From positions 38,224 through 102,223 of the forward strand of contig JAZNJZ010000033.1 in assembly GCA_045578325.1 (NCBI GenBank): a stretch of 64,000 nt of DNA, given 5' to 3'. Below are positions 1 through 64,000 of the stretch, in pieces. A program made the translations under genes and the position numbers. Positions within the stretch are counted from its first letter, which is position 1. The number at the start of each line of letters is the position of its first letter. Source of the stretch: Eubacterium sp. GTDB lineage: Bacteria > Bacillota > Clostridia > Lachnospirales > Lachnospiraceae. Below the pieces are notes generated by a model, which saw only the letters and a list, made by a program, of their open reading frames with translations, was not told where the DNA came from and searched no databases.

Positions 1-1674
1 TGGATAATATGCTAGCCCCAAATCCACTTGATTGTCTACTCCGTTATACACTTTTTGCAATTCCGCTTCGCCCCACTCATCACAAATCAACTTCTCCCAT
101 TCTTCCACACCATCAAAGCAAATGGCGTCCATCACTGTGCCCTCATGGTTGGCCACCTTCATGCTGAGAACGTTTTTAAATTTGCCTCGCCTAATGGCTC
201 GCAATATACGAAAATGCTGCTCCGCAAATACGGGTTTTGGGTTGCCTGTACCGAAGGGTTCTAGCTTCTCCAAATCCAAAATCAGGCTTTCTGTAATTCG
301 CCCCAGGGGAAGTGCCACATCAATGTCCAAAATCGGATAAAAGTCTTCCTCTGTCAACCCTGCCTCTTGATTGAGGCGTTGCTCCAACTCTGGCAGATCG
401 GATTCTCGCAACGTCATACCCGCTGCCATCTTATGTCCGCCAAATCGCACCATCAGATCATGACACTCCATTAGTTTTTCAAACATATGGTAGCTTTCGA
501 TGGAACGTCCTGACCCCTTTACCAGCCCGTCTTCCACTCTAGTGAAGACAATGACTGGATGGTGATAGGCTTCTTTCAATCGTCCTGCCACGATTCCTAC
601 AAGACTCTCATGGCACTCAGGAAGCAAAATTATGTGAACTGGATTGCTCTTTTTCCCTTCCTGCTCTAGCAACTCAAATGCTTCCTTTGTAGCATCTTCT
701 GTCATTTGCTTTCGGGTGTCATTGATCTCTTTTAACTCTGCCGCCAACGCTAGCGCATCGGTATAATGCTCTGCTCCCAACAAGGTAAATGCCTTCTCCA
801 CCGTATCGATTCGTCCCGCTGCATTGAAACAAGGCCCGATGACAAAGCCGATATGATACGCTTTGATTTCTTTTTCCAACAGGTCCTGTACTTCCAACAT
901 CGCCTTCAGTCCGTGATTGTCCGTATTTCTCAGTCGCTTTAACCCTTCTCGCACGATGACACGGTTTTCATCCCGAAGTTCCATGACATCTGCCACCGTA
1001 GCAATAGCAGCGTATTCTAACAGTTTTTCCCGCTTCTTGGCATCCACTCCCACACGCTCATATAACGCGCCGATGAGCTGAAATGCCACCCCTGCACCAC
1101 ACAAACCATCAAAGGGATACTGGCAATCCTCCTGCTTCGGATCCACAACAGCGTCTGCCATCGGTAGCTCTTCCTGCACCTCGTGATGATCTGTCACTAC
1201 CACAGCTAGGCCCTTTTCCTTGGCATATTTGATTTCTGCATTTGCTGCGATTCCGTTATCACAAGTAATAAGAAAGCCCACATCTTCTGCCAGTGCTTCA
1301 TCCACGATACGATAGTTCAGACCATAACCTTCCGCCACACGATCCGGGGTATAAATACGACTTGGAATCCCACATTCCTCAAAGCCTTTTTTCAAAATAA
1401 AAGCAGAAAAAATCCCATCACAATCGAAGTCCGAGGCGATGGCTGCTCCTTTGTCTTTATGAGCCAGAATAACATCAACGGCTTTTTCCATATCTTTCAT
1501 CATCCACGGAGAATGCAACATGTCCAGGTCGCCCTTTAGATAACGAGCAATCTCTTCCTCTGTAGTAACATCACGGTTCACCATACATTTTGCCGTTACC
1601 GGATGAATCCCATACTGTTTTGCAATCTCATTAAAATCCGCTTTCTTCGTCTGTAATATCCAACGTTTTCTCAT
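1..1674 (-). CDS. recJ: Single-stranded-DNA-specific exonuclease RecJ (3' end lies outside the window; absent from ORF track)
   Basis: Manual translation from ATG at 1674: MRKRWILQTKKADF...; DHH-family motifs SDFDCDG, VVTDHH and DHHA1 motif FGGHKMAAG; RBS GAGGGG upstream. Confidence 0.93.
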   Translation of the reverse strand, partial: MRKRWILQTKKADFNEIAKQYGIHPVTAKCMVNRDVTTEEEIARYLKGDLDMLHSPWMMKDMEKAVDVILAHKDKGAAIASDFDCDGIFSAFILKKGFEECGIPSRIYTPDRVAEGYGLNYRIVDEALAEDVGFLITCDNGIAANAEIKYAKEKGLAVVVTDHHEVQEELPMADAVVDPKQEDCQYPFDGLCGAGVAFQLIGALYERVGVDAKKREKLLEYAAIATVADVMELRDENRVIVREGLKRLRNTDNHGLKAMLEVQDLLEKEIKAYHIGFVIGPCFNAAGRIDTVEKAFTLLGAEHYTDALALAAELKEINDTRKQMTEDATKEAFELLEQEGKKSNPVHIILLPECHESLVGIVAGRLKEAYHHPVIVFTRVEDGLVKGSGRSIESYHMFEKLMECHDLMVRFGGHKMAAGMTLRESDLPELEQRLNQEAGLTEEDFYPILDIDVALPLGRITESLILDLEKLEPFGTGNPKPVFAEQHFRILRAIRRGKFKNVLSMKVANHEGTVMDAICFDGVEEWEKLICDEWGEAELQKVYNGVDNQVDLGLAYYP

Positions 1675-1743
1675 GTGTATCCCCTCACTTTTTCTGACAA
1701 TAGTATACCATAAATCTTTCTTTTTTGCCAATAGGAGGGGGGC

Positions 1744-1876
1744 GTGAAAGTATTATCCTATATACAAAGAACTGGTTTCACTGAAAGATGGAAAATTTGA
1801 GGTGATTTATGGTGGAACTGTTGTTCTCAAAGCCACCGTATCACCTGAAAATGCCACATCAAAAAATATAAAGTGG
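1744..1876 (+). pseudogene. Remnant of a bacterial Ig-like (Big_2) domain gene
   Basis: Translates to ...LKDGKFEVIYGGTVVLKATVSPENATSKNIKW, matching the Big_2 pattern (G.T..L.ATV.P.NAT.K...W) and then losing similarity. The GTG at 1744 after an AGGAGG RBS is out of frame with the domain. Confidence 0.55.
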
Positions 1877-2221
1877 CTAGGACAGATCCTTTTTAAGTTT
1901 CAAAGCTTGCAATATTATATGTACTCTTTGGGTGTTAGAGTAACATATAAACTACCTTTACTTAATCTTAAGTTGTTTTTTCGTAGTTATGTATCCTTCC
2001 TTAGACACCACTACGGTTATTTTGTCAATGTCACATCTAAACACCATGGCTCAAATTGGGTAGAATAAAATAGAAAGAACGAAAGGGCATGATAAATATG
2101 TTTGAAAACTAAAGAATTTACTGAAACTGAGACACCATAAAACATAAAAAAGTCGACGTCGTTGATTCGCAACATATAGGAATCAATAACGTCGTCTTTT
2201 CTAAACAAGTAACGTCGATTA

Positions 2222-3382
2222 TTAAATCGTATCCAGCACTTGCTCAAATGTAATTTTCTCGCCATTTGAAATCAATTCAAATCCAATCGCACTATGGTTT
2301 TCAGATGTTCTTGACTCATCTTCAAAAGCATTGATTTCATACATTTCCTTAGTTCCTAATTTCTCCAAAAATTGAATCAGTACCCCTTGATAGATAATAG
2401 CGGTCATGTCATCTACTTGAATGGAACCGTGTTTCGATTCTACAATTTTCTCGATACACAAAATCAAATCCGAAACGATTGGATGTTCTTCTTCCATTTT
2501 CTCATTTTCCAGCGCCGTTTTTTCCATCGCTTTATTAAATGCTTCTCCTTGTGGAAATGGTTGTTGACTCTCCTTACATGTCAAGAAATCCAATTGTCGC
2601 AACTGGCTATCATCCACATAAAACAGAAAATTATTATTGAATCCAATCGGAGCCTGTCCTTTTACTCGCTGTACTGGATCCTTGTATCCATCCGGCCATG
2701 GAAGCCCCATATTGTCGTAGTCCACCAAAAAACAATAGCAATCAAAGGCACCATTCTGAAACTTATGTAATTTAACTTTCTCTGGTACTTGTTGTGGTTG
2801 CTCCTCCTCTTCCATTTCTGGCACCACAAACCACGAACCTGTACTTATGGCATTACGTTTCTGGTAAAATTCATAATCTTGCTGATAGGTATTATTTGGT
2901 GTTGATACAATACGCATAATCAAACTTTCTATTGTTACTCCATTATACTTTCCGCCTTGTACATCAAACCCACCTTCTCCCAGATGTTTCCCTTTCATGC
3001 GTAAGAATCCATTTGTTCCTGGAACTCGCTGCCCGAATCCACCACCTAGCGAAGTGGACGATGTCAAAAATTCCATAATACTCCATGTCAAATATTCTGG
3101 CATCACAGCATCACGAAACAACGCCATGTTAAGTGTCTTATTTTCTGCCCATTCCTTCTTTACATGACTGCACTCTGGAATAATGGCATATTGCACAAAA
3201 CCTTTGTCTGTGCCAAGGTAATAATACAATGTATTTCCCTCTACAGAGACCACCATTGATCGAATGGTACCATATGTCTCTGTCCAAAGTTGTGCCTTAC
3301 GTTTAGGATGTTCACAAAATTGCTCAAGCACCAATGGTACAACACCGACAAACTGCGAATTAGAAGCATTAAAATTCTTCAT
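2222..3382 (-). CDS. Hypothetical protein, 386 aa, no family recognised
   Basis: Long ORF with AGGAGG RBS; acidic/Gln linker EEEEQPQQVPE suggests two domains. Confidence 0.75.
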   Translation of the reverse strand: MKNFNASNSQFVGVVPLVLEQFCEHPKRKAQLWTETYGTIRSMVVSVEGNTLYYYLGTDKGFVQYAIIPECSHVKKEWAENKTLNMALFRDAVMPEYLTWSIMEFLTSSTSLGGGFGQRVPGTNGFLRMKGKHLGEGGFDVQGGKYNGVTIESLIMRIVSTPNNTYQQDYEFYQKRNAISTGSWFVVPEMEEEEQPQQVPEKVKLHKFQNGAFDCYCFLVDYDNMGLPWPDGYKDPVQRVKGQAPIGFNNNFLFYVDDSQLRQLDFLTCKESQQPFPQGEAFNKAMEKTALENEKMEEEHPIVSDLILCIEKIVESKHGSIQVDDMTAIIYQGVLIQFLEKLGTKEMYEINAFEDESRTSENHSAIGFELISNGEKITFEQVLDTI

Positions 3383-3504
3383 TTTTCATTCCTCCTATTT
3401 CATACTAAATTTCTAATCTAATTGTATCATATCGTGGAAAAAATGAACACACTCTTTTCCGCTTTGCTGCATCTCGCTGGGGGCTGGCGCCCAATCTCCG
3501 CTAC

Positions 3505-3642
3505 GCTACAAGCCATGCCCCATTCGGACTTCGCTTTGCTCCGTCCTCATGGGCGGCTGTCGCCGTATAATAAATCAAAAACAGCACATCCAACGAGCGA
3601 GCTCGTGATGTGCTGTTTCCGATTTATTGCATGGCTTGTAGC
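3505..3642. repeat. Nested palindromic (REP/MITE-like) element with 14-bp terminal inverted repeats
   Basis: GCTACAAGCCATGC (3505-3518) and GCATGGCTTGTAGC (3629-3642) are exact reverse complements; they enclose further hairpins, e.g. AACAGCACATC...GATGTGCTGTT. Confidence 0.7.
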
Positions 3643-4188
3643 TTAACCAAAGTATCGCTGCAACAATCCAGCGAATGCTTTTCCGTGTCTAGCTTCGTCT
3701 CTTGCCATCTCATGTACGGTGTCATGGATTGCATCAAGATTCTGCTCTTTCGCACGTTTTGCAAGATCAAATTTTCCTGCTGTTGCACCATTTTCTGCTG
3801 CCACACGCATCTCAAGGTTTTTCTTTGTGCTATCTGTTACAACTTCTCCTAAAAGTTCTGCAAATTTTGCTGCATGCTCTGCTTCTTCCCAAGCTGCTTT
3901 CTCCCAGTAAAGTCCGATTTCTGGATATCCTTCTCTATGAGCTACGCGAGCCATTGCAAGATACATACCTACTTCGGAGCACTCTCCCTCAAAGTTTGCA
4001 CGAAGGTCTGCAAGGATATCCTCGCTTACTCCTTTTGCTACTCCTACTACGTGCTCTGCTGCCCAGCTCAACTCGCCTTCTTTCTGCTCGTTGAATTTCT
4101 CAGCTGGTACATTACACTGTGGGCACTTCTCTGGTGCTGCATCTCCTTCATGAACATAACCACATACGGAACAAACAAATTTTTTCAT
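3643..4188 (-). CDS. rbr: Reverse rubrerythrin (N-terminal rubredoxin + ferritin-like domain), copy 2
   Basis: CSVCGY...CPQC rubredoxin motif; diiron motifs ECSE, EEAEHA, DEARHG. Confidence 0.92.
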
Positions 4189-4253
4189 ATCGATTCTCTC
4201 CTTTTAATTAAATTATTTTATATGGTGACATTTCTGTCAAAATTACATCGTAC

Positions 4254-4634
4254 CTACAGACACTCTTTACATCTGCCATAAAAGTAAATTTGATGTCCTT
4301 CAATCTCTCCATCAAAATTTGTAGCAGCGGTGTCATTAATGCTATCGATGGATGGCATATCCAGATCCAACACGCACCCACACTTTTTACATATAAAATG
4401 ATGATGTGGTGCTACCGTAGCATCAAAATGATCAATCCCGTCACCGCAGTCCAACCGAAGAATTTCACCACAATCGGCAAGCAAATTCAGGTTGCGATAT
4501 ACGGTTCCCAGACTTATCTTAGGAAACTCCTCCCGAATCGTCATATATACGGTTTCCGCCGTTGGATGCGACTTGGTGGAGCGCAAGTAGGTGAGAATCG
4601 CCTCACGCTGCTTACTATATTTCATTCCTGCCAT
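4254..4634 (-). CDS. perR: Fur-family regulator, PerR-like
   Basis: SHPTAETVY, SLGTVYRNL, HHHFICKKCG, CKEC motifs; located between rubrerythrin genes. Confidence 0.8.
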   Translation of the reverse strand: MAGMKYSKQREAILTYLRSTKSHPTAETVYMTIREEFPKISLGTVYRNLNLLADCGEILRLDCGDGIDHFDATVAPHHHFICKKCGCVLDLDMPSIDSINDTAATNFDGEIEGHQIYFYGRCKECL

Positions 4635-4680
4635 ATATTCTCACCTCATTTCTTCAATCGAGGCGCATAGCACTGCTAGA

Positions 4681-4857
4681 TTATGCAGTAAACTCTGCTA
4701 CCAATTCTGCAATTCTATCAACACAACCACCGCATACAGTACCAGCAGAAGTCGCCTCCTGTACTGCTTCTACTGTTGTTGCGCCTGCCTCTACTGCTGC
4801 TTTAATATCCCCAGCAGTTACTCCCATACAAAAGCAAATTGTTTCGTTCATATCCAT
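4681..4857 (-). CDS. BFD-like [2Fe-2S]-binding small protein, 58 aa (not in ORF track)
   Basis: Manual translation MDMNETICFCMGVTAGDIKAAVEAGATTVEAVQEATSAGTVCGGCVDRIAELVAEFTA; CxC...CxxC motif; GGAGG RBS. Confidence 0.85.
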   Translation of the reverse strand: MDMNETICFCMGVTAGDIKAAVEAGATTVEAVQEATSAGTVCGGCVDRIAELVAEFTA

Positions 4858-4890
4858 AACAAATACCTCCTATATAGACAATGATTTTTA

Positions 4891-5436
4891 TTATCCAAAA
4901 TATCTCTTTAACAAACCTTCAAATGCTTTTCCGTGACGAGCCTCATCTCTTGCCATCTCATGTACAGTGTCATGGATTGCATCGAGGTTCTGCTCTTTCG
5001 CACGTTTTGCAAGATCAAATTTTCCTGCTGTTGCACCATTCTCTGCTGCCACACGCATCTCAAGATTTTTCTTTGTGCTATCCGTTACCACTTCTCCCAG
5101 AAGCTCTGCGAATTTTGCTGCATGCTCTGCTTCTTCCCAAGCTGCTTTCTCCCAGTAAAGTCCGATTTCTGGATAACCTTCTCTATGAGCTACACGAGCC
5201 ATTGCAAGATACATACCTACCTCAGAACACTCTCCTTCGAAGTTTGCACGAAGGTCTGCAAGGATGTCCTCGCTTACTCCTTTTGCTACTCCTACTACAT
5301 GCTCTGCTGCCCAGCTCAACTCGCCTTCTTTCTGCTCGTTGAATTTCTCAGCTGGTACATTACACTGTGGGCACTTTTCTGGTGCTGCATCTCCTTCATG
5401 AACATAACCACATACGGAACAAACAAATTTTTTCAT
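4891..5436 (-). CDS. rbr: Reverse rubrerythrin, copy 1
   Basis: Same motifs as 3643-4188; the two proteins differ at only 2 residues near the C-terminus. Confidence 0.92.
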
Positions 5437-5470
5437 AGTAAATCTCTCCTTTATTTTTATTATTGATATT

Positions 5471-5521
5471 AGTAATCGTTACTGTTATTGATATAATACA
5501 ATATGAATCGACAAATGTCAA
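5471..5521 (-). promoter_or_regulatory. SigA promoter with putative PerR operator
   Basis: TTGACA (5521-5516), 17 nt, TATTAT (5498-5493); near-palindrome AGTAATCGTTACT at 5471-5483, just downstream of the -10. Confidence 0.6.
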
Positions 5522-5597
5522 CACTTTTTGAAAAATTTTTTCAACAAATTTTCTTTCTTGCTAATCTATGATATAATATAGAGAAAAGAGGTTTTTT

Positions 5598-6854
5598 ATG
5601 AACAAAAGAAAATACATATTTAGCAGATTGTTCACAGGGATTCTAACCGGACTTCTGGCGGGTGGCGTCATCTGCCTTTATCGATACCTTATTACCATCT
5701 GCGACAAAGCACTCAATAAATATATTTTCCCGTTCATTCACAACGGAAACCCGTTTGCCCTTCCCCTCTGGTGCGCAGGGCTTGTTGTATTGGCTTTTAT
5801 CGTTCATATGAGTATTCGATGGGAAAAACATGCGCGTGGTGGCGGTATTCCCCATGCGGTCCAGGAAGCGGCCGAGTTGCAAGACAGCACTTGGGACCGG
5901 GTCATCCTTGGCAAACTCATTACGGCACCGCTATGCCTTCTCGCTGGTTTCTCTTTAGGAAAAGCTGGACCTGCCATCGAACTGGGTGCCATGGCCGGAA
6001 AGGGAATTTCTAAAATCACATACAATATCCATCGTTTGTTTTTCTACCAACCACAACCAAAGATTCCAACTTCCGAAGGAATTCGTGCTGGAGCAGCCGC
6101 AGGACTTTCTGCGCTTTTCAATGCTCCCGTGGCAGGGTTTTTTTTCGCCATAGAAAAAATGAAAAAGACACCTGGCATTTCCTTGGTATCCATTCTTTCT
6201 GCGTCCCTAGCCGCCTTCTGGGTTAGCACTTGCGTGTATGGCCATGCGCCTATCGTTTCCTTTTCTCTCATCACTGCCAATCCCTTAGACTATCTCTCCT
6301 TTGCTGTACTTGGCATTTTCATGGGGCTCCTTGGCACATTTTATGCCGGCTCCCTAACCTATTTTACGAAAAAGTTTTCCACAAAGAACGGCTTTTCCCA
6401 GCTGGCTCTGTGGATCTTTGCTTTTGTCCTTGCTGGAATAACAGGATACTATCTTCCAGAAATCACAGGCGGTGGCACCAATCTTCTCGCCGTTATGGCA
6501 ACTCCTTCTGTGACTCTGCGAACTCTTTGCTATTTGGCCTTTGCCAAATATCTTTTCTCCATGCTTTCCTCTGGTTCCGGATTACCTGGTGGCACGGTGT
6601 TCCCTCTTCTCACCATTGGTGGTTGTCTGGGACAATGTTTCGCAATGATAGCAAATACACTCTTTCCTTCTCTGGAAATCACTCCTCTGAACTGGATCAT
6701 TCCAAGTATGGCCGGATTCTTTACCGCTGTTATCGGCGCACCGCTTACTGGTGTGTTTTTGCTCTGCGAATTCACTTGTCAGTATGAAATCTTTCTACCA
6801 CTGGCAATCACTTGTGGACTCTCCCATCTCGTGGCCAAAATTCTCACAAAATAA
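5598..6854 (+). CDS. ClC-family chloride channel/transporter with degenerate motifs
   Basis: Multi-TM protein with ClC landmarks GGGIP (canonical GSGIP), GKAGP (canonical GREGP), AAGLSALFNAPVAG.FF..E, GLPGGTVFP, APLTG.FL..E.T. Confidence 0.85.
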   Translation: MNKRKYIFSRLFTGILTGLLAGGVICLYRYLITICDKALNKYIFPFIHNGNPFALPLWCAGLVVLAFIVHMSIRWEKHARGGGIPHAVQEAAELQDSTWDRVILGKLITAPLCLLAGFSLGKAGPAIELGAMAGKGISKITYNIHRLFFYQPQPKIPTSEGIRAGAAAGLSALFNAPVAGFFFAIEKMKKTPGISLVSILSASLAAFWVSTCVYGHAPIVSFSLITANPLDYLSFAVLGIFMGLLGTFYAGSLTYFTKKFSTKNGFSQLALWIFAFVLAGITGYYLPEITGGGTNLLAVMATPSVTLRTLCYLAFAKYLFSMLSSGSGLPGGTVFPLLTIGGCLGQCFAMIANTLFPSLEITPLNWIIPSMAGFFTAVIGAPLTGVFLLCEFTCQYEIFLPLAITCGLSHLVAKILTK

Positions 6855-6870
6855 ATCCATTGTCCTTCGC

Positions 6871-6897
6871 ACCTTCTGCGAATTTTGTCATAAATTA
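6871..6897 (+). promoter_or_regulatory. Putative mother-cell (SigK-like) promoter of cotJ operon
   Basis: AC (6871-6872), 16 nt, CATAAATTA (6889-6897), fitting the AC-N16-CATAnnnTA consensus. Confidence 0.5.
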
Positions 6898-6924
6898 TAG
6901 TAAAAAGACAAAAGGAGAATTTCC

Positions 6925-7206
6925 ATGAATAATCAATATTCCAACTCTTGTGGCTGTGACAATGCCGGCGCTACTATGCAACCCGCTTCACAGTACAAGC
7001 AGAGAAAAAGTCTGGCTATGGCTTACGTTCCTTGGCAGACTTGGCAAAATGTAATGGACGGCTGCAGTGGTTTAAAACACGGCTCCATCTTTGAAGAATT
7101 GGTGCTTCCATTTGAAGGCACAAAAGCCGCCTGCGCCTTCTATAATCGCCGAGACAGCAAAGACATGGGGTACAACAACACGTATTATAGGAGGGGAATG
7201 AAATGA
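6925..7206 (+). CDS. cotJA: Spore coat-associated protein CotJA
   Basis: LAMAYVPWQ.W and GL..GSIFEEL..PF motifs; first gene of a cotJ operon. Confidence 0.88.
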   Translation: MNNQYSNSCGCDNAGATMQPASQYKQRKSLAMAYVPWQTWQNVMDGCSGLKHGSIFEELVLPFEGTKAACAFYNRRDSKDMGYNNTYYRRGMK

Positions 7207-7463
7207 ATCCGTCTGACCGCGCCAAAATGATGCGTTACATTCAGGAACTGGGCTTTGCCATCGACGATATCGTCCTTTATCTGGATACCCATCCGAAAGA
7301 TCAAGATGCTTTGATGTACTACGAAAAGTATAAAAAAATGTACAAAGAGGCACGTAAAGAATACACAAAGTATTTTGGACCTCTTGTAAATGAAAATGTT
7401 AATATTGAAAATGGCTGTTGGAGTTGGGTAGAAGGTCCATGGCCTTGGGAAGGGGGTTGCTAG
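7203..7463 (+). CDS. cotJB: Spore coat protein CotJB
   Basis: FAIDDIVLYLDTHP.D..AL, Y..YFGPL, W.WVEGPWPWE motifs. Confidence 0.92.
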   Translation: MNPSDRAKMMRYIQELGFAIDDIVLYLDTHPKDQDALMYYEKYKKMYKEARKEYTKYFGPLVNENVNIENGCWSWVEGPWPWEGGC

Positions 7464-7466
7464 GAA

Positions 7467-7652
7467 ATGTGGAATTATGAAAAACGATTGCAATATCCGG
7501 TAAATATTGCAAGACCAAATGCTCAATTGGCAAAAGTGATCATTAGTCAGTTCGGAGGTCCCGACGGAGAGGTCGGAGCAGCCATGCGTTATCTCTCCCA
7601 GCGCTACTCCAACACCAACCGTAAGGTAGCTGGTGTTTTGACGGATATTGGT
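7467..7652 (+). CDS. cotJC: CotJC (Mn-catalase family), 5' part of split gene, codons 1-62
   Basis: MWNYEKRLQYPVNI...SQFGGPDGEVGAAMRYLSQRY...LTDIG; similarity stops at Gly62 and the track ORF 7467-8240 reads through into unrelated sequence. Confidence 0.92.
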
Positions 7653-7806
7653 GTATCGGTACTGAAAATGCCCCAAAAGATTGTCCTACCTAAGAACACC
7701 TCCACGCAACTTGATAGTATAAGATCTTTCTATTTCTTGACAATAATCTCTTCCTATAATAAAATAACATTTAGAAGAAATGGGTTTTTTACCGTACGTG
7801 CAAAGA

Positions 7807-8159
7807 TTACTCTTTGTAGCCAAGCGGGGTGCCCGTTTCTCTTTTTATATTCACAATATCATACAAATACAATTTTCCATTTCTATCATGACGAACTAGT
7901 AATTCTGCATAAAACATATTATATCTCTCCACATCTCCATTTTCGTCAAATACAGGAAGGGCAAATCGTTTCCCAGATAAATTACATCTCCTGTTTCCAA
8001 AACTTCAAAAAACTCTCCTATGTACTGTTTCAGATATTTTTCCACATCATCCCAATTGATCTTTCGCTTGCCCCGAAAATAAATATCATGGATAATAACA
8101 ATCTTTTTCCCTTCCAAATCTTCAATAATGCTCACATTTCTATCCATTTCGTATCTCAT
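7807..8159 (-). pseudogene. Internally deleted, frameshifted cargo gene (LYDIVNIK-type; possibly LPD3/BECR-like family)
   Basis: N-terminal frame ...IFRGKRKINWDDVEKYLK...YLGNDLP-like segment (track ORF 7896-8159) overlaps a second frame RFALPVFDENGDVERYNMFYAELLVRHDRNGKLYLYDIVNIKRETGTPLGYKE* (7968-7807) across the 9 nt CGATTTGCC. Family assignment is from recollection. Confidence 0.65.
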
Positions 8160-9801
8160 CCCTTTCCTCTAATATCTCATTCACAAATTTACTTTCCAAT
8201 ATGTCCGTATGATATTCTTTCCCTTTGCCGGAAGATTTAATTTTCAATTCAATGCCAAAAGAAAGACTTTTCAGCCATACCACAAGTCGATTACGCCCTT
8301 TTTCCGTTTCATGATAAATGTCAATTCGCCCCAAAATTTCCCGATACAGCATCTCATTTCCCCCGCAAAAAGAAAGAATCCTGTCCACCGTTTTCTCTAG
8401 CTCATCCATACGCTCTTCAAGTTTGCTGAATTGCTGATTCCGATGCTCATTTTCTATTAGCAATGCTTGAAGACGCTCCCCTTCTTTGTCGTACCACTGG
8501 GATTGCCGTTCCCATTCTTCTTTGGTAAGAATTCCATCAAGAAGAGCATCAAAAGATTTTCGTTTTTTTGTCTCGATGCCTTCCAGCTTTCGATGTATCT
8601 TGTCTTTATCAAAAATGGTTTCCTTCGTTCCACACACTTCCTTAACACAAGATAATATTTCTCTTCGTAATTCATTCCGATCATCACACAAGAGCTTGAC
8701 ACAATATGTCATACAAGCAAGCAAAGCTCTATCATTAATTAAATTGTTGTTGCATCCCATTTCTTTTCCAGCCACATCCATTTTTAATGAACCATGTGTT
8801 GCTGTCTGATAACACCGCCATGCCTTGTATGTACCACCTGGCAACTTCTTCGTTCTGCTTACATATCGACTGCCACATTCCCCACAATGTATTTTCCCAC
8901 TGCACCAATAACGATTACTGTGCTTTGTCTTATTATCTGCCTTCAATGAACGTCTGGAAAGTTCTTCCTGTGTCCTATCCCACAAATCCCGATCGATAAT
9001 AGCTTCATGATGGTTTTTGATATACACCTTCTCCTCCGCTCCATTATTTATTTTCTTCTCATGGGTCAAATAATTTGGTGTATACGTTTTTTTCTGGCAT
9101 AAATCCCCCACATATTTTTCGTTTCGCAAAGCCCGAAGAATGACGTTGTTCGACCACCCAGAGAGCCGTTTTGGTCTTAGCCCTTCTTCCATTAGCTCTC
9201 TAGCAATGATGTGAGTGCCTTTTCCTTCGTTGGTGTATTTGTGGAAAATAGCTCGCACCACCGGAACTTCTTCTTCATTAATGGAAAGCACACCATCCTT
9301 CACTGTATAGCCTAGCATATCGCGTCCGAAAACAATTCCTTGCTCCATCCTTCGTTTTTGCCCCCATTTGACGCGCTCCGAAGTCTTGCGACTCTCTTCC
9401 TGTGCAATACTCGCCATAATTGTCAAACGCAACTCTCCATCGCTATCTCTTGTATCAATATTATCAATCGTAAATACGACGCCCACGCCGGCCTCTTTGA
9501 GTTTCCGCGTGTACGACAAAGTGTCCACTGTATTTCGTGCAAAACGACAAACCTCTTTGGTCAGAATCAAATCAACCTCTCCCAACAAGGCATTGTTTAT
9601 CATTTGATTAAATCCTGCTCTTTTTTTCGTCTGTGTTCCACTTACACCCTCATCATAATAAACGCGAGATAGTGTCCAGCCTTTATGATGCCTAATGTAA
9701 TCTGCAAAATATTTTTTTTGACTCGCTAGGGAATTTATCTGATCTTCCTTATCTGTAGATACTCTTGCATATGCTGCAACTCGTAATAGATTGTTTGACA
9801 T
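8140..9801 (-). CDS. Large serine recombinase (resolvase + recombinase + Zn-ribbon + coiled coil), SpoIVCA-like
   Basis: RVAAYARVST catalytic motif, Y.DEGVSGT, KEVCRFARN, SIAQEESRKTSERVKWG, LRNEKYVGD, CGECG...WRC; GGAGG RBS. Confidence 0.95.
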   Translation of the reverse strand: MSNNLLRVAAYARVSTDKEDQINSLASQKKYFADYIRHHKGWTLSRVYYDEGVSGTQTKKRAGFNQMINNALLGEVDLILTKEVCRFARNTVDTLSYTRKLKEAGVGVVFTIDNIDTRDSDGELRLTIMASIAQEESRKTSERVKWGQKRRMEQGIVFGRDMLGYTVKDGVLSINEEEVPVVRAIFHKYTNEGKGTHIIARELMEEGLRPKRLSGWSNNVILRALRNEKYVGDLCQKKTYTPNYLTHEKKINNGAEEKVYIKNHHEAIIDRDLWDRTQEELSRRSLKADNKTKHSNRYWCSGKIHCGECGSRYVSRTKKLPGGTYKAWRCYQTATHGSLKMDVAGKEMGCNNNLINDRALLACMTYCVKLLCDDRNELRREILSCVKEVCGTKETIFDKDKIHRKLEGIETKKRKSFDALLDGILTKEEWERQSQWYDKEGERLQALLIENEHRNQQFSKLEERMDELEKTVDRILSFCGGNEMLYREILGRIDIYHETEKGRNRLVVWLKSLSFGIELKIKSSGKGKEYHTDILESKFVNEILEERDEIRNG

Positions 9802-9851
9802 TGTGCTACCTCCAGAATATGGTCAAGCACATCATAAAATAATTATACACA

Positions 9852-10022
9852 CTACCTTATGATGCGTAAACTAGATTTTCTATTTTTTTGCAAAAGAATG
9901 TTTAGTTCCACATCGGTAAGTAATTTCTCTTTGTGAAGTTGTTTATAAATTCCATCTTTCAATGTGTCGTGAAATTTCTTTCTATCCTCACATACATTTA
10001 ATTTTTCTGCTTTTTCTTGCAT
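9852..10022 (-). CDS. 56-aa small protein, candidate recombination directionality factor (not in ORF track)
   Basis: Manual translation MQEKAEKLNVCEDRKKFHDTLKDGIYKQLHKEKLLTDVELNILLQKNRKSSLRIIR; co-oriented and 50 nt upstream of the recombinase; short SHOCT-like helical pattern. Confidence 0.55.
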   Translation of the reverse strand: MQEKAEKLNVCEDRKKFHDTLKDGIYKQLHKEKLLTDVELNILLQKNRKSSLRIIR

Positions 10023-10117
10023 TATCTAATCATCTCAACTCGAAATATATCTATACAATTTATGCAATAAAAAAAATAAATTCCCCTCCTTGGTGCAATT
10101 TCACCTCCAAACTCGGT

Positions 10118-10540
10118 ACCGAAGAACTGGCTCACATGGAAATTGTGTGTGCCATCATCCACCAGCTCACCAAGAACCTCACCGCAGAGGAATTGCAAGA
10201 GCAGGGCTTCGCCCCTTACTACGTGGACCACACCATCGGTTTGTGGCCACAGGCTGCTTCCGGCGAGCCATGGAGTGCCAGCATGATCCAATCCACCGGG
10301 GATCCCATTGCAGACCTTCATGAGGACTTGGCAGCAGAACAGAAAGCCCGCCTGACCTACGACAACATCCTCCGTCTCGTAAAAGACCCCGATGTGTGCG
10401 ACCCTATCAAATATTTGCGCCAGCGCGAATTGGTTCACTATCAGCGATTCGGCGAAAGCCTTCGCTTGATTCAAGATGAGCTGGATAGCAAAAACTTCTA
10501 CGCATTTAATAAGGACTTTGATAAGCAATTCTGTAAGTAA
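10118..10540 (+). CDS. cotJC: CotJC, 3' part of split gene
   Basis: TEELAHMEIVCAIIHQL...GDPIADLHEDLAAEQKARLTYDNIL...RELVHYQRFGE; no own RBS or start; the rejoined gene gives 202 aa. Confidence 0.92.
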   Translation, partial: TEELAHMEIVCAIIHQLTKNLTAEELQEQGFAPYYVDHTIGLWPQAASGEPWSASMIQSTGDPIADLHEDLAAEQKARLTYDNILRLVKDPDVCDPIKYLRQRELVHYQRFGESLRLIQDELDSKNFYAFNKDFDKQFCK

Positions 10541-10544
10541 TAGC

Positions 10545-10595
10545 CACAAAGCCCCCGGATTCCACCACAGGAACCCGAGGGCTTCTCTATTTATT
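10545..10595. repeat. 51-bp direct repeat, copy 1 (terminator-like hairpin)
   Basis: CACAAAGCCCCCGGATTCCACCACAGGAACCCGAGGGCTTCTCTATTTATT, identical to 15058-15108. Confidence 0.95.
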
Positions 10596-10620
10596 ACATT
10601 TTCATAGGTAGCTCTCATCT

Positions 10621-10929
10621 TCATTTTTGAGTATTTTTCAATGCATTGTACTGCTCTAACTCCCGTATTAATTTTCTAACCATACTCATTTGATCATCTG
10701 TCAACTCGGCTTTCATCAACTGCATATCATCTGAGAGTCCCAATAAATAATCGGAAGAAATCCCGAAAATCGTGCACAACTTAACAAGCACCTCAATAGA
10801 TGGGTACTTTTTCCCTTGTTCATATGCAGAAACCGTTCCCTTTACTAACTCCAGCTTTTGCGCTAACTGTTCCTGCGTCATATGTTTTTCCAAACGTAAT
10901 GCTCTTAACTTCTCTCCAAAATATTGCAT
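10621..10929 (-). CDS. XRE-family HTH transcriptional regulator
   Basis: FGEKLRALRLEKHMTQEQLAQKL...VSAYEQG...PSIEVLVKLCTIFGISSDYLLG; AGGAG RBS before ATG 10929. Confidence 0.9.
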   Translation of the reverse strand: MQYFGEKLRALRLEKHMTQEQLAQKLELVKGTVSAYEQGKKYPSIEVLVKLCTIFGISSDYLLGLSDDMQLMKAELTDDQMSMVRKLIRELEQYNALKNTQK

Positions 10930-10974
10930 GGCACTCACTCCTAAATATAGTATATAAAAGCAATGTCTCTTTTG

Positions 10975-11024
10975 GGTTGACTTGTATACTCTAGGTTGAT
11001 TTTGGTTGAATTTTTTGTTATACT
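10975..11024 (+). promoter_or_regulatory. SigA-type promoter of the islet operon with three GGTTGA repeats
   Basis: TTGATT (10996-11001), 17 nt, TATACT (11019-11024) with upstream TG; GGTTGA at 10975, 10994, 11004. Confidence 0.45.
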
Positions 11025-11059
11025 ATTATATAAAATAAAAGAAAGCGAGGATACACAAT

Positions 11060-12130
11060 ATGAAAAATGGATTAAAAAGAATACTTAGTCTGCTGCTTGC
11101 ACTTGTATTACTGGTAGGAGCAGCCTTAACACCTAGTCAATCAAAGACTGTCAAAGCCTTTACTGACAACACCACCATGGCGGGTGCCACACCGATTAAC
11201 ATTGGGGAAAGTCTGACAGGAACCTTTAATGATATTGACTATGAAACGCATTACTTTAAATTTACAGTACCTGCTGATGTTGGAAATCAGTGGATGAAAT
11301 TTTCCATGTCATATTATTCACAAGATATTTGGAATATAAAAATGGACATATGCGATTCACAAGGAGACTCTCTATTATCGGATAGTTGGTCACCTGGCGA
11401 GTCCGCATATTTCATAACTAAATCTGCTAATTCTGGCACATATCTAAAAAACAATCGAGTTTTGACTGCTGGTACCACTTATTACCTTAAACTATATCCA
11501 TCCCTAGTCAGTTCAGAAGGCAACTTCGCCTTATCCATCGAAAGTACCACCGACGACAACTGGGGAACATTCGAAAACGCTGAAGCTATCGGCGTGAACC
11601 AAAGAAAAAATGGTAAACTAGAATACAACGATGATATGGACTTCTTTTTCATCGATTTGCCAAAGGATAACAGAAAATATACCTTTACCGTTAACAGTGA
11701 CAATCAGACAAAGGTACTGTATACAAACGGTAACCGCATCAAAATGTCCGATGTTACAGTATCCGCTCACAATACCGATGCCTCATTTACAGCAACAGGA
11801 AAAGGACAGCGTATCTACATCTGGTTAGAAACCGGAAGTAGTAATGTCACCTCAGCCAACTATTCTGTAAAAGTAATTGGAGAAAAGAAAGCAATTTCCA
11901 CACTTAAATTAACAAAATACAAAAAGGGTACCAAAAAAATCATCGGTAGAACCGTTTCGAATGCTAAAGTTAAAGTTACCATAAAGAAAAAGAAATATAC
12001 CGTAACTTCAAAAAATACTGGAAAATTTGTTGTTAAATTGAAGAAGAAATTGAGATCCCGCAACAAAATAAAGATATCTGTTTCAAAATCCGATTACAAA
12101 TCTTTGAGAAAATCATTTCGCGTAAAATAA
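11060..12130 (+). CDS. Secreted protein: two PPC-like beta-sandwich domains + basic Ig-like C-terminal domain
   Basis: Signal peptide; two repeats of the pattern A..I.....G.....D..D.F.F; C-terminal KKIIGRTVSNAKVKV...GKFVVKLKKKL. Confidence 0.6.
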   Translation: MKNGLKRILSLLLALVLLVGAALTPSQSKTVKAFTDNTTMAGATPINIGESLTGTFNDIDYETHYFKFTVPADVGNQWMKFSMSYYSQDIWNIKMDICDSQGDSLLSDSWSPGESAYFITKSANSGTYLKNNRVLTAGTTYYLKLYPSLVSSEGNFALSIESTTDDNWGTFENAEAIGVNQRKNGKLEYNDDMDFFFIDLPKDNRKYTFTVNSDNQTKVLYTNGNRIKMSDVTVSAHNTDASFTATGKGQRIYIWLETGSSNVTSANYSVKVIGEKKAISTLKLTKYKKGTKKIIGRTVSNAKVKVTIKKKKYTVTSKNTGKFVVKLKKKLRSRNKIKISVSKSDYKSLRKSFRVK

Positions 12131-12162
12131 AGTAACTTTTCACACAAAAGGAGGAATTAATT

Positions 12163-13365
12163 TTGAAGAAACTAAGCTCACTAACCTACCTATTTCTTTT
12201 GGTAATATGCTTTGCTCTTTTCTCCACAGAAGATGTAAGCGCAAAAGGCAACAATTATAATGTATCCGCAGACGGAAAAAGCTGTAGCAAAGGTAACACA
12301 ACTTTCTCCATCAGCAATGATACATTATACAAAGAAAAAGGAAACTCAGCCAAGAAAAAAATCAAGAAATTTAAGGATCCGAATGACATGTCTTCCTACG
12401 AAATATGTGTAGCACGCAAGAACAGAATATATATCAATCAACGCATTGAAGCCTCCCCTTCTGTTCTTTACATGTACAATGCGTCTAGCAACCAACTCAA
12501 AAAGTTAGGAACCGGTATATCAATCGTCCAAATCATCGGTCAGTATTTTATCGCAGAAAGTGGCGGCCGCACCGATATCAGCACTGCCCCGCTATATCTG
12601 TACAAGTTTACAAACAACGGAGTAAAAAAAGTAAAGACTCTTACCAACTACGGCTTTGACACAGCGGTGTATGGAAAGAAATTTTACTATAGCTCCTATA
12701 CCCAAAAAGGGTTGACCAAGATGACCGTGTACTCTTGTAATCCCAATGGAACAAAAGCGAAAAAAATTTGTACCAAAGCTGCAAAGGATAAAGAATATGG
12801 AATGGTTCAATTTGTAGGCGTACACAAAAACTATTTACGTATCTACGAAAATGGAACGGAATCCAAATACTATTTCCGCAAAAAGAATTCAACGAAAACT
12901 GCAGCCAGCCATAACGCAACATCGTACAAATCATTAAGTGCTGTTGAAAGGCATTACCAAAAAACATGTACGGAAAAGGCTGGTTCTGGTATTTATGTCG
13001 CACGTCATAAAATCAAAACGGCATACGGCATAAAAAAAGCCTTGTTTGTCTATGTAAGTGGCTTTTCAGCAGATTGTACACAGACAGATATATTCTTCCA
13101 AAATGGAAAAAAGGTAATGAAGATGGCTACGATAAGTGGCGTACCTTACATGATATCCAAAAACAAAAAATATATTTCCGTATCTGGTAGTAGTACATTT
13201 TCTGCCCTCTACAAATATTCTTCTGGAAAATATAAAGAAGAAAAAATGCTTACTCCTAGCACATCCAAAGAGATGGCAAATGCAAAAAAAGCAGAGAAAA
13301 TCTGGCAGAAGAAGTATAAGATTACTTCATCAATAAACTACAAATACAAGAATGCTATAAACTAA
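12163..13365 (+). CDS. Secreted Lys-rich hypothetical protein (possibly beta-propeller-like)
   Basis: TTG start with AGGAGG RBS, signal peptide, repeated aromatic beta-strand motifs. Confidence 0.6.
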   Translation: MKKLSSLTYLFLLVICFALFSTEDVSAKGNNYNVSADGKSCSKGNTTFSISNDTLYKEKGNSAKKKIKKFKDPNDMSSYEICVARKNRIYINQRIEASPSVLYMYNASSNQLKKLGTGISIVQIIGQYFIAESGGRTDISTAPLYLYKFTNNGVKKVKTLTNYGFDTAVYGKKFYYSSYTQKGLTKMTVYSCNPNGTKAKKICTKAAKDKEYGMVQFVGVHKNYLRIYENGTESKYYFRKKNSTKTAASHNATSYKSLSAVERHYQKTCTEKAGSGIYVARHKIKTAYGIKKALFVYVSGFSADCTQTDIFFQNGKKVMKMATISGVPYMISKNKKYISVSGSSTFSALYKYSSGKYKEEKMLTPSTSKEMANAKKAEKIWQKKYKITSSINYKYKNAIN

Positions 13366-13392
13366 CAAAGTAAGAAAGTGAGGAACCTTAAT

Positions 13393-14187
13393 ATGAAAAA
13401 AATCATTACTACACTACTAACAATGACATTGTTAATAACTTCTGTCATTGCCCCAAGCCGCCCCCAATATATGGAGGCATCTAGTAACAATTATATGAAG
13501 TCACTAAATCTAAAATGGGACTTAAAAAAGAATAAGAATGTAACATTAACTGCTAACTATCCTGGAATTGGTCACAAAAAATTTAACGTAAAAATGACTA
13601 CCTATAAAATAGAAAACGCAGCCGATGACAAATACAATAAACTCACAGTAGGTTACACTGTAACTCGCAAGTGGACACCAACAAAAAAACAAGTGGATAA
13701 GATTCTCAAGACGTGTTATGTTAAATTACAAAAGGATTATGCTTATGTTCCTTTTGTAAACGGTTATGCCGTAGTTGATTATAATACAGGAGTTTCTTTG
13801 GAAGGAAAAAATGATTTTGATGTTACAGTTAAAACACTTAAAAACAAATCTTCTGGAACCAAAAAATTTAAATGCAAAAATGGCTGGATCAAACTTGCCA
13901 AAACTGCTACCGTCAAGTTCCAGGTAACATACCCAAAAGATTATACCGGATTATCCATTGGATTACTTGGGCGCAATGCAGAGTACGGAAAAACGATTCG
14001 TGTACAGGAAGATAGATCTATCGGAGTAACTGACGTGGATGCAACTTTTTTTGAAGCAACAAAATTGTCGAAAGTGAAAAAAAATTTGTATCGAGAAGAT
14101 GAGGAGGGAACGCCTTTCCGCTATGGTGATACTTCATATTATCTAAAAGGAAAGAAAAACTCCCATTGGCTACGCGTAAATCCATAG
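13393..14187 (+). CDS. Secreted Lys-rich hypothetical protein
   Basis: MKKIITTLLTMTLLITSVIAP signal peptide; GAGG RBS. Confidence 0.65.
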   Translation: MKKIITTLLTMTLLITSVIAPSRPQYMEASSNNYMKSLNLKWDLKKNKNVTLTANYPGIGHKKFNVKMTTYKIENAADDKYNKLTVGYTVTRKWTPTKKQVDKILKTCYVKLQKDYAYVPFVNGYAVVDYNTGVSLEGKNDFDVTVKTLKNKSSGTKKFKCKNGWIKLAKTATVKFQVTYPKDYTGLSIGLLGRNAEYGKTIRVQEDRSIGVTDVDATFFEATKLSKVKKNLYREDEEGTPFRYGDTSYYLKGKKNSHWLRVNP

Positions 14188-14221
14188 TAAAGATTAGCAG
14201 AAATAATCTCGTTAATATTGC

Positions 14222-14247
14222 AAGGGGCTGTAAGTAATAGCCCCTTG
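14222..14247 (+). terminator. Hairpin (putative terminator) after third islet gene
   Basis: AAGGGGCT...AGCCCCTT inverted repeat. Confidence 0.5.
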
Positions 14248-14291
14248 TGGTATTAATACTGTATGAAAAGCTGAAAGGAATGGGTACTACA

Positions 14292-15044
14292 ATGAATAAA
14301 CTCACAAAATCCACTATCATAATTGTGACAGCAATTTCTGTTATTGGAACTTCAAGTAGGAGCATGGTAGCGGCTTCCCCAAAATCCATTAAAGTAAGCG
14401 CTAAAAAAGTTACAATTATAATGGGGAAAAAGAAAACAGTCAAAGTTAAAAATGCAAAAAACTTTACTGTTAAAAGCTCTAAGAAAAGTATTGTAATGGC
14501 AAAAAAGAAGGGCTCGAAAGTAATCTTGAAGGCAAAGAAAACTGGAAATGCAAAAGTCACAATCAAGGCCCCCGGTAAGAAAAGTACTAAAATCCGAGTA
14601 AAAGTAAAAACGACTAGTACAACTAATAGAGCCCAAAAGAGCAATAAAAAGTATAATGAAGTTCAAGTAAGTACCGAAAAAAGAGCAGCCGCTCAAAAAG
14701 CTGCTGCCGGTATAGTAAAAGTTAAGTTTTCTGACTCTGACAAAGATATGGTTGACGGTGACACGGTAGTTCTTTCTCAGAATGACAGTATTAAGTATGT
14801 AAGTTTCAGAAATGAATATGTACTTAATATTTCCGATTATCAAGAAAGAATTGCATTAGCATATTATAATGAAATAGGATCATATGGTCCTTTTGGCAAA
14901 GTTCCTAAATGGCTAACTGACATTTATAAATCGCTACCAAATGTAAGAAAAGAACGTCATGGCAAAAAATTATTTATGTATTTATTTGATTTACATGATG
15001 AAGAAAGCGGAATATATTTAGAAGGTATAGGGACAAGCCTTTAA
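14292..15044 (+). CDS. Secreted protein with N-terminal basic Big_2-like domain
   Basis: Signal peptide; SIKVSAKKVTIIMGKKKTVKV...KAKKTGNAKVTIK matches the Ig-like group 2 pattern. Confidence 0.65.
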   Translation: MNKLTKSTIIIVTAISVIGTSSRSMVAASPKSIKVSAKKVTIIMGKKKTVKVKNAKNFTVKSSKKSIVMAKKKGSKVILKAKKTGNAKVTIKAPGKKSTKIRVKVKTTSTTNRAQKSNKKYNEVQVSTEKRAAAQKAAAGIVKVKFSDSDKDMVDGDTVVLSQNDSIKYVSFRNEYVLNISDYQERIALAYYNEIGSYGPFGKVPKWLTDIYKSLPNVRKERHGKKLFMYLFDLHDEESGIYLEGIGTSL

Positions 15045-15057
15045 AAACAAACTTACA

Positions 15058-15108
15058 CACAAAGCCCCCGGATTCCACCACAGGAACCCGAGGGCTTCTC
15101 TATTTATT
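15058..15108. repeat. 51-bp direct repeat, copy 2 (terminator-like hairpin 3 nt from clpB stop)
   Basis: Identical to 10545-10595. Confidence 0.95.
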
Positions 15109-15111
15109 CTC

Positions 15112-17673
15112 TTATAACATTTCCGCCTCGATGACAAAGCACTGTCCCGGCTCAAGCTCATCCGCCAATATTTTTTTCGCAAGCAATGTTTCCACATGTT
15201 TTTGCAAATATCGTTTCAGCGGTCTGGCGCCATAGGCTGGCTCATAGGCCTCTTCCACTACCTTGTCCATAGCCGCCTCGGTCAGTTGTACCGAAAGCTC
15301 CCGATCCGCCAAACGCTCATTCAATTCCTTCATCAACAAATGAATGATGCCACGAATGTTTTCTCGGGTCAGTGGCTTAAACATGATGATCTCATCCAGA
15401 CGATTGAGGAACTCTGGCTTAAAGCTCATACGAAGCCGCTCATTCACAAGCTCCTCTGCCTCTGGCTGTATGGTTCCGTCTTCGCTGATTCCATCCAGCA
15501 GATACTCCGCACCAAGATTCGATGTCATGATCAAAATCGTATTTTTAAAGTCCACGGTACGACCTTGGGAATCCGTCACACGTCCGTCATCCAAAATCTG
15601 CAAAAATACATTGAATACATCTGGGTGCGCTTTCTCTATCTCGTCAAACAGCACTACGGAATATGGTTTCCGGCGAACCGCCTCTGTCAGCTGGCCCCCT
15701 TCTTCGTATCCCACGTATCCCGGAGGCGCTCCGATGAGTCGTGACACCGAATGCTTCTCCATATACTCACTCATGTCGATACGCACCATATTTTGCTCAT
15801 TGTCAAATAGATTCTGCGCAAGGCTTTTTGCTAACTCCGTTTTTCCCACACCAGTTGGTCCGAGGAATAAGAAGGAACCAATTGGTTTCTCCGGATCCTT
15901 GATTCCCGCTTTGGAACGAAGAATGGCCTCCGTTACCTTCGTCACACCTTCCTCCTGGCCGATGACACGCTCATGCAAGGCATCTGCCAACTGCAACGTT
16001 TTCTTTCGCTCTGACTCCGTTAATTTAGCCACCGGAATTCCCGTCCAGCGAGACACGATTTTCGCAATTTCTTCCTCCGACACACTCTCGTGCACCATGG
16101 ACTGCTCATTGTTCTTTGCTTTCTCCTCTGCCTCTGCTAACTGCTTCTGAATCCGTGGCAAATCTCCGTATTGAAGTTGTGCTGCCTTTTCCAGATCGTA
16201 ACTGTTCTTCGCCACTTCAATCTGGTTATTTACCGCTTCCAACTCTGCCTTTAAGTTGTGGACTTTCTCCACCACGCTCTTTTCATTGTCCCACTTTGCC
16301 TTTGCCCCGGCAAATATCTCTCGCTCTTCTGCCAGCTCCTTTTGGAGATTTGCCAGACGCTCCTGACTAAGTTTGTCTGTCTCTTTTTTCAACGCCGCTT
16401 CTTCGATCTCCATCTGCATGATACGACGTTTCACATCGTCAAGTTCGGTTGGCATGGAATCCAGCTCAGTCTTAATCAATGCACAGGCCTCGTCCACCAG
16501 GTCGATTGCCTTATCCGGCAAGAAACGATCCGATATATAGCGGTCTGAAAGTACAGCTGCGCTTACCAAAGCGGCATCCATAATCTTTACACCATGAAAA
16601 ATCTCATAACGATCTTTCAATCCACGCAAGATGGAAATGGTATCTTCCACCGTTGGCTCGTCCACCAGAACGGGCTGGAATCGACGCTCCAATGCCGCAT
16701 CTTTCTCAATATACATGCGGTACTCATCCAGTGTTGTAGCACCGATGCAATGAAGCTCGCCACGGGCAAGCATTGGCTTTAGCATATTGCCAGCGTCCAT
16801 GGCACCATCGGTCTTCCCGGCTCCTACGATGGTATGCAACTCATCCACAAAGAGAATGATCTGCCCATCGCTTTCCTTCACTTCTTCCAGCACCGCTTTC
16901 AGACGTTCCTCAAATTCACCGCGGTACTTGGCACCAGCCACCAGGGAGCCCATATCCAGCGCAAAGATTTGCTTATTCTTCAGCGCATCCGGCACATCCC
17001 CCCGAACAATTCGCTGGGCAAGACCCTCCACTGCTGCCGTCTTACCCACACCAGGCTCACCGATCATCACCGGATTGTTTTTTGACTTTCGTGATAAAAT
17101 ACGGATCATATTACGAATTTCCGAGTCCCTGCCGATCACGGGATCAAGCTTCTGCTGTCTTGCTCGCTCCACCAGATCGTATCCGTATTTGCTCAAACTG
17201 TCATAAATCGCCTCTGGATTATCTGTGGTTACTTTCTGATTTCCACGTACTTTCGCAAGGGCCTGCAAAAATCTCTCGCGATCAATCTGGAAATCCTTAA
17301 ATAATTGCTTTACTTCCTGTGACGGCTTACGAAGTAGGCTTAAGAATAAATGTTCTACCGACACATATTCATCCCCCAGTGCCTTGGCTTCATTTTCCGC
17401 ATACACCAACACTTTATTTAGCGCCTCCCCGATGTATACCTGTCCACCACTGACCTGTGGACGTCTCCTTACCAATCCCTCTACTTGAGCAAGGAACACA
17501 TCCCCATCAATCTCCATTTTCTCAATCAATTTCTTTAAAAGACTATCTTCAATAGTGAGCATCCCGTACAACAAATGCTCCTGCACGATTTCTTGTGCCC
17601 CAAAATCATATGCAACTTTCTCAAGGCCATTCAAAATCTCAATTGACTTTTGTGTAAATTTTGTAATATTCAT
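15112..17673 (-). CDS. clpB: Chaperone ClpB
   Basis: Two AAA+ modules ([16 protein letters not shown]), coiled-coil middle domain, [23 protein letters not shown]. Confidence 0.97.
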
Positions 17674-17718
17674 AGAAAAGCCCTCCCTTTCAGTGCGTTA
17701 TTCTAACTCTACATCTTT

Positions 17719-17760
17719 GTTATATCACATCTATTAGCACTCGTCAAGAGTGAGTGCTAA
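17719..17760 (-). promoter_or_regulatory. CIRCE (HrcA operator) overlapping the clpB promoter
   Basis: TTAGCACTC-N9-GAGTGCTAA at 17734-17760; -35 TTGACG (17747-17742), 17 nt, extended -10 TGaTATAAC (17724-17719). Confidence 0.93.
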
Positions 17761-17856
17761 TAATTTTCAAATCGTTTTAATATAGAAAAGTCCCTGACCC
17801 AGCTATTCGCCAAACCAAGGACTCTATTTCATTATTATTTATTTTCTATTTTTACA

Positions 17857-19308
17857 CTAGAACACCGACTCACCCTGCGCACTCATTTCCTCAACCGTGG
17901 TAATCATGGTATCCAAAATTCCAATTACCTTTGCGGAAAGAGTCTCACATTCTCCAGCCCACTTCGAAGCATCCTCTGTGCTGTTGGCATCAATGGCCTC
18001 TATAATTCTTTTACCCATCTGATGGAATGTCTTATGCACCTCATCCAACTCGGTCCATGCATCCACAAGTTTTGGATGTGTCATATTAATTGCATTGTAA
18101 TAATGACCAAAGGCACATTTATTCCCATTCATCTGGATTGGCTGAGAGCGCATTTCATTTGCCATTGTTACCGCTTTCTTTTCCCAATCCTTGTGAGCTC
18201 CCTTGGACGCTTTCAAAATATCAATGAAGTCATCGTTGGACAACATGGTAATTCCTGTGTTCAAGCCTTTATAAAGCAGATTGGTACTGGTAGTCAAATG
18301 TTCATCAATGAATTCGATCTGATCCGAAACTTTCTGTGTCTCGTCTGCCAACTCGCTTACTTTTACCGTAAGACGTGTAATGTCCTCTGCATCCTGACTA
18401 CACTGCTCCATGGCAGCATTGACATCTTGGGATGCTACCTCTACCATTTTCATATACTCGTCCATGGCATTCACATCTTTTGCCACCAGATCCAGCATAT
18501 CAATATTTTCGCCTACTGTCTTAAATACAACATCAATTTTTCCACTCATATCCTGTGTGGATTGCGCTGCCTGTTTTGTACTTTCATGTCCCGCCTTCGA
18601 CGCAACTAAAATCTTCTTCACGAATTGACGCATGGAATCCAATTCCCTCTGCGTATTTTCTGCCAGCTTTCCAACCTCGCCAGCCACCACAGCAAATCCT
18701 TTTCCCTGCTCGCCAGCTCTCGCCGCCTCGATGGACGCATTCAATGCCAAAAGGTTGGTCTGGGCCGCAATTCCCTGGACACTATCCACAATACCTTCGA
18801 TTTCGCGCACCAAATCAACAAGATTCATAATCTGATCGCTCATCTGATCCGTATCCTTCATAACGTCTTCCTTCAATACGGCAACCTCTTGCAACAGAAT
18901 CCGCGCCTCGTTATTTTTCTCTGTCAACGCACGACTTTCTCGAGAAAGCTGCTCCAAACGTTCGGATGTGTATCCCACATTGTCCATCACCTGACCCATG
19001 GTAGCTGTGGTTTCTTCCACGATGGCCAGATTGGACTGAGAAAGATCTGCCAAGTTATTTGCAAAGTCTGCCAGATAATCCGCCATATAGGACATCTCTA
19101 CATCAAAGTTCGAAATCTTGCTGGATACTTGCATGACTTCTTTGGACTCATGAATCGCAGTTTGCTGAAATTCCAGCACTCGATCAATTGTCTCTAAAAA
19201 CTTCTTTGCCCCTATGGATTTTACTGCAGGAACCGCTATCTCTATACCTTTTGTCCGTGCTTCTACATATGCCTGAAGCATCTGCATATCATCTGTTTTC
19301 TTTGTCAT
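17857..19308 (-). CDS. Soluble methyl-accepting chemotaxis protein with C-terminal CZB domain
   Basis: [30 protein letters not shown] signalling motif; H..W...CAFGHYY...H..FH zinc motif; no TM segments. Confidence 0.9.
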
Positions 19309-19355
19309 ACCGGTTTCCTCCTTTTATAATACTTTTCTCATATTTTGATATAAAT

Positions 19356-19384
19356 ATTATATCTAGAATACCGATTTCTGTCAA
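19356..19384 (-). promoter_or_regulatory. Consensus SigA promoter for the MCP gene
   Basis: TTGACA (19384-19379), 17 nt, TATAAT (19361-19356). Confidence 0.8.
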
Positions 19385-19387
19385 TGA

Positions 19388-19858
19388 TTACACCAGCAAG
19401 TCCGCCTCCTCATAGCGAATCACTTTTTTCAAATCCTCTGGCGAAACTTCGACCTGATAGCCTATCTTTCCTGCACTAAAAAAGATGGTATCATAGCTCG
19501 CCGCTGTCATATGGATTACGGTCTGGAAATTTTTCTTCATCCCAATAGGCGAACATCCACCATGGACATATCCGGTGAGAGGCAAAAGTTCCTTTTGCTT
19601 GATCATCTGTATCGCCTTTTCCCCCACTGTCTTTGCTGCCTTTTTCAAATCCAGCTCGCCGTTTACCGGGATAACAAACACATAATTATTTTTACTCTTC
19701 CCCTCCGTCACAAGCGTTTTAAACACCTGGTCTGGATTTTGCCCCAGCGCCGCAGCCACTTCTTCTCCGCCTACGGCGCCGGTGTCTGTATAACAATAAC
19801 TTTGATATGGAACCTTTTTCTGTTCCAATACCCTCATCACATTTGTTTTCTCTGCCAT
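19388..19858 (-). CDS. ybaK: Cys-tRNA(Pro) deacylase
   Basis: KTNVMRVL, QVFKTLV, LTGYVHGGCSPIGMKK, SAGKIG.Q. Confidence 0.92.
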   Translation of the reverse strand: MAEKTNVMRVLEQKKVPYQSYCYTDTGAVGGEEVAAALGQNPDQVFKTLVTEGKSKNNYVFVIPVNGELDLKKAAKTVGEKAIQMIKQKELLPLTGYVHGGCSPIGMKKNFQTVIHMTAASYDTIFFSAGKIGYQVEVSPEDLKKVIRYEEADLLV

Positions 19859-20127
19859 TATTTTTTTCCTTTATCCTTCATGATTTTCTTCATCATTTCC
19901 ACTTTTTTTCGCTCCTCGGGCGTCATATCCTTGGTCAGGATTCCAAGCAGCACCTGAACCTCCTCAGGAGAAAAAGTAAGATTCTGCGCCCGCAATCGTT
20001 GCATAGCTTCCATAATCAATGGCGCCACTTGCTTCTTGTCTTTTCCTCTGGACTTTTCTTCCAGTTCCTTAATGATCTGAGCTTTAACCGGGTGCATGTT
20101 TTGAAAAATATCATTGTGGTCTGTCAT
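19858..20127 (-). CDS. Conserved hypothetical protein (~89 aa)
   Basis: GAGGGG RBS before ATG 20127; helical charged protein. Confidence 0.65.
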   Translation of the reverse strand: MTDHNDIFQNMHPVKAQIIKELEEKSRGKDKKQVAPLIMEAMQRLRAQNLTFSPEEVQVLLGILTKDMTPEERKKVEMMKKIMKDKGKK

Positions 20128-20647
20128 CAAAATTCCCCTCTTCATTGTTTCCCACAATGCTTCGCCAGATATCAGGAATCCCCTCTTCCTCGGGGTGTTC
20201 CTCCGAATCATCCGGAGTCTCCTTATTAGGGGACTCCGATTCCTCTGAAAAATCCCCTGCCGCTGACATCATCATCGACATCATTTCAAACATTTCCTGC
20301 TGCTCTTTTGGCATCTGACTTTTCAATAGCTCCAACATGGAATCCATGCCATTGTTGCCAGATTCCCCCGTGGCATGCAACTCATTGAACATGCTCATCA
20401 TGGAAAATACCCGCTTCATCATAAACAGATTCAAAAGCATGTCAATTATCTTTTGCTCCCGCTCCTGACAAAAGCAACGAATTGCTCGAAGAAGCCCCTC
20501 CAGATCAATGGTCTCACCCACTGGGATATCAAAAAAAGGAAGCGCCGCTTTGATCATCAATATACTTTTATTGTCCAAAATCCGCCCTTCCCATCCAAGC
20601 ATCGTATCCAGCTCCTGCATTGCACTCTTTTTTATATAAGTATGCAA
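20111..20647 (-). CDS. Hypothetical protein (Met-rich, acidic tail); start uncertain
   Basis: ORF track; co-oriented in the luxS-ybaK run. Confidence 0.6.
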   Translation of the reverse strand: MHTYIKKSAMQELDTMLGWEGRILDNKSILMIKAALPFFDIPVGETIDLEGLLRAIRCFCQEREQKIIDMLLNLFMMKRVFSMMSMFNELHATGESGNNGMDSMLELLKSQMPKEQQEMFEMMSMMMSAAGDFSEESESPNKETPDDSEEHPEEEGIPDIWRSIVGNNEEGNFDDRPQ

Positions 20648-20677
20648 CTCATAGTGAAATGATGACCGTGGCCCTTC

Positions 20678-21151
20678 TTAATACACGAGGCGTTCTTCCG
20701 TGATTTCCTCTAACACCTCTGTCAAATACTTCTCTGCCAGATATTTTGCCATTGGAAGATTGAGGTCCAGATAGTTTCCACACTCCACAGGGGAAGCTCC
20801 TGGAATCTCGCCTTCATAATCCTTCACAAAAGTAAACATTTCTTTCAGAAGTGGCACAACATCCACGGACTCATATTCTCCGGCAAGAATCAAATAAAAA
20901 CCAGTACGACATCCCATTGGACCAAAGTATACAATCTTGTCACTCATGGTATCGTGATTTCGCAAAAAAGTAGCACCAAGGTGCTCCAAGGCGTGAATCT
21001 CCGCCGTATTCATCACTGGCTCAAAGTTAGGACGAGTCATACGAATGTCAAAGGTGGTAACGATGTCATTCCCCGTACAGTCCTTTCTTGACACGTATAC
21101 ACCTGGTAATAATTTCAAATGATCTACTGTAAAACTAGCGATTGTTTCCAT
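20678..21151 (-). CDS. luxS: S-ribosylhomocysteine lyase (AI-2 synthase)
   Basis: METIASFTVDH, FDIRMTRPN, HALEHLGATFLR, GPMGCRTGFY, CGNY. Confidence 0.96.
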   Translation of the reverse strand: METIASFTVDHLKLLPGVYVSRKDCTGNDIVTTFDIRMTRPNFEPVMNTAEIHALEHLGATFLRNHDTMSDKIVYFGPMGCRTGFYLILAGEYESVDVVPLLKEMFTFVKDYEGEIPGASPVECGNYLDLNLPMAKYLAEKYLTEVLEEITEERLVY

Positions 21152-21221
21152 ATTTTTTTCCTTCTTTCTGAATATTATTTTATAAATTGCAATTTCATAA
21201 CACGATGGCCATCCGACACAC

Positions 21222-21271
21222 GTCAAAAGAGAGCCAGTATCTGCGAACCATTCCGCAGCAATCGGCTCTCT
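21222..21271 (-). terminator. Hairpin terminator after ilvE
   Basis: AAGAGAGCC...GGCTCTCTT stem with inner CTGCG..A/T..CGCAG hairpin, followed by a short U-tract on the minus strand. Confidence 0.55.
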
Positions 21272-21290
21272 TCCGCTTCTACACGGTTTT

Positions 21291-22316
21291 CTACTTCAAT
21301 ACTTTAATCCAGCCTTCTGGTGCTTCGATGCGTCCCATCTGCATACCTGTCAATGTATCATAGAGTGTCTGGGTTACTTCACCCATTTTCTCCATACCAC
21401 TTGGAAGGCAAATTTCTTTTCCATGATCTACGATTTTTCCTACTGGTGAAATAACCGCTGCGGTTCCACAAAGTCCACACTCTGCAAAATCTGGTACTTC
21501 ATCCAAGTATACTTCACGCTCTTCCACTTCCATGCCAAGGTGATCTCTTGCAATAGCGACAAGAGAACGTCTTGTAATAGAAGGCAAAATACTGTCAGAC
21601 TTTGGTGTAACAATCTTTCCGTCTTTTGTAACGAAGATAAAGTTTGCCCCACCTGTCTCTTCTACTTTTGTACGAGTCTTTGGATCCAGATACATATTCT
21701 CTGCATATCCTTGATTGTGCGCATCTACGATGGCATGAAGACTCATGGCATAGTTCAGACCAGCTTTGATGTGTCCCGTGCCATTTGGTGCCGCACGGTC
21801 AAAATCACTAACACGAATGGTAATTGGCTTAGCACCGCCTTTGAAATATGGTCCAACTGGAGTACAGAACACACGGAACTGATACTCTGTAGCTGGCGCC
21901 ACGCCGATAACCGGACCGATACCAAACATATATGGGCGGATATAAAGGGTTGCTCCCGATCCATATGGTGGAACGTACGCCTCATTTGCCAATACTGTCT
22001 GCTCTACTGCTTCAATAAATTTATCTTCAGGAAATACCGGCATCTCCAGACGCTTTGCTGTATCTGCCATACGCTTTGCATTTAAATCAGGACGGAAAAT
22101 AACAATACTTCCATCTTCCCATGTATAAGCCTTCAATCCTTCAAAACAAGTCTGTGCATACTGAAGAACACAAGCGCACTCACTCATGGTAATCATTGAA
22201 TCCTCAATCATTGCACCCTCATCCCATGCACCGTCTTTGTAGTTTGCAACAAATCTCTTATCGGTCTCACGATAACCAAATCCTAGATTTGCCCAATCAA
22301 TATTTTTCTTTTCCAT
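21291..22316 (-). CDS. ilvE: Branched-chain amino acid aminotransferase
   Basis: LQYAQTCFEGLKAY, LYIRP, K.GLNYA, EETGGAN, ILPSITR, GTAAVISPV. Confidence 0.95.
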   Translation of the reverse strand: MEKKNIDWANLGFGYRETDKRFVANYKDGAWDEGAMIEDSMITMSECACVLQYAQTCFEGLKAYTWEDGSIVIFRPDLNAKRMADTAKRLEMPVFPEDKFIEAVEQTVLANEAYVPPYGSGATLYIRPYMFGIGPVIGVAPATEYQFRVFCTPVGPYFKGGAKPITIRVSDFDRAAPNGTGHIKAGLNYAMSLHAIVDAHNQGYAENMYLDPKTRTKVEETGGANFIFVTKDGKIVTPKSDSILPSITRRSLVAIARDHLGMEVEEREVYLDEVPDFAECGLCGTAAVISPVGKIVDHGKEICLPSGMEKMGEVTQTLYDTLTGMQMGRIEAPEGWIKVLK

Positions 22317-22412
22317 AATCTCGTACTTCCTTTATCATTATTTTTGAGTAATAGGCTCAAATCATCACTATATTTAAGTTTACTCCCCTACAGAAAAACT
22401 GTCAAGAAAAAA

Positions 22413-23066
22413 CTAGTCGATTACTTTGATGCTTTCCATTACTGGCTGATTGGCTTTTTCCACAGTTCCATTGCTATCCAGCACCTTCGTATTTTTGCAA
22501 ATCTCATCTACAATTTCCATTCCCTCTGTTACTTTACCAAAGGCTGCATACTCACCATCCAAATGTGGTGCATCTTCATGCATGATAAAGAACTGAGAAC
22601 TTGCACTATCTGGTTCCATGGATCTTGCCATAGAAATCACTCCACGCACATGTTTCATATTATTTTCCACACCGTTGGAAGAAAATTCACCCTTAATCGT
22701 AACGTCAGAACCACCGGTTCCATTTCCCAATGGATCACCACCCTGAATCATGAACCCAGAGATAATGCGGTGGAATGTCAAACCATCGTAGAACCCTTCT
22801 TTTGCAAGGTTTACAAAGTTTGTTACTGTAATTGGTGCCACATCGGCATCCAACTCTACCTTAATGGTTCCATAATCTTTTACATTGATTTCAATATTGT
22901 GCTTACCAGAAAGCTGCTCTCCATTGTCCGCACTTTTTTTCTCTGTTGTACTTTTTCCTTTGTTCGCAGTTGACTTTGTTCCGTTTTCTCCAGATGCTGC
23001 TCCACAACCTACAAGACCAAGCATCATCACTGATACCATCAATAATACACTTACGATTTTTCTCAT
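22413..23066 (-). CDS. Cyclophilin-type peptidyl-prolyl isomerase, lipoprotein
   Basis: Lipobox LVGC; APITVTNF, FYDGLTFHRII.GFMIQGGDP, GVISMAR, SASSQFFI. Confidence 0.93.
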   Translation of the reverse strand: MRKIVSVLLMVSVMMLGLVGCGAASGENGTKSTANKGKSTTEKKSADNGEQLSGKHNIEINVKDYGTIKVELDADVAPITVTNFVNLAKEGFYDGLTFHRIISGFMIQGGDPLGNGTGGSDVTIKGEFSSNGVENNMKHVRGVISMARSMEPDSASSQFFIMHEDAPHLDGEYAAFGKVTEGMEIVDEICKNTKVLDSNGTVEKANQPVMESIKVID

Positions 23067-23098
23067 TTTTCTTTCTCCTTTTTTTCTAATATTTCCAC

Positions 23099-24598
23099 CT
23101 ATTCCCAGTTTTTCACTGCCTCTAAATAATACTGGATCAAGGTCGGTTTGGATAATTGATTAATCTCCAAGTCTTGTGCCTGCTCATCTTTTCCAAAATA
23201 AAACATGGCATTCACATTCTCGTTTGTAAGATATTTTGTCTCCACTTCAATGGAAAAATTCAAATCAATCTCTTTTTTCGAGGCCAGATTAAATCCCCAA
23301 TCGCCGAAGGCCGGAACCTGCAAATGATAAGGTTTTACAAAGAACCCTTCACTAGCAATGGTTTTATTGATACACCAAAACGCTTCCGTGGCATAATAGG
23401 GACTGGTGGACTGCACCGTCATAATTCCATCTTCTGTCAACGCATTACTACACAAACGATAAAACACGTTGGTATATAACTTGTTCAATGTTTCGTTATT
23501 GGGATCTGGAAAATCCACTAGAATAACATCATATTTCTCCGTGGTATTCTCCAAAAACTCGTAGGCATCCATCGTGTGGATGGTCAGACGGTCACTATCC
23601 AAAGCACCTTCATTCAGTGCTGTTACATTGGGCTCCTCACGACACAGACGAATCATCTCTTCATCCAAATCCACAAGAGTAATGTGGCTCTCTGGATATT
23701 TTAAAATCTCTCTTACCGCGAGACCGTCGCCACCCCCCAGCACAAGAACCTTGTCTCGCTTCGCCGCTTTTGACATAGGTACATGTACCAATGCTTCATG
23801 ATATCGGTACTCATCCAACGAGCAAAACTGAACATTTCCATCTAGAAACAATCGCAGGTCATCTCGGTGCTTTGTCATGACAATTCGCTGATACTTTGTC
23901 TGTTTTGACAAAATCACTTTGTCCCGATATAAACCACCTTCAATGTGCTTGGAAATATTTTCAGAAAATAGCATTCCAAACACCATGGCAATAAAGATGC
24001 ATCCTGTTATCACTTTGTAGCCAGAAACCTGCTTAATCCGTTTTGAATATTTGAATAAGATAAGCATTGCTGCCAATATGTTCATGGAACCCGTCAGAAA
24101 TGCCGTTGCAAAATATCCCAACTGCGGTAACAACAAAAGCGGAAAGGCGATGGAACCAATTAAGCTTCCCACATAGTCAAAACTAAACAAAGAAGAAATG
24201 GTAATTCTCAGATTTTCCTCATCCTTCTCAATGATTCGCGTAAGAAGAGGAATCTCCACACCAACTAATGTTCCAATCGTAATGATTTCCATATACATGA
24301 CAATCTGGTATGTCTGTAAATACAAATGGGACAAAAAGAGAACAAGCGAACTAATACCACCAATAACACCCACCCCAATCTCAATCAGAACAAACCAATT
24401 GAATAAATTTTTCTTCATGAAACGAGATAGATAAGATCCCAATCCCATAGCCGCCATATACAAACCGATGGTGATGGAATACTGCATCGTACTGTCGCCC
24501 ACAAGATAGGAGCTAACTGCACTAATAATTAATTCGTAGCAAATAGAACACCCTGAAATAATCAGGGTGGTCAACATTAATAATCGATAATTCTTCAT
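23099..24598 (-). CDS. speE: Membrane-fused polyamine aminopropyltransferase (spermidine synthase-like)
   Basis: N-terminal TM region; LFLDGNVQF...DEYRYHEALVH, VLVLGGGDGLAVREIL, DVILVDFPDP. Confidence 0.88.
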   Translation of the reverse strand: MKNYRLLMLTTLIISGCSICYELIISAVSSYLVGDSTMQYSITIGLYMAAMGLGSYLSRFMKKNLFNWFVLIEIGVGVIGGISSLVLFLSHLYLQTYQIVMYMEIITIGTLVGVEIPLLTRIIEKDEENLRITISSLFSFDYVGSLIGSIAFPLLLLPQLGYFATAFLTGSMNILAAMLILFKYSKRIKQVSGYKVITGCIFIAMVFGMLFSENISKHIEGGLYRDKVILSKQTKYQRIVMTKHRDDLRLFLDGNVQFCSLDEYRYHEALVHVPMSKAAKRDKVLVLGGGDGLAVREILKYPESHITLVDLDEEMIRLCREEPNVTALNEGALDSDRLTIHTMDAYEFLENTTEKYDVILVDFPDPNNETLNKLYTNVFYRLCSNALTEDGIMTVQSTSPYYATEAFWCINKTIASEGFFVKPYHLQVPAFGDWGFNLASKKEIDLNFSIEVETKYLTNENVNAMFYFGKDEQAQDLEINQLSKPTLIQYYLEAVKNWE

Positions 24599-25032
24599 TA
24601 GTAAATTACTCCACTAATAACAAGTGCCAATCCAATAAAGATACCAAATACCATAACACCTGCTGCCGTATTGCCTTTTCCAATTTCATCATTCAGATTA
24701 TATTGTTTATTGAATACGTTTACGAGCACATAACCAAGCATAAAGAATACGATACCGAGAGCAAAATACAAAATGCTTCCACCAATGCCTTCAAGCAATG
24801 TTTCTTCCACTGCCTCCATTACAGGTGACATAATGGCTGTTCTCAAAATTATGCCAATTCCGATAAAGGAACCTGCGCTCAACCAACCTACTGCCGTATT
24901 ACCCTTCTTGATTTCCGTCGGAAAGTGACATGGCACAATCAAGTCAATCAAAAAGTTTCCTACCATCATCAAAATGATACCAAGTACCGAATAAATTGCA
25001 ATATCAAATACATCATACAAAATCTCCATCAT
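24598..25032 (-). CDS. DUF350-like membrane protein
   Basis: Four TM segments with two EI.KGN.A.G repeats. Confidence 0.8.
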   Translation of the reverse strand: MMEILYDVFDIAIYSVLGIILMMVGNFLIDLIVPCHFPTEIKKGNTAVGWLSAGSFIGIGIILRTAIMSPVMEAVEETLLEGIGGSILYFALGIVFFMLGYVLVNVFNKQYNLNDEIGKGNTAAGVMVFGIFIGLALVISGVIY

Positions 25033-25049
25033 TTTATCTCCTCCATTTC

Positions 25050-26168
25050 TTATTTACCACCACTAAATCCACCACCGGACGAACTTCTGCTACTTGTACT
25101 TGCTTGTCGCACCGTGGATGAATAACTACGATATGTATCCGTTGTGTTGTAAGCAATCGGATCATCATCAAATCCGCCACCATATGGGGACGTATAATCC
25201 GTATAGGTTGAACTATCATTCGAATATCCACGAGAATAGTAGAATCTTCGATAATATCTGTGTGTATATCGACTGGAACGATATGGTCTCTCGTCATTTG
25301 TATAAGCAAACTTACGTGTGGACACTTGAACCAACACCTGTTGTTCATCCTCTGACATATACACAAGACAATACTCTTTCGATGTCATAATCGCAATACT
25401 TTCATCCCCGTCCTCTGTGTTCTGCTGAACATCTGTGGTATTACCATTCACAGCACTGATAATATCCTTCGCCGTAGCATCCATTGTCAGATTGGACTTG
25501 TAAACATCTGCTTTTTCACCATCTTTGCCCGTCACCGAAGTCGTATAGGTGTAGGTAGACGTAGTCTTTTCCAAATGTTTTGCAATGGATGAGCCAAGAC
25601 TACCAAAAACAGCAAGAAGTGGTCCCCCAATAGAAAACATCATAATAAGAATAACACAAGCCGTCACGACCTTCGTTAATGCTTTCCCAGCCGCATTCCC
25701 TTGCGGAGCTCCTGCCTGAAATCCAGCCTGTCCGCCCATGCCATTGGATGCGGCATGGCTCACTACTTGAATCTCATTGGCATCCAGATAATATCCTGTG
25801 GAGGTTTCTGTTCCGTCATCCCATACCTCATACGATACAATCTTTTCTTCTGTCGAATCTTCATATTCTGTAAAATTTGCTCGATCCCCTGGTTCCACAT
25901 CCACATTTCCCCAGGCACCCACTACTACTTCAACACCACGATCCACTTCATGGTAACCACCAGTGGATGCATTCCAAGATGCTTCCGAAATGGAATACTC
26001 ATTGTATGTAGTGTCGATACTTAACCACTTTTCACGATTTGTAGCTTGTGAAAACAATCGGTATTCATCCCACAAACAATTATCCACCTGATTGCGATAA
26101 CGAATCTTACCTACAACATTATAAACCTCTCCGTCTACTCGGAGCACAGTACCTACTGAAAATTCCAT
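25050..26168 (-). CDS. DUF4178-like N-terminal domain + TM + DUF4247-like C-terminal domain
   Basis: Y.VVGKIRY...W.EY.L...WLS, SYEVWDDG; central TM; C-terminus ends VRQASTSSRSSSGGGFSGGK. Confidence 0.65.
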   Translation of the reverse strand: MEFSVGTVLRVDGEVYNVVGKIRYRNQVDNCLWDEYRLFSQATNREKWLSIDTTYNEYSISEASWNASTGGYHEVDRGVEVVVGAWGNVDVEPGDRANFTEYEDSTEEKIVSYEVWDDGTETSTGYYLDANEIQVVSHAASNGMGGQAGFQAGAPQGNAAGKALTKVVTACVILIMMFSIGGPLLAVFGSLGSSIAKHLEKTTSTYTYTTSVTGKDGEKADVYKSNLTMDATAKDIISAVNGNTTDVQQNTEDGDESIAIMTSKEYCLVYMSEDEQQVLVQVSTRKFAYTNDERPYRSSRYTHRYYRRFYYSRGYSNDSSTYTDYTSPYGGGFDDDPIAYNTTDTYRSYSSTVRQASTSSRSSSGGGFSGGK

Positions 26169-26183
26169 ATCAATCCCCTTCCT

Positions 26184-26525
26184 TTATGATTTCGTGATTT
26201 CCCGCTGAAACTCCCTAACAACACGACGCCCTGCACCAAATGCTTCTTCTAATTTCTGAGCGATTTGCTCGGGCACATGTTCGGTACAAGAAAAAATATC
26301 AACGGCAGCATAACCATATTCTGGCCACGTGTGAATGGAAAAATGAGACGTCGTAATAACCGCAATGTATGTTATTCCTATGGGTTCAAACTTATGTACA
26401 CATTCCTCTACAATTTCTGCTTGTATGTCGTGAATCGCCTCCCGGGCAATTTCCTTCACCCGGTCCAGATCATCTAATGTCTGGTCGTCGCAATCATACA
26501 AATCCACAAAAAGTTGACTTGCCAT
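26184..26525 (-). CDS. speD: S-adenosylmethionine decarboxylase proenzyme
   Basis: HKFEP.G.T, SHFSIHTWPEYGYAAVDIFSC. Confidence 0.9.
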   Translation of the reverse strand: MASQLFVDLYDCDDQTLDDLDRVKEIAREAIHDIQAEIVEECVHKFEPIGITYIAVITTSHFSIHTWPEYGYAAVDIFSCTEHVPEQIAQKLEEAFGAGRRVVREFQREITKS

Positions 26526-26562
26526 AATCACATTCTCCCTTATGTAAAAATTATCCTATTCA

Positions 26563-26591
26563 ATTTTAACGGATTCCCTATATCATGTCAA
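26563..26591 (-). promoter_or_regulatory. SigA promoter for the speD operon
   Basis: TTGACA (26591-26586), 17 nt, TAAAAT (26568-26563). Confidence 0.65.
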
Positions 26592-26637
26592 TTGATTTCG
26601 ACAATATGCTACTTTAATTTTCTATTTCCTTCCACCT

Positions 26638-27747
26638 TTAATACAGAATCCCATCGTAGTACTCCAACAACCGCCTCGACACCTCACTATAATTTGCCTC
26701 CGCTCCGTAATACGTCATATAAGCGTCTGTATACTGTTCTTCCATCTTCACAACCGTTTCTGTATCAATCCACTCTTTGTGGGATTTAATCTCCTCATAA
26801 GCTTCTTCTGTGTATGTGGACATATCCGTATACACTTGCTCATCAACTGGTGGCAACTTATCATACTCTTCTTGAGACAATACTTCTAAAATATCCTTTT
26901 CCAAATAACTCAAGACACCCATATACCCAGAATATTGCAAAAAGCGATTGTCACTTTCCGTACAAGCGAAATACGAGATAAAATTCGCCTCATCTTCATA
27001 AATGTATCCCTTCAAATGAGCCAGCTCATGACAGATCACTTCCGGATACACCACGTCACTAATATAGGAATTGTAATTTGCCTCCATTGAAAATGGAAAA
27101 TAGACTCCCACCGTTCCTGTCTGATACATGAGATAAGACCCCCGAATGGGTTTGGGATCCGGATAATAACCCGACAGTCGCGGATATTTCTCTGCCAATT
27201 TCCACATTGCTTCTCGTATTTCTTTGTCCACATTCCCTGGATAAATCGGATTCCCATCCAGGCCTCGCAGTACTTGACCAGACAGTTCATTGCATTTCTC
27301 TACTATATAATTACGCAAAATAATTGCCTGACTAACATCGTATGTCTTGCCTCGATTTCCATTTACGTTCAATCGAGAACAACCATACAACACACTACAA
27401 TTTAGTGTCATAATAAGAAGAATGAGAAGCACAAATAGCAATTCTCCTTTTAGATAACGTTTCATAAGGCATCGATGCCATTCATTCTTTCGCACAAACA
27501 CCAAAAGAATCAAACATACAATGGCAATTAACACAGATAAAATTGCCATAACCAACAACACTTCACCTACTGAAAATGAAAACGTACCAGTCAGACGTCC
27601 ATAAGTCTCGGATCCCAACCAGAAAATATGATCCGTATAAAAATCACAAAATGCCTCGAACTGCACCGCGATATTTAACACCAAAATAAATATGGCAAAT
27701 GCAATTGTAAATCTCCAGTACCTTGAAAGTTTCTTTCTTTTCTTCAT
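26638..27747 (-). CDS. DUF3810-family membrane-anchored putative Zn metalloprotease
   Basis: N-terminal TMs; GVYFPFSMEANYN, HELAHLKGY..EDEANF. Confidence 0.85.
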   Translation of the reverse strand: MKKRKKLSRYWRFTIAFAIFILVLNIAVQFEAFCDFYTDHIFWLGSETYGRLTGTFSFSVGEVLLVMAILSVLIAIVCLILLVFVRKNEWHRCLMKRYLKGELLFVLLILLIMTLNCSVLYGCSRLNVNGNRGKTYDVSQAIILRNYIVEKCNELSGQVLRGLDGNPIYPGNVDKEIREAMWKLAEKYPRLSGYYPDPKPIRGSYLMYQTGTVGVYFPFSMEANYNSYISDVVYPEVICHELAHLKGYIYEDEANFISYFACTESDNRFLQYSGYMGVLSYLEKDILEVLSQEEYDKLPPVDEQVYTDMSTYTEEAYEEIKSHKEWIDTETVVKMEEQYTDAYMTYYGAEANYSEVSRRLLEYYDGILY

Positions 27748-28256
27748 TGGTTCATCCCCTTATTTTGCATTTGCATTGCTTTCCATTTCTTAATTGTTTT
27801 CCATATTGCAAATCCGATACACACTCCTCCTACTACCACACAAACAATACCCGCAGGAACTGGTGAATCCCCTCCTAATACCTTCACTCGTGGTGCAAAT
27901 ATTACAACGCAACCAAATCCTACAAATCCAATCCCAAACATCGCCTGATAGAGCGCATACATAATCAATTGTATTCTTTTCAAAGCTAACTCCATTGCTT
28001 TTGTTGCATTTTCATCACCCACATTTTTTTCCCTTTTTATTTCTGCAATAAACCAAAAAATATTTTGCAAAAAATAGACAACAAAACTTAGTGACAGAAT
28101 CAGAAATAGCATCCACATAACCATAGCGAGACCAGATGCCGTGCTCTTCTCTGCATTGGTCCAATTTGATTCCAATCTTTCCACTGCCGGCAGAACTTGG
28201 ATTAATACCACCACCGAAATTATCGCTTGTATTAAATATCGTGATCCCTTTTTCAT
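27744..28256 (-). CDS. Hypothetical membrane protein
   Basis: Four hydrophobic segments; AAGGAAGG RBS. Confidence 0.7.
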   Translation of the reverse strand: MKKGSRYLIQAIISVVVLIQVLPAVERLESNWTNAEKSTASGLAMVMWMLFLILSLSFVVYFLQNIFWFIAEIKREKNVGDENATKAMELALKRIQLIMYALYQAMFGIGFVGFGCVVIFAPRVKVLGGDSPVPAGIVCVVVGGVCIGFAIWKTIKKWKAMQMQNKGMNQ

Positions 28257-28328
28257 ATATGTCCCTTCCTTTTTCAACAAATTTGTATTTATTATAACAT
28301 CGATCATGTGGATTCTGCAACACGTACG

Positions 28329-28362
28329 AAAGGCGGTACAACCTTTCGGTCATACCGCCTGA
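28329..28362 (-). terminator. Intrinsic terminator of the alpha operon
   Basis: AGGCGGTA...TACCGCCT stem directly downstream of rplQ. Confidence 0.7.
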
Positions 28363-28381
28363 AAAATTCTAGTCTACAATT

Positions 28382-28918
28382 TTATACAAGTTCAATTACA
28401 ACTTCCATTGCAGCATCGCCCTTACGAGGTCCGATCTTGATGATTCTTGTGTAACCACCTTTACGGTCTGCATATTTAGGAGCGATTTCATCAAACAATT
28501 TGCTTGCGATATCAACTTTAACAGTTCCTTTTTTCTTACCAGCTGTAGTATTAGGAACTTCTGTGATGCCATAAAGCATTTTGTTCATCTGACGTCTAGC
28601 GTGAATTCTAGATGGAGCCTCTTTTTTGATCTCTTTGTCAACTGTATCAAATACAGTAACTTTCTTTCCATCTACAACTTCTTTAACGCGTTTTCCGTCT
28701 TTATCTTTCTGAGCTACTTTAGCTTTTACTGTAACAGTTTCATAGTTATCTTTCTCGCGAACTGCAAGAGTAATCATATGCTCAGCAATTCTGCGGATTT
28801 CTTTTGCTTTTGCCTCTGTTGTAACAATTTTTCCATGATAAAGAAGATTTGTTACCTGGTTACGAAGCAAGGCTTTTCTCTGGCTGGAAGTTCTTCCAAG
28901 CTTTCTATATCCTGCCAT
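28382..28918 (-). CDS. rplQ: 50S ribosomal protein L17 (with internal insertion)
   Basis: [41 protein letters not shown]. Confidence 0.96.
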
Positions 28919-28935
28919 TTCTATTTCCTCCTTGA

Positions 28936-29898
28936 TTATTCTTCACTTGACTTCAGTGACAATCCAAGTTCTTTCAACTTAGCAAGTACTTCTTCGAGAG
29001 ATTTACGTCCCAAGTTACGAACTTTCATCATATCGTCAGCTGTTTTTTTTGTGAGTTCTTCTACCGTGTTGATTCCTGCTCTCTTCAAACAGTTGTAGGA
29101 ACGAACGGACAACTCCAGCTCATCAATATTCAGTTCGAGAACCTTAACGGATTCATCCTCTTCCTTCTCTACGATAACCTCAGCCATCTTCGCTTTCTCA
29201 GACAAGTCAATGAATGTGTTCAAATGCTCACTCATAACTTTCGCAGCAAGGCTGATTGCCTCATCTGGCTCAAGTGTTCCATTTGTAAATACATCCAATG
29301 TCAATTTATCAAAGTCAGTAATCTGGCCAACTCGTGTGTTTTCGATTGAGATATTTACTCTCTCAATTGGAGTAAATATGGAATCAATTGGAATAACGTC
29401 AATCGCCATTTCTTCTCTCTTGTTCTTATCAGAACTTACATATCCACGACCGTTTACAACAGTCATTTCTATGTAGAGCTTACAGTCAGCTCCACCATTC
29501 AATGTAGCGATTACCTGATCTTGATTAATAATCTCAAGATCAGAATCGCATTTGATATCTGCTGCTGTAACTACGCCCTCGCCGTGAGCATCAATATACA
29601 TTGTCTTTGTCTCGCTAAGATTATCACTGTTGTTCTTAATTGCAAGACTCTTGATGTTCATAACAATCTCAGTCACATCTTCTTTTACACCTGGGATTGC
29701 GCTGAATTCGTGCACAACACCATCAATCTTGATGTGGCTTACTGCTGTTCCTGGCAAAGATGAGAGCATAATTCGTCTCAAAGAATTACCCAAAGTTGTT
29801 CCGTATCCTCTTTCAAGTGGTTCTACTACAAAACGTCCATATTTCTTATCTTCAGAAATTTCTGCAATTTCAATTCTAGGCTTTTCAAATTCAAACAC
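28936..29898 (-). CDS. rpoA: RNA polymerase alpha subunit
   Basis: [24 protein letters not shown]; [19 protein letters not shown]. Confidence 0.98.
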
Positions 29899-29927
29899 TC
29901 TAGGACCCTCCTTTTGGGTTTAGTTAA

Positions 29928-30521
29928 TTACTTGGAGTACAACTCGACGATAAGCACTTCGTTTACAGGTACATCAATCTCAGCTCTTGTAGGAACCTGA
30001 GTAATTGTTCCTTTGAGATTTTCCTGGTCAGCCTCTAACCAAGCTGGCACCATACGGGAACCTGTAACTTCAAGAATATCTTTGTATCTCTGTGCTCCCT
30101 TAAATTTTTCTTTGATTTCGATAACGTCACCGGCTTTTACCTGATAAGAAGGAATGTTAACCGTTTTACCATTTACTGTTACGTGTTTGTGGTCAACGAT
30201 CTGTCTTGCTTCTTTTCTTGTTCTACCATAACCAAGACGGAACATTACATTGTCAAGTCTCAGCTCAAGGAGAATCATAAGGTTTTCACCAACTGTACCG
30301 TATTTCAATTTCTGAGCCTTTGCGAAGTAGTTACGGAAAGGCTTCTCAAGTACACCATATATAAATTTAGCTTTCTGTTTCTCTTTCAACTGCATACCGT
30401 ACTCACTGAGTTTTCTTCCGGTTCTTGCACTTCTATTAGATTTCTTGTCGATTCCAAGATATACTGGATCAAGATCAAGAGATCTACATCTTTTCAAAAC
30501 AGGCGTCATATCTCTAGCCAT
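29928..30521 (-). CDS. rpsD: 30S ribosomal protein S4
   Basis: LSEYG.QLKEKQK, LELRLDNV.FRLG, VNGKTVNIPSY. Confidence 0.97.
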   Translation of the reverse strand: MARDMTPVLKRCRSLDLDPVYLGIDKKSNRSARTGRKLSEYGMQLKEKQKAKFIYGVLEKPFRNYFAKAQKLKYGTVGENLMILLELRLDNVMFRLGYGRTRKEARQIVDHKHVTVNGKTVNIPSYQVKAGDVIEIKEKFKGAQRYKDILEVTGSRMVPAWLEADQENLKGTITQVPTRAEIDVPVNEVLIVELYSK

Positions 30522-30541
30522 TTTAATTCCTCCTAATCAAA

Positions 30542-30937
30542 TTAAACTCTTCTACGTTTCGGTGGTCTACAACCATTGTGTGGAACTGGTGTTACGTCCT
30601 GGATGCTTGTTACTTCGATTCCGCAAGCCTGAATTGCACGGATTGCAGCTTCTCTACCTGAACCAGGTCCCTTTACCATTACCTCTACTGATTTCAAACC
30701 ATGTGGCAATGCAGCTTTTGCTGCTGTCTCTGCAGCCATCTGAGCTGCGTATGGAGTGGATTTTCTAGAACCTCTGAATCCAAGTCCACCTGCACTTGCC
30801 CAGGAAATTGCATTTCCCTGCATGTCGGTCAGTGTTACGATTGTATTATTAAAAGATGACTGAATGTGCGCTTGTCCGCGGTCAATATTCTTTTTGACAC
30901 GCTTCTTTGTCACTTTTTTTGCAACTTTCTTAGCCAT
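30542..30937 (-). CDS. rpsK: 30S ribosomal protein S11
   Basis: [42 protein letters not shown]. Confidence 0.98.
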
Positions 30938-30954
30938 TGACAAAACCTCCTATA

Positions 30955-31323
30955 TTATTTCTTCTTATTTGCTACTGTACGCTTAGGACCTTTTCTTGTT
31001 CTAGCGTTTGTCTTTGTCTTCTGTCCACGAACTGGAAGACCTTTTCTGTGACGAATTCCTCTGTAGCATCCGATTTCCTGTAATCTCTTGATGTTCAAAG
31101 CGATTTCTCTACGAAGATCACCCTCAACAGTCTGAGTTCTGTCAATAACGTCACGGATTTTAGCAACATCTTCGTCGCTCAAATCTTTACAACGAATGTC
31201 TGGATCTACGTTTGCTTCTGCCAAGATACGCTTGGAGCTTGCAACGCCGATACCGTAAATATAGGTAAGACCTATCTCTACACGTTTTTCTCTTGGTAAA
31301 TCTACACCACTGATACGAGCCAT
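30955..31323 (-). CDS. rpsM: 30S ribosomal protein S13
   Basis: [37 protein letters not shown]. Confidence 0.98.
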
Positions 31324-31368
31324 GTGTATTTACACCTCCATTTAAATTTTAAAAAATAAATTGTAACT

Positions 31369-31488
31369 GAGAGTTTGCGTTAGCAAATCTCTCGCGGAAT
31401 GAACGAATTCACCTCCGCTCCATTTGAAGAAGCTTTGCTTCTTCTGAGGAACTTTCTTCGAAAGTTCTGCGGAACACTTTGTGTTCCG
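31369..31488. repeat. Cluster of short perfect hairpins in the rpmJ-rpsM gap
   Basis: GAAGAAGC-ttt-GCTTCTTC (31426-31444), GAACTTTC-ttc-GAAAGTTC (31449-31467), CGGAACAC-ttt-GTGTTCCG (31470-31488). Confidence 0.7.
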
Positions 31489-31703
31489 TGCAGCCGCTTT
31501 AAATCACAACAGCATCACAAACCAAGAACCACTTTCTTCATCTATAATAATGAAGAAACTCTGTGGAGAAAAATCTGCAACGCCTCTTGTCATGATATCA
31601 CAGTCCCATTATGACGGTAATGGGTTTCTGTAACACAGAAAGCAAGACTTATATAAGCACGAAAAGAACCTAAAGGTGTCCTTTAGGTCTCTCTGATATA
31701 TTC

Positions 31704-31817
31704 TTAGCCCTGTCTTTGTTTGTGTTTTGGATTCTCACAGATTACTCTGATACGACCCTTTCTTTTAATTACTTTGCATTTCTCGCAAATTGGTTTTACT
31801 GATGATCTAACCTTCAC
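31704..31817 (-). CDS. rpmJ: 50S ribosomal protein L36 (not in ORF track)
   Basis: GTG start; [37 protein letters not shown]; AGGAGG RBS. Confidence 0.97.
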
Positions 31818-31910
31818 AGTAATAACCTCCTTTCACATGGTTGACATGTTTTTTGCAAATGCCTGATTTTTCAGACACTTCGACCCTCGTCAAGCGAAAG
31901 TCCATTGATA

Positions 31911-31939
31911 AGTTTATCATAGAATCTCTTGGATTGCAA
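31911..31939 (-). promoter_or_regulatory. SigA promoter of rpmJ/alpha operon
   Basis: TTGCAA (31939-31934), 17 nt, TGaTAAACT extended -10 (31916-31911). Confidence 0.65.
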
Positions 31940-32051
31940 GCACTTTTTTTACTTTTCTTTCTTTTTATAAATCATTTGTAATATTGTCTCTATATTTCGT
32001 GAGTGGTTATGTTCCCATGTTGTCATTAAAACATATCAAAAAAAATACATC

Positions 32052-32315
32052 CTATCTCTGCGAACAGGATTCTGCTTTTTTTATCATTTCGGATAAAAAG
32101 AAAATTTGGAGCTTTCTTATCCTACTTTCTTGGACTCCAAATGACATTTTGCTATGTTTTTCATCCTTGCAGTAGGATAAGATACTAGATTTGTTATATT
32201 TTATCCCACCTTTTTCATATTCCGTGCTTAATATACCATCCTTTCCCCCATATACATAGGATAATTCTCCATTTATTTCTTCTTTTATCCGAAAATATCT
32301 TGACAATTTAAACAT
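32052..32315 (-). CDS. AT-rich orphan ORF or gene fragment between infA and rpmJ
   Basis: 87-aa ORF, no clear RBS, no recognised family. Confidence 0.35.
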   Translation of the reverse strand: MFKLSRYFRIKEEINGELSYVYGGKDGILSTEYEKGGIKYNKSSILSYCKDEKHSKMSFGVQESRIRKLQIFFLSEMIKKAESCSQR

Positions 32316-32409
32316 TTTCGTCTTAAACGCATAAATTTCAAGGATAGAAATTTACCTTTTATTCTTTTTATCCTACATCATCAAAAGTGAGCAGCCTTGG
32401 AAGCCCCCG

Positions 32410-32590
32410 CAACAAGGTCGCTTTCGCGTTTTAGCGTCTTGCCTTCGGCAATCATAGCCCATCGCAGATGGGCTTTACGCGGACATTCGCCGAATGTCCG
32501 CGTAAAATCAAAAAGAGCAACTCATCTGCAAGGAAACTTGCACGAGTCACTCTTTTCGCTTTAATCAAACGCTCGGCTCAAAGTCTTCGC
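32410..32590. repeat. Hairpin cluster after the infA stop
   Basis: TTGCC-ttc-GGCAA, AGCCCATC-gca-GATGGGCT, and a perfect 15-bp stem TTTACGCGGACATTC-gcc-GAATGTCCGCGTAAA (32474-32506). Confidence 0.7.
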
Positions 32591-32592
32591 GA

Positions 32593-32811
32593 TTATTTGT
32601 CCCTCCAAACGATACGTCCTTTGGTGAGATCGTATGGAGACAGTTCAAGGGTTACTTTGTCTCCTGGTAAGATACGGATGAAGTTCATACGAAGCTTTCC
32701 ACTGATATGTGCCAAAACCTTGTGGCCATTCTCAAGCTCTACCTGAAACATTGCGTTAGGAAGCTTCTCTACAACCGTTCCTTCGATTTCAATTACATCT
32801 GCTTTTGACAT
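32593..32811 (-). CDS. infA: Translation initiation factor IF-1
   Basis: [23 protein letters not shown]...[16 protein letters not shown]. Confidence 0.98.
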
Positions 32812-32838
32812 ATATTAACTCTCCTTCTAAAAAACTGC

Positions 32839-33588
32839 TTAAAGTGACAAGATTTCCGGATCACCTTCTGTGATCAATACGGTGTTTTCATAATGTGCAG
32901 ACTTTGTACCATCTCTGGTAACAACTGTCCAGTCATCTTCCAGAATCCATACTTTCCAATCTCCTGCATTTACCATTGGCTCGATTGCCAATGTCATGCC
33001 CGGTCTCAATTTCGGACCTCTTCCAATCGGCTTAAAGTTCGGAATCTGTGGTTCTTCGTGTAGGCTACTTCCAATTCCATGTCCTACAAGATCACGGACA
33101 ATGGAAAAGCCATAACTCTCCACATATTTTTGAATCGCCTGAGAAATATCATGCAAATGATTTCCGGCAACTGCCATCTTGATTCCTTCAAAAAAGCTCT
33201 GCTTTGTCACTTCGATCAATTGTTTATCGGCATCGCTAAGAGTTCCAACACCATAGCTTCGCGCCGCATCGGAGTGATAACCTTCGTAGATAACGCCTGC
33301 GTCCAGACTTACGATGTCACCCTCCTCTAGTCTTCTGGAATCTGTCGGAATTCCGTGAACCACTTCGTCATTTACAGATACGCAGATGGAAGCTGGGTAT
33401 CCTTCATAATTCAAAAAGGACGGAATACAACCAGCTTTACGGATTAACTCCTCTCCCTTTCGGTCTATGTCCATTGTAGTGATTCCCGGCGCGATAATTT
33501 CACTTAACTGATTGTGAACGTCAGCAAGAATTTTTCCTGCTTCCCTCATCAATACAATTTCCCGTTCAGATTTAATTGTAATAGCCAT
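32839..33588 (-). CDS. map: Methionine aminopeptidase, type I
   Basis: CVSVNDEVVHGIP, DIVSLDAG, GHGIG..LHEEP, LAIEPMVN, SAHYENT. Confidence 0.97.
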   Translation of the reverse strand: MAITIKSEREIVLMREAGKILADVHNQLSEIIAPGITTMDIDRKGEELIRKAGCIPSFLNYEGYPASICVSVNDEVVHGIPTDSRRLEEGDIVSLDAGVIYEGYHSDAARSYGVGTLSDADKQLIEVTKQSFFEGIKMAVAGNHLHDISQAIQKYVESYGFSIVRDLVGHGIGSSLHEEPQIPNFKPIGRGPKLRPGMTLAIEPMVNAGDWKVWILEDDWTVVTRDGTKSAHYENTVLITEGDPEILSL

Positions 33589-33612
33589 AATTATGTCTCT
33601 CCATTTTTATGA

Positions 33613-34257
33613 TTACTTTTCCAGAAGTTTTACAATTTCTTCAAATACAACTTCCAAGTCAACAGTTCCGTCTACCTCTTCCAAAATTCCTTCTTTGGTG
33701 TAGTAGTCGATCAAAGGCTGTGTCTGATTGTGATATACTTCAAGACGCTGCTGTACCGTCTCTGGCTTATCATCATCTCTCAAAATCAAGTCACCACCAC
33801 ATGCATCACAAACACCCTCTGTTTTTGTTGGGTTATATTTTATATGGTATGTTCCACCGCAACCTACACAGGCACGTCTTCCTGACATTCTGCGGATAAT
33901 ATTCTCATCTGGTACTTCTACATTGATGGCATAATCCATTTTCTCACCAATCTTTGCCAAAGCCTCGGTCAATGCCTCAGCCTGAGGAATGGTACGTGGG
34001 AAACCATCCAGAACGTATCCTTTCTTTGCATCATCCTGCGCAAGACGATCAACTACCAAATCTACAACCAATTCATCTGGCACAAGAAGACCTTGATCCA
34101 TATATGTTTTTGCTTTCTGTCCAAGCTCTGTATTTTCTTTAATGTTTGCACGGAAAATATCCCCTGTTGAAATATGAGGAATTCCATACTTTTCAGAAAT
34201 TTTCTTTGCCTGTGTTCCTTTGCCCGCACCTGGAGCACCTAACATTACGATTTTCAT
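33613..34257 (-). CDS. adk: Adenylate kinase
   Basis: [30 protein letters not shown] with C..C...C..C. Confidence 0.98.
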
Positions 34258-34377
34258 TTTGAAACACCATACCTTTCTCTAAAATATAGGAAAAGAGGCA
34301 AACAACCATACGAAAATACCGAAGTATTTTCGTAGGCCGATCCCCTTTTTATCTGTTGCAGATACTCAATCTGAGTC

Positions 34378-35709
34378 TTATCCCAAGAAACCTTTGTAGT
34401 TACGTACAAGCAACTGAGACTCGATCTGCTTCAATGTTTCGATGATAACACCAACGATAATGATCAATGATGTACCTGTAAAGGATACATTTGCTCCGAA
34501 TACTCCAGAGAATACAATTGGAAGTACACAGACAATAACCATTGCTACAGCACCGATGAAAATGATGCTGTTAAGTACATTTGTAAGGTACTCTGTCGTT
34601 GGTTTACCAGGACGAATTCCTGGAATGAATCCACCCTGTTTCTTCATGTTATTAGAAATCTCAAGTGGATTAAATGTTACTGAGGTGTAGAAATATGCAA
34701 AGAAGATTACCAATGCAATATATACAAGCAATCCCAATGTATATTTGAACTCTCCCCAAGATGTGATGTTGCACCAACTTCCCTGGTTGCAAACCTTGAT
34801 CAATTTCTGAATCAAGCTAGCACCTTCACCAGAAGCTGGCTGCACTCCTGCAAAGCTTGCGATAACAACCGGAAGCTGAAGCATGGAGCTTGCAAAGATT
34901 ACTGGAATAACTCCAGCTGTATTTACCTTCAAAGGAATATGACTTGACTGACCGCCAAACATCTTTCTTCCCTGCATTTTTTTCGCATACTGAACAGGAA
35001 TCTTACGTTCACCGTCCTGAAGCCAAACGATAAATACGAACATTGCAATAATAATTGCAAGAATAATTGCAGCTGCTAAAACTGCATTTGTAACGTTTGC
35101 TGCACCCTTTACAAACTGGTTGTAAAGAGTAATCAAGTCGCTTGGAATACGAGCCACGATATTGATCAACAAGATCATGGATGTACCGTTTCCAACGCCT
35201 TTTTCCGTCATCTGCTCACCGAACCACATCATGAATGCAGCACCTGCTGTCAAAGCAACAACTGCAAGGATGATTGGTGTATAACCCTCTTCGGTGAAAA
35301 GATTCTGATTACGGAAACCAATGATAATTGCTACACCTTCCACAATAGCCAGCACGACGGAAAGATATCTTGTGTACTCGTTGAGTTTCTTTCTTCCATC
35401 TTCACCATCTTTCTGCATCTCCTCCAAACGAGGAATCGCAATAGTGAGAAGCTGAATAATAATGGATGCGGTGATGTATGGTGTAATATTCAATGCAAAG
35501 ATGGACATTCTTGTGAATGAACCTCCTGTCATTACATCCAGGAATCCAAGAGCCTGATTATTCTCAAATATCTCTTGGATTACGTTAGCGTTAACACCTG
35601 GAACTGGAATATTACAACCAATACGAACAACAATAAGTCCCATAAAAATGAATAACAATTTATTACGGATTTCTTTTGTCTTAAACGCATTCTTTATTGT
35701 TTCAAGCAT
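34378..35709 (-). CDS. secY: Preprotein translocase SecY
   Basis: SIFALNITPYITASII.QLL, GVGNG.S, IPLKVN.AGVIPVIFA, GGFIPGIRPG. Confidence 0.98.
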   Translation of the reverse strand: MLETIKNAFKTKEIRNKLLFIFMGLIVVRIGCNIPVPGVNANVIQEIFENNQALGFLDVMTGGSFTRMSIFALNITPYITASIIIQLLTIAIPRLEEMQKDGEDGRKKLNEYTRYLSVVLAIVEGVAIIIGFRNQNLFTEEGYTPIILAVVALTAGAAFMMWFGEQMTEKGVGNGTSMILLINIVARIPSDLITLYNQFVKGAANVTNAVLAAAIILAIIIAMFVFIVWLQDGERKIPVQYAKKMQGRKMFGGQSSHIPLKVNTAGVIPVIFASSMLQLPVVIASFAGVQPASGEGASLIQKLIKVCNQGSWCNITSWGEFKYTLGLLVYIALVIFFAYFYTSVTFNPLEISNNMKKQGGFIPGIRPGKPTTEYLTNVLNSIIFIGAVAMVIVCVLPIVFSGVFGANVSFTGTSLIIIVGVIIETLKQIESQLLVRNYKGFLG

Positions 35710-36149
35710 TAGATCACCTCTGCTTTTCCACCAACTGCCTGAATTTTTTCAGCTGCACTCTTACTGAATGCGTTTACTTTCACATCAAGCTTTTTGGTTA
35801 ATTCTCCATTTCCAAGAATTTTTACTCCATCCTTAGGATTTTTAACGATACCCTTTTCTACGAGAGTCTCAATTGTTACCTCTGCTCCATCCTCAAATAC
35901 ATTGAGACGATCAAGTCCGATTGCAACAATTTCTTTACTATTTATATTTGTAAAACCTCTCTTAGGCAATCTTCTGTACAATGGCAGCTGACCACCCTCG
36001 AAACCTGGTCTAGGTGCGCCGGAACGTGCTTTCTGTCCTTTGTGACCCTTACCAGCTGTTTTACCATTTCCTGAACCGTGTCCACGACCGCGTCTGAACT
36101 CGTCGCTGTGCTTAGAACCAGCTGCAGGTTTTAATTCTGATAAATTCAT
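35709..36149 (-). CDS. rplO: 50S ribosomal protein L15
   Basis: [44 protein letters not shown]. Confidence 0.98.
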
Positions 36150-36173
36150 GGTTTTGGCACCTCCTTGTTATGA

Positions 36174-36356
36174 TTAGATTTCTTCAACTTTTACTAAGTG
36201 TCTTACTTGCTGAATCATTCCACGAACAGCAGCGTTGTCTGGCATCTCAACTGTTTTGTTGAGCTTTCTAAGACCAAGAGCCTCTACTGTTGCTCTGTGT
36301 TTTGGAATGGCACCAATGGTAGACTTAACTAAAGTAATTTTCAATTTATTTGCCAT
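36174..36356 (-). CDS. rpmD: 50S ribosomal protein L30
   Basis: LKITLVKSTIG...TVEALGLRK...VRGMI..V.HLV. Confidence 0.96.
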   Translation of the reverse strand: MANKLKITLVKSTIGAIPKHRATVEALGLRKLNKTVEMPDNAAVRGMIQQVRHLVKVEEI

Positions 36357-36369
36357 GATTCGGTACCTC

Positions 36370-36879
36370 CTAACCTAAAACTTCTTCTACGGAAAGTCCA
36401 CGGAGTTTAGCAACCTCTTCAGGTGTCTTAAGTTCGTTCAAACCAGCAAGTGTAGCAAGTACTACGTTCTGCTTGTTACGAGATCCGAGAGACTTTGTAC
36501 GGATGTTTTTGTATCCTGCAAGCTCCAGCACGTTACGAGCTGGACCACCAGCGATGATACCGGTACCTTCTGCAGACTTCTTCATAAGAACTTCGGCACT
36601 ACCGAATTTTCCAATGTAATCATGTGGAATACTTCCATTCTCGTCGATTGGTACTTCGATGAGCTTCTTCATAGCGTCCTCTTTTCCCTTACGAATTGCC
36701 TCTGGAATTTCCATAGCTTTTCCTAAACCTGCACCAACATGTCCGTTGCCGTCACCAACTACTACGAGAGCAGTAAATCTAAAGTTACGACCACCCTTAA
36801 CAACCTTGGTAACACGTTTAATTGATACTACTTTATCTTCTAATTCAAACTGACTAGCATCAATAATTTCACGTTTCAT
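36370..36879 (-). CDS. rpsE: 30S ribosomal protein S5
   Basis: [31 protein letters not shown]. Confidence 0.98.
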
Positions 36880-36895
36880 GAGTTTTCCTCCTTGC

Positions 36896-37264
36896 TTAGA
36901 ATTGAAGACCAGCTTCTCTAGCTGCATCTGCTAATGCTTTTACTTTACCCTGATAAATATAACCGCCACGGTCGAATACAACTTCTTTGATACCGTTGTC
37001 CAATGCTTTCTTAGCAATAACAGTACCCAATTTTGTAGCAGCTTCAACATTATTTGTCTTATCGAGGCCTTCCTTCACATCACCCTGAAGAGTAGATGCA
37101 GAAACAATCGTATTACCAGCTACGTCATCAATAATCTGAGCGTACATGTGATTGTTACTACGGAATACTGCCAAACGTGGTCTCTCAGGAGTTCCGGACA
37201 AACGGCTACGTAATCTTCTATGTTTGTTTCTGCGAACGTCGCTTCTGTTTATTTTACTAACCAT
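36896..37264 (-). CDS. rplR: 50S ribosomal protein L18
   Basis: [42 protein letters not shown]. Confidence 0.98.
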
Positions 37265-37281
37265 TCTTATTTACTCCTTTC

Positions 37282-37824
37282 TTATTTCTTACCAGTCTTA
37301 CCAACTTTACGTCTGATTACCTCATCAGAGTACTTAATACCTTTACCTTTGTATGGCTCAGGTTTTCTCTTCTCTCTGATCTCAGCCGCATACTGGCCAA
37401 CTTTTTCTTTATCAATTCCCTTAACAATGATAAGGTTCTGACCGTCAACAGTAACTTCCAATCCTTCTGGATCTGTCATCTCTACTGGATGGGAATATCC
37501 AAGAGACAATACAAGTTTGTTACCCTGTTTAGCAGCTCTGTAACCAACACCGTTAACCTCAAGCTTCTTTTCATAACCTTCTGTTACACCAATGATCATG
37601 TTGTTGATCAATGTTCTTGTCAATCCGTGAAGGGATTTCATTTTCTTCAAATCGTTTGGACGAGTAACTTTGATTTCCTCTCCGTCCTTCTCGATGTTCA
37701 TTTCCGCAGGCAATACTCTCTCAAGAGTTCCCTTTGGTCCTTTTACTGTCACCTTATTATTTTCTGCAATATCTACAGTTACTCCTGCAGGTACCGCGAT
37801 AGGCAATCTTCCAATTCGTGACAT
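37282..37824 (-). CDS. rplF: 50S ribosomal protein L6
   Basis: [33 protein letters not shown]. Confidence 0.98.
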
Positions 37825-37889
37825 CTTGCCGTACCTCCTATATATTTTTACTAGGTTAATTTGTTACTATATATTTTAATCTAGCATCT

Positions 37890-37977
37890 GACTGCTTACG
37901 CAGTCATCTGCTTGCTTGACTCAGCATATCGCAAGTTCACCTAAGTGAACTTGCTAGGTTTTGCTTTAGCGAAACCT
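37890..37977. repeat. Hairpin cluster after the rpsH stop
   Basis: GACTGC-ttac-GCAGTC (37890-37905), GCAAGTTCAC-ctaa-GTGAACTTGC (37931-37954), AGGTTTTGC-ttta-GCGAAACCT (37956-37977). Confidence 0.7.
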
Positions 37978-38378
37978 TACCATACGAATGCCAATACTTC
38001 TCCACCAACGTTGTTCTTGCGTGCTTCTTTGTCTGTCATCACGCCTTTGTTTGTAGAGATGATAGCGATTCCAAGACCACCAAGAACTTTAGGAAGCTCC
38101 TCTGTGCTTGCGTAAACACGAAGACCTGGCTTAGAGATTCTCTTCAAACCAGAGATGATCTTTTCATTCTTATCTTTACCATATTTCAATGTGATGTGAA
38201 TTGTATTAAATCCATCAACCTCAATGATTTCGAAGTTCTTGATATATCCTTCCTTCAAAAGAATCTCTGCGATAGCAGTTTTCATTTTTGAAGCAGGAAC
38301 ATCAACTGTATCATGCTTAGCAGTATTTGCATTACGGATTCTTGTAAGCATATCTGCAATAGGATCGCTCATTGTCAT
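37977..38378 (-). CDS. rpsH: 30S ribosomal protein S8
   Basis: [39 protein letters not shown]. Confidence 0.98.
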
Positions 38379-38391
38379 TTGATTTTCCTCC

Positions 38392-38577
38392 TTACCAACT
38401 AGCTTTCTTAACTCCTGGGATCTGACCTTTGTATGCCAACTCACGGAAGCAGATTCTGCAAATTCCGTACTTTCTCAAGTAAGCATGTGGACGACCACAG
38501 ATTTTACAACGGCTGTACTCTCTTGTGGAGAATTTAGCCTTACGCTGCTGCTTAACCTTCATAGACGTTTTAGCCAT
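38392..38577 (-). CDS. rpsN: 30S ribosomal protein S14, zinc-binding type
   Basis: RCKICGRPH...[10 protein letters not shown]. Confidence 0.97.
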
Positions 38578-38593
38578 GAATAAACCCTCCTAA

Positions 38594-39133
38594 CTATTTC
38601 TTGAACGGCATACCAAACTGTGCCAATAATTCGCGTGCTTCTTCATCAGTCTGAGCAGTAGTAACGAAGATGATATCCATACCTCTTACTTTATCTACCT
38701 TATCGTACTCGATTTCAGGGAAGATCAACTGCTCTTTGATTCCCATTGCGTAGTTTCCGCGGCCATCGAAAGCGTTTGGATTAACACCTCTGAAGTCACG
38801 TACTCGTGGCAATGCAAGATTGATCAAACGATCTACAAACTCATACATTTTAGCACCACGAAGGGTTACTTTACATCCGATTGGCTGACCTTCACGAAGT
38901 TTGAAGTTCGCTACGGATTTCTTTGCTCTAGTTACAACAGCTTTCTGTCCTGCGATAATCTCAAGATCGCTAATTGCTGTATCGAGAACTTTTGAATTTT
39001 CCTTTGCTTCACCAACGCCCATGTTGATAACAACCTTGTCGAGCTTTGGTACTTGCATTACATTTGCATATTCGAATTTTTTCTGCATATTAGGAACGAT
39101 CTCGTTCAAATATGTCTCTTTTAATCTAGTCAC
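38594..39133 (-). CDS. rplE: 50S ribosomal protein L5
   Basis: [37 protein letters not shown]. Confidence 0.98.
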
Positions 39134-39154
39134 TAATAAGTACCTCCTCTCTCA

Positions 39155-39463
39155 TTAATCAATCACTGCGCCAGTTGCTTTTGCGTAACGCACTTTCTCT
39201 TTTCCAGCCTCAGCTTTGAATCCGATTCTGGAAACTTTTCCGTCGATTACATACATAACGTTGGAAATGTCGAATGCAGCTTCCTCTTCAACGATTCCGC
39301 CTTTTGCATTTGCCTGGTTAGGTTTTACATGTTTCTTTACCATGTTTACGCCCTCAACCTTAACTTTTCCATTTTTTACTTCAAGGACTTTTCCTTCTTT
39401 ACCTTTATCTACACCGGCAATAACGCGAACGGTATCACCTTTTTTGATCTTTGATGTTGCCAC
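39155..39463 (-). CDS. rplX: 50S ribosomal protein L24
   Basis: [30 protein letters not shown]. Confidence 0.97.
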
Positions 39464-39478
39464 TTCAGGGACACCTCC

Positions 39479-39847
39479 TTATAATACTTCCGGAGCCAAA
39501 GAAACAATCTTCATGAACTGTTTGTCTCTCAACTCTCTAGCTACAGGTCCAAAAATACGGGTTCCTCTTGGGGTTTTGTCATCTTTGATAACAACTGCCG
39601 CATTTTCATCAAAACGAATATATGAACCGTCTGGACGACGAATTTCTTTTTTTGTACGAACAACAACAGCTTTTACTACGTCTCCTTTTTTAACAACTCC
39701 ACCTGGTGTTGCATCTTTAACCGTAGCAACGATAATATCGCCTACTGCTGCATATCTTCTAACGGAACCACCGAGAACACGGATACAAAGCAATTCTTTG
39801 GCACCTGTGTTATCAGCAACTCTAAGTCTCGTTTCCTGCTGTACCAT
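39479..39847 (-). CDS. rplN: 50S ribosomal protein L14
   Basis: [39 protein letters not shown]. Confidence 0.98.
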
Positions 39848-39865
39848 AACAATACTCCTTTCCGA

Positions 39866-40120
39866 TTACTGAGCTTTTTCGATAATCTCAACAAGTCTCC
39901 ATCTCTTGTCCTTGGACAATGGTCTTGTCTCCATTACCTTTACTCTGTCACCGATGTTACATTCATTCTGCTCATCATGAGCTTTCAATTTATAAGTTCT
40001 TTTCACGATTTTACCGTAAAGCGGATGTTTTACGTTGTCTACTACAGCAACAACGATTGTCTTATCCATCTTATTACTTACAACTTTTCCTGTACGAGTT
40101 TTTCTAAGATTTCTATCCAC
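39866..40120 (-). CDS. rpsQ: 30S ribosomal protein S17
   Basis: [32 protein letters not shown]; GTG start. Confidence 0.97.
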
Positions 40121-40146
40121 AACAAAATCCTCCTTTCTCAAACTTC

Positions 40147-40356
40147 TTAGTTAGCAGCTTTCTGCTCAACAGACATTGCTGTCTGAATACGAGCAATATT
40201 ACGTCTAACTTCTTTGATTCTGCTTGTATTGTCAAGTTGGTTTGTTGCGTTCTGGAATCTCAAGTTGAAAAGTTCCTTCTTAGCAGCTACTAACTCGTCA
40301 TTTAATTCAGCAAGTGATTTACCATTCAAACTATTCATGAATTCTCTACTCTTCAC
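40147..40356 (-). CDS. rpmC: 50S ribosomal protein L29
   Basis: [15 protein letters not shown]...[10 protein letters not shown]; GTG start after AGGAGGT. Confidence 0.96.
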
Positions 40357-40783
40357 TGCCCGCACCTCCTTCTAAGTCTGCGCGTGAAACGATCTTACAT
40401 TTTACTGGCAATTTGTGTGTTGCAAGACGAAGCGCCTCTCTAGCTACATCTTCTGGCACGCCAGCAAGCTCGAACATTACACGTCCTGGCTTAACTACAG
40501 CTACCCAGTATTCCAAAGAACCTTTACCTTTACCCATTCGAGTCTCGGCTGGTGTCTTAGTAACTGGTTTGTCTGGGAAAATCTTAATCCAAACTTTACC
40601 ACCACGTTTGATGTGACGAGTCATAGCAACACGGGCTGCCTCTATCTGATTGGATCTAATCCAAGCTGGCTCTGTAGCCACGATACCGTATTCACCGTAA
40701 GTGATTTTGTTACCGCGAGTAGCCTTACCTCTCATAGAACCACGAAACTGTTTACGACGTTTTACTCTTTTAGGCATTAACAT
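40346..40783 (-). CDS. rplP: 50S ribosomal protein L16
   Basis: [37 protein letters not shown]. Confidence 0.98.
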
Positions 40784-41463
40784 TATTTATCGCTCCCTTC
40801 CTTTGAACTAGCCTTAGCTGGTTTTCCACCTTTGGTTGGAAGTACTTCACCATGATAAATCCATGTCTTAACACCGATTTTACCATAAGTTGTGTTAGCT
40901 TCAGCAAATCCGTAGTCGATGTCTGCACGAAGTGTCTGAAGAGGAATATTTCCCTCGCTGTAGAACTCTGTACGAGCCATATCAGCACCACCAAGACGAC
41001 CGGAACATGCAGTTTTGATACCCTGAGCTCCTGCTTTCATTGCTCTTCCCATGCAAGATTTCATTGCACGACGGAAAGATACACGGTTCTCAAGCTGCTG
41101 TGCGATATTCTCAGCTACAAGCTGTGCATCGCTATCTGGTCTCTTCACTTCTTTGATATCTACGAGAATCTTGCTTGTGGAGAACTTAGCAAGTTCGCCT
41201 TTAAGCTTCTCGATCTCTGCTCCACCTTTTCCGATTACTACACCAGGTTTTGCTGTATATACGATAACTTTTACACGATCGTTTGTTCTCTCGATTTCGA
41301 TTTTGGAAATACCTGCGTGATACAGTTTTTTCTTCAAGAACTCACGAATCTTATGATCTTCTACAAGACGATCAGCGAAATCTTCTGGTTCTGCAAACCA
41401 TCTGGACTCCCAGTCTTTGATAACGCCGACTCTTAAACCATGAGGATTAACCTTCTGTCCCAT
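40783..41463 (-). CDS. rpsC: 30S ribosomal protein S3
   Basis: [34 protein letters not shown]. Confidence 0.98.
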
Positions 41464-41479
41464 TGTTTATCTCCTTTCA

Positions 41480-41866
41480 CTATCTCTCATTCAAGATTAC
41501 TGTAATATGACACATTCTTTTCTCAATTCTGTAAGCCATACCACGAGCTCTTGGGCGAATTCTCTTCATTGTAGTTGCTTTGTTTGCAAAACACTCATCA
41601 ATATAGAGATTTTCTGGATTCATTCCATTGTTATTCTCAGCATTTGCAATTGCAGACTTCAAAAGTTTTTCAATTACAGCTGATGCATATCTAGGGTTAT
41701 ATGCTAAAATACCAAGTGCTGTCTGCACGTCTTTTCCGCGAATCGCATCCAATACGAATCCAGCTTTCTGAGCGGAAATACGAGCGTATGACAATTTTGC
41801 AGATGGTCTAGTATCTTTAATCTGGTTTCTTTCTTTCTTGATCTGTGATCTATGTCCTTTAGCCAC
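41480..41866 (-). CDS. rplV: 50S ribosomal protein L22
   Basis: ARISAQKA..V.D.IRGK, KLLKSAIANAENN, RPRARG.A. Confidence 0.97.
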   Translation of the reverse strand: MAKGHRSQIKKERNQIKDTRPSAKLSYARISAQKAGFVLDAIRGKDVQTALGILAYNPRYASAVIEKLLKSAIANAENNNGMNPENLYIDECFANKATTMKRIRPRARGMAYRIEKRMCHITVILNER

Positions 41867-41886
41867 GGATGAAACCTCCTTTCAAA

Positions 41887-42162
41887 TTATCTGCCTTTTT
41901 TCTCGTCTTTACCGTGTCCACGGTATGTTCTTGTTGCAACAAACTCTCCGAGCTTGTGTCCTACCATATCTTCTGTAACATATACAGGCACATGTTTTCT
42001 ACCGTCATGAACAGCGATTGTGTGGCCTACCATGCTAGGGAAGATTGTTGAACGACGTGACCAGGTTTTGATTACTTGTTTATCTCCAGATTCGTTCATG
42101 GCATCAATTTTCTTCAAAAGATGCGCATCAGCGAATGGTCCTTTTTTTAATGAACGAGCCAA
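41887..42162 (-). CDS. rpsS: 30S ribosomal protein S19
   Basis: [28 protein letters not shown]. Confidence 0.98.
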
Positions 42163-42239
42163 TTCATTTACCTCCTTTTACTAGGAAAAGCGGTAGGGAA
42201 AACGCCAAAGCGCTTGCCCCGTCAACCAGCAAAGTCAAA

Positions 42240-43085
42240 TTACTTTGCAAGGGCTTTTCCGTCTCTTCTACGAATAATCATCTTATTAGACTGCTTGTTT
42301 TTCTTTCTTGTCTTAAGACCAAGTGCAGGTTTGCCCCAAGGTGTACATGGGCCTGGACGACCGATACCAGTCTTACCTTCACCACCACCGTGTGGATGGT
42401 CATTAGGGTTCATAACAGAACCACGTACTGTTGGGCGGATACCCATGTGACGTTTACGTCCTGCTTTACCGATATTGATCAAGTTGTGCTCTGCATTTCC
42501 TACCTGTCCGATTGTTGCACGGCATACGATAGGAACCATTCTCATTTCTCCAGAAGGCATACGAAGTGTCGCATATTTTCCTTCTTTCGCCATAAGCTGT
42601 GCACTGTTTCCTGCGGAACGAACGAACTGTCCGCCGTGACCAGGATAAAGCTCGATGTTGTGTACCAATGTACCAACTGGAATGTCCTTAAGCTCCATAC
42701 AGTTACCAACTCTAGCCTCAGCTGTGGAACCATTCATTACTTCCTGACCAACTTTCAAACCTGCTGGTGCAAGGATGTAAGCTTTCTCACCGTCTGCGTA
42801 GCAGATCAATGCGATGTTTGCTGTTCTGTTTGGATCATACTCGATGCTCTTAACAACAGCTGGAATTCCATCTTTATTTCTTTTAAAATCGATAATTCTA
42901 TATTTTCTTCTAGAACCGCCTCCACGATGTCTAACCGTGATTTTACCCTGTGCGTTACGTCCTGCATTCTTATTCAAAGATACAGTAAGGGATTTCTCAG
43001 GAGTTGACTTTGTGATTTCAGCAAAGTCAGAACCTGTCATCTGTCTTCTAGAAGGTGTATATGGGTTAAATGTCTTAATTCCCAT
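42240..43085 (-). CDS. rplB: 50S ribosomal protein L2
   Basis: [50 protein letters not shown]. Confidence 0.98.
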
Positions 43086-43105
43086 GAGTTACACTCCTTT
43101 CAATC

Positions 43106-43405
43106 TTATAATCCTTCGAAAATTTCGATATCTGCACTATCTTCTGTCAACTGAACGATTGCTTTCTTTCTCTTAGCAGTCTTTCCTGTTGTCATTCCAC
43201 GTCTACGATTTTTACCTTCGCAGTTCATGGTGTTTACTTTTGCAACTTTTGTTCCAGCGAACATTTTCTCAACTGCATCTTTGATCTGAGATTTTGTTGC
43301 ATCTGTGTGTACATAGAATGTATATTTTTTGTATTCCATTCCTGCCATAGATTTCTCTGTGATTACTGGTTTGGAAATAATGTCGTAATATTTCAAATCT
43401 GCCAT
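43106..43405 (-). CDS. rplW: 50S ribosomal protein L23
   Basis: [28 protein letters not shown]. Confidence 0.97.
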
Positions 43406-44025
43406 TATGCGTATACCTCCTCGATAGCTGCAACGGCATTCTTTGTAAGGATTACGTTATCATACTTAAGAATGTCGTATACGTTGATAGAGTTAGCATA
43501 TACTCCTCTTGCTGTTGGGATGTTACGAACAGAAAGTGTTACGTTAGCACCCTCTGCATCAACAACAACCAATGCCTTTTTCATGTCAAGGCTGTTAAGC
43601 AATGCCTGCATTGTCTTTGTCTTTGGAGCGTCCATTTCCATTCCCTCAACAACGATAAGCTTGTTCTCGCTTACTTTTGAAGATAAAACGGATTTAAGAG
43701 CTGCTACTTTCTCTTTCTTGTTCATTTTGAAAGAGTAATCTCTTGGTGTTGGAGCAAATACAACTCCGCCGCCTTTCCACTGTGGAGCACGGATGGAACC
43801 CTGTCTTGCATGACCTGTTCCTTTCTGTCTCCAAGGTTTTCTTCCTCCGCCGCGAACTTCAGAACGAGTTTTAGCTTTCTGTGTTCCCTGGCGTTTGTTA
43901 GCAAGTTGCAATACAACTGCCATGTGAACCAAATGTTCATTTACTGGTGCAGCAAAGATAGAATCGTTCAATTCCATTTTACCTGTTTCTTTGCCTTCCA
44001 TATTGTAAACAGATACGCTTGCCAT
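43405..44025 (-). CDS. rplD: 50S ribosomal protein L4
   Basis: [41 protein letters not shown]. Confidence 0.98.
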
Positions 44026-44049
44026 CTGTATAGTCCTCCTTTCCGAAAG

Positions 44050-44679
44050 TTATGCCTTTACGGATTCTTTAATAATAACGGTTGATTTCTTAGGTCCTGG
44101 TACCGCACCTTTTACTAAGAGAAGGTTGTTCTCAACATCAACTCTTACGATCTCAAGGTTCTGGATTGTAACCTTTACAGCACCCATCTGACCAGGCATT
44201 TTCTTGCCTTTGAATACTTTGCTAGGATCCGATGCAGAACCATTGGAACCTGCATGTCTATGGAATTTTGAGCCGTGACCCATAGGTCCGCGGGACTGTC
44301 CGTGACGCTTAATAGCACCCTGGAATCCTTTACCTTTGCTTGTTGCTGTTACATCAATTTTGTCACCGGCTTCAAAGATATCTGCTTTGATTTCCTGTCC
44401 TAATGTGTACTCCTCTGCATTCTCAAACTTGAACTCTGTAACAAATCTCTTGTTGTCCACGCCTGCTTTTGCAAAGTGTCCCTGATTTGGTTTGTTGACC
44501 AACTTCTCACGAATGTCGCCATAACCAACCTGTACTGCACTGTATCCATCTGTCTCTTCGTTTTTAACCTGAGTTACATAAACTGGACCAGCTTCAAGCA
44601 CAGTAACTGGTGTCAAAACACCGTCTTCGTTGAAAATCTGTGTCATTCCAACTTTTGTAGCTACGATAGCTTTCTTCAT
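44050..44679 (-). CDS. rplC: 50S ribosomal protein L3
   Basis: [36 protein letters not shown]. Confidence 0.98.
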
Positions 44680-44895
44680 TTTCTTTACCTCCTAAATTTC
44701 TACAGCGGATTGTTTTCATAATTGATCGTCCCTTCTTATAGGAAAGAACCTGATTCAAAAAGCGGAAAGCAATCATCCTAGATGGTTACGTTTGCCCTGA
44801 ACCGGAGAACCTCGTAAACTTTTAGGACCAAGGGACTGTGTTCTTGTTTTCTCCCTTGTGATTTCTTTTTATTAAATAATGAGCATATCACTCAA

Positions 44896-45210
44896 TTATT
44901 TCATTTTAATATCAATTGCAACTCCAGCAGGCATTTCCAAACGGGATAATGCATCTACTGTTTTCTGTGATGGCTTAAGCACATCGATCAATCTCTTGTG
45001 AGTTCTCTGCTCGAACTGCTCACGGGAGTCTTTGTACTTGTGTACCGCTCTAAGAATAGTAACAACTTCTTTCTTAGTTGGAAGAGGTACTGGACCGCTT
45101 ACCTTTGCTCCTGTTTTTTTAACAGTCTCGATCAGCTTAGCTGCTGCAAAATCGATTAACTGATGATCGTATGCTTTTAAAATGATTCTCATTGTCTGTT
45201 GACTTGCCAT
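44896..45210 (-). CDS. rpsJ: 30S ribosomal protein S10
   Basis: [32 protein letters not shown]. Confidence 0.98.
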
Positions 45211-45548
45211 AAAAAAAGCCGCCTCCTTTTCGTACTGATTAAATAATAATTTTAGTACGACAAGTGGTGACTGTACACTCATCCGTGTGTGTCATGCCGG
45301 TTCACACAAAATTCCGCCTTGTGGCGGAAATCCCTTGCGGGTTGTTGATACACACGTTTATCTGCTCCTTGGCAGAATATATGGTTCGTACAGTGACTTG
45401 CCGTCAGGTTTAACGACCCCAAATATACTTGGTGGTCTCTTGACATTCGCTCCACGGAAAACCCATTCTTACTGAATGGCAACCTCACGCTTCACAGCTA
45501 TCATGTCACAGCAACACCCATTGTACACCATAATTCCACCAATTGCAA
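45211..45548 (-). promoter_or_regulatory. S10 operon promoter and ~300-nt structured leader (putative r-protein leader)
   Basis: TTGCAA (45548-45543), 17 nt, TACAAT (45525-45520); leader contains hairpins such as TTCCGCC...GGCGGAA. Resemblance to the clostridial S10 leader is from recollection. Confidence 0.6.
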
Positions 45549-45569
45549 GCATTTTTTTATTTTTATTTA

Positions 45570-45739
45570 TAACTATTCAGGATCAATGTGAAATCAATGA
45601 ATCGTTGTGCTTGCACGTAAGAGACATTGATTTACACACATTAGGTCCTAATAGGGCTCCCCCCACCCCATATGAGCATTCTTAGCCTTGCTAAATGGTA
45701 AGAATGCGAATGTGGGGCGGGGGAAGTCCTGAATAGTTA
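45570..45739. mobile_element. MITE-like element (170 bp) with terminal inverted repeats and TA at both ends
   Basis: TAACTATTCAGGA (45570-45582) and TCCTGAATAGTTA (45727-45739) are exact reverse complements; two internal hairpins; no coding capacity evident. Confidence 0.55.
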
Positions 45740-45743
45740 AATT

Positions 45744-47081
45744 TTATTTGAAACGAATTTCATTGTCCGTATCGTCATTGCGCAGATACTCTTCTATACT
45801 TGGCCGAATCTTAATAAATATATCCGCGATAACCGGATCAAAATGACTACCTCGCGATTCCTTTATAATCCCATAGGCAGCATCCACGGTCATTGCTTCC
45901 TTATAACAACGTTTGGAAACAAGGGCATCGAACACATCTGCCACCGCCATAATACGTGCACATAGAGGAATCTCTTCTCCCTTGAGCCCCTCGGGATACC
46001 CACTTCCATCCCATTTCTCATGGTGGTAATGCGCCACTTTATGCGCCATGTCCAAATACGCTTCATCTTCAATCGCTTCCAGTGTTCCATCAATGATATT
46101 ACCACCTTCTGTGGCATGCAACTTCATTTTATCAAATTCTTCAGCTGTAAGCTTTCCTGGTTTTTGCAAAATGGAATCGGATACCATAATCTTCCCGATA
46201 TCATGGAGTGGAGCTGCTTTCCAGAGATTATCCATATATTCTTTCGTAATCTCATCTGTATAAATATTTTCTTCATACAATGCCTTTGCAATCATAATCG
46301 CATAGGTACTTGTTCGTTTCACATGTTCCCCAGTCTCCCCATCACGACTCTCAATCAGATTCGCCATACCAACAATCGTTTTGTACTGCATATCCATAAC
46401 ATGGGCATTGTGTTCATCCGTTTCTCTTTTTTGGTCATCCACAATCTGCCGTCCACTACGATACACAATAAGCAAACAAGCAACCACAACAAACCACACA
46501 AATAGGAATGCCATCGCACGCCAAAGTTGTATTTGTTGCATTCTTTCATCCAAACGAGTTTCTTCCTTTGTTACATTGACACTAACCTTTGCATAATAAT
46601 CGTCCAATAGCCCACTCAAATCCCGAACGCATTCTTTCAGAATTTCATCCACATAATACTCTGCGGATTCCTGCGCTCCCTGACGACTAAACTTCAACGC
46701 AATCTGCGCCTGCGTTTCAAATATATTGTACTTCTTGATTACCGAACGAAAAATCTCTTTTTCCTCCGGATCATTCATTCGCTGTTCAAATTCTCGAAGC
46801 GATTCCTTAATACTCGCATCCAATTCCTGAAATTCTTCTTCGTATTGCGCCATGCCCTCTTCATCGTCGCACACCACATGGCTAATTACCCTGGCCTGCG
46901 CAGCATACATACGCCTGCTGATTTCAGAAGTAAGTTTCCGATTCTCTATCTGTCCATTTACAAATGTATTGTACTCTGATGTCACTCGGCTTTGCTGGAT
47001 CAATATAAACCAAAGACACCCAAGACTGATGATAGCAGCCAAAAACACTACTACAAATACTCGTTTTGTAATATTTTTCAT
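45744..47081 (-). CDS. Membrane HD-GYP cyclic-dinucleotide phosphodiesterase with four-helix-bundle sensor
   Basis: Two TMs flanking a helical extracellular domain; RD.ETGEH..R, HDIGK, HHEKWDGSGYP.GL.GEEIPL.ARI.AVADVFDAL. Confidence 0.92.
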   Translation of the reverse strand: MKNITKRVFVVVFLAAIISLGCLWFILIQQSRVTSEYNTFVNGQIENRKLTSEISRRMYAAQARVISHVVCDDEEGMAQYEEEFQELDASIKESLREFEQRMNDPEEKEIFRSVIKKYNIFETQAQIALKFSRQGAQESAEYYVDEILKECVRDLSGLLDDYYAKVSVNVTKEETRLDERMQQIQLWRAMAFLFVWFVVVACLLIVYRSGRQIVDDQKRETDEHNAHVMDMQYKTIVGMANLIESRDGETGEHVKRTSTYAIMIAKALYEENIYTDEITKEYMDNLWKAAPLHDIGKIMVSDSILQKPGKLTAEEFDKMKLHATEGGNIIDGTLEAIEDEAYLDMAHKVAHYHHEKWDGSGYPEGLKGEEIPLCARIMAVADVFDALVSKRCYKEAMTVDAAYGIIKESRGSHFDPVIADIFIKIRPSIEEYLRNDDTDNEIRFK

Positions 47082-47109
47082 GCTATCACCTCCTCACTTA
47101 AATGTATGT

Positions 47110-48342
47110 TTACTTTTCGATCGGCTTCTCTGTTTCCTCCACAAGGTCGTTTAATAAACTTTGCAAATCCAACTTGTCTTTATTACCCGATGCCATCACC
47201 ATTCCAAAGGACGTCGCTGCCCCCCAGAAATTCTCTCCTACATTTTGGATTACACTAAACTCTCGTTGTTGTTGTAACGCGGCAATCGCCGGCGCACTCT
47301 GCACACTCTCTGAATTCCCAACTTTCACATTGGAAGGGCCTTCCCCCCTTGCCTCAAACAAAATCTTCTGGCTCTCCTCATTGGTAATCCAGCGCGCCAA
47401 TTTCTGCGCCCACTCCGGCTCCTTTGTGGTCGCATTGACTCCAACCAGTTTATACCCCGAAAAGCTGCTCATTTGAAGCTGCTTTCCTTTGATCGTGCAC
47501 GTCGGCATTTTTACTGCATCATAATTCTCACCATACGCCTTACGAATCACTTCTACATTCCACGTACCACTAACCCCCGCAATAATCTTTCCCTTTTCTA
47601 CGCCTTCACAATACTCGTCATTATTCCCAGAAACAAATGCCTTGCTAGAAGAAATGTCCAACATCGCCTGAGCCACATCGGTTCCTTTTATATCTCCCAC
47701 TTTTTCATTCCAGTTACAAATATTGGTCAATCGATTGTCCGAAAGTCTTAGCTCAAATCCAGCCGCACCAAAAAACGAATAGATATACCAGCCACTAGAC
47801 CAATCCATATAGACCTTTTTACCATTTTCCTCTGCCACTTCAAGAATGCGTTCAAAACTTTGAACATCTTCTTCGTTAAAATACTTCTTATTATAGAACA
47901 TAAAATATCCATTGGAAGCCGTCAACGGATAAGCATACAACGTGCCATCACTTGTAGCACTCTGAATCGCCGTTTCATCTGCACCACCGTTTTCCGCCAT
48001 TGCATTTTCCGTGTCCCAGGTAATCGGCAGCAACGAATTCGCTGCCACTAGATCATACAACTGATCATTTGGAAATTCAAATACATCCGCGCTGTTTTCC
48101 ACATCGCCCAGATAATTATTTTTGAATTCAGCAGCATCTTGAACACCCACGTGTATGTCAAACTCTGCTTCTTCCTTATAATGTTCCTTAAAATTCTCCA
48201 CCATCTGGGTCAGACATTCTTGTTCTCCCTCCGACCCCCACAAGCGAAGTGACACTTGCTCCTTCTCAACACTTTTTCCGCAAGAACCCAAAAGCAAACT
48301 CACTCCTAATACGCATACGATAAATCCAATCCTTTTTCTCAT
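47110..48342 (-). CDS. Extracellular solute-binding lipoprotein (sugar SBP family 1)
   Basis: Lipobox LLGSC; ADVF.FPNDQ, LYAYP.T.SNGYFMFYNK, SFSGYKLVGVN; GGAGG RBS. Confidence 0.88.
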   Translation of the reverse strand: MRKRIGFIVCVLGVSLLLGSCGKSVEKEQVSLRLWGSEGEQECLTQMVENFKEHYKEEAEFDIHVGVQDAAEFKNNYLGDVENSADVFEFPNDQLYDLVAANSLLPITWDTENAMAENGGADETAIQSATSDGTLYAYPLTASNGYFMFYNKKYFNEEDVQSFERILEVAEENGKKVYMDWSSGWYIYSFFGAAGFELRLSDNRLTNICNWNEKVGDIKGTDVAQAMLDISSSKAFVSGNNDEYCEGVEKGKIIAGVSGTWNVEVIRKAYGENYDAVKMPTCTIKGKQLQMSSFSGYKLVGVNATTKEPEWAQKLARWITNEESQKILFEARGEGPSNVKVGNSESVQSAPAIAALQQQREFSVIQNVGENFWGAATSFGMVMASGNKDKLDLQSLLNDLVEETEKPIEK

Positions 48343-48563
48343 ATGTGCCTCCATTCTGCGCATGTAGCGCACAACAAAAACAACGCTATCCTAACGTATA
48401 TTGTACAACTTATTTAAGGATTCGGCAAGTATCTTCACGCAAAAGACAATACATTATTCCTCCTGATAAGCTCACTTTACAATTCCTCAATCTTACTTCT
48501 CACATCATAATCCGAAGAAGGTCACCAGAAACAATTGCTGTATTTATCGTTTCATTGGTTTTG

Positions 48564-49808
48564 CTATTTCACCACGACACTCTGCTTGAACTTCCAGTCA
48601 GCATAGTCGTACAAATAGTGTTCTGGATAATACACTCCTGCAAGTTGAAAATAGTATCGTTTGCCTTTTTCGAGTCCTTTCACTATCAATTCTTTCTTTT
48701 TTGAAGAAAAATTAAATCTTTTAGGGTTCGACATATCTTTTTTCAGCGAACACTGAACTACTACATGATATACTGCTTTCTTAGGAGCATATTCAGCACA
48801 TATCTTCACCTTACCACCGCCCAGCGGCTTCACCTGATATTTTACCCAGATTGCTCGGAACGTTTTTTCTCCAAAATCCAAAACACCCACACAATCTCTC
48901 GTTGAATTTGAAGTATTCAACCACTCCACAAAACGATATCCCTTCCGTACTGGTTTTGGCATCTGATTCGCTTTTATTCCTACCCCATAACGATATGACG
49001 TTTTCGCCTTTCCCTTCATCTTTCCACCATTTAATTGGTATTTAACCTTGTATTTCTTTGCAACCGCTTTTACTGTTTTACCAGAAGCAACCTTTGTCAC
49101 CTTCTTCTTTCCACAGTACCATGTGCGAGCTCCATTCACAATTTTCAAATCCCAACTCTTTGCCGAACGATTTGTTATAGATTTCAGCCCAGGGCAATTA
49201 TACAAAGCTTTTTTATCTATCTTAACTAATTCCTTCGGAAAAGTAAATTTCGTCAGCGAAAAGCAAGCCCAAAAGGCTCTTTCTCCTATGGTAGTCACCT
49301 TATCCGGTAATGTAAAATCGCGTAAGTTTACACAACCAGAAAAAGCATATCTCCCAATCTTACTGCAATTAATTCCTGTTAGCGTTTTTAATGAAGTACA
49401 TTCATAAAATGCAAATGCTGATATTTCATCAATATTGGGAGATAATTCAACCTTCTTCAATTTACTGTTTTTTTCAAATGCACTCTCCCCAATTGTCCTG
49501 ACACTATCCGCCATCTTCACTTCTAAAACATTTGGATAATCACTACAAGCGTATTCACCAATCGAAGTAATTCCGTTAGAAATTACAATCTTCTTAACCT
49601 CACTTGTATCAATTCCATGTTTTTGTTCCATCTGTTCCTCCTTAAGGGATGTAATTTCTCCCGTTCCACTTATGGTAAGAACACCGTCGGCGGTTAGCAT
49701 GTAGTTAATGTCATTACCATCTACTTGCTGAGCCATAATCGTTTCTATATTTGCCCCAAACAGTAGTATACAGAAAAACATTGCACACAATATAATTTTC
49801 TTTCTCAT
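48564..49808 (-). CDS. Secreted BspA-type leucine-rich repeat protein with InlB-B-repeat-like and FN3-like domains
   Basis: Signal peptide; repeats of V.I...V..IG..AF..C..L; Y.V.Y.LNGG...P.R.GY.F..W; KGLEKGKRYYF. Confidence 0.82.
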   Translation of the reverse strand: MRKKIILCAMFFCILLFGANIETIMAQQVDGNDINYMLTADGVLTISGTGEITSLKEEQMEQKHGIDTSEVKKIVISNGITSIGEYACSDYPNVLEVKMADSVRTIGESAFEKNSKLKKVELSPNIDEISAFAFYECTSLKTLTGINCSKIGRYAFSGCVNLRDFTLPDKVTTIGERAFWACFSLTKFTFPKELVKIDKKALYNCPGLKSITNRSAKSWDLKIVNGARTWYCGKKKVTKVASGKTVKAVAKKYKVKYQLNGGKMKGKAKTSYRYGVGIKANQMPKPVRKGYRFVEWLNTSNSTRDCVGVLDFGEKTFRAIWVKYQVKPLGGGKVKICAEYAPKKAVYHVVVQCSLKKDMSNPKRFNFSSKKKELIVKGLEKGKRYYFQLAGVYYPEHYLYDYADWKFKQSVVVK

Positions 49809-49820
49809 TCTATTTTCCTC

Positions 49821-60238: not shown

Positions 60239-61441
60239 TTATTTCCCAGAACGAGGTTTCTCGCACACAAAAATCCCCGCCTGCTTCGTAATACTAATAT
60301 AACCTTTTTTCGAAAGTTTCTCTTCAATAAAGTTCTTCAACCGTTCATACTCTGGCACCAAATACTCTTTTTGGTTGCCATGGCAAGACATAATATAATC
60401 CACCAGCGGCTGTGCTTCTGTCACCCGAAGCCTATCTGGATATTCCAGCACGGTTACTTTTTCGAAATATTGCTCCAACAGCTCTTTTCCATTCTCCAGC
60501 CCAAAGTTTTCGTACAAGGATACCGGCGACAAATGAACCTTGGGATTAAACTTCTGCACCATCTGCTCTACTTCCTTCATATGCTCTCGCCCATAGGTGG
60601 CACACACAAATCGTCCACTCCGTCGAAGCACGCGTCGAATTTCTGACAATGCTTGTTTGATATCCCTAAGATAAAACAACACAAAATTTGCCGTGATCAG
60701 ATCATAAGCACTGGCCGTTTTCTGGATCTGATGACAGTCCATAACTTCGTAGGAAAATGCATCGCATCCCACCGTTTCCAGCGCCGCTTGCGAATCTTCC
60801 AGCATGCCCGGAGAAATATCCGTCAACAGAACAGAAACCCCCTCCGGAATTCGCTTCCCATTCTCTTTCCATAGAGAACCATTCCCGCAACCAAGTTCCA
60901 ACACTTTCTCGCCCGCTTGCAACTTGTAATTCTCGTAAATCCACGAAAACCAACTTTGTGGATTTTCCGAAAAACGACTGTGAAGAGAAATCCTTGCATT
61001 AATATTTTTCCCATTTTGGTATTGTTCCACCAAATCCCGGTCCATATTAATGATTTGAATTAATTTTGTAATCTCATCCCAATCTGGTTGCTCATTTTCC
61101 CGAAACATACGAGATGCATTTTGAATCGATTCTTCTACCGCTTGCAAGTGCTCAATTTTCTTGCGCACAAGGGACAGCTGTAAGTCAAAGGAATGCTGAA
61201 TAAAATCCGTATTGGATTCGTGCAGGGACAACTCCCGGATCTCTTCCAACGAAAATCCAAGTAACTTTAACGTCAGGATTCGTTGGATTCTAGCAAATTC
61301 TTCCTCGCCATAATAACGATATCCATTTTCGCCAATCTCTCTCGGATAAATCAAGCCCTTTTTTTCATAGTATTGAATTGTCCGAACACTTACATTTGCC
61401 TTCTTTGCAAAGGTTCCTGTCGAATACAGCTTCTGTTCCAC
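60239..61441 (-). CDS. MerR-family regulator fused to class I SAM methyltransferase
   Basis: YSTG.FAK.ANVSVRTIQYY.K.GL..P...NGYRYY; VLELGCGNG, D.S.GML. Confidence 0.9.
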   Translation of the reverse strand: MEQKLYSTGTFAKKANVSVRTIQYYEKKGLIYPREIGENGYRYYGEEEFARIQRILTLKLLGFSLEEIRELSLHESNTDFIQHSFDLQLSLVRKKIEHLQAVEESIQNASRMFRENEQPDWDEITKLIQIINMDRDLVEQYQNGKNINARISLHSRFSENPQSWFSWIYENYKLQAGEKVLELGCGNGSLWKENGKRIPEGVSVLLTDISPGMLEDSQAALETVGCDAFSYEVMDCHQIQKTASAYDLITANFVLFYLRDIKQALSEIRRVLRRSGRFVCATYGREHMKEVEQMVQKFNPKVHLSPVSLYENFGLENGKELLEQYFEKVTVLEYPDRLRVTEAQPLVDYIMSCHGNQKEYLVPEYERLKNFIEEKLSKKGYISITKQAGIFVCEKPRSGK

Positions 61442-61495
61442 ATTCCCGCCTCCCTTCTACTCACAGTATAAACCACGACGTAGGGTAGTGGTCAA

Positions 61496-63442
61496 CTATT
61501 TTTTTCGTCTTCCCTCTTTTTTTCTATTATTTGGTTTCCCAACCCTTCCCTTTACGTTCTGAGAACCACCCTTTTTTCCACTCCGTTTGTCTGTTTTTTT
61601 GCGTCCAACATCCTTTGGCTTCTTTTCCATTTTTCGTGGTGGAATCAGACATTCCTCACCAAATCCAATCAAATCTTGGCGCCCCGCTTTCAACACCGCT
61701 CCCTTTACGAGTTCATAGTTCTCCGGCTTCCGATACTGAATCAATGCCCGTTGCATTGCCTTTTCACGTGGAGACTTCGGCACATAAATCGGTTTCATCG
61801 TCCGTGGATCCAACCCAGTATAATACATACAAGTGGAAATCGTCGCTGGCGTCGGATAGAAATCCTGCACCTGTTCTGGCATATACCCAAGATCTCTTAC
61901 ATATTCTGCCAGTTCTACCGCTTCCTTCAGAGTAGAGCCCGGATGAGAAGACATAAGATATGGCACTGCATATTGTTGTTTCCCTGTCAAGCGATTCACC
62001 TTGGCATATCGTTTTAAGAACGCCTCATACACCTGATTTCCTGGTTTCCCCATGGCATGAAGTACAGAATCCGATACATGTTCCGGAGCCACCCGCAACT
62101 GACCACTGATATGGTGGTTACAAAGTTCTTTCAAAAATGTATCATCCCGATCTGCCATGACATAATCAAATCGAATTCCTGAGCGCACAAACACTTTTTT
62201 CACTTTCGGTAACGCCCGCAATTTTCGCAATAATGCCACATAATCTTTATGGGTCACCTTCATATTGGCGCAAGGCTTCGGATATAGGCATTGCTTTTTC
62301 ACGCAAACCCCCTTTTCCATCTGCTTGTCACAGGCAGGACGTCGAAAATTCCCTGTAGGACCGCCCACATCGTGAATGTAGCCCTTAAATTCTCTGTGCT
62401 CCGTCATTGCCTTTGCTTCCGCCAAAATGGATTCGTGACTACGAACCTGGACAATCCGCCCCTGATGAAATGTCAACGCGCAGAAACTACATCCTCCAAA
62501 GCATCCACGACAACTGGTAAGACTAAACTGAATCTCACGAATTGCCGGCACACCTCCCATTTTCTCATACGTTGAATGATAAGTTCCCACATAAGGATAC
62601 GCATAAACATCATCCATTTCTTGCATTGTCAATGGTTTCGCTGGTGGATTTTGTACCACCAATACTTTTCCTGGATAGCGTTCAATCAGTGGTTTCGCTG
62701 TAAAAGGATCTGTATTTTCATATTGAGCCATAAAACTTTCCGCATATTTTCGTTTATCTGACGCCACTTCCTCATAGGACGGCAACATAATTCCATCGTA
62801 AACCTCCGTCCCTTCTTTGGTGCGATACACCGTTCCCGCCACAAATGTTATATCCTTTACATCTAGTCCACTATCCAGAGCGTCCGCGATTTCCAAAATA
62901 CTATGCTCTCCCATTCCGTAAGAAATCAGATCTGCCCCTGAATCCATAAGAATCGAACGCTTCACTTTATCCGACCAGTAATCATAATGAGACAATCGGC
63001 GCAAGCTTGCCTCGATCCCTCCTATGATAATTGGCGTCTTTTTAAAGGTACGACGAATGAGATTGGAATACACCACCGTGGCATAATCTGGTCGTTTTCC
63101 CGCCTTTCCACCTGGTGTATAGGCATCTTCGCTGCGTCGCTTTTTGTTCACAGTATAATGATTCACCATGGAATCCATATTACCACTGCTTACAAGAAAG
63201 CCCAGACGTGGTTCTCCCAGTACAGCAATACTCCCCTCATCCTTCCAATCCGGTTGAGAAATAATCCCTACCCGGTATCCATGAGCCTCTAAATGTCTGC
63301 TGATAATAGCAGGTCCAAAGGAAGAATGATCCACATAGGCATCCCCTGTCACAAATATAAAATCACACTGACTCCATCCCCGTTTCTTCATATCTGCCGG
63401 AGATATTGGCAAAAACTCCCTTTTCTCTTCTATCTTCATCAT
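61496..63442 (-). CDS. ygiQ: YgiQ-family radical SAM protein
   Basis: VTGDAYVDH.SFG, RGCFGGCSFC, RSGIRFDY, APEH, QVQDFYPTP. Confidence 0.93.
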   Translation of the reverse strand: MMKIEEKREFLPISPADMKKRGWSQCDFIFVTGDAYVDHSSFGPAIISRHLEAHGYRVGIISQPDWKDEGSIAVLGEPRLGFLVSSGNMDSMVNHYTVNKKRRSEDAYTPGGKAGKRPDYATVVYSNLIRRTFKKTPIIIGGIEASLRRLSHYDYWSDKVKRSILMDSGADLISYGMGEHSILEIADALDSGLDVKDITFVAGTVYRTKEGTEVYDGIMLPSYEEVASDKRKYAESFMAQYENTDPFTAKPLIERYPGKVLVVQNPPAKPLTMQEMDDVYAYPYVGTYHSTYEKMGGVPAIREIQFSLTSCRGCFGGCSFCALTFHQGRIVQVRSHESILAEAKAMTEHREFKGYIHDVGGPTGNFRRPACDKQMEKGVCVKKQCLYPKPCANMKVTHKDYVALLRKLRALPKVKKVFVRSGIRFDYVMADRDDTFLKELCNHHISGQLRVAPEHVSDSVLHAMGKPGNQVYEAFLKRYAKVNRLTGKQQYAVPYLMSSHPGSTLKEAVELAEYVRDLGYMPEQVQDFYPTPATISTCMYYTGLDPRTMKPIYVPKSPREKAMQRALIQYRKPENYELVKGAVLKAGRQDLIGFGEECLIPPRKMEKKPKDVGRKKTDKRSGKKGGSQNVKGRVGKPNNRKKEGRRKK

Positions 63443-63598
63443 TTCCTCCTGTCAACCTTGGTCATCCGTTCCCACATATTTACCTGCACATTTTACTGCG
63501 CTTGTTACAATAAGGCAGATTGATCTAATCCCAAAACAATAGACCAATCTGCCTCTATATAGACTCCTCTACAGATAAATTCTCTGGAAAGTATCCTC

Positions 63599-64000
63599 TT
63601 ACATGCACTCCACAGCTGCACGCTCGATGTCCAGCCCTGCTTTATATCTCACGATAAATTCATCAAAACCTTTCACATCCGCTGCATCTGGAGCAATGGT
63701 TTCGGCTTCATAACCAGAAAATACATGATTATTCAGATAATCATCCAAACTTTCGCCAGCTTCCTTGTTCTTCATATAAGAAGCCAACAACGCGATTCCC
63801 CATGCGCCGCCTTCGCCAGCTGTCTCCATAACCGATACTGGTGCGTTCATCGCAGCTGCCATAATACTCTGCCCAACACCTTTGGTCTTAAAGAGACCAC
63901 CATGACCAAGAATCTGATCCAGTTTCACACCCTCTTCTTTTAAAAGAATATCTAGGCCAACCTTCAACGCTCCCAGTGCTGTATACAAATTTACGCGCAT
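63599..64000 (-). CDS. FGGY-family carbohydrate kinase (xylulo/ribulokinase-like), 3' part only
   Basis: [12 protein letters not shown]...AAA, EGGAWG.ALLA; frame open at the window edge. Confidence 0.85.

Follow-up and report, generated by a model that had tools for sequence, protein, structure and literature searches.

The locus analysed here raises a simple question: when a sporulation gene is split by a short element that carries its own recombinase, where would that enzyme cross the strands, and can the gene be made whole again? The DNA, a window of 64 kb (by the window we mean the whole stretch analysed), belongs to an uncultured gut 'Eubacterium sp.' of Lachnospiraceae type. According to our analysis, the predicted crossover is a GG dinucleotide present at both ends of the element, and this GG and the arms around it are supported by independent comparative data. 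We consider it likely that the locus is a minimal intervening element of the skin, SPbeta and gin type, in which a serine integrase, assisted by a 56-aa factor and timed by the mother cell, would excise the element at GG and restore cotJC. The split gene and its surroundings are as follows.

6925-7206, plus strand: cotJA (Pfam CotJA, E=9.5e-16), directly before the split cotJC
7203-7463, plus strand: cotJB (Pfam CotJB, E=4.4e-31), between cotJA and the split cotJC
7467..7651, plus strand: 5' fragment of cotJC, which by translation covers codons 1-61 and the GG that opens codon 62
7652..10116: the inserted element, 2465 bp long
10115..10540, plus strand: 3' fragment of cotJC, from codon 62 to the stop codon

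The insertion lies in codon 62 of cotJC, with which the cotJA-cotJB-cotJC operon for spore-coat proteins ends, and the element is the smallest member of its family seen, its relatives measuring 2.7-7.3 kb. When 7467..7651 and 10117..10540 are joined in silico, an uninterrupted CotJC of 202 aa (..VLTDIG|TEELAHME..) is obtained in frame, which bears out what an earlier note on this DNA had claimed for the same crossover. The gene order is identical in a locus with an intact cotJC (L081), and the intact cotJC of a relative is colinear with the joined gene across the junction. The attachment sites that follow from this join can be listed in full.

7650-7651, plus strand: left copy of the crossover GG, placed by attL/attR comparison and the symmetry axis
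10115-10116, plus strand as for the left copy: right copy of the crossover GG
7630..7676, plus strand: attL, composed of the attB left half (7630-7649), GG (7650-7651) and the attP right half-site (7652-7676)
7652..7676, plus strand: attP right half-site, with the inner motif TGTATCGGTAC (7652-7662) and the outer arm TGAAAATGCCCCAA (7663-7676)
10090..10136, plus strand: attR, composed of the attP left half-site, GG and the attB right half
10090..10114, plus strand: attP left half-site, with TTGGTGCAATTTCA (10090-10103) as outer arm and CCTCCAAACTC (10104-10114) as a diverged inner part

Since both GG copies lie on the same strand, recombination between them would delete the element. The predicted attP on the resulting circle reads TTGGTGCAATTTCACCTCCAAACTC-GG-TGTATCGGTACTGAAAATGCCCCAA, a 52-bp imperfect inverted repeat symmetric about the non-palindromic G|G, and the predicted attB is ...GACGGATATT-GG-TACCGAAGAACTG.... 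The arms TTGGTGCAATTTCA and TGAAAATGCCCCAA are reverse complementary at 12 of 14 positions, and each stands exactly 11 nt from GG in the rebuilt attP; the coordinates and sequences that the earlier note had given for GG and for the arms, as well as the symmetry, were all verified.

An AT-rich region may produce such arms by accident, in which case they would play no role in recombinase binding, and the match at only 12 of 14 positions, together with the poor symmetry of the inner 11 nt in this element, would agree with that. In a test on 200,000 left/right pairs taken at random from the window, with a symmetric 14-nt stretch of at least 12 matches accepted at any offset up to 30, the chance rate of such arms was 1e-4. 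A position weight matrix (PWM) made from other loci only, with the site of this element left out, assigns 31.9 bits to the rebuilt attP; the next score in the 64 kb is that of attL itself (9.5 bits), and all others are at or below -6.8. In some 20 independent elements, moreover, both halves have the outer motif at equal distance, and it is present in 60 attL and 31 attR sites. Against these figures we see practically no chance that the arms are a coincidence.

The exact position of the crossover deserves the same scrutiny. From 244 dinucleotide-sharing crossover pairs near the junctions only 2 keep the arms, namely GG at 7650/10115 and its mirror shift, GA at 7644/10121. The GA shift has the same symmetry axis and stays in frame, but it deletes DIGT, which is found in every intact homologue and in a joined RNA contig described below, and was rejected. 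The repeat CGGTAC (7657-62 / 10114-19) is attractive as a 6-nt direct repeat, but a join there adds 7 nt and breaks the frame. The third candidate is GT (7651-52 / 10116-17): in this element taken alone attL and attR have GGT in common, and both GG and GT are formally possible. In serine integrase systems the central dinucleotide is the only identity required between attP and attB. Related loci decide the matter, because some of them carry GGG at attL and GGT at attR, which excludes GT, and in two others (L006 and L069) attL and attR overlap in GG alone. One 25-nt consensus describes both attP halves when these are aligned on the two Gs, between which the symmetry axis falls, and the half-site consensuses align in register about no other axis. 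It is on symmetry and family comparison that GG was chosen over GT here, and we regard a crossover at any of the three other positions as very improbable.

The consensus corrects the earlier note in one respect: the 14-nt arms are real, but their extent was understated. The attP half-site that the enzyme recognises would be about 25 nt long, comprising an inner TGTATCGGTA-type and an outer GAAATTGCnC-type motif, rather than 14 nt alone. In this element the right half-site fits the family consensus G-TGTATCGGTatCGAAATTGCrCAT (PWM inner 14.5, outer 7.0 bits), while the left one has kept its outer motif (11.3 bits) and diverged in its inner part (-0.9 bits); the whole attP stands near the bottom of the family by PWM rank.

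The attB site may be built differently. In its right half AGAACTGGCTCACA (10123-10136) matches the outer motif 5 bp nearer the centre: the PWM for this motif has its maximum at start 7 when attB right halves are scanned and at start 12 for attP halves, with a single clear peak at -5 bp (+1.3 bits, the next best being -8.8). In the left half the inner motif of the family stands in the same register as in attP, and the PWM scan gave no clear outer-motif peak there. As attB sequences are conserved coding DNA, the 5-bp shift amounts to one observation. For the LI/A118 integrase of Listeria each attP half-site measures about 25 bp; the motif for the recombinase domain is on the inner side, that for the zinc-ribbon domain is distal, at ~16-24, and in attB the distal motif lies 5 bp inward (PMC3783163, Rutherford et al. 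2013). The sequences here suggest the same geometry (positions 13-24 in attP, 8-19 in the attB right half), whereas the motif sequences are unrelated, the shifted motif is clear in the attB right half only, and the geometry is known from sequence.

The joined form of the gene exists in nature. A 631-nt contig from a gut metatranscriptome, about 98% identical to the window, passes directly from 7649 to 10115 and lacks exactly the 2465 bases between, so that the attB predicted in the earlier note is contiguous in it; this contig could stem from a strain in which the element was never present. Among metagenome contigs the exact 24-mer of the attP junction, CCTCCAAACTCGGTGTATCGGTAC, had 0 matches, and the family attP pattern (18 specified bases) had 38, none with an integrase or cotJC nearby; the best of these scored 14.6 bits versus 31.9 for the attP of this element, and we dismissed all 38 as chance, their number fitting an estimate of about 35 random matches. 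Among 13 IMG/VR contigs with related integrases no free attP was found, those with a cotJC fragment or a half-site match being in the integrated state. In the GenBank phage collection the best matches were two unannotated faecal 'Bacteriophage sp.' scaffolds adjoining cotJC fragments, with a free attP in neither, and two low-share gut sequencing runs gave no circle junction.

The element contains 2-3 genes and no phage genes. These genes, and the candidate promoters inside the element and in front of the operon, are the following.

8140..9801, minus strand: large serine recombinase, 553 aa (Pfam, PHROG and PDB matches)
9842..9870, minus strand: candidate sigma70-like promoter TTTACG-17-TATAAT, then a GGAGG ribosome-binding site, before the integrase gene, by consensus match
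9852..10022, minus strand: 56-aa ORF, predicted two-helix hairpin, just upstream of the integrase gene
10057..10064, minus strand: CATAAATT box, candidate sigmaE/K-type -10, 42 nt upstream of the small ORF, by consensus match
6889..6896, plus strand: CATAAATT box, candidate sigmaE/K-type -10 of the cotJ operon, 36 nt before the start codon of cotJA
7807..8159, minus strand: cargo remnants, two ORF fragments of 87 aa (7896-8159) and 41 aa (7807-7932), from tblastn and the ORF list

The recombinase has three Pfam domains, all above cut-offs (Resolvase PF00239, 6.5e-33; Recombinase PF07508, 7.2e-22; Zn_ribbon_recom PF13408, 1.6e-7), belongs to PHROG 95, integrase (3.9e-116), and matches PDB 3g13 with its N-terminal domain (6e-45). 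Its catalytic region aligns with the catalytic domains of resolvases and TP901-1, and the YARVS motif (..VAAYARVSTDKEDQ..) puts the nucleophile at Ser15. In this element neither the integrase gene nor the small ORF is disrupted.

The small ORF is a conserved companion of these integrases: 72 of 93 related loci have a homologue about 100 nt upstream of the integrase. Its family counts 482 protein clusters, all of them without a name, and gave no match in Pfam, NCBIfam or PHROG beyond weak SHOCT matches in 2 of 26 cases. The AlphaFold model (pLDDT 80) found nothing in the PDB with E below 1 by Foldseek; a resemblance to the integrase coiled-coil hairpin 9dxh_A is weak (E=9.6) and was not taken as evidence. 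Profile and fold searches detected no similarity to a known directionality factor. By its position and conservation the ORF is a candidate recombination directionality factor.

The cotJ genes of B. subtilis are sigmaE-dependent. In the present locus the identical 8-mer CATAAATT stands before both cotJA and the small ORF of the element, and a CATAnnnT box is found at a fixed position before the small ORF in 48 of 60 loci, while control windows had it in no more than 3 of 60. We infer a promoter function for CATAAATT. Upstream of the small ORF of this element no convincing sigmaE -35 box was found at canonical spacing, and for this reason only a -10-like box is claimed.

Large serine recombinases make a concerted double-strand cleavage that leaves a 2-nt 3' overhang at the central dinucleotide, and subunit rotation follows; recombination of attL with attR by serine integrases requires a cognate directionality factor. 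We propose that the 553-aa recombinase would bind attL and attR as dimers, reading attB half-sites that would be shorter than those of attP, with the outer motif 5 bp nearer the centre. It would open attL and attR at GG (7650-51 and 10115-16) by cuts staggered by 2 nt, rotate its subunits and religate, and the expected products are an intact cotJC with attB and a 2.5-kb circle with attP. Excision from attL and attR would most likely need the 56-aa helical-hairpin protein, and this protein may be made only in the sporulating mother cell, as is suggested by the sigmaE/K-like CATA box that precedes its ORF. The chromosome of the spore itself would then keep the element.

Comparison with other genomes shows how general the arrangement is. 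In 69 of 80 loci with integrases 53-77% identical the element is inserted in cotJC at the same codon, the cotJC fragments being broken at residue ~62, and more distant relatives (44-46% identity) likewise adjoin a broken cotJC. The split halves are still open and conserved across species in which cotJC is only 51-95% identical, and of 18 resolvable loci 13 give a full-length gene when rebuilt. Cultured carriers of family members include Faecalimonas umbilicata, Jutongia hominis BX3, Lacrimispora saccharolytica An817 and the mouse isolates 1XD42-76 / 1xD42-87. Larger relatives have Rep-helicase and FtsK-like genes, both absent from the 2465-bp element, and an identical small protein was met in 202 blocks with different flanks; they look like mobilisable elements spreading horizontally. 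The cargo fragments of our element are relics of a 177-aa gene, of which an intact copy is present in one relative (L001; tblastn, ORF list), and the cargo ORF matched no family in Pfam or PHROG. In some genomes a second, unrelated serine-recombinase element is located elsewhere in cotJC.

These observations bear on a different reading of the locus, according to which the att sites are as predicted but the copy is a plain or stranded insertion, with cotJC inactivated or restored by sporadic excision and no programme in the mother cell. The decayed cargo and the missing Rep and FtsK-like genes suggest that this copy may be immobile or weakly active, the diverged left inner half-site and the low PWM rank agree with that, no excised form was detected in the metagenome-contig searches, and, with relatives that look mobilisable and spread horizontally, site preference alone could explain the shared target. 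On the other hand, the integrase and the small ORF have stayed intact, the cotJC halves are open and conserved and in most loci rebuild a full-length gene, and the mother-cell-type CATA box before the small ORF is conserved and matches that of cotJA. Of the large-serine-recombinase elements studied in mother-cell sporulation genes, all excise in sporulation (PMC5595907, PMC4191935, PMC5025042). Taken together, a stranded insertion seems to us rather improbable, although far less so than a misplaced crossover, and programmed excision in the mother cell is the reading that we prefer.

One may go a step further and see in this element the smallest remnant of a large family, so far undescribed, that targets cotJC in gut Lachnospiraceae and whose core would be a serine integrase plus a new helical-hairpin directionality factor of 45-60 aa under a mother-cell sigma factor; we give this broader proposal about an even chance. 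The earlier note had understated the family, as the site belongs to a large one. In the searchable literature we found no description of the Lachnospiraceae family, its att consensus or its partner ORF. If the proposal is true, nature offers a series of dozens of diverged integrase/attP/factor triplets acting on one short conserved attB in cotJC. So many natural variants of one integrase/att system with the same target can be explored for the way in which attP and attB are read and for orthogonal integration tools, and the present locus contributes a precise pair of att sites and, as candidate partner, a protein that belongs to a new sequence family. With this finding, the sporulation genes known to undergo site-specific or programmed interruption come to include cotJC in Lachnospiraceae, which are abundant in the gut and in which sporulation is difficult to study. 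There is also a practical consequence for annotation: the label 'pseudogene' should not be given to cotJC in such genomes.

Judged from its sequence, the locus is a well-supported case of a sporulation gene interrupted by a serine-integrase element, and a number of known systems can be set beside it. cotJC as an integration target was mentioned before by Abe et al. 2013, as cited in bioRxiv 10.1101/2021.11.22.469490, and its interruption in Laceyella sacchari is given in bioRxiv 10.1101/2022.02.25.481979. In those cases, too, a recombinase-bearing element interrupts the coding sequence, but they concern Bacilli and are listed without an analysis of att sites. The skin elements, which interrupt sigK and encode SpoIVCA, vary in size between a few kb and tens of kb, have no common cargo and include minimal 2.6-kb versions with two genes (Galperin et al., bioRxiv 10.1101/2022.02.25.481979). 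Our element shares with them the large serine recombinase gene at its edge, the split mother-cell sporulation gene and the precise restoration of frame (here in silico); unlike them, it targets cotJC and not sigK, has an integrase of another lineage with its own att sites and a conserved 56-aa partner ORF, and its excision is predicted.

The SPbeta prophage in spsM of Bacillus subtilis uses the integrase SprA, which is independently expressible, and the small directionality factor SprB (PMC4191935, PMC5499854), and sprB has a sigmaE/K -10 box, its transcript beginning 20 nt ahead of the start codon (PMC4191935). Similar features here are an attP symmetric about the central dinucleotide, an integrase gene that may be expressed on its own and a small, in our case candidate, factor gene with a sigmaE/K-type -10 box and a short leader, whereas SPbeta is an active phage of 134 kb and our element has 2.5 kb and no phage genes. 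The 56-aa ORF showed no similarity in sequence or fold to known factors in PHROG and Foldseek PDB searches. In gin, which interrupts gerE of Bacillus cereus, the serine recombinase GirC and the small factor GirX are both required (PMC5595907). It is likewise a non-phage intervening element, and its attG is an imperfect inverted repeat about a central dinucleotide (PMC5595907), but gin has 31 genes, three recombinases and a 9-bp overlap with its target versus 2-3 genes and an overlap of 2-3 bp here. A parallel in logic is skinCd of Clostridioides difficile, where the recombinase CD1231 is described as constitutive and the mother-cell-expressed directionality factor CD1234 as setting the timing (PMC5025042). 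This element is clostridial as well, and its combination of a constitutive recombinase with a timed factor is the one that we propose for cotJC; it differs in its target gene, its length of 14.6 kb and its proteins.

The cotJC gene of this stretch is interrupted by a small element, which lies downstream of cotJA and cotJB as follows.

Features of the element and of the cotJ operon
6925-7206: cotJA, upstream of cotJC
7203-7463: cotJB, after which cotJC comes
7652-10116: the inserted element, 2465 bp, all three of its features on the minus strand
7807-8159, minus: two short ORFs of 87 and 41 aa, located between attL and the integrase; both derive from a 177-aa gene
8140-9801, minus: large serine recombinase (integrase), 553 aa, with Resolvase, Recombinase and Zn-ribbon domains
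9852-10022, minus: 56-aa ORF directly upstream of the recombinase

The recombinase copy possesses a YARVS motif, with Ser15 as the candidate catalytic residue. The 177-aa gene is intact in the related locus L001 (8350-8883), and the fragments at 7807-8159 are a decayed cargo gene, for which no known family was found. A terminator-like hairpin with a T run (7822-7838, plus strand), just within the element and downstream of the cotJC 5' fragment, could terminate cotJ operon transcripts while the element is unexcised. Outside the element, a convergent gene for a 105-aa Cro/C1-type helix-turn-helix protein (10621-10938, minus) stands right after the cotJC 3' end, and upstream of the operon two 181-aa rubrerythrin genes (3643-4188 and 4891-5436, both minus), about 1.2 kb apart and with near-identical Pfam scores, look like a recent duplication. 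The ClpB of the host, an uncultured gut 'Eubacterium sp.', is 96-97% identical to MAG proteins so named; an S10-Clostridia ribosomal-protein leader (Rfam RF03136, 68 bits; 45398-45503, minus) is consistent with a Clostridia host.

The earlier note proposed a crossover at a GG dinucleotide flanked by symmetric arms, and its coordinates, complementarity and spacing agree with the sequence. GG occurs at 7650-7651 and at 10115-10116 on the same strand; TTGGTGCAATTTCA (10090-10103) and TGAAAATGCCCCAA (7663-7676) are reverse complementary at 12 of 14 positions, and in the reconstructed attP exactly 11 nt separate the GG from each of them. Such arms are unlikely to arise by chance, since symmetric 14-nt stretches with 12 or more matches, allowing every offset up to 30, appeared at a rate of 1e-4 among 200,000 random left/right pairs from the window. 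Joining 7467..7651 to 10117..10540 in silico gives a 202-aa CotJC of the manganese-catalase type (junction ..VLTDIG|TEELAHME..), so the frame is restored as had been claimed. Of 244 crossover pairs that share a dinucleotide and lie no more than 30 nt from the junctions, two alone preserve the arms: GG 7650/10115 and, as the mirror shift of this pair, GA 7644/10121. The conserved residues DIGT would be lost with the GA pair. A crossover at the 6-nt direct repeat CGGTAC (7657-62 / 10114-19) adds 7 nt and breaks the frame.

The predicted attB is also present as a contiguous sequence. In a gut metatranscriptome run, a 631-nt RNA contig (depth 14.4, about 98% identity) covers 7446-7649 and then 10115-10540; its joint skips 2465 bases with three ambiguous letters (GGT), the interval from 7605 to 10146 has no listed differences, and the run has no depth over the element. 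Such a contig could come either from a strain lacking the element or from a reconstituted gene. An intact cotJABC operon in the related locus L081, with a CotJC protein 92% identical, runs colinear through the junction (..ACCGATATC GGT ACGGAGGAG..).

A family comparison supported the att-site interpretation. The scan, with one genome per species, gave 80 loci with integrases 53-77% identical, nearly all from Lachnospiraceae MAGs or isolates; 69 of these loci have, adjoining the integrase, a piece of cotJC that breaks off at residue ~62. More distant integrases (44-46% identity) likewise abut cotJC fragments; they are carried by two unannotated human faecal virome 'Bacteriophage sp.' scaffolds, L133 (MT837874.1) and L134 (MT839280.1), which are probably pieces of bacterial chromosome rather than phage genomes. 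From 60 attL and 31 attR junctions, the window's own counted, both ends were available for 23 elements including this one. Around the junction, attL and attR have exactly GG in common in two loci (L006 and L069), and GGT in the window. A GT crossover is ruled out by loci that have GGG at attL and GGT at attR, and one further left by those, the window among them, in which the bases left of the GG differ. Read outward from the centre, the two attP half-sites agree in register and follow one consensus, G-TGTATCGGTatCGAAATTGCrCATct, which places the symmetry axis between the two Gs and makes the recognised half-site about 25 nt long. The 14-nt arms of the earlier note form the outer part of this half-site. 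With a position weight matrix (PWM) made from family half-sites without the window, its attP scored 31.9 bits, and the other best sites in the 64 kb were attL itself (9.5 bits) and then one at -6.8; within the family this attP has a low rank, owing to divergence in the inner part of its left half (CCTCCAAACTC). From these sequence comparisons we consider it very probable that the crossover is at GG and that the recombinase binds the arms.

The att sites appear to fit the serine-integrase model. The zinc-ribbon domain of the Listeria LI/A118 integrase recognises a distal motif, which occupies positions 16-24 of the attP half-site and is found 5 bp nearer the centre in attB (PMC3783163). In the present family the PWM of the outer motif has its maximum at start position 12 in both attP halves (about +14 bits) and, similar to that model, has one peak in the right half of attB at start position 7 (+1.3 bits, next best -8.8), exactly 5 bp inward (GAAcTgGCnCAt versus GAAATTGCrCAT). 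As attB is conserved coding sequence, this shift is one observation only, at the predicted offset. In the left half of attB no clear outer motif was found with this PWM; the inner motif is at the attP register (+7.8 bits).

Relatives of the element measure 2.7-7.3 kb, the window copy being the smallest seen. In Faecalimonas-type contigs (L135-L137, about 2200-7870) the small ORF and integrase have as neighbours genes for a Rep protein (Viral_Rep with superfamily-3 helicase) and for an FtsK/SpoIIIE-like ATPase; the window copy has no such genes, and its cargo gene is decayed. Faecalimonas-type members share an identical small-ORF sequence in differing genomic surroundings, with different flanks past cotJA, and the same element in cotJC of such genomes indicates horizontal spread; judged from sequence, the family is mobile and targets cotJC specifically. 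Of 18 resolvable loci, 13 give a full-length reconstituted cotJC, the exceptions including loci with a second cotJC break next to an unrelated serine recombinase. Second breaks, near residue ~135 or ~190, occur in L006 (77-1084, 1668-1907), L079 (9469-10455, 11284-11361), L025 and L055; in the first two the neighbouring second recombinase is unrelated (25-29% identity), so cotJC can carry two different elements at once.

The two copies of GG lie on one strand, so that attL x attR recombination would delete the element, leaving attB and a circle bearing attP. Searches of metagenome and viral contigs, of the phage collection and of the two available runs revealed neither free attP nor an excised circle. 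The attL x attR reaction of serine integrases depends on a directionality factor, for which the 56-aa ORF is the obvious candidate. In 72 of 93 related loci a homologue is found some 100 nt upstream of the integrase gene. The family (45-60 aa; homologues in L001-L094 and L135-L137) is always a neighbour of the cotJC-targeting integrase, has an invariant core, LKxGIYKELHxRxLLSDxQLNxLL, and comprises 482 database protein clusters, all unnamed ('hypothetical'). No match was found in Pfam, NCBIfam or PHROG, and none of significance for the structure model, a predicted two-helix hairpin (pLDDT 80).

Promoters of the small ORF, integrase and cotJA were called as consensus matches only. A CATAnnnT box stands at a fixed position before the small ORF in 48 of 60 loci, typically ~36 nt ahead of the start codon, and in at most 3 of 60 in control windows. 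In the window the boxes are:

10064-10057, minus: CATAAATT, upstream of the small ORF
6889-6896, plus: the identical 8-mer, 36 nt before the cotJA start

These boxes are similar to the -10 elements recognised by sigma factors E and K of the mother cell, and sprB of SPbeta is arranged in the same way (PMC4191935). A separate predicted sigma70-like promoter and a GGAGG site precede the integrase, which parallels SPbeta and skinCd, whose recombinases are constitutive. We lean towards a mother-cell programme of excision, in which the small ORF would supply the directionality factor.

Interruption of cotJC and minimal elements are already known. Abe 2013, as cited in bioRxiv 10.1101/2021.11.22.469490, named cotJC as an integration target, as was done for Laceyella sacchari in bioRxiv 10.1101/2022.02.25.481979, where minimal two-gene skin elements are also described. 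No description of this Lachnospiraceae cotJC-targeting family, its att consensus or its partner ORF was found in the searchable literature. The window element would work like the skin, SPbeta, gin and skinCd intervening elements.

Follow-up and report, generated by a model that had tools for sequence, protein, structure and literature searches.

In the 64,000-nt stretch of DNA that was analysed (the window), which comes from a gut Lachnospiraceae bacterium, a repeat-flanked genomic islet, horizontally acquired and without a recombinase of its own, lies between the convergent genes cotJC and clpB. Comparison with relatives indicates that the islet was inserted in a spacer that formerly held one bidirectional terminator hairpin, with a copy of the spacer left on each side. 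Our preferred explanation, to which we give a probability of roughly 0.45, is that it arose as a CIME-type integrative cassette that is non-autonomous.

Architecture of the islet

The 51-mer CACAAAGCCCCCGGATTCCACCACAGGAACCCGAGGGCTTCTCTATTTATT occurs twice, at 10545-10595 and 15058-15108; the copies are 100% identical and 4513 nt apart. The left copy follows the stop codon of cotJC (TAA, 10538-10540) after 4 nt (TAGC), and the right copy, which ends at 15108, is separated by 3 nt (CTC) from the stop codon of clpB (15112-15114). Coordinates and reading of the sequence thus confirm the repeat pair of the original prediction, 4 nt after one stop codon and 3 nt from the other. Even when up to 3 mismatches are allowed, the 64-kb window contains no third copy, and 100 shuffles give 0 matches, so that a chance repeat of the 51-mer is not expected. 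The features of the region are as follows.

7650..10114, - strand: separate element in cotJC, outside the islet; 2465 bp; its sole gene encodes a large serine recombinase (8140-9801)
10115..10540, + strand: 3′ part of cotJC, left flank; Mn-catalase-type spore coat protein (Pfam Mn_catalase, E 2e-28)
10531..10545, no strand: 15-mer CTGTAAGTAATAGCC; final 10 nt of cotJC and the 5 nt after it; adjoins the left 51-mer
10545..10595, no strand: left 51-nt direct repeat; hairpin 10549-10584; 3′ of cotJC (+) and the islet HTH gene (-)
10621..10929, - strand: XRE-family HTH regulator; 102 aa from ATG (Pfam HTH_3, E 5e-15)
10939..11059, no strand: divergent promoter region between regulator and cargo operon, from sequence and consensus scan
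11060..12130, + strand: O1, secreted protein; signal peptide, two PPC/collagen-binding-domain-like beta sandwiches, C-terminal Ig-like domain
12163..13365, + strand: O2; 400 aa, signal peptide, no family assignment
13378..14187, + strand: O3; 269 aa, signal peptide, no family assignment
14195..15057, + strand: segment missing in organism A; 863 nt, comprising the O3 hairpin and O4; ends exactly at the right 51-mer
14211..14257, + strand: RNA hairpin 3′ of O3; 21 pairs, 5 of them G.U; -32.2 kcal/mol, z -7.5
14289..15044, + strand: O4, secreted protein; Ig-like N-terminal domain
15058..15108, no strand: right 51-nt direct repeat; hairpin 15062-15097; 3′ of O4 (+) and clpB (-)
15112..17673, - strand: clpB, right flank, convergent with cotJC; chaperone ClpB (NCBIfam TIGR03346, 1295 bits against a cutoff of 1232)

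The interior between the repeats (4462 bp) is AT-rich, with a GC content of about 35% (31-40%) compared with about 49% (46-52%) outside, which supports a foreign origin by composition. On the left repeat converge cotJC and the islet regulator, and on the right repeat the cargo operon and clpB; neither cotJC nor clpB lost its 3′ end or its hairpin after the insertion.

The stop codon of the regulator is 25 nt from the left repeat. Its best NCBIfam match is an RstR-family repressor, below cutoff, and it is 74-80% identical to Lachnospiraceae regulators of about 100 aa. The divergent region upstream contains three GGTTGA repeats and, by consensus match only, a candidate promoter at 10996-11024 (TTGATT, 17 nt, TATACT, with TG).

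O1 has 315 homologues at E<=1e-3, the best of which are 42-46% identical. Its AF2 model (pLDDT 88.5) has fold matches that include the tandem collagen-binding domain of ColG and other beta-sandwich arrays, and multi-repeat relatives of O1 carry Pfam PPC. A search of 5.8 billion proteins with O2 returns no match except O2 itself; over its C-terminal 140 aa, O2 shares 37% identity with the ORF located after the O1 homologue in locus L088, and two small ORFs in locus L086 match the N-terminal half of O2. For O3, the L088 element has a weakly similar ORF of 255 aa (E 0.002). O4 has homologues (39-44% identical) in two settings: in L085 the gene is the only one on a contig of 963 nt, and in L084 its neighbours are a restriction-modification system and a resolvase. 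The four signal-peptide proteins with beta-sandwich or Ig-like domains are presumably surface or secreted binding proteins.

The 15-mer at the end of cotJC recurs exactly at 14228-14242, just 3′ of the third cargo gene O3, where it forms the apex of the O3 hairpin. A direct repeat of at least 15 nt is present in only 3.5% of Markov-1 random sequences of the region.

No recombinase is detected in the five ORFs of the islet by Pfam, NCBIfam and PHROGs scans, and no transposase by Pfam and NCBIfam. In addition, tblastn with the Int, Xis and Rep proteins of L086 and L088 finds no homologue anywhere in the 64-kb window. The proposal that the islet contains no integrase is therefore borne out. No inverted repeat is found at the islet ends.

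Character of the repeated hairpin

Each repeat contains a hairpin of 36 nt (10549-10584 and 15062-15097) with a 15-bp stem and a 6-nt loop. As + strand RNA, it has a folding energy of -20 to -24 kcal/mol (z -5.7 to -6.5) and two C.A mismatches; as - strand RNA, it reaches -30.5 kcal/mol (z -6.7), and its 16-bp stem is paired throughout with the help of G.U pairs. The fully paired strand is the sense strand of clpB and the islet HTH gene. In the sister species described below (L177), 2 of the 5 substitutions relative to the window fall in the stem, in a comparison of two full sequences. In both, the - strand stem is fully paired through G.U or canonical changes, and the + strand has two mismatches.

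The stable GC-rich stem-loop lies 3-25 nt after four stop codons of convergent genes, the position of a bidirectional terminator. The original prediction that the 51-mer is itself a terminator hairpin stands in that a stable, conserved hairpin follows convergent stop codons, and is weakened by the U-tracts. The tails of the 51-mer hairpin are weak, CUCUAUUUAUU on the + strand and CUUUGUGUGU on the - strand, those of the L177 hairpin are UUUUGU and AUUUAUUUU, and a simple consensus terminator scan makes no call at the 51-mer hairpin. Because of the weak U-tracts and the silent scan, terminator-like is the safe wording; the 51-mer is best described, from its predicted folds, as a terminator-like hairpin whose pairing appears to be kept across the window and L177.

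Empty and filled sites in relatives

The sister species L177 (ClpB 96.5% identical in amino acids) is collinear with 5300-25004 of the window, and its site is empty. Its cotJC-clpB spacer is 58 nt long with exactly the layout 4 + 51 + 3, and holds a single homologous hairpin that aligns to both copies of the window. The ancestral state that had been predicted, cotJC and clpB with one common terminator, thus exists in L177.

A second relative (organism A), a different species seen in an independent data set (run X3), is filled at the same site. One contig leads from O3 into clpB across 53 nt, joining 14194 to 15112 via these 53 letters and omitting O4; a second leads from cotJC through the hairpin to the end of the HTH gene. 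The 5′ arm of the hairpin is present on both sides of its islet. Judged from these contigs, the islet is composite, since its last 863 nt (14195-15057) are missing in the relative. The repeat copies are lineage-specific: those of organism A are of the L177 type, and those of the window have a type of their own.

Between the window and organism A, the islet core is 90-96% identical in nucleotides (O2 differs at 14/103 third codon positions), and clpB is about 85% identical (19/~50 third positions differ). The right edge of the islet is as diverged as clpB (86%), and the edges are the least conserved parts of the islet. A short sample of clpB suggests that organism A is nearer to L177, whose site is empty, than to the window. 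By this comparison, the islet is not a recent strain-specific arrival: a different species has it at the same site, and the right edge of the islet has diverged like clpB. The 51-mer copies, in turn, are too alike for an old, independently evolving pair. The original prediction had named fixation of the islet in all relatives as evidence against it; the islet is absent in L177 and present in organism A.

The same prediction would also be undermined if the 51-mer belonged to a dispersed terminator or REP-like family, with two independent members here, or if the islet were an assembly chimera made through a common k-mer. The 51-mer is indeed an intergenic hairpin, and a length of exactly 51 resembles an assembler word length. 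A family of this kind has many copies per genome; we find two in 64 kb and exactly one in L177, at the orthologous place. Species-representative genome and metagenome collections give 0 matches to exact or degenerate hairpin patterns, bar 3 unrelated palindromes, and no related copy is found in 2.7 Mb of fetched loci. As far as these sequences show, the 51-mer is not multicopy. Independent X3 contigs also link the islet to both flanks. We consider a repeat family or a chimera very improbable.

Related modules in other Lachnospiraceae

Small Tn916-type integrase/excisionase elements (L086 and L088/L089) contain the regulator-O1-O2 module with its order and orientation unchanged. Both encode Integrase_DNA/Phage_integrase and Tn916-Xis proteins, and L088 also encodes Viral_Rep. 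The homologues in L088 and L086 are 78% (regulator) and 42-46% (O1) identical in amino acids, and the O2 domains are syntenic. Like the islet, these elements have an XRE regulator, O1 and O2 domains and a divergent regulator-cargo layout. Unlike the islet, they carry int and xis (in L088 also rep) after the regulator: in L088, the regulator is the first gene of a strand that continues to rep, xis and int, whereas the corresponding strand in the window stops at the left repeat. Their end repeats are imperfect (about 38-45 nt, 71% alike) and unrelated to the 51-mer. The module also occurs in integrase-free chromosomal loci, so homology to the cargo of an integrase element is no proof of descent from one.

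In two other Lachnospiraceae (L092 and L096), a one-gene insertion with flanking repeats of 58-62 nt adjoins a homologous regulator, and conspecific or close genomes (L090, L091, L093 and L097) have a single-copy empty site. The repeats are 95-98% alike within a genome and about 83-85% between the species, and each resembles the empty site of its close relative; the two inserts are as diverged as their hosts. As the empty and filled sites show, repeats of this type do mediate gain or loss. In an unrelated Clostridiales locus (L024), a 52-nt hairpin-containing repeat surrounds a 1.3-kb insert between convergent genes.

Origin of the islet

Direct repeats of 8-60 bp flank tyrosine-recombinase IMEs and frequently take in the target gene's 3′ end (PMC5704250), and the 51-nt repeat falls within this range. 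The islet resembles the CIMEs and decayed IMEs known from Firmicutes, such as those at the ICESt1/ICESt3 site in Streptococcus thermophilus (PMC5704250), in that a few kilobases of repeat-flanked cargo, akin to modules of integrase elements, lie at the 3′ end of a conserved gene, with both empty and filled sites. It likewise has no integrase, excisionase or transfer genes inside, and no integrase of its own at one end as an autonomous IME would have. Its flanking repeat is exact, and the abutting 15-mer, which includes the end of cotJC, recurs inside, a second match without a clean explanation. Unlike for CIMEs, no cognate ICE or IME with the same att and no accretion partner are found, and the repeat is a whole fast-evolving intergenic terminator of host type in both copies instead of a conserved gene end.

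As a CIME-type cassette, the islet would either be left over from a tyrosine-integrase integrative mobilizable element carrying a regulator-O1-O2-like module or depend on such an element as its passenger. The 51-nt repeat would be the att identity block, possibly 65 nt long originally and reaching 10 nt into cotJC. Its identity may reflect a recent duplication or last integration in the lineage, or gene conversion of one copy by the other. Having no recombinase, the islet could now only be lost precisely by recombination between the repeats, be moved by a recombinase acting in trans, or be carried with flanking DNA. Site-specific integration with an att core in the terminator, as originally predicted, is something we infer: no cognate integrase or attP-bearing relative is found in genome, metagenome, plasmid and phage collections, where the genus is very poorly sampled and the species almost absent, and no circle or deletion joint is seen in five public runs with words common to the region, at low coverage. 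A foreign attP would give hybrid, non-identical copies unless these were later homogenised, and both copies are of the host-lineage type. That the edges are the least conserved parts of the islet would count against ends recognised by a recombinase, and so does the tightness of the cassette against a CIME, with 25 nt from the repeat to the HTH stop codon and no pseudogene debris.

The att identity blocks of tRNA and gene-3′-end islands and ICEs (8-60 bp; PMC5704250) are in the same length range as the repeat, and, as at the islet, the host gene remains intact since its 3′ end is rebuilt by the duplicated block. Unlike the islet, such elements encode an integrase next to the target gene, and their target sequence is strongly conserved from host to host. 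One example is ICEBs1, with repeats of 60 bp at trnS-leu2. Pseudo-SCC cassettes without ccr and Xer-dependent modules (pdif modules, IMEX) are recombinase-less and bounded by repeated sites, with the enzyme encoded elsewhere; their sites are 15-28 bp long, conserved and present at many loci, and nothing similar is found for the 51-mer. A transposon or insertion sequence with target-site duplication is rejected: the islet lacks both a transposase and terminal inverted repeats, and at 51 nt or more its duplication far exceeds the 8 bp given for DDE-transposase IMEs (PMC5704250).

A somewhat unlikely alternative is an insertion without any recombinase, in which break repair, template switching or a Campbell-type single crossover of a circularised fragment duplicated the local spacer. 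The repeats would then persist as needed terminators, occasional gene conversion would keep them alike, and homologous recombination would yield empty sites. Such an event fits the local lineage type of both copies in two species, the absence of conserved islet termini and of a recombinase, the 52-nt hairpin repeat of L024, and the parallel of L092 and L096, whose repeats are alike within a genome and like the empty site of its own relative. The duplicated sequences of the two systems are unrelated, so there is no common att core. To our knowledge, however, no established bacterial repair pathway regularly gives clean flanking duplications of 50-65 nt. Gene conversion between 51-nt repeats is also expected to be rare, yet the copies in the window have 0 differences, and the module does ride on integrase elements elsewhere. 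The layout with a terminator on each side has been engineered for non-polar insertion of a marker between convergent genes (PMC8880864). This construct, SPbeta::spc, has the same architecture as the islet, with both flanking genes keeping a terminator and the insert insulated, but it is the artificial product of a double crossover with a designed fragment and is silent on the natural mechanism (PMC8880864).

We find it improbable that the islet belongs to an undescribed system of cassettes mobilised in trans, with insertion at terminators or next to them and target-site duplications of about 50-65 nt of recipient sequence. Such a system would account without extra assumptions for identity within and lineage specificity between genomes, the window and organism A having been struck independently, and likewise L092 and L096. 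The islet core is more similar (90-96%) than clpB (~85%), which suggests later horizontal exchange. Organism A is nearer to the empty L177 on the short clpB sample, so that one gain and one loss, or two gains, are equally parsimonious. Against such a system, the duplications vary in length (45 nt or more, 51, 58, 62), there are neither terminal inverted repeats nor conserved ends, the right edge has diverged like clpB, as a vertically inherited junction would, and the L092 and L096 inserts have diverged as much as their hosts. We know of no candidate enzyme for such long target duplications. It is a long shot that Lachnospiraceae add cassettes at terminators by an undescribed route that copies 50-65 nt of recipient sequence on each side. 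If they did, an enzyme encoded elsewhere or structure-directed repair would act repeatedly at loci of this XRE regulator family, and the window islet, the filled site of organism A and the L092/L096 insertions would be independent products.

A second insertion in cotJC

The original prediction of cotJC as a double insertion hotspot holds: in addition to the islet at its 3′ side, the 2465-bp element splits its coding sequence, so cotJC has been struck twice. The serine recombinase of this element has Resolvase, Recombinase and Zn_ribbon_recom domains. It lies 745 nt from the left repeat, its best NCBIfam matches are Ccr-type cassette recombinases (well below cutoff), and the 51-mer is dyad-symmetric like recombinase sites; the islet could thus be pictured as its second, SCC-like cassette, with the enzyme acting on the 51-mers. 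We give this almost no credence. The junctions of the element share only GGT and have no similarity to the 51-mer, the flanks match it at 24/65 positions, which is chance level, and organism A has the islet alone, without the element. Long identical repeats are not a product of serine recombinases, whose crossover is 2 nt (PMC5704250). Contigs of runs X1 and X3 skip the 2465-bp element, L177 is without it, and joining 7467-7649 to 10115-10540 restores an in-frame CotJC of 202 aa.

Structure of the islet boundaries

The islet occupies the spacer between the convergent genes cotJC and clpB and is bounded by an exact direct repeat of the 51-mer CACAAAGCCCCCGGATTCCACCACAGGAACCCGAGGGCTTCTCTATTTATT, with an offset of 4513 nt. 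Only 4 nt separate the cotJC stop from the left copy, and 3 nt lie between the right copy and the clpB stop, which confirms the original observation. The features are as follows.

10545-10595, left copy of the 51-mer
10596-15057, islet interior, 4462 bp, five genes
10621-10929, minus strand, XRE-family HTH regulator
Plus strand, divergent from the regulator, cargo genes O1 (356 aa), O2 (400 aa), O3 (269 aa), and O4 (about 251 aa)
15058-15108, right copy of the 51-mer

Repeat positions 5-40 form a stem-loop with a 15-bp stem and a 6-nt loop. As plus-strand RNA, the hairpin contains two C.A mismatches and folds at -20 to -24 kcal/mol. As minus-strand RNA, it forms a 16-bp stem that includes G.U pairs and leaves no position unpaired (-30.5 kcal/mol, z -6.7), and this better-folding strand is the sense strand of clpB and of the islet regulator gene. 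A consensus terminator scan does not call the hairpin and its U-tracts are weak; therefore, we refer to it as a terminator-like hairpin. The region has no tRNA or Rfam match, so known RNA families are rejected at the site.

The window contains no third copy of the 51-mer at up to 3 mismatches, and shuffled sequences yield no match. Searched as an exact 40-mer or 32-mer, the repeat has no match in genome and metagenome collections. A degenerate hairpin pattern with one base that varies in L177, the sister-species locus described below, held fixed retrieves three unrelated palindromes and nothing else, and the pattern with that base freed has no match in metagenomes. Within the 64-kb window and the collections searched, a dispersed repeat (REP) family is essentially excluded, as is an assembly chimera.

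The 15 nt abutting the left 51-mer (the cotJC end plus 5 nt) have a second, exact occurrence at 14228-14242. Because one copy touches the 51-mer, the recurrence is far from chance, and it suggests an original duplicated block of 65 nt that extended into cotJC, with the O4-bearing DNA joining later. However, 14211-14257 folds into a 21-bp plus-strand hairpin (-32.2 kcal/mol, five G.U pairs) in which the 15-mer forms the apex and the 3' arm falls within the supposed O4 insertion. A hairpin spanning the junction makes a simple insertion of O4 there unlikely. The 15-mer is thus dropped as proof of a 65-nt duplication followed by O4 insertion in the right copy.

Empty and filled sites in sister species

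Anchoring on the reconstructed CotJC identifies an empty site, L177, in a MAG labelled Eubacterium sp. RGIG8980 (CotJC and ClpB 95% and 96.5% identical in amino acids, 80-84% nucleotide identity). In 80 ClpB-anchored loci, cotJC is absent within 10 kb of clpB. Window 5300-25004 is collinear with L177, minus the islet and a 2465-bp recombinase element in cotJC. The L177 spacer from the cotJC stop to the clpB stop is 58 nt long and carries one hairpin, TCTCCTGACAGACAAAAGCCCTCGGATTCCGCCACGGGAACCCAAGGGCTTATTTATT. Both window copies align to L177 2827-2889, and the 51-mer differs from the L177 hairpin by 5 substitutions and 2 indels. The ancestral state that had been predicted, cotJC and clpB with one common terminator, is therefore present in L177, and insertion into a shared terminator is borne out by a real empty site: a single terminator received the insertion and was duplicated. 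As in the window, the L177 hairpin is fully paired on the minus strand and mismatched on the plus strand, and the pairing pattern supports a putative role for the hairpin as an RNA structure of the clpB transcript.

Islet-like DNA is found in a single public run, X3, from a relative referred to as organism A. Its contigs are 90-96% identical to the window over O1-O3, 86% at the 3' end of O3, and 85-88% over cotJ and clpB. One contig follows O3 to 14194, continues with 53 unmatched letters, and then reaches the clpB stop at 15112. The joining of 14194 to 15112 places the organism A islet at the same site, without 14195-15057 and hence without O4. The letters past O3 (AAAAGCTCAAAAGCCCTCGGATTCCATCGC) and past the cotJC stop (CTCCTGACAGACAAAAGCCCTCGGATTCCA) reveal a hairpin copy on each side, both of the L177 type and not of the window type, as read over the first half of the copies. 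The recombinase element is absent from organism A cotJC.

In a 156-nt sample of clpB, organism A and the window differ at 25 positions, L177 and the window at 32, and organism A and L177 at about 20. The three are separate species, and on this sample organism A is perhaps closer to the empty L177 than to the window. They constitute a natural series: empty, filled, and filled-plus-extended. In run X2, cotJC and clpB pieces are 97-99% identical to the window and islet coverage is zero, which may point to an islet-free strain, although the contig itself begins within the repeat, at 15076. The deletion joint 10595/15109 is not seen in the thinly covering reads and contigs of five runs.

Age and homogeneity of the repeat

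The window and L177 hairpins are separated by at least seven events in 51 nt, and the hairpin region changes at about the rate of the rest of the genome. If the two window copies had been separate since the species split, about 5-7 differences between them would be expected, but none is seen (Poisson probability about 0.001-0.01). This indicates either a recent duplication or last integration in the window lineage, or conversion between the copies.

Third codon positions differ at 14 of 103 sites in O2, compared with 19 of about 50 in clpB. The islet core is thus less diverged than clpB, whereas the right edge is diverged like clpB, and the mismatch identifies the islet as a mosaic. The islet is probably an old resident, the core of which was later exchanged between lineages; the islets of the window and organism A might alternatively be independent insertions.

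Content of the islet

The GC content is 31-40% in the islet and 46-52% in the flanks. None of the five genes encodes a recombinase according to Pfam, NCBIfam, and PHROGs, which bears out the claim, made from the sequence, that no integrase lies inside, and no homologues of Int, Xis, or Rep are found across the 64-kb window. The islet is a composite lacking a recombinase, and sister species have the site in both empty and filled form.

Signal-peptide-like N-termini are present in all four cargo proteins. The O1 family has 315 detectable relatives, and the confident O1 model (pLDDT 88.5) comprises two PPC/collagen-binding-domain-like beta sandwiches and a C-terminal Ig-like domain; Pfam PPC is present in multi-repeat O1 relatives. 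An origin of O1 from phage or plasmid is rejected. No full-length relative of O2 is found among 5.8 billion proteins. The few O4 relatives (39-44%) are a lone gene on a 963-nt contig or have a restriction-modification system and a resolvase as neighbours. Exact-protein look-ups with ClpB, O2, the YbaK-like protein, and the cotJC 3' ORF return no record; for CotJB the sole return is a 1.4-kb contig, which lies inside the recombinase element. Three GGTTGA repeats at 10960-11010, between the regulator and O1, overlap a promoter-like site and could serve as operator half-sites for the XRE protein. With its PPC-like and Ig-like secreted proteins under an XRE repressor, the cargo may be a surface trait that varies between strains of a gut genus that is thinly sampled.

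Relatives of the cargo and parallel insertions

The regulator (78% amino acid identity), O1 (42-46%), and O2 domains keep their order inside small elements with Tn916-type integrase and excisionase (loci L086 and L088/L089), with a Rep protein in L088 too. In the L088 element, the regulator heads a strand that runs on to rep, xis, and int, whereas in the window the regulator strand stops 25 nt past the regulator, at the left repeat. The end repeats of L086 and L088 are imperfect and unrelated to the window 51-mer; those of L088 are 38 nt long, with GGGGTAAA motifs. L088 appears to hold two integrase-bearing elements in tandem (2136-2173, 15352-15389, 17011 onward), an apparent accretion. L086 is a 4.7-kb mini-element (an O1 homologue, two small ORFs, xis, and int) bounded by L088-related motifs.

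The same regulator-O1-O2 module also occurs in integrase-free chromosomal loci, L090-L093 and L098. In L092, a 2741-bp unit lies directly downstream of the homologous regulator and contains one gene, encoding a 775-aa repeat protein (LRR/DUF285-like). An orthologous filled site is present in another species, L096. The bounding repeats are as follows.

L092, 10337-10394 and 13078-13135, 58-nt direct repeat, one mismatch
L096, 10333-10394 and 12995-13056, 62-nt direct repeat, 3 mismatches

A single-copy empty site is present in L090, L091, and L093, conspecific with L092 (97-98% identical), and L097 has an empty site matching L096. The repeats start within the terminator of the regulator and are unrelated in sequence to the window 51-mer. 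Within a genome, their copies agree at 95-98%, and across species at about 83-85%, and the copies of L092 and L096 each resemble the empty site of their own close relative. Relative to L090, L092 also carries a 114-nt tandem duplication (13674-13901, 95% identical) in or beside a HEPN-domain gene.

Isolated direct repeats of 35-60 nt at 0.3-15 kb spacing are infrequent: ClpB-anchored loci totalling 1.6 Mb contain about 4. One of these, in an unrelated Clostridiales MAG (L024), is an exact 52-nt repeat with a GC hairpin (12316-12367 and 13675-13726) that encloses a 1.3-kb insert with one membrane/zinc-ribbon ORF, between convergent genes.

Possible mechanism of insertion

The islet belongs to a known class, that of genomic islets flanked by repeats and lacking an integrase. 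As the most likely reading, to which we give a probability of roughly 45%, it would be a CIME-like non-autonomous integrative cassette, with the repeat as the att identity block of a tyrosine-integrase element. This is consistent with the 8-60-bp repeats of IMEs, their targeting of gene 3' ends, and the definition of CIMEs (PMC5704250). The main rival is insertion and duplication independent of any recombinase. In that case the repeats would simply be terminators that were kept; conversion would have homogenised them, and they could also give rise to deletion of the islet. This rival fits the copies being specific to each lineage, the lack of similarity between the targets in the window and in the L092/L096 system, and the unconserved islet ends, but it has no known pathway, and we regard it as less likely than the cassette. 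A new cassette mechanism that makes long target duplications would give the most direct account of the copy pattern, but it is without an enzyme and without conserved ends, and appears improbable. That the neighbouring serine recombinase acted on the two copies is essentially excluded.

The only non-routine point is that the copies are identical per genome and lineage-specific across genomes in two independent systems. Whether terminator repeats are homogenised by conversion or regenerated by repeated insertion is testable from this copy pattern. Every transcription unit retains a terminator after the insertion, a route by which gut Firmicutes can place operons for surface proteins between convergent housekeeping genes while avoiding polar damage, and a similar architecture is seen again at other loci beside members of this regulator family.

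The recombinase element in cotJC and gene order of the region

The 2465-bp element (7650-10114) interrupts cotJC after codon 61. Its only gene is listed below.

8140-9801, minus strand, large serine recombinase, with the gene stop at 8140

Removal of the element, with GGT common to both joints, restores an in-frame 202-aa CotJC. The element is skipped exactly in contigs of X1 (an RNA run) and X3 and is absent from L177. It is a skin-like sporulation intervening element, and a cotJC case has already been reported in Laceyella sacchari (bioRxiv 10.1101/2022.02.25.481979). A Logan contig from another sample (L176) matches window 7051-7967 at 100% identity and 7960-8256 at 99.7%, and has 182 extra nt (918-1099) in the element relative to window 7960-7967, just past the recombinase 3' end. 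In an Oscillospiraceae MAG (L153, 3603-4616 and 5249-5431), a large serine recombinase (29% identity) lies beside a cotJC fragment (62% identity), which suggests that the interruption may recur in a second family.

Two rubrerythrin genes at 3643-4188 and 4891-5436, offset by 1248 nt, share exact stretches of 53, 65, and 198 nt, indicating a putative recent tandem gene duplication. The gene order of the cotJ region differs within the group: L178-L181 have clpB upstream of the cotJ operon and in the same orientation, and clpB is convergent with cotJC in L177, L182, and the window. The L182 locus has an xpt-permease operon, without repeats, between cotJC and clpB.
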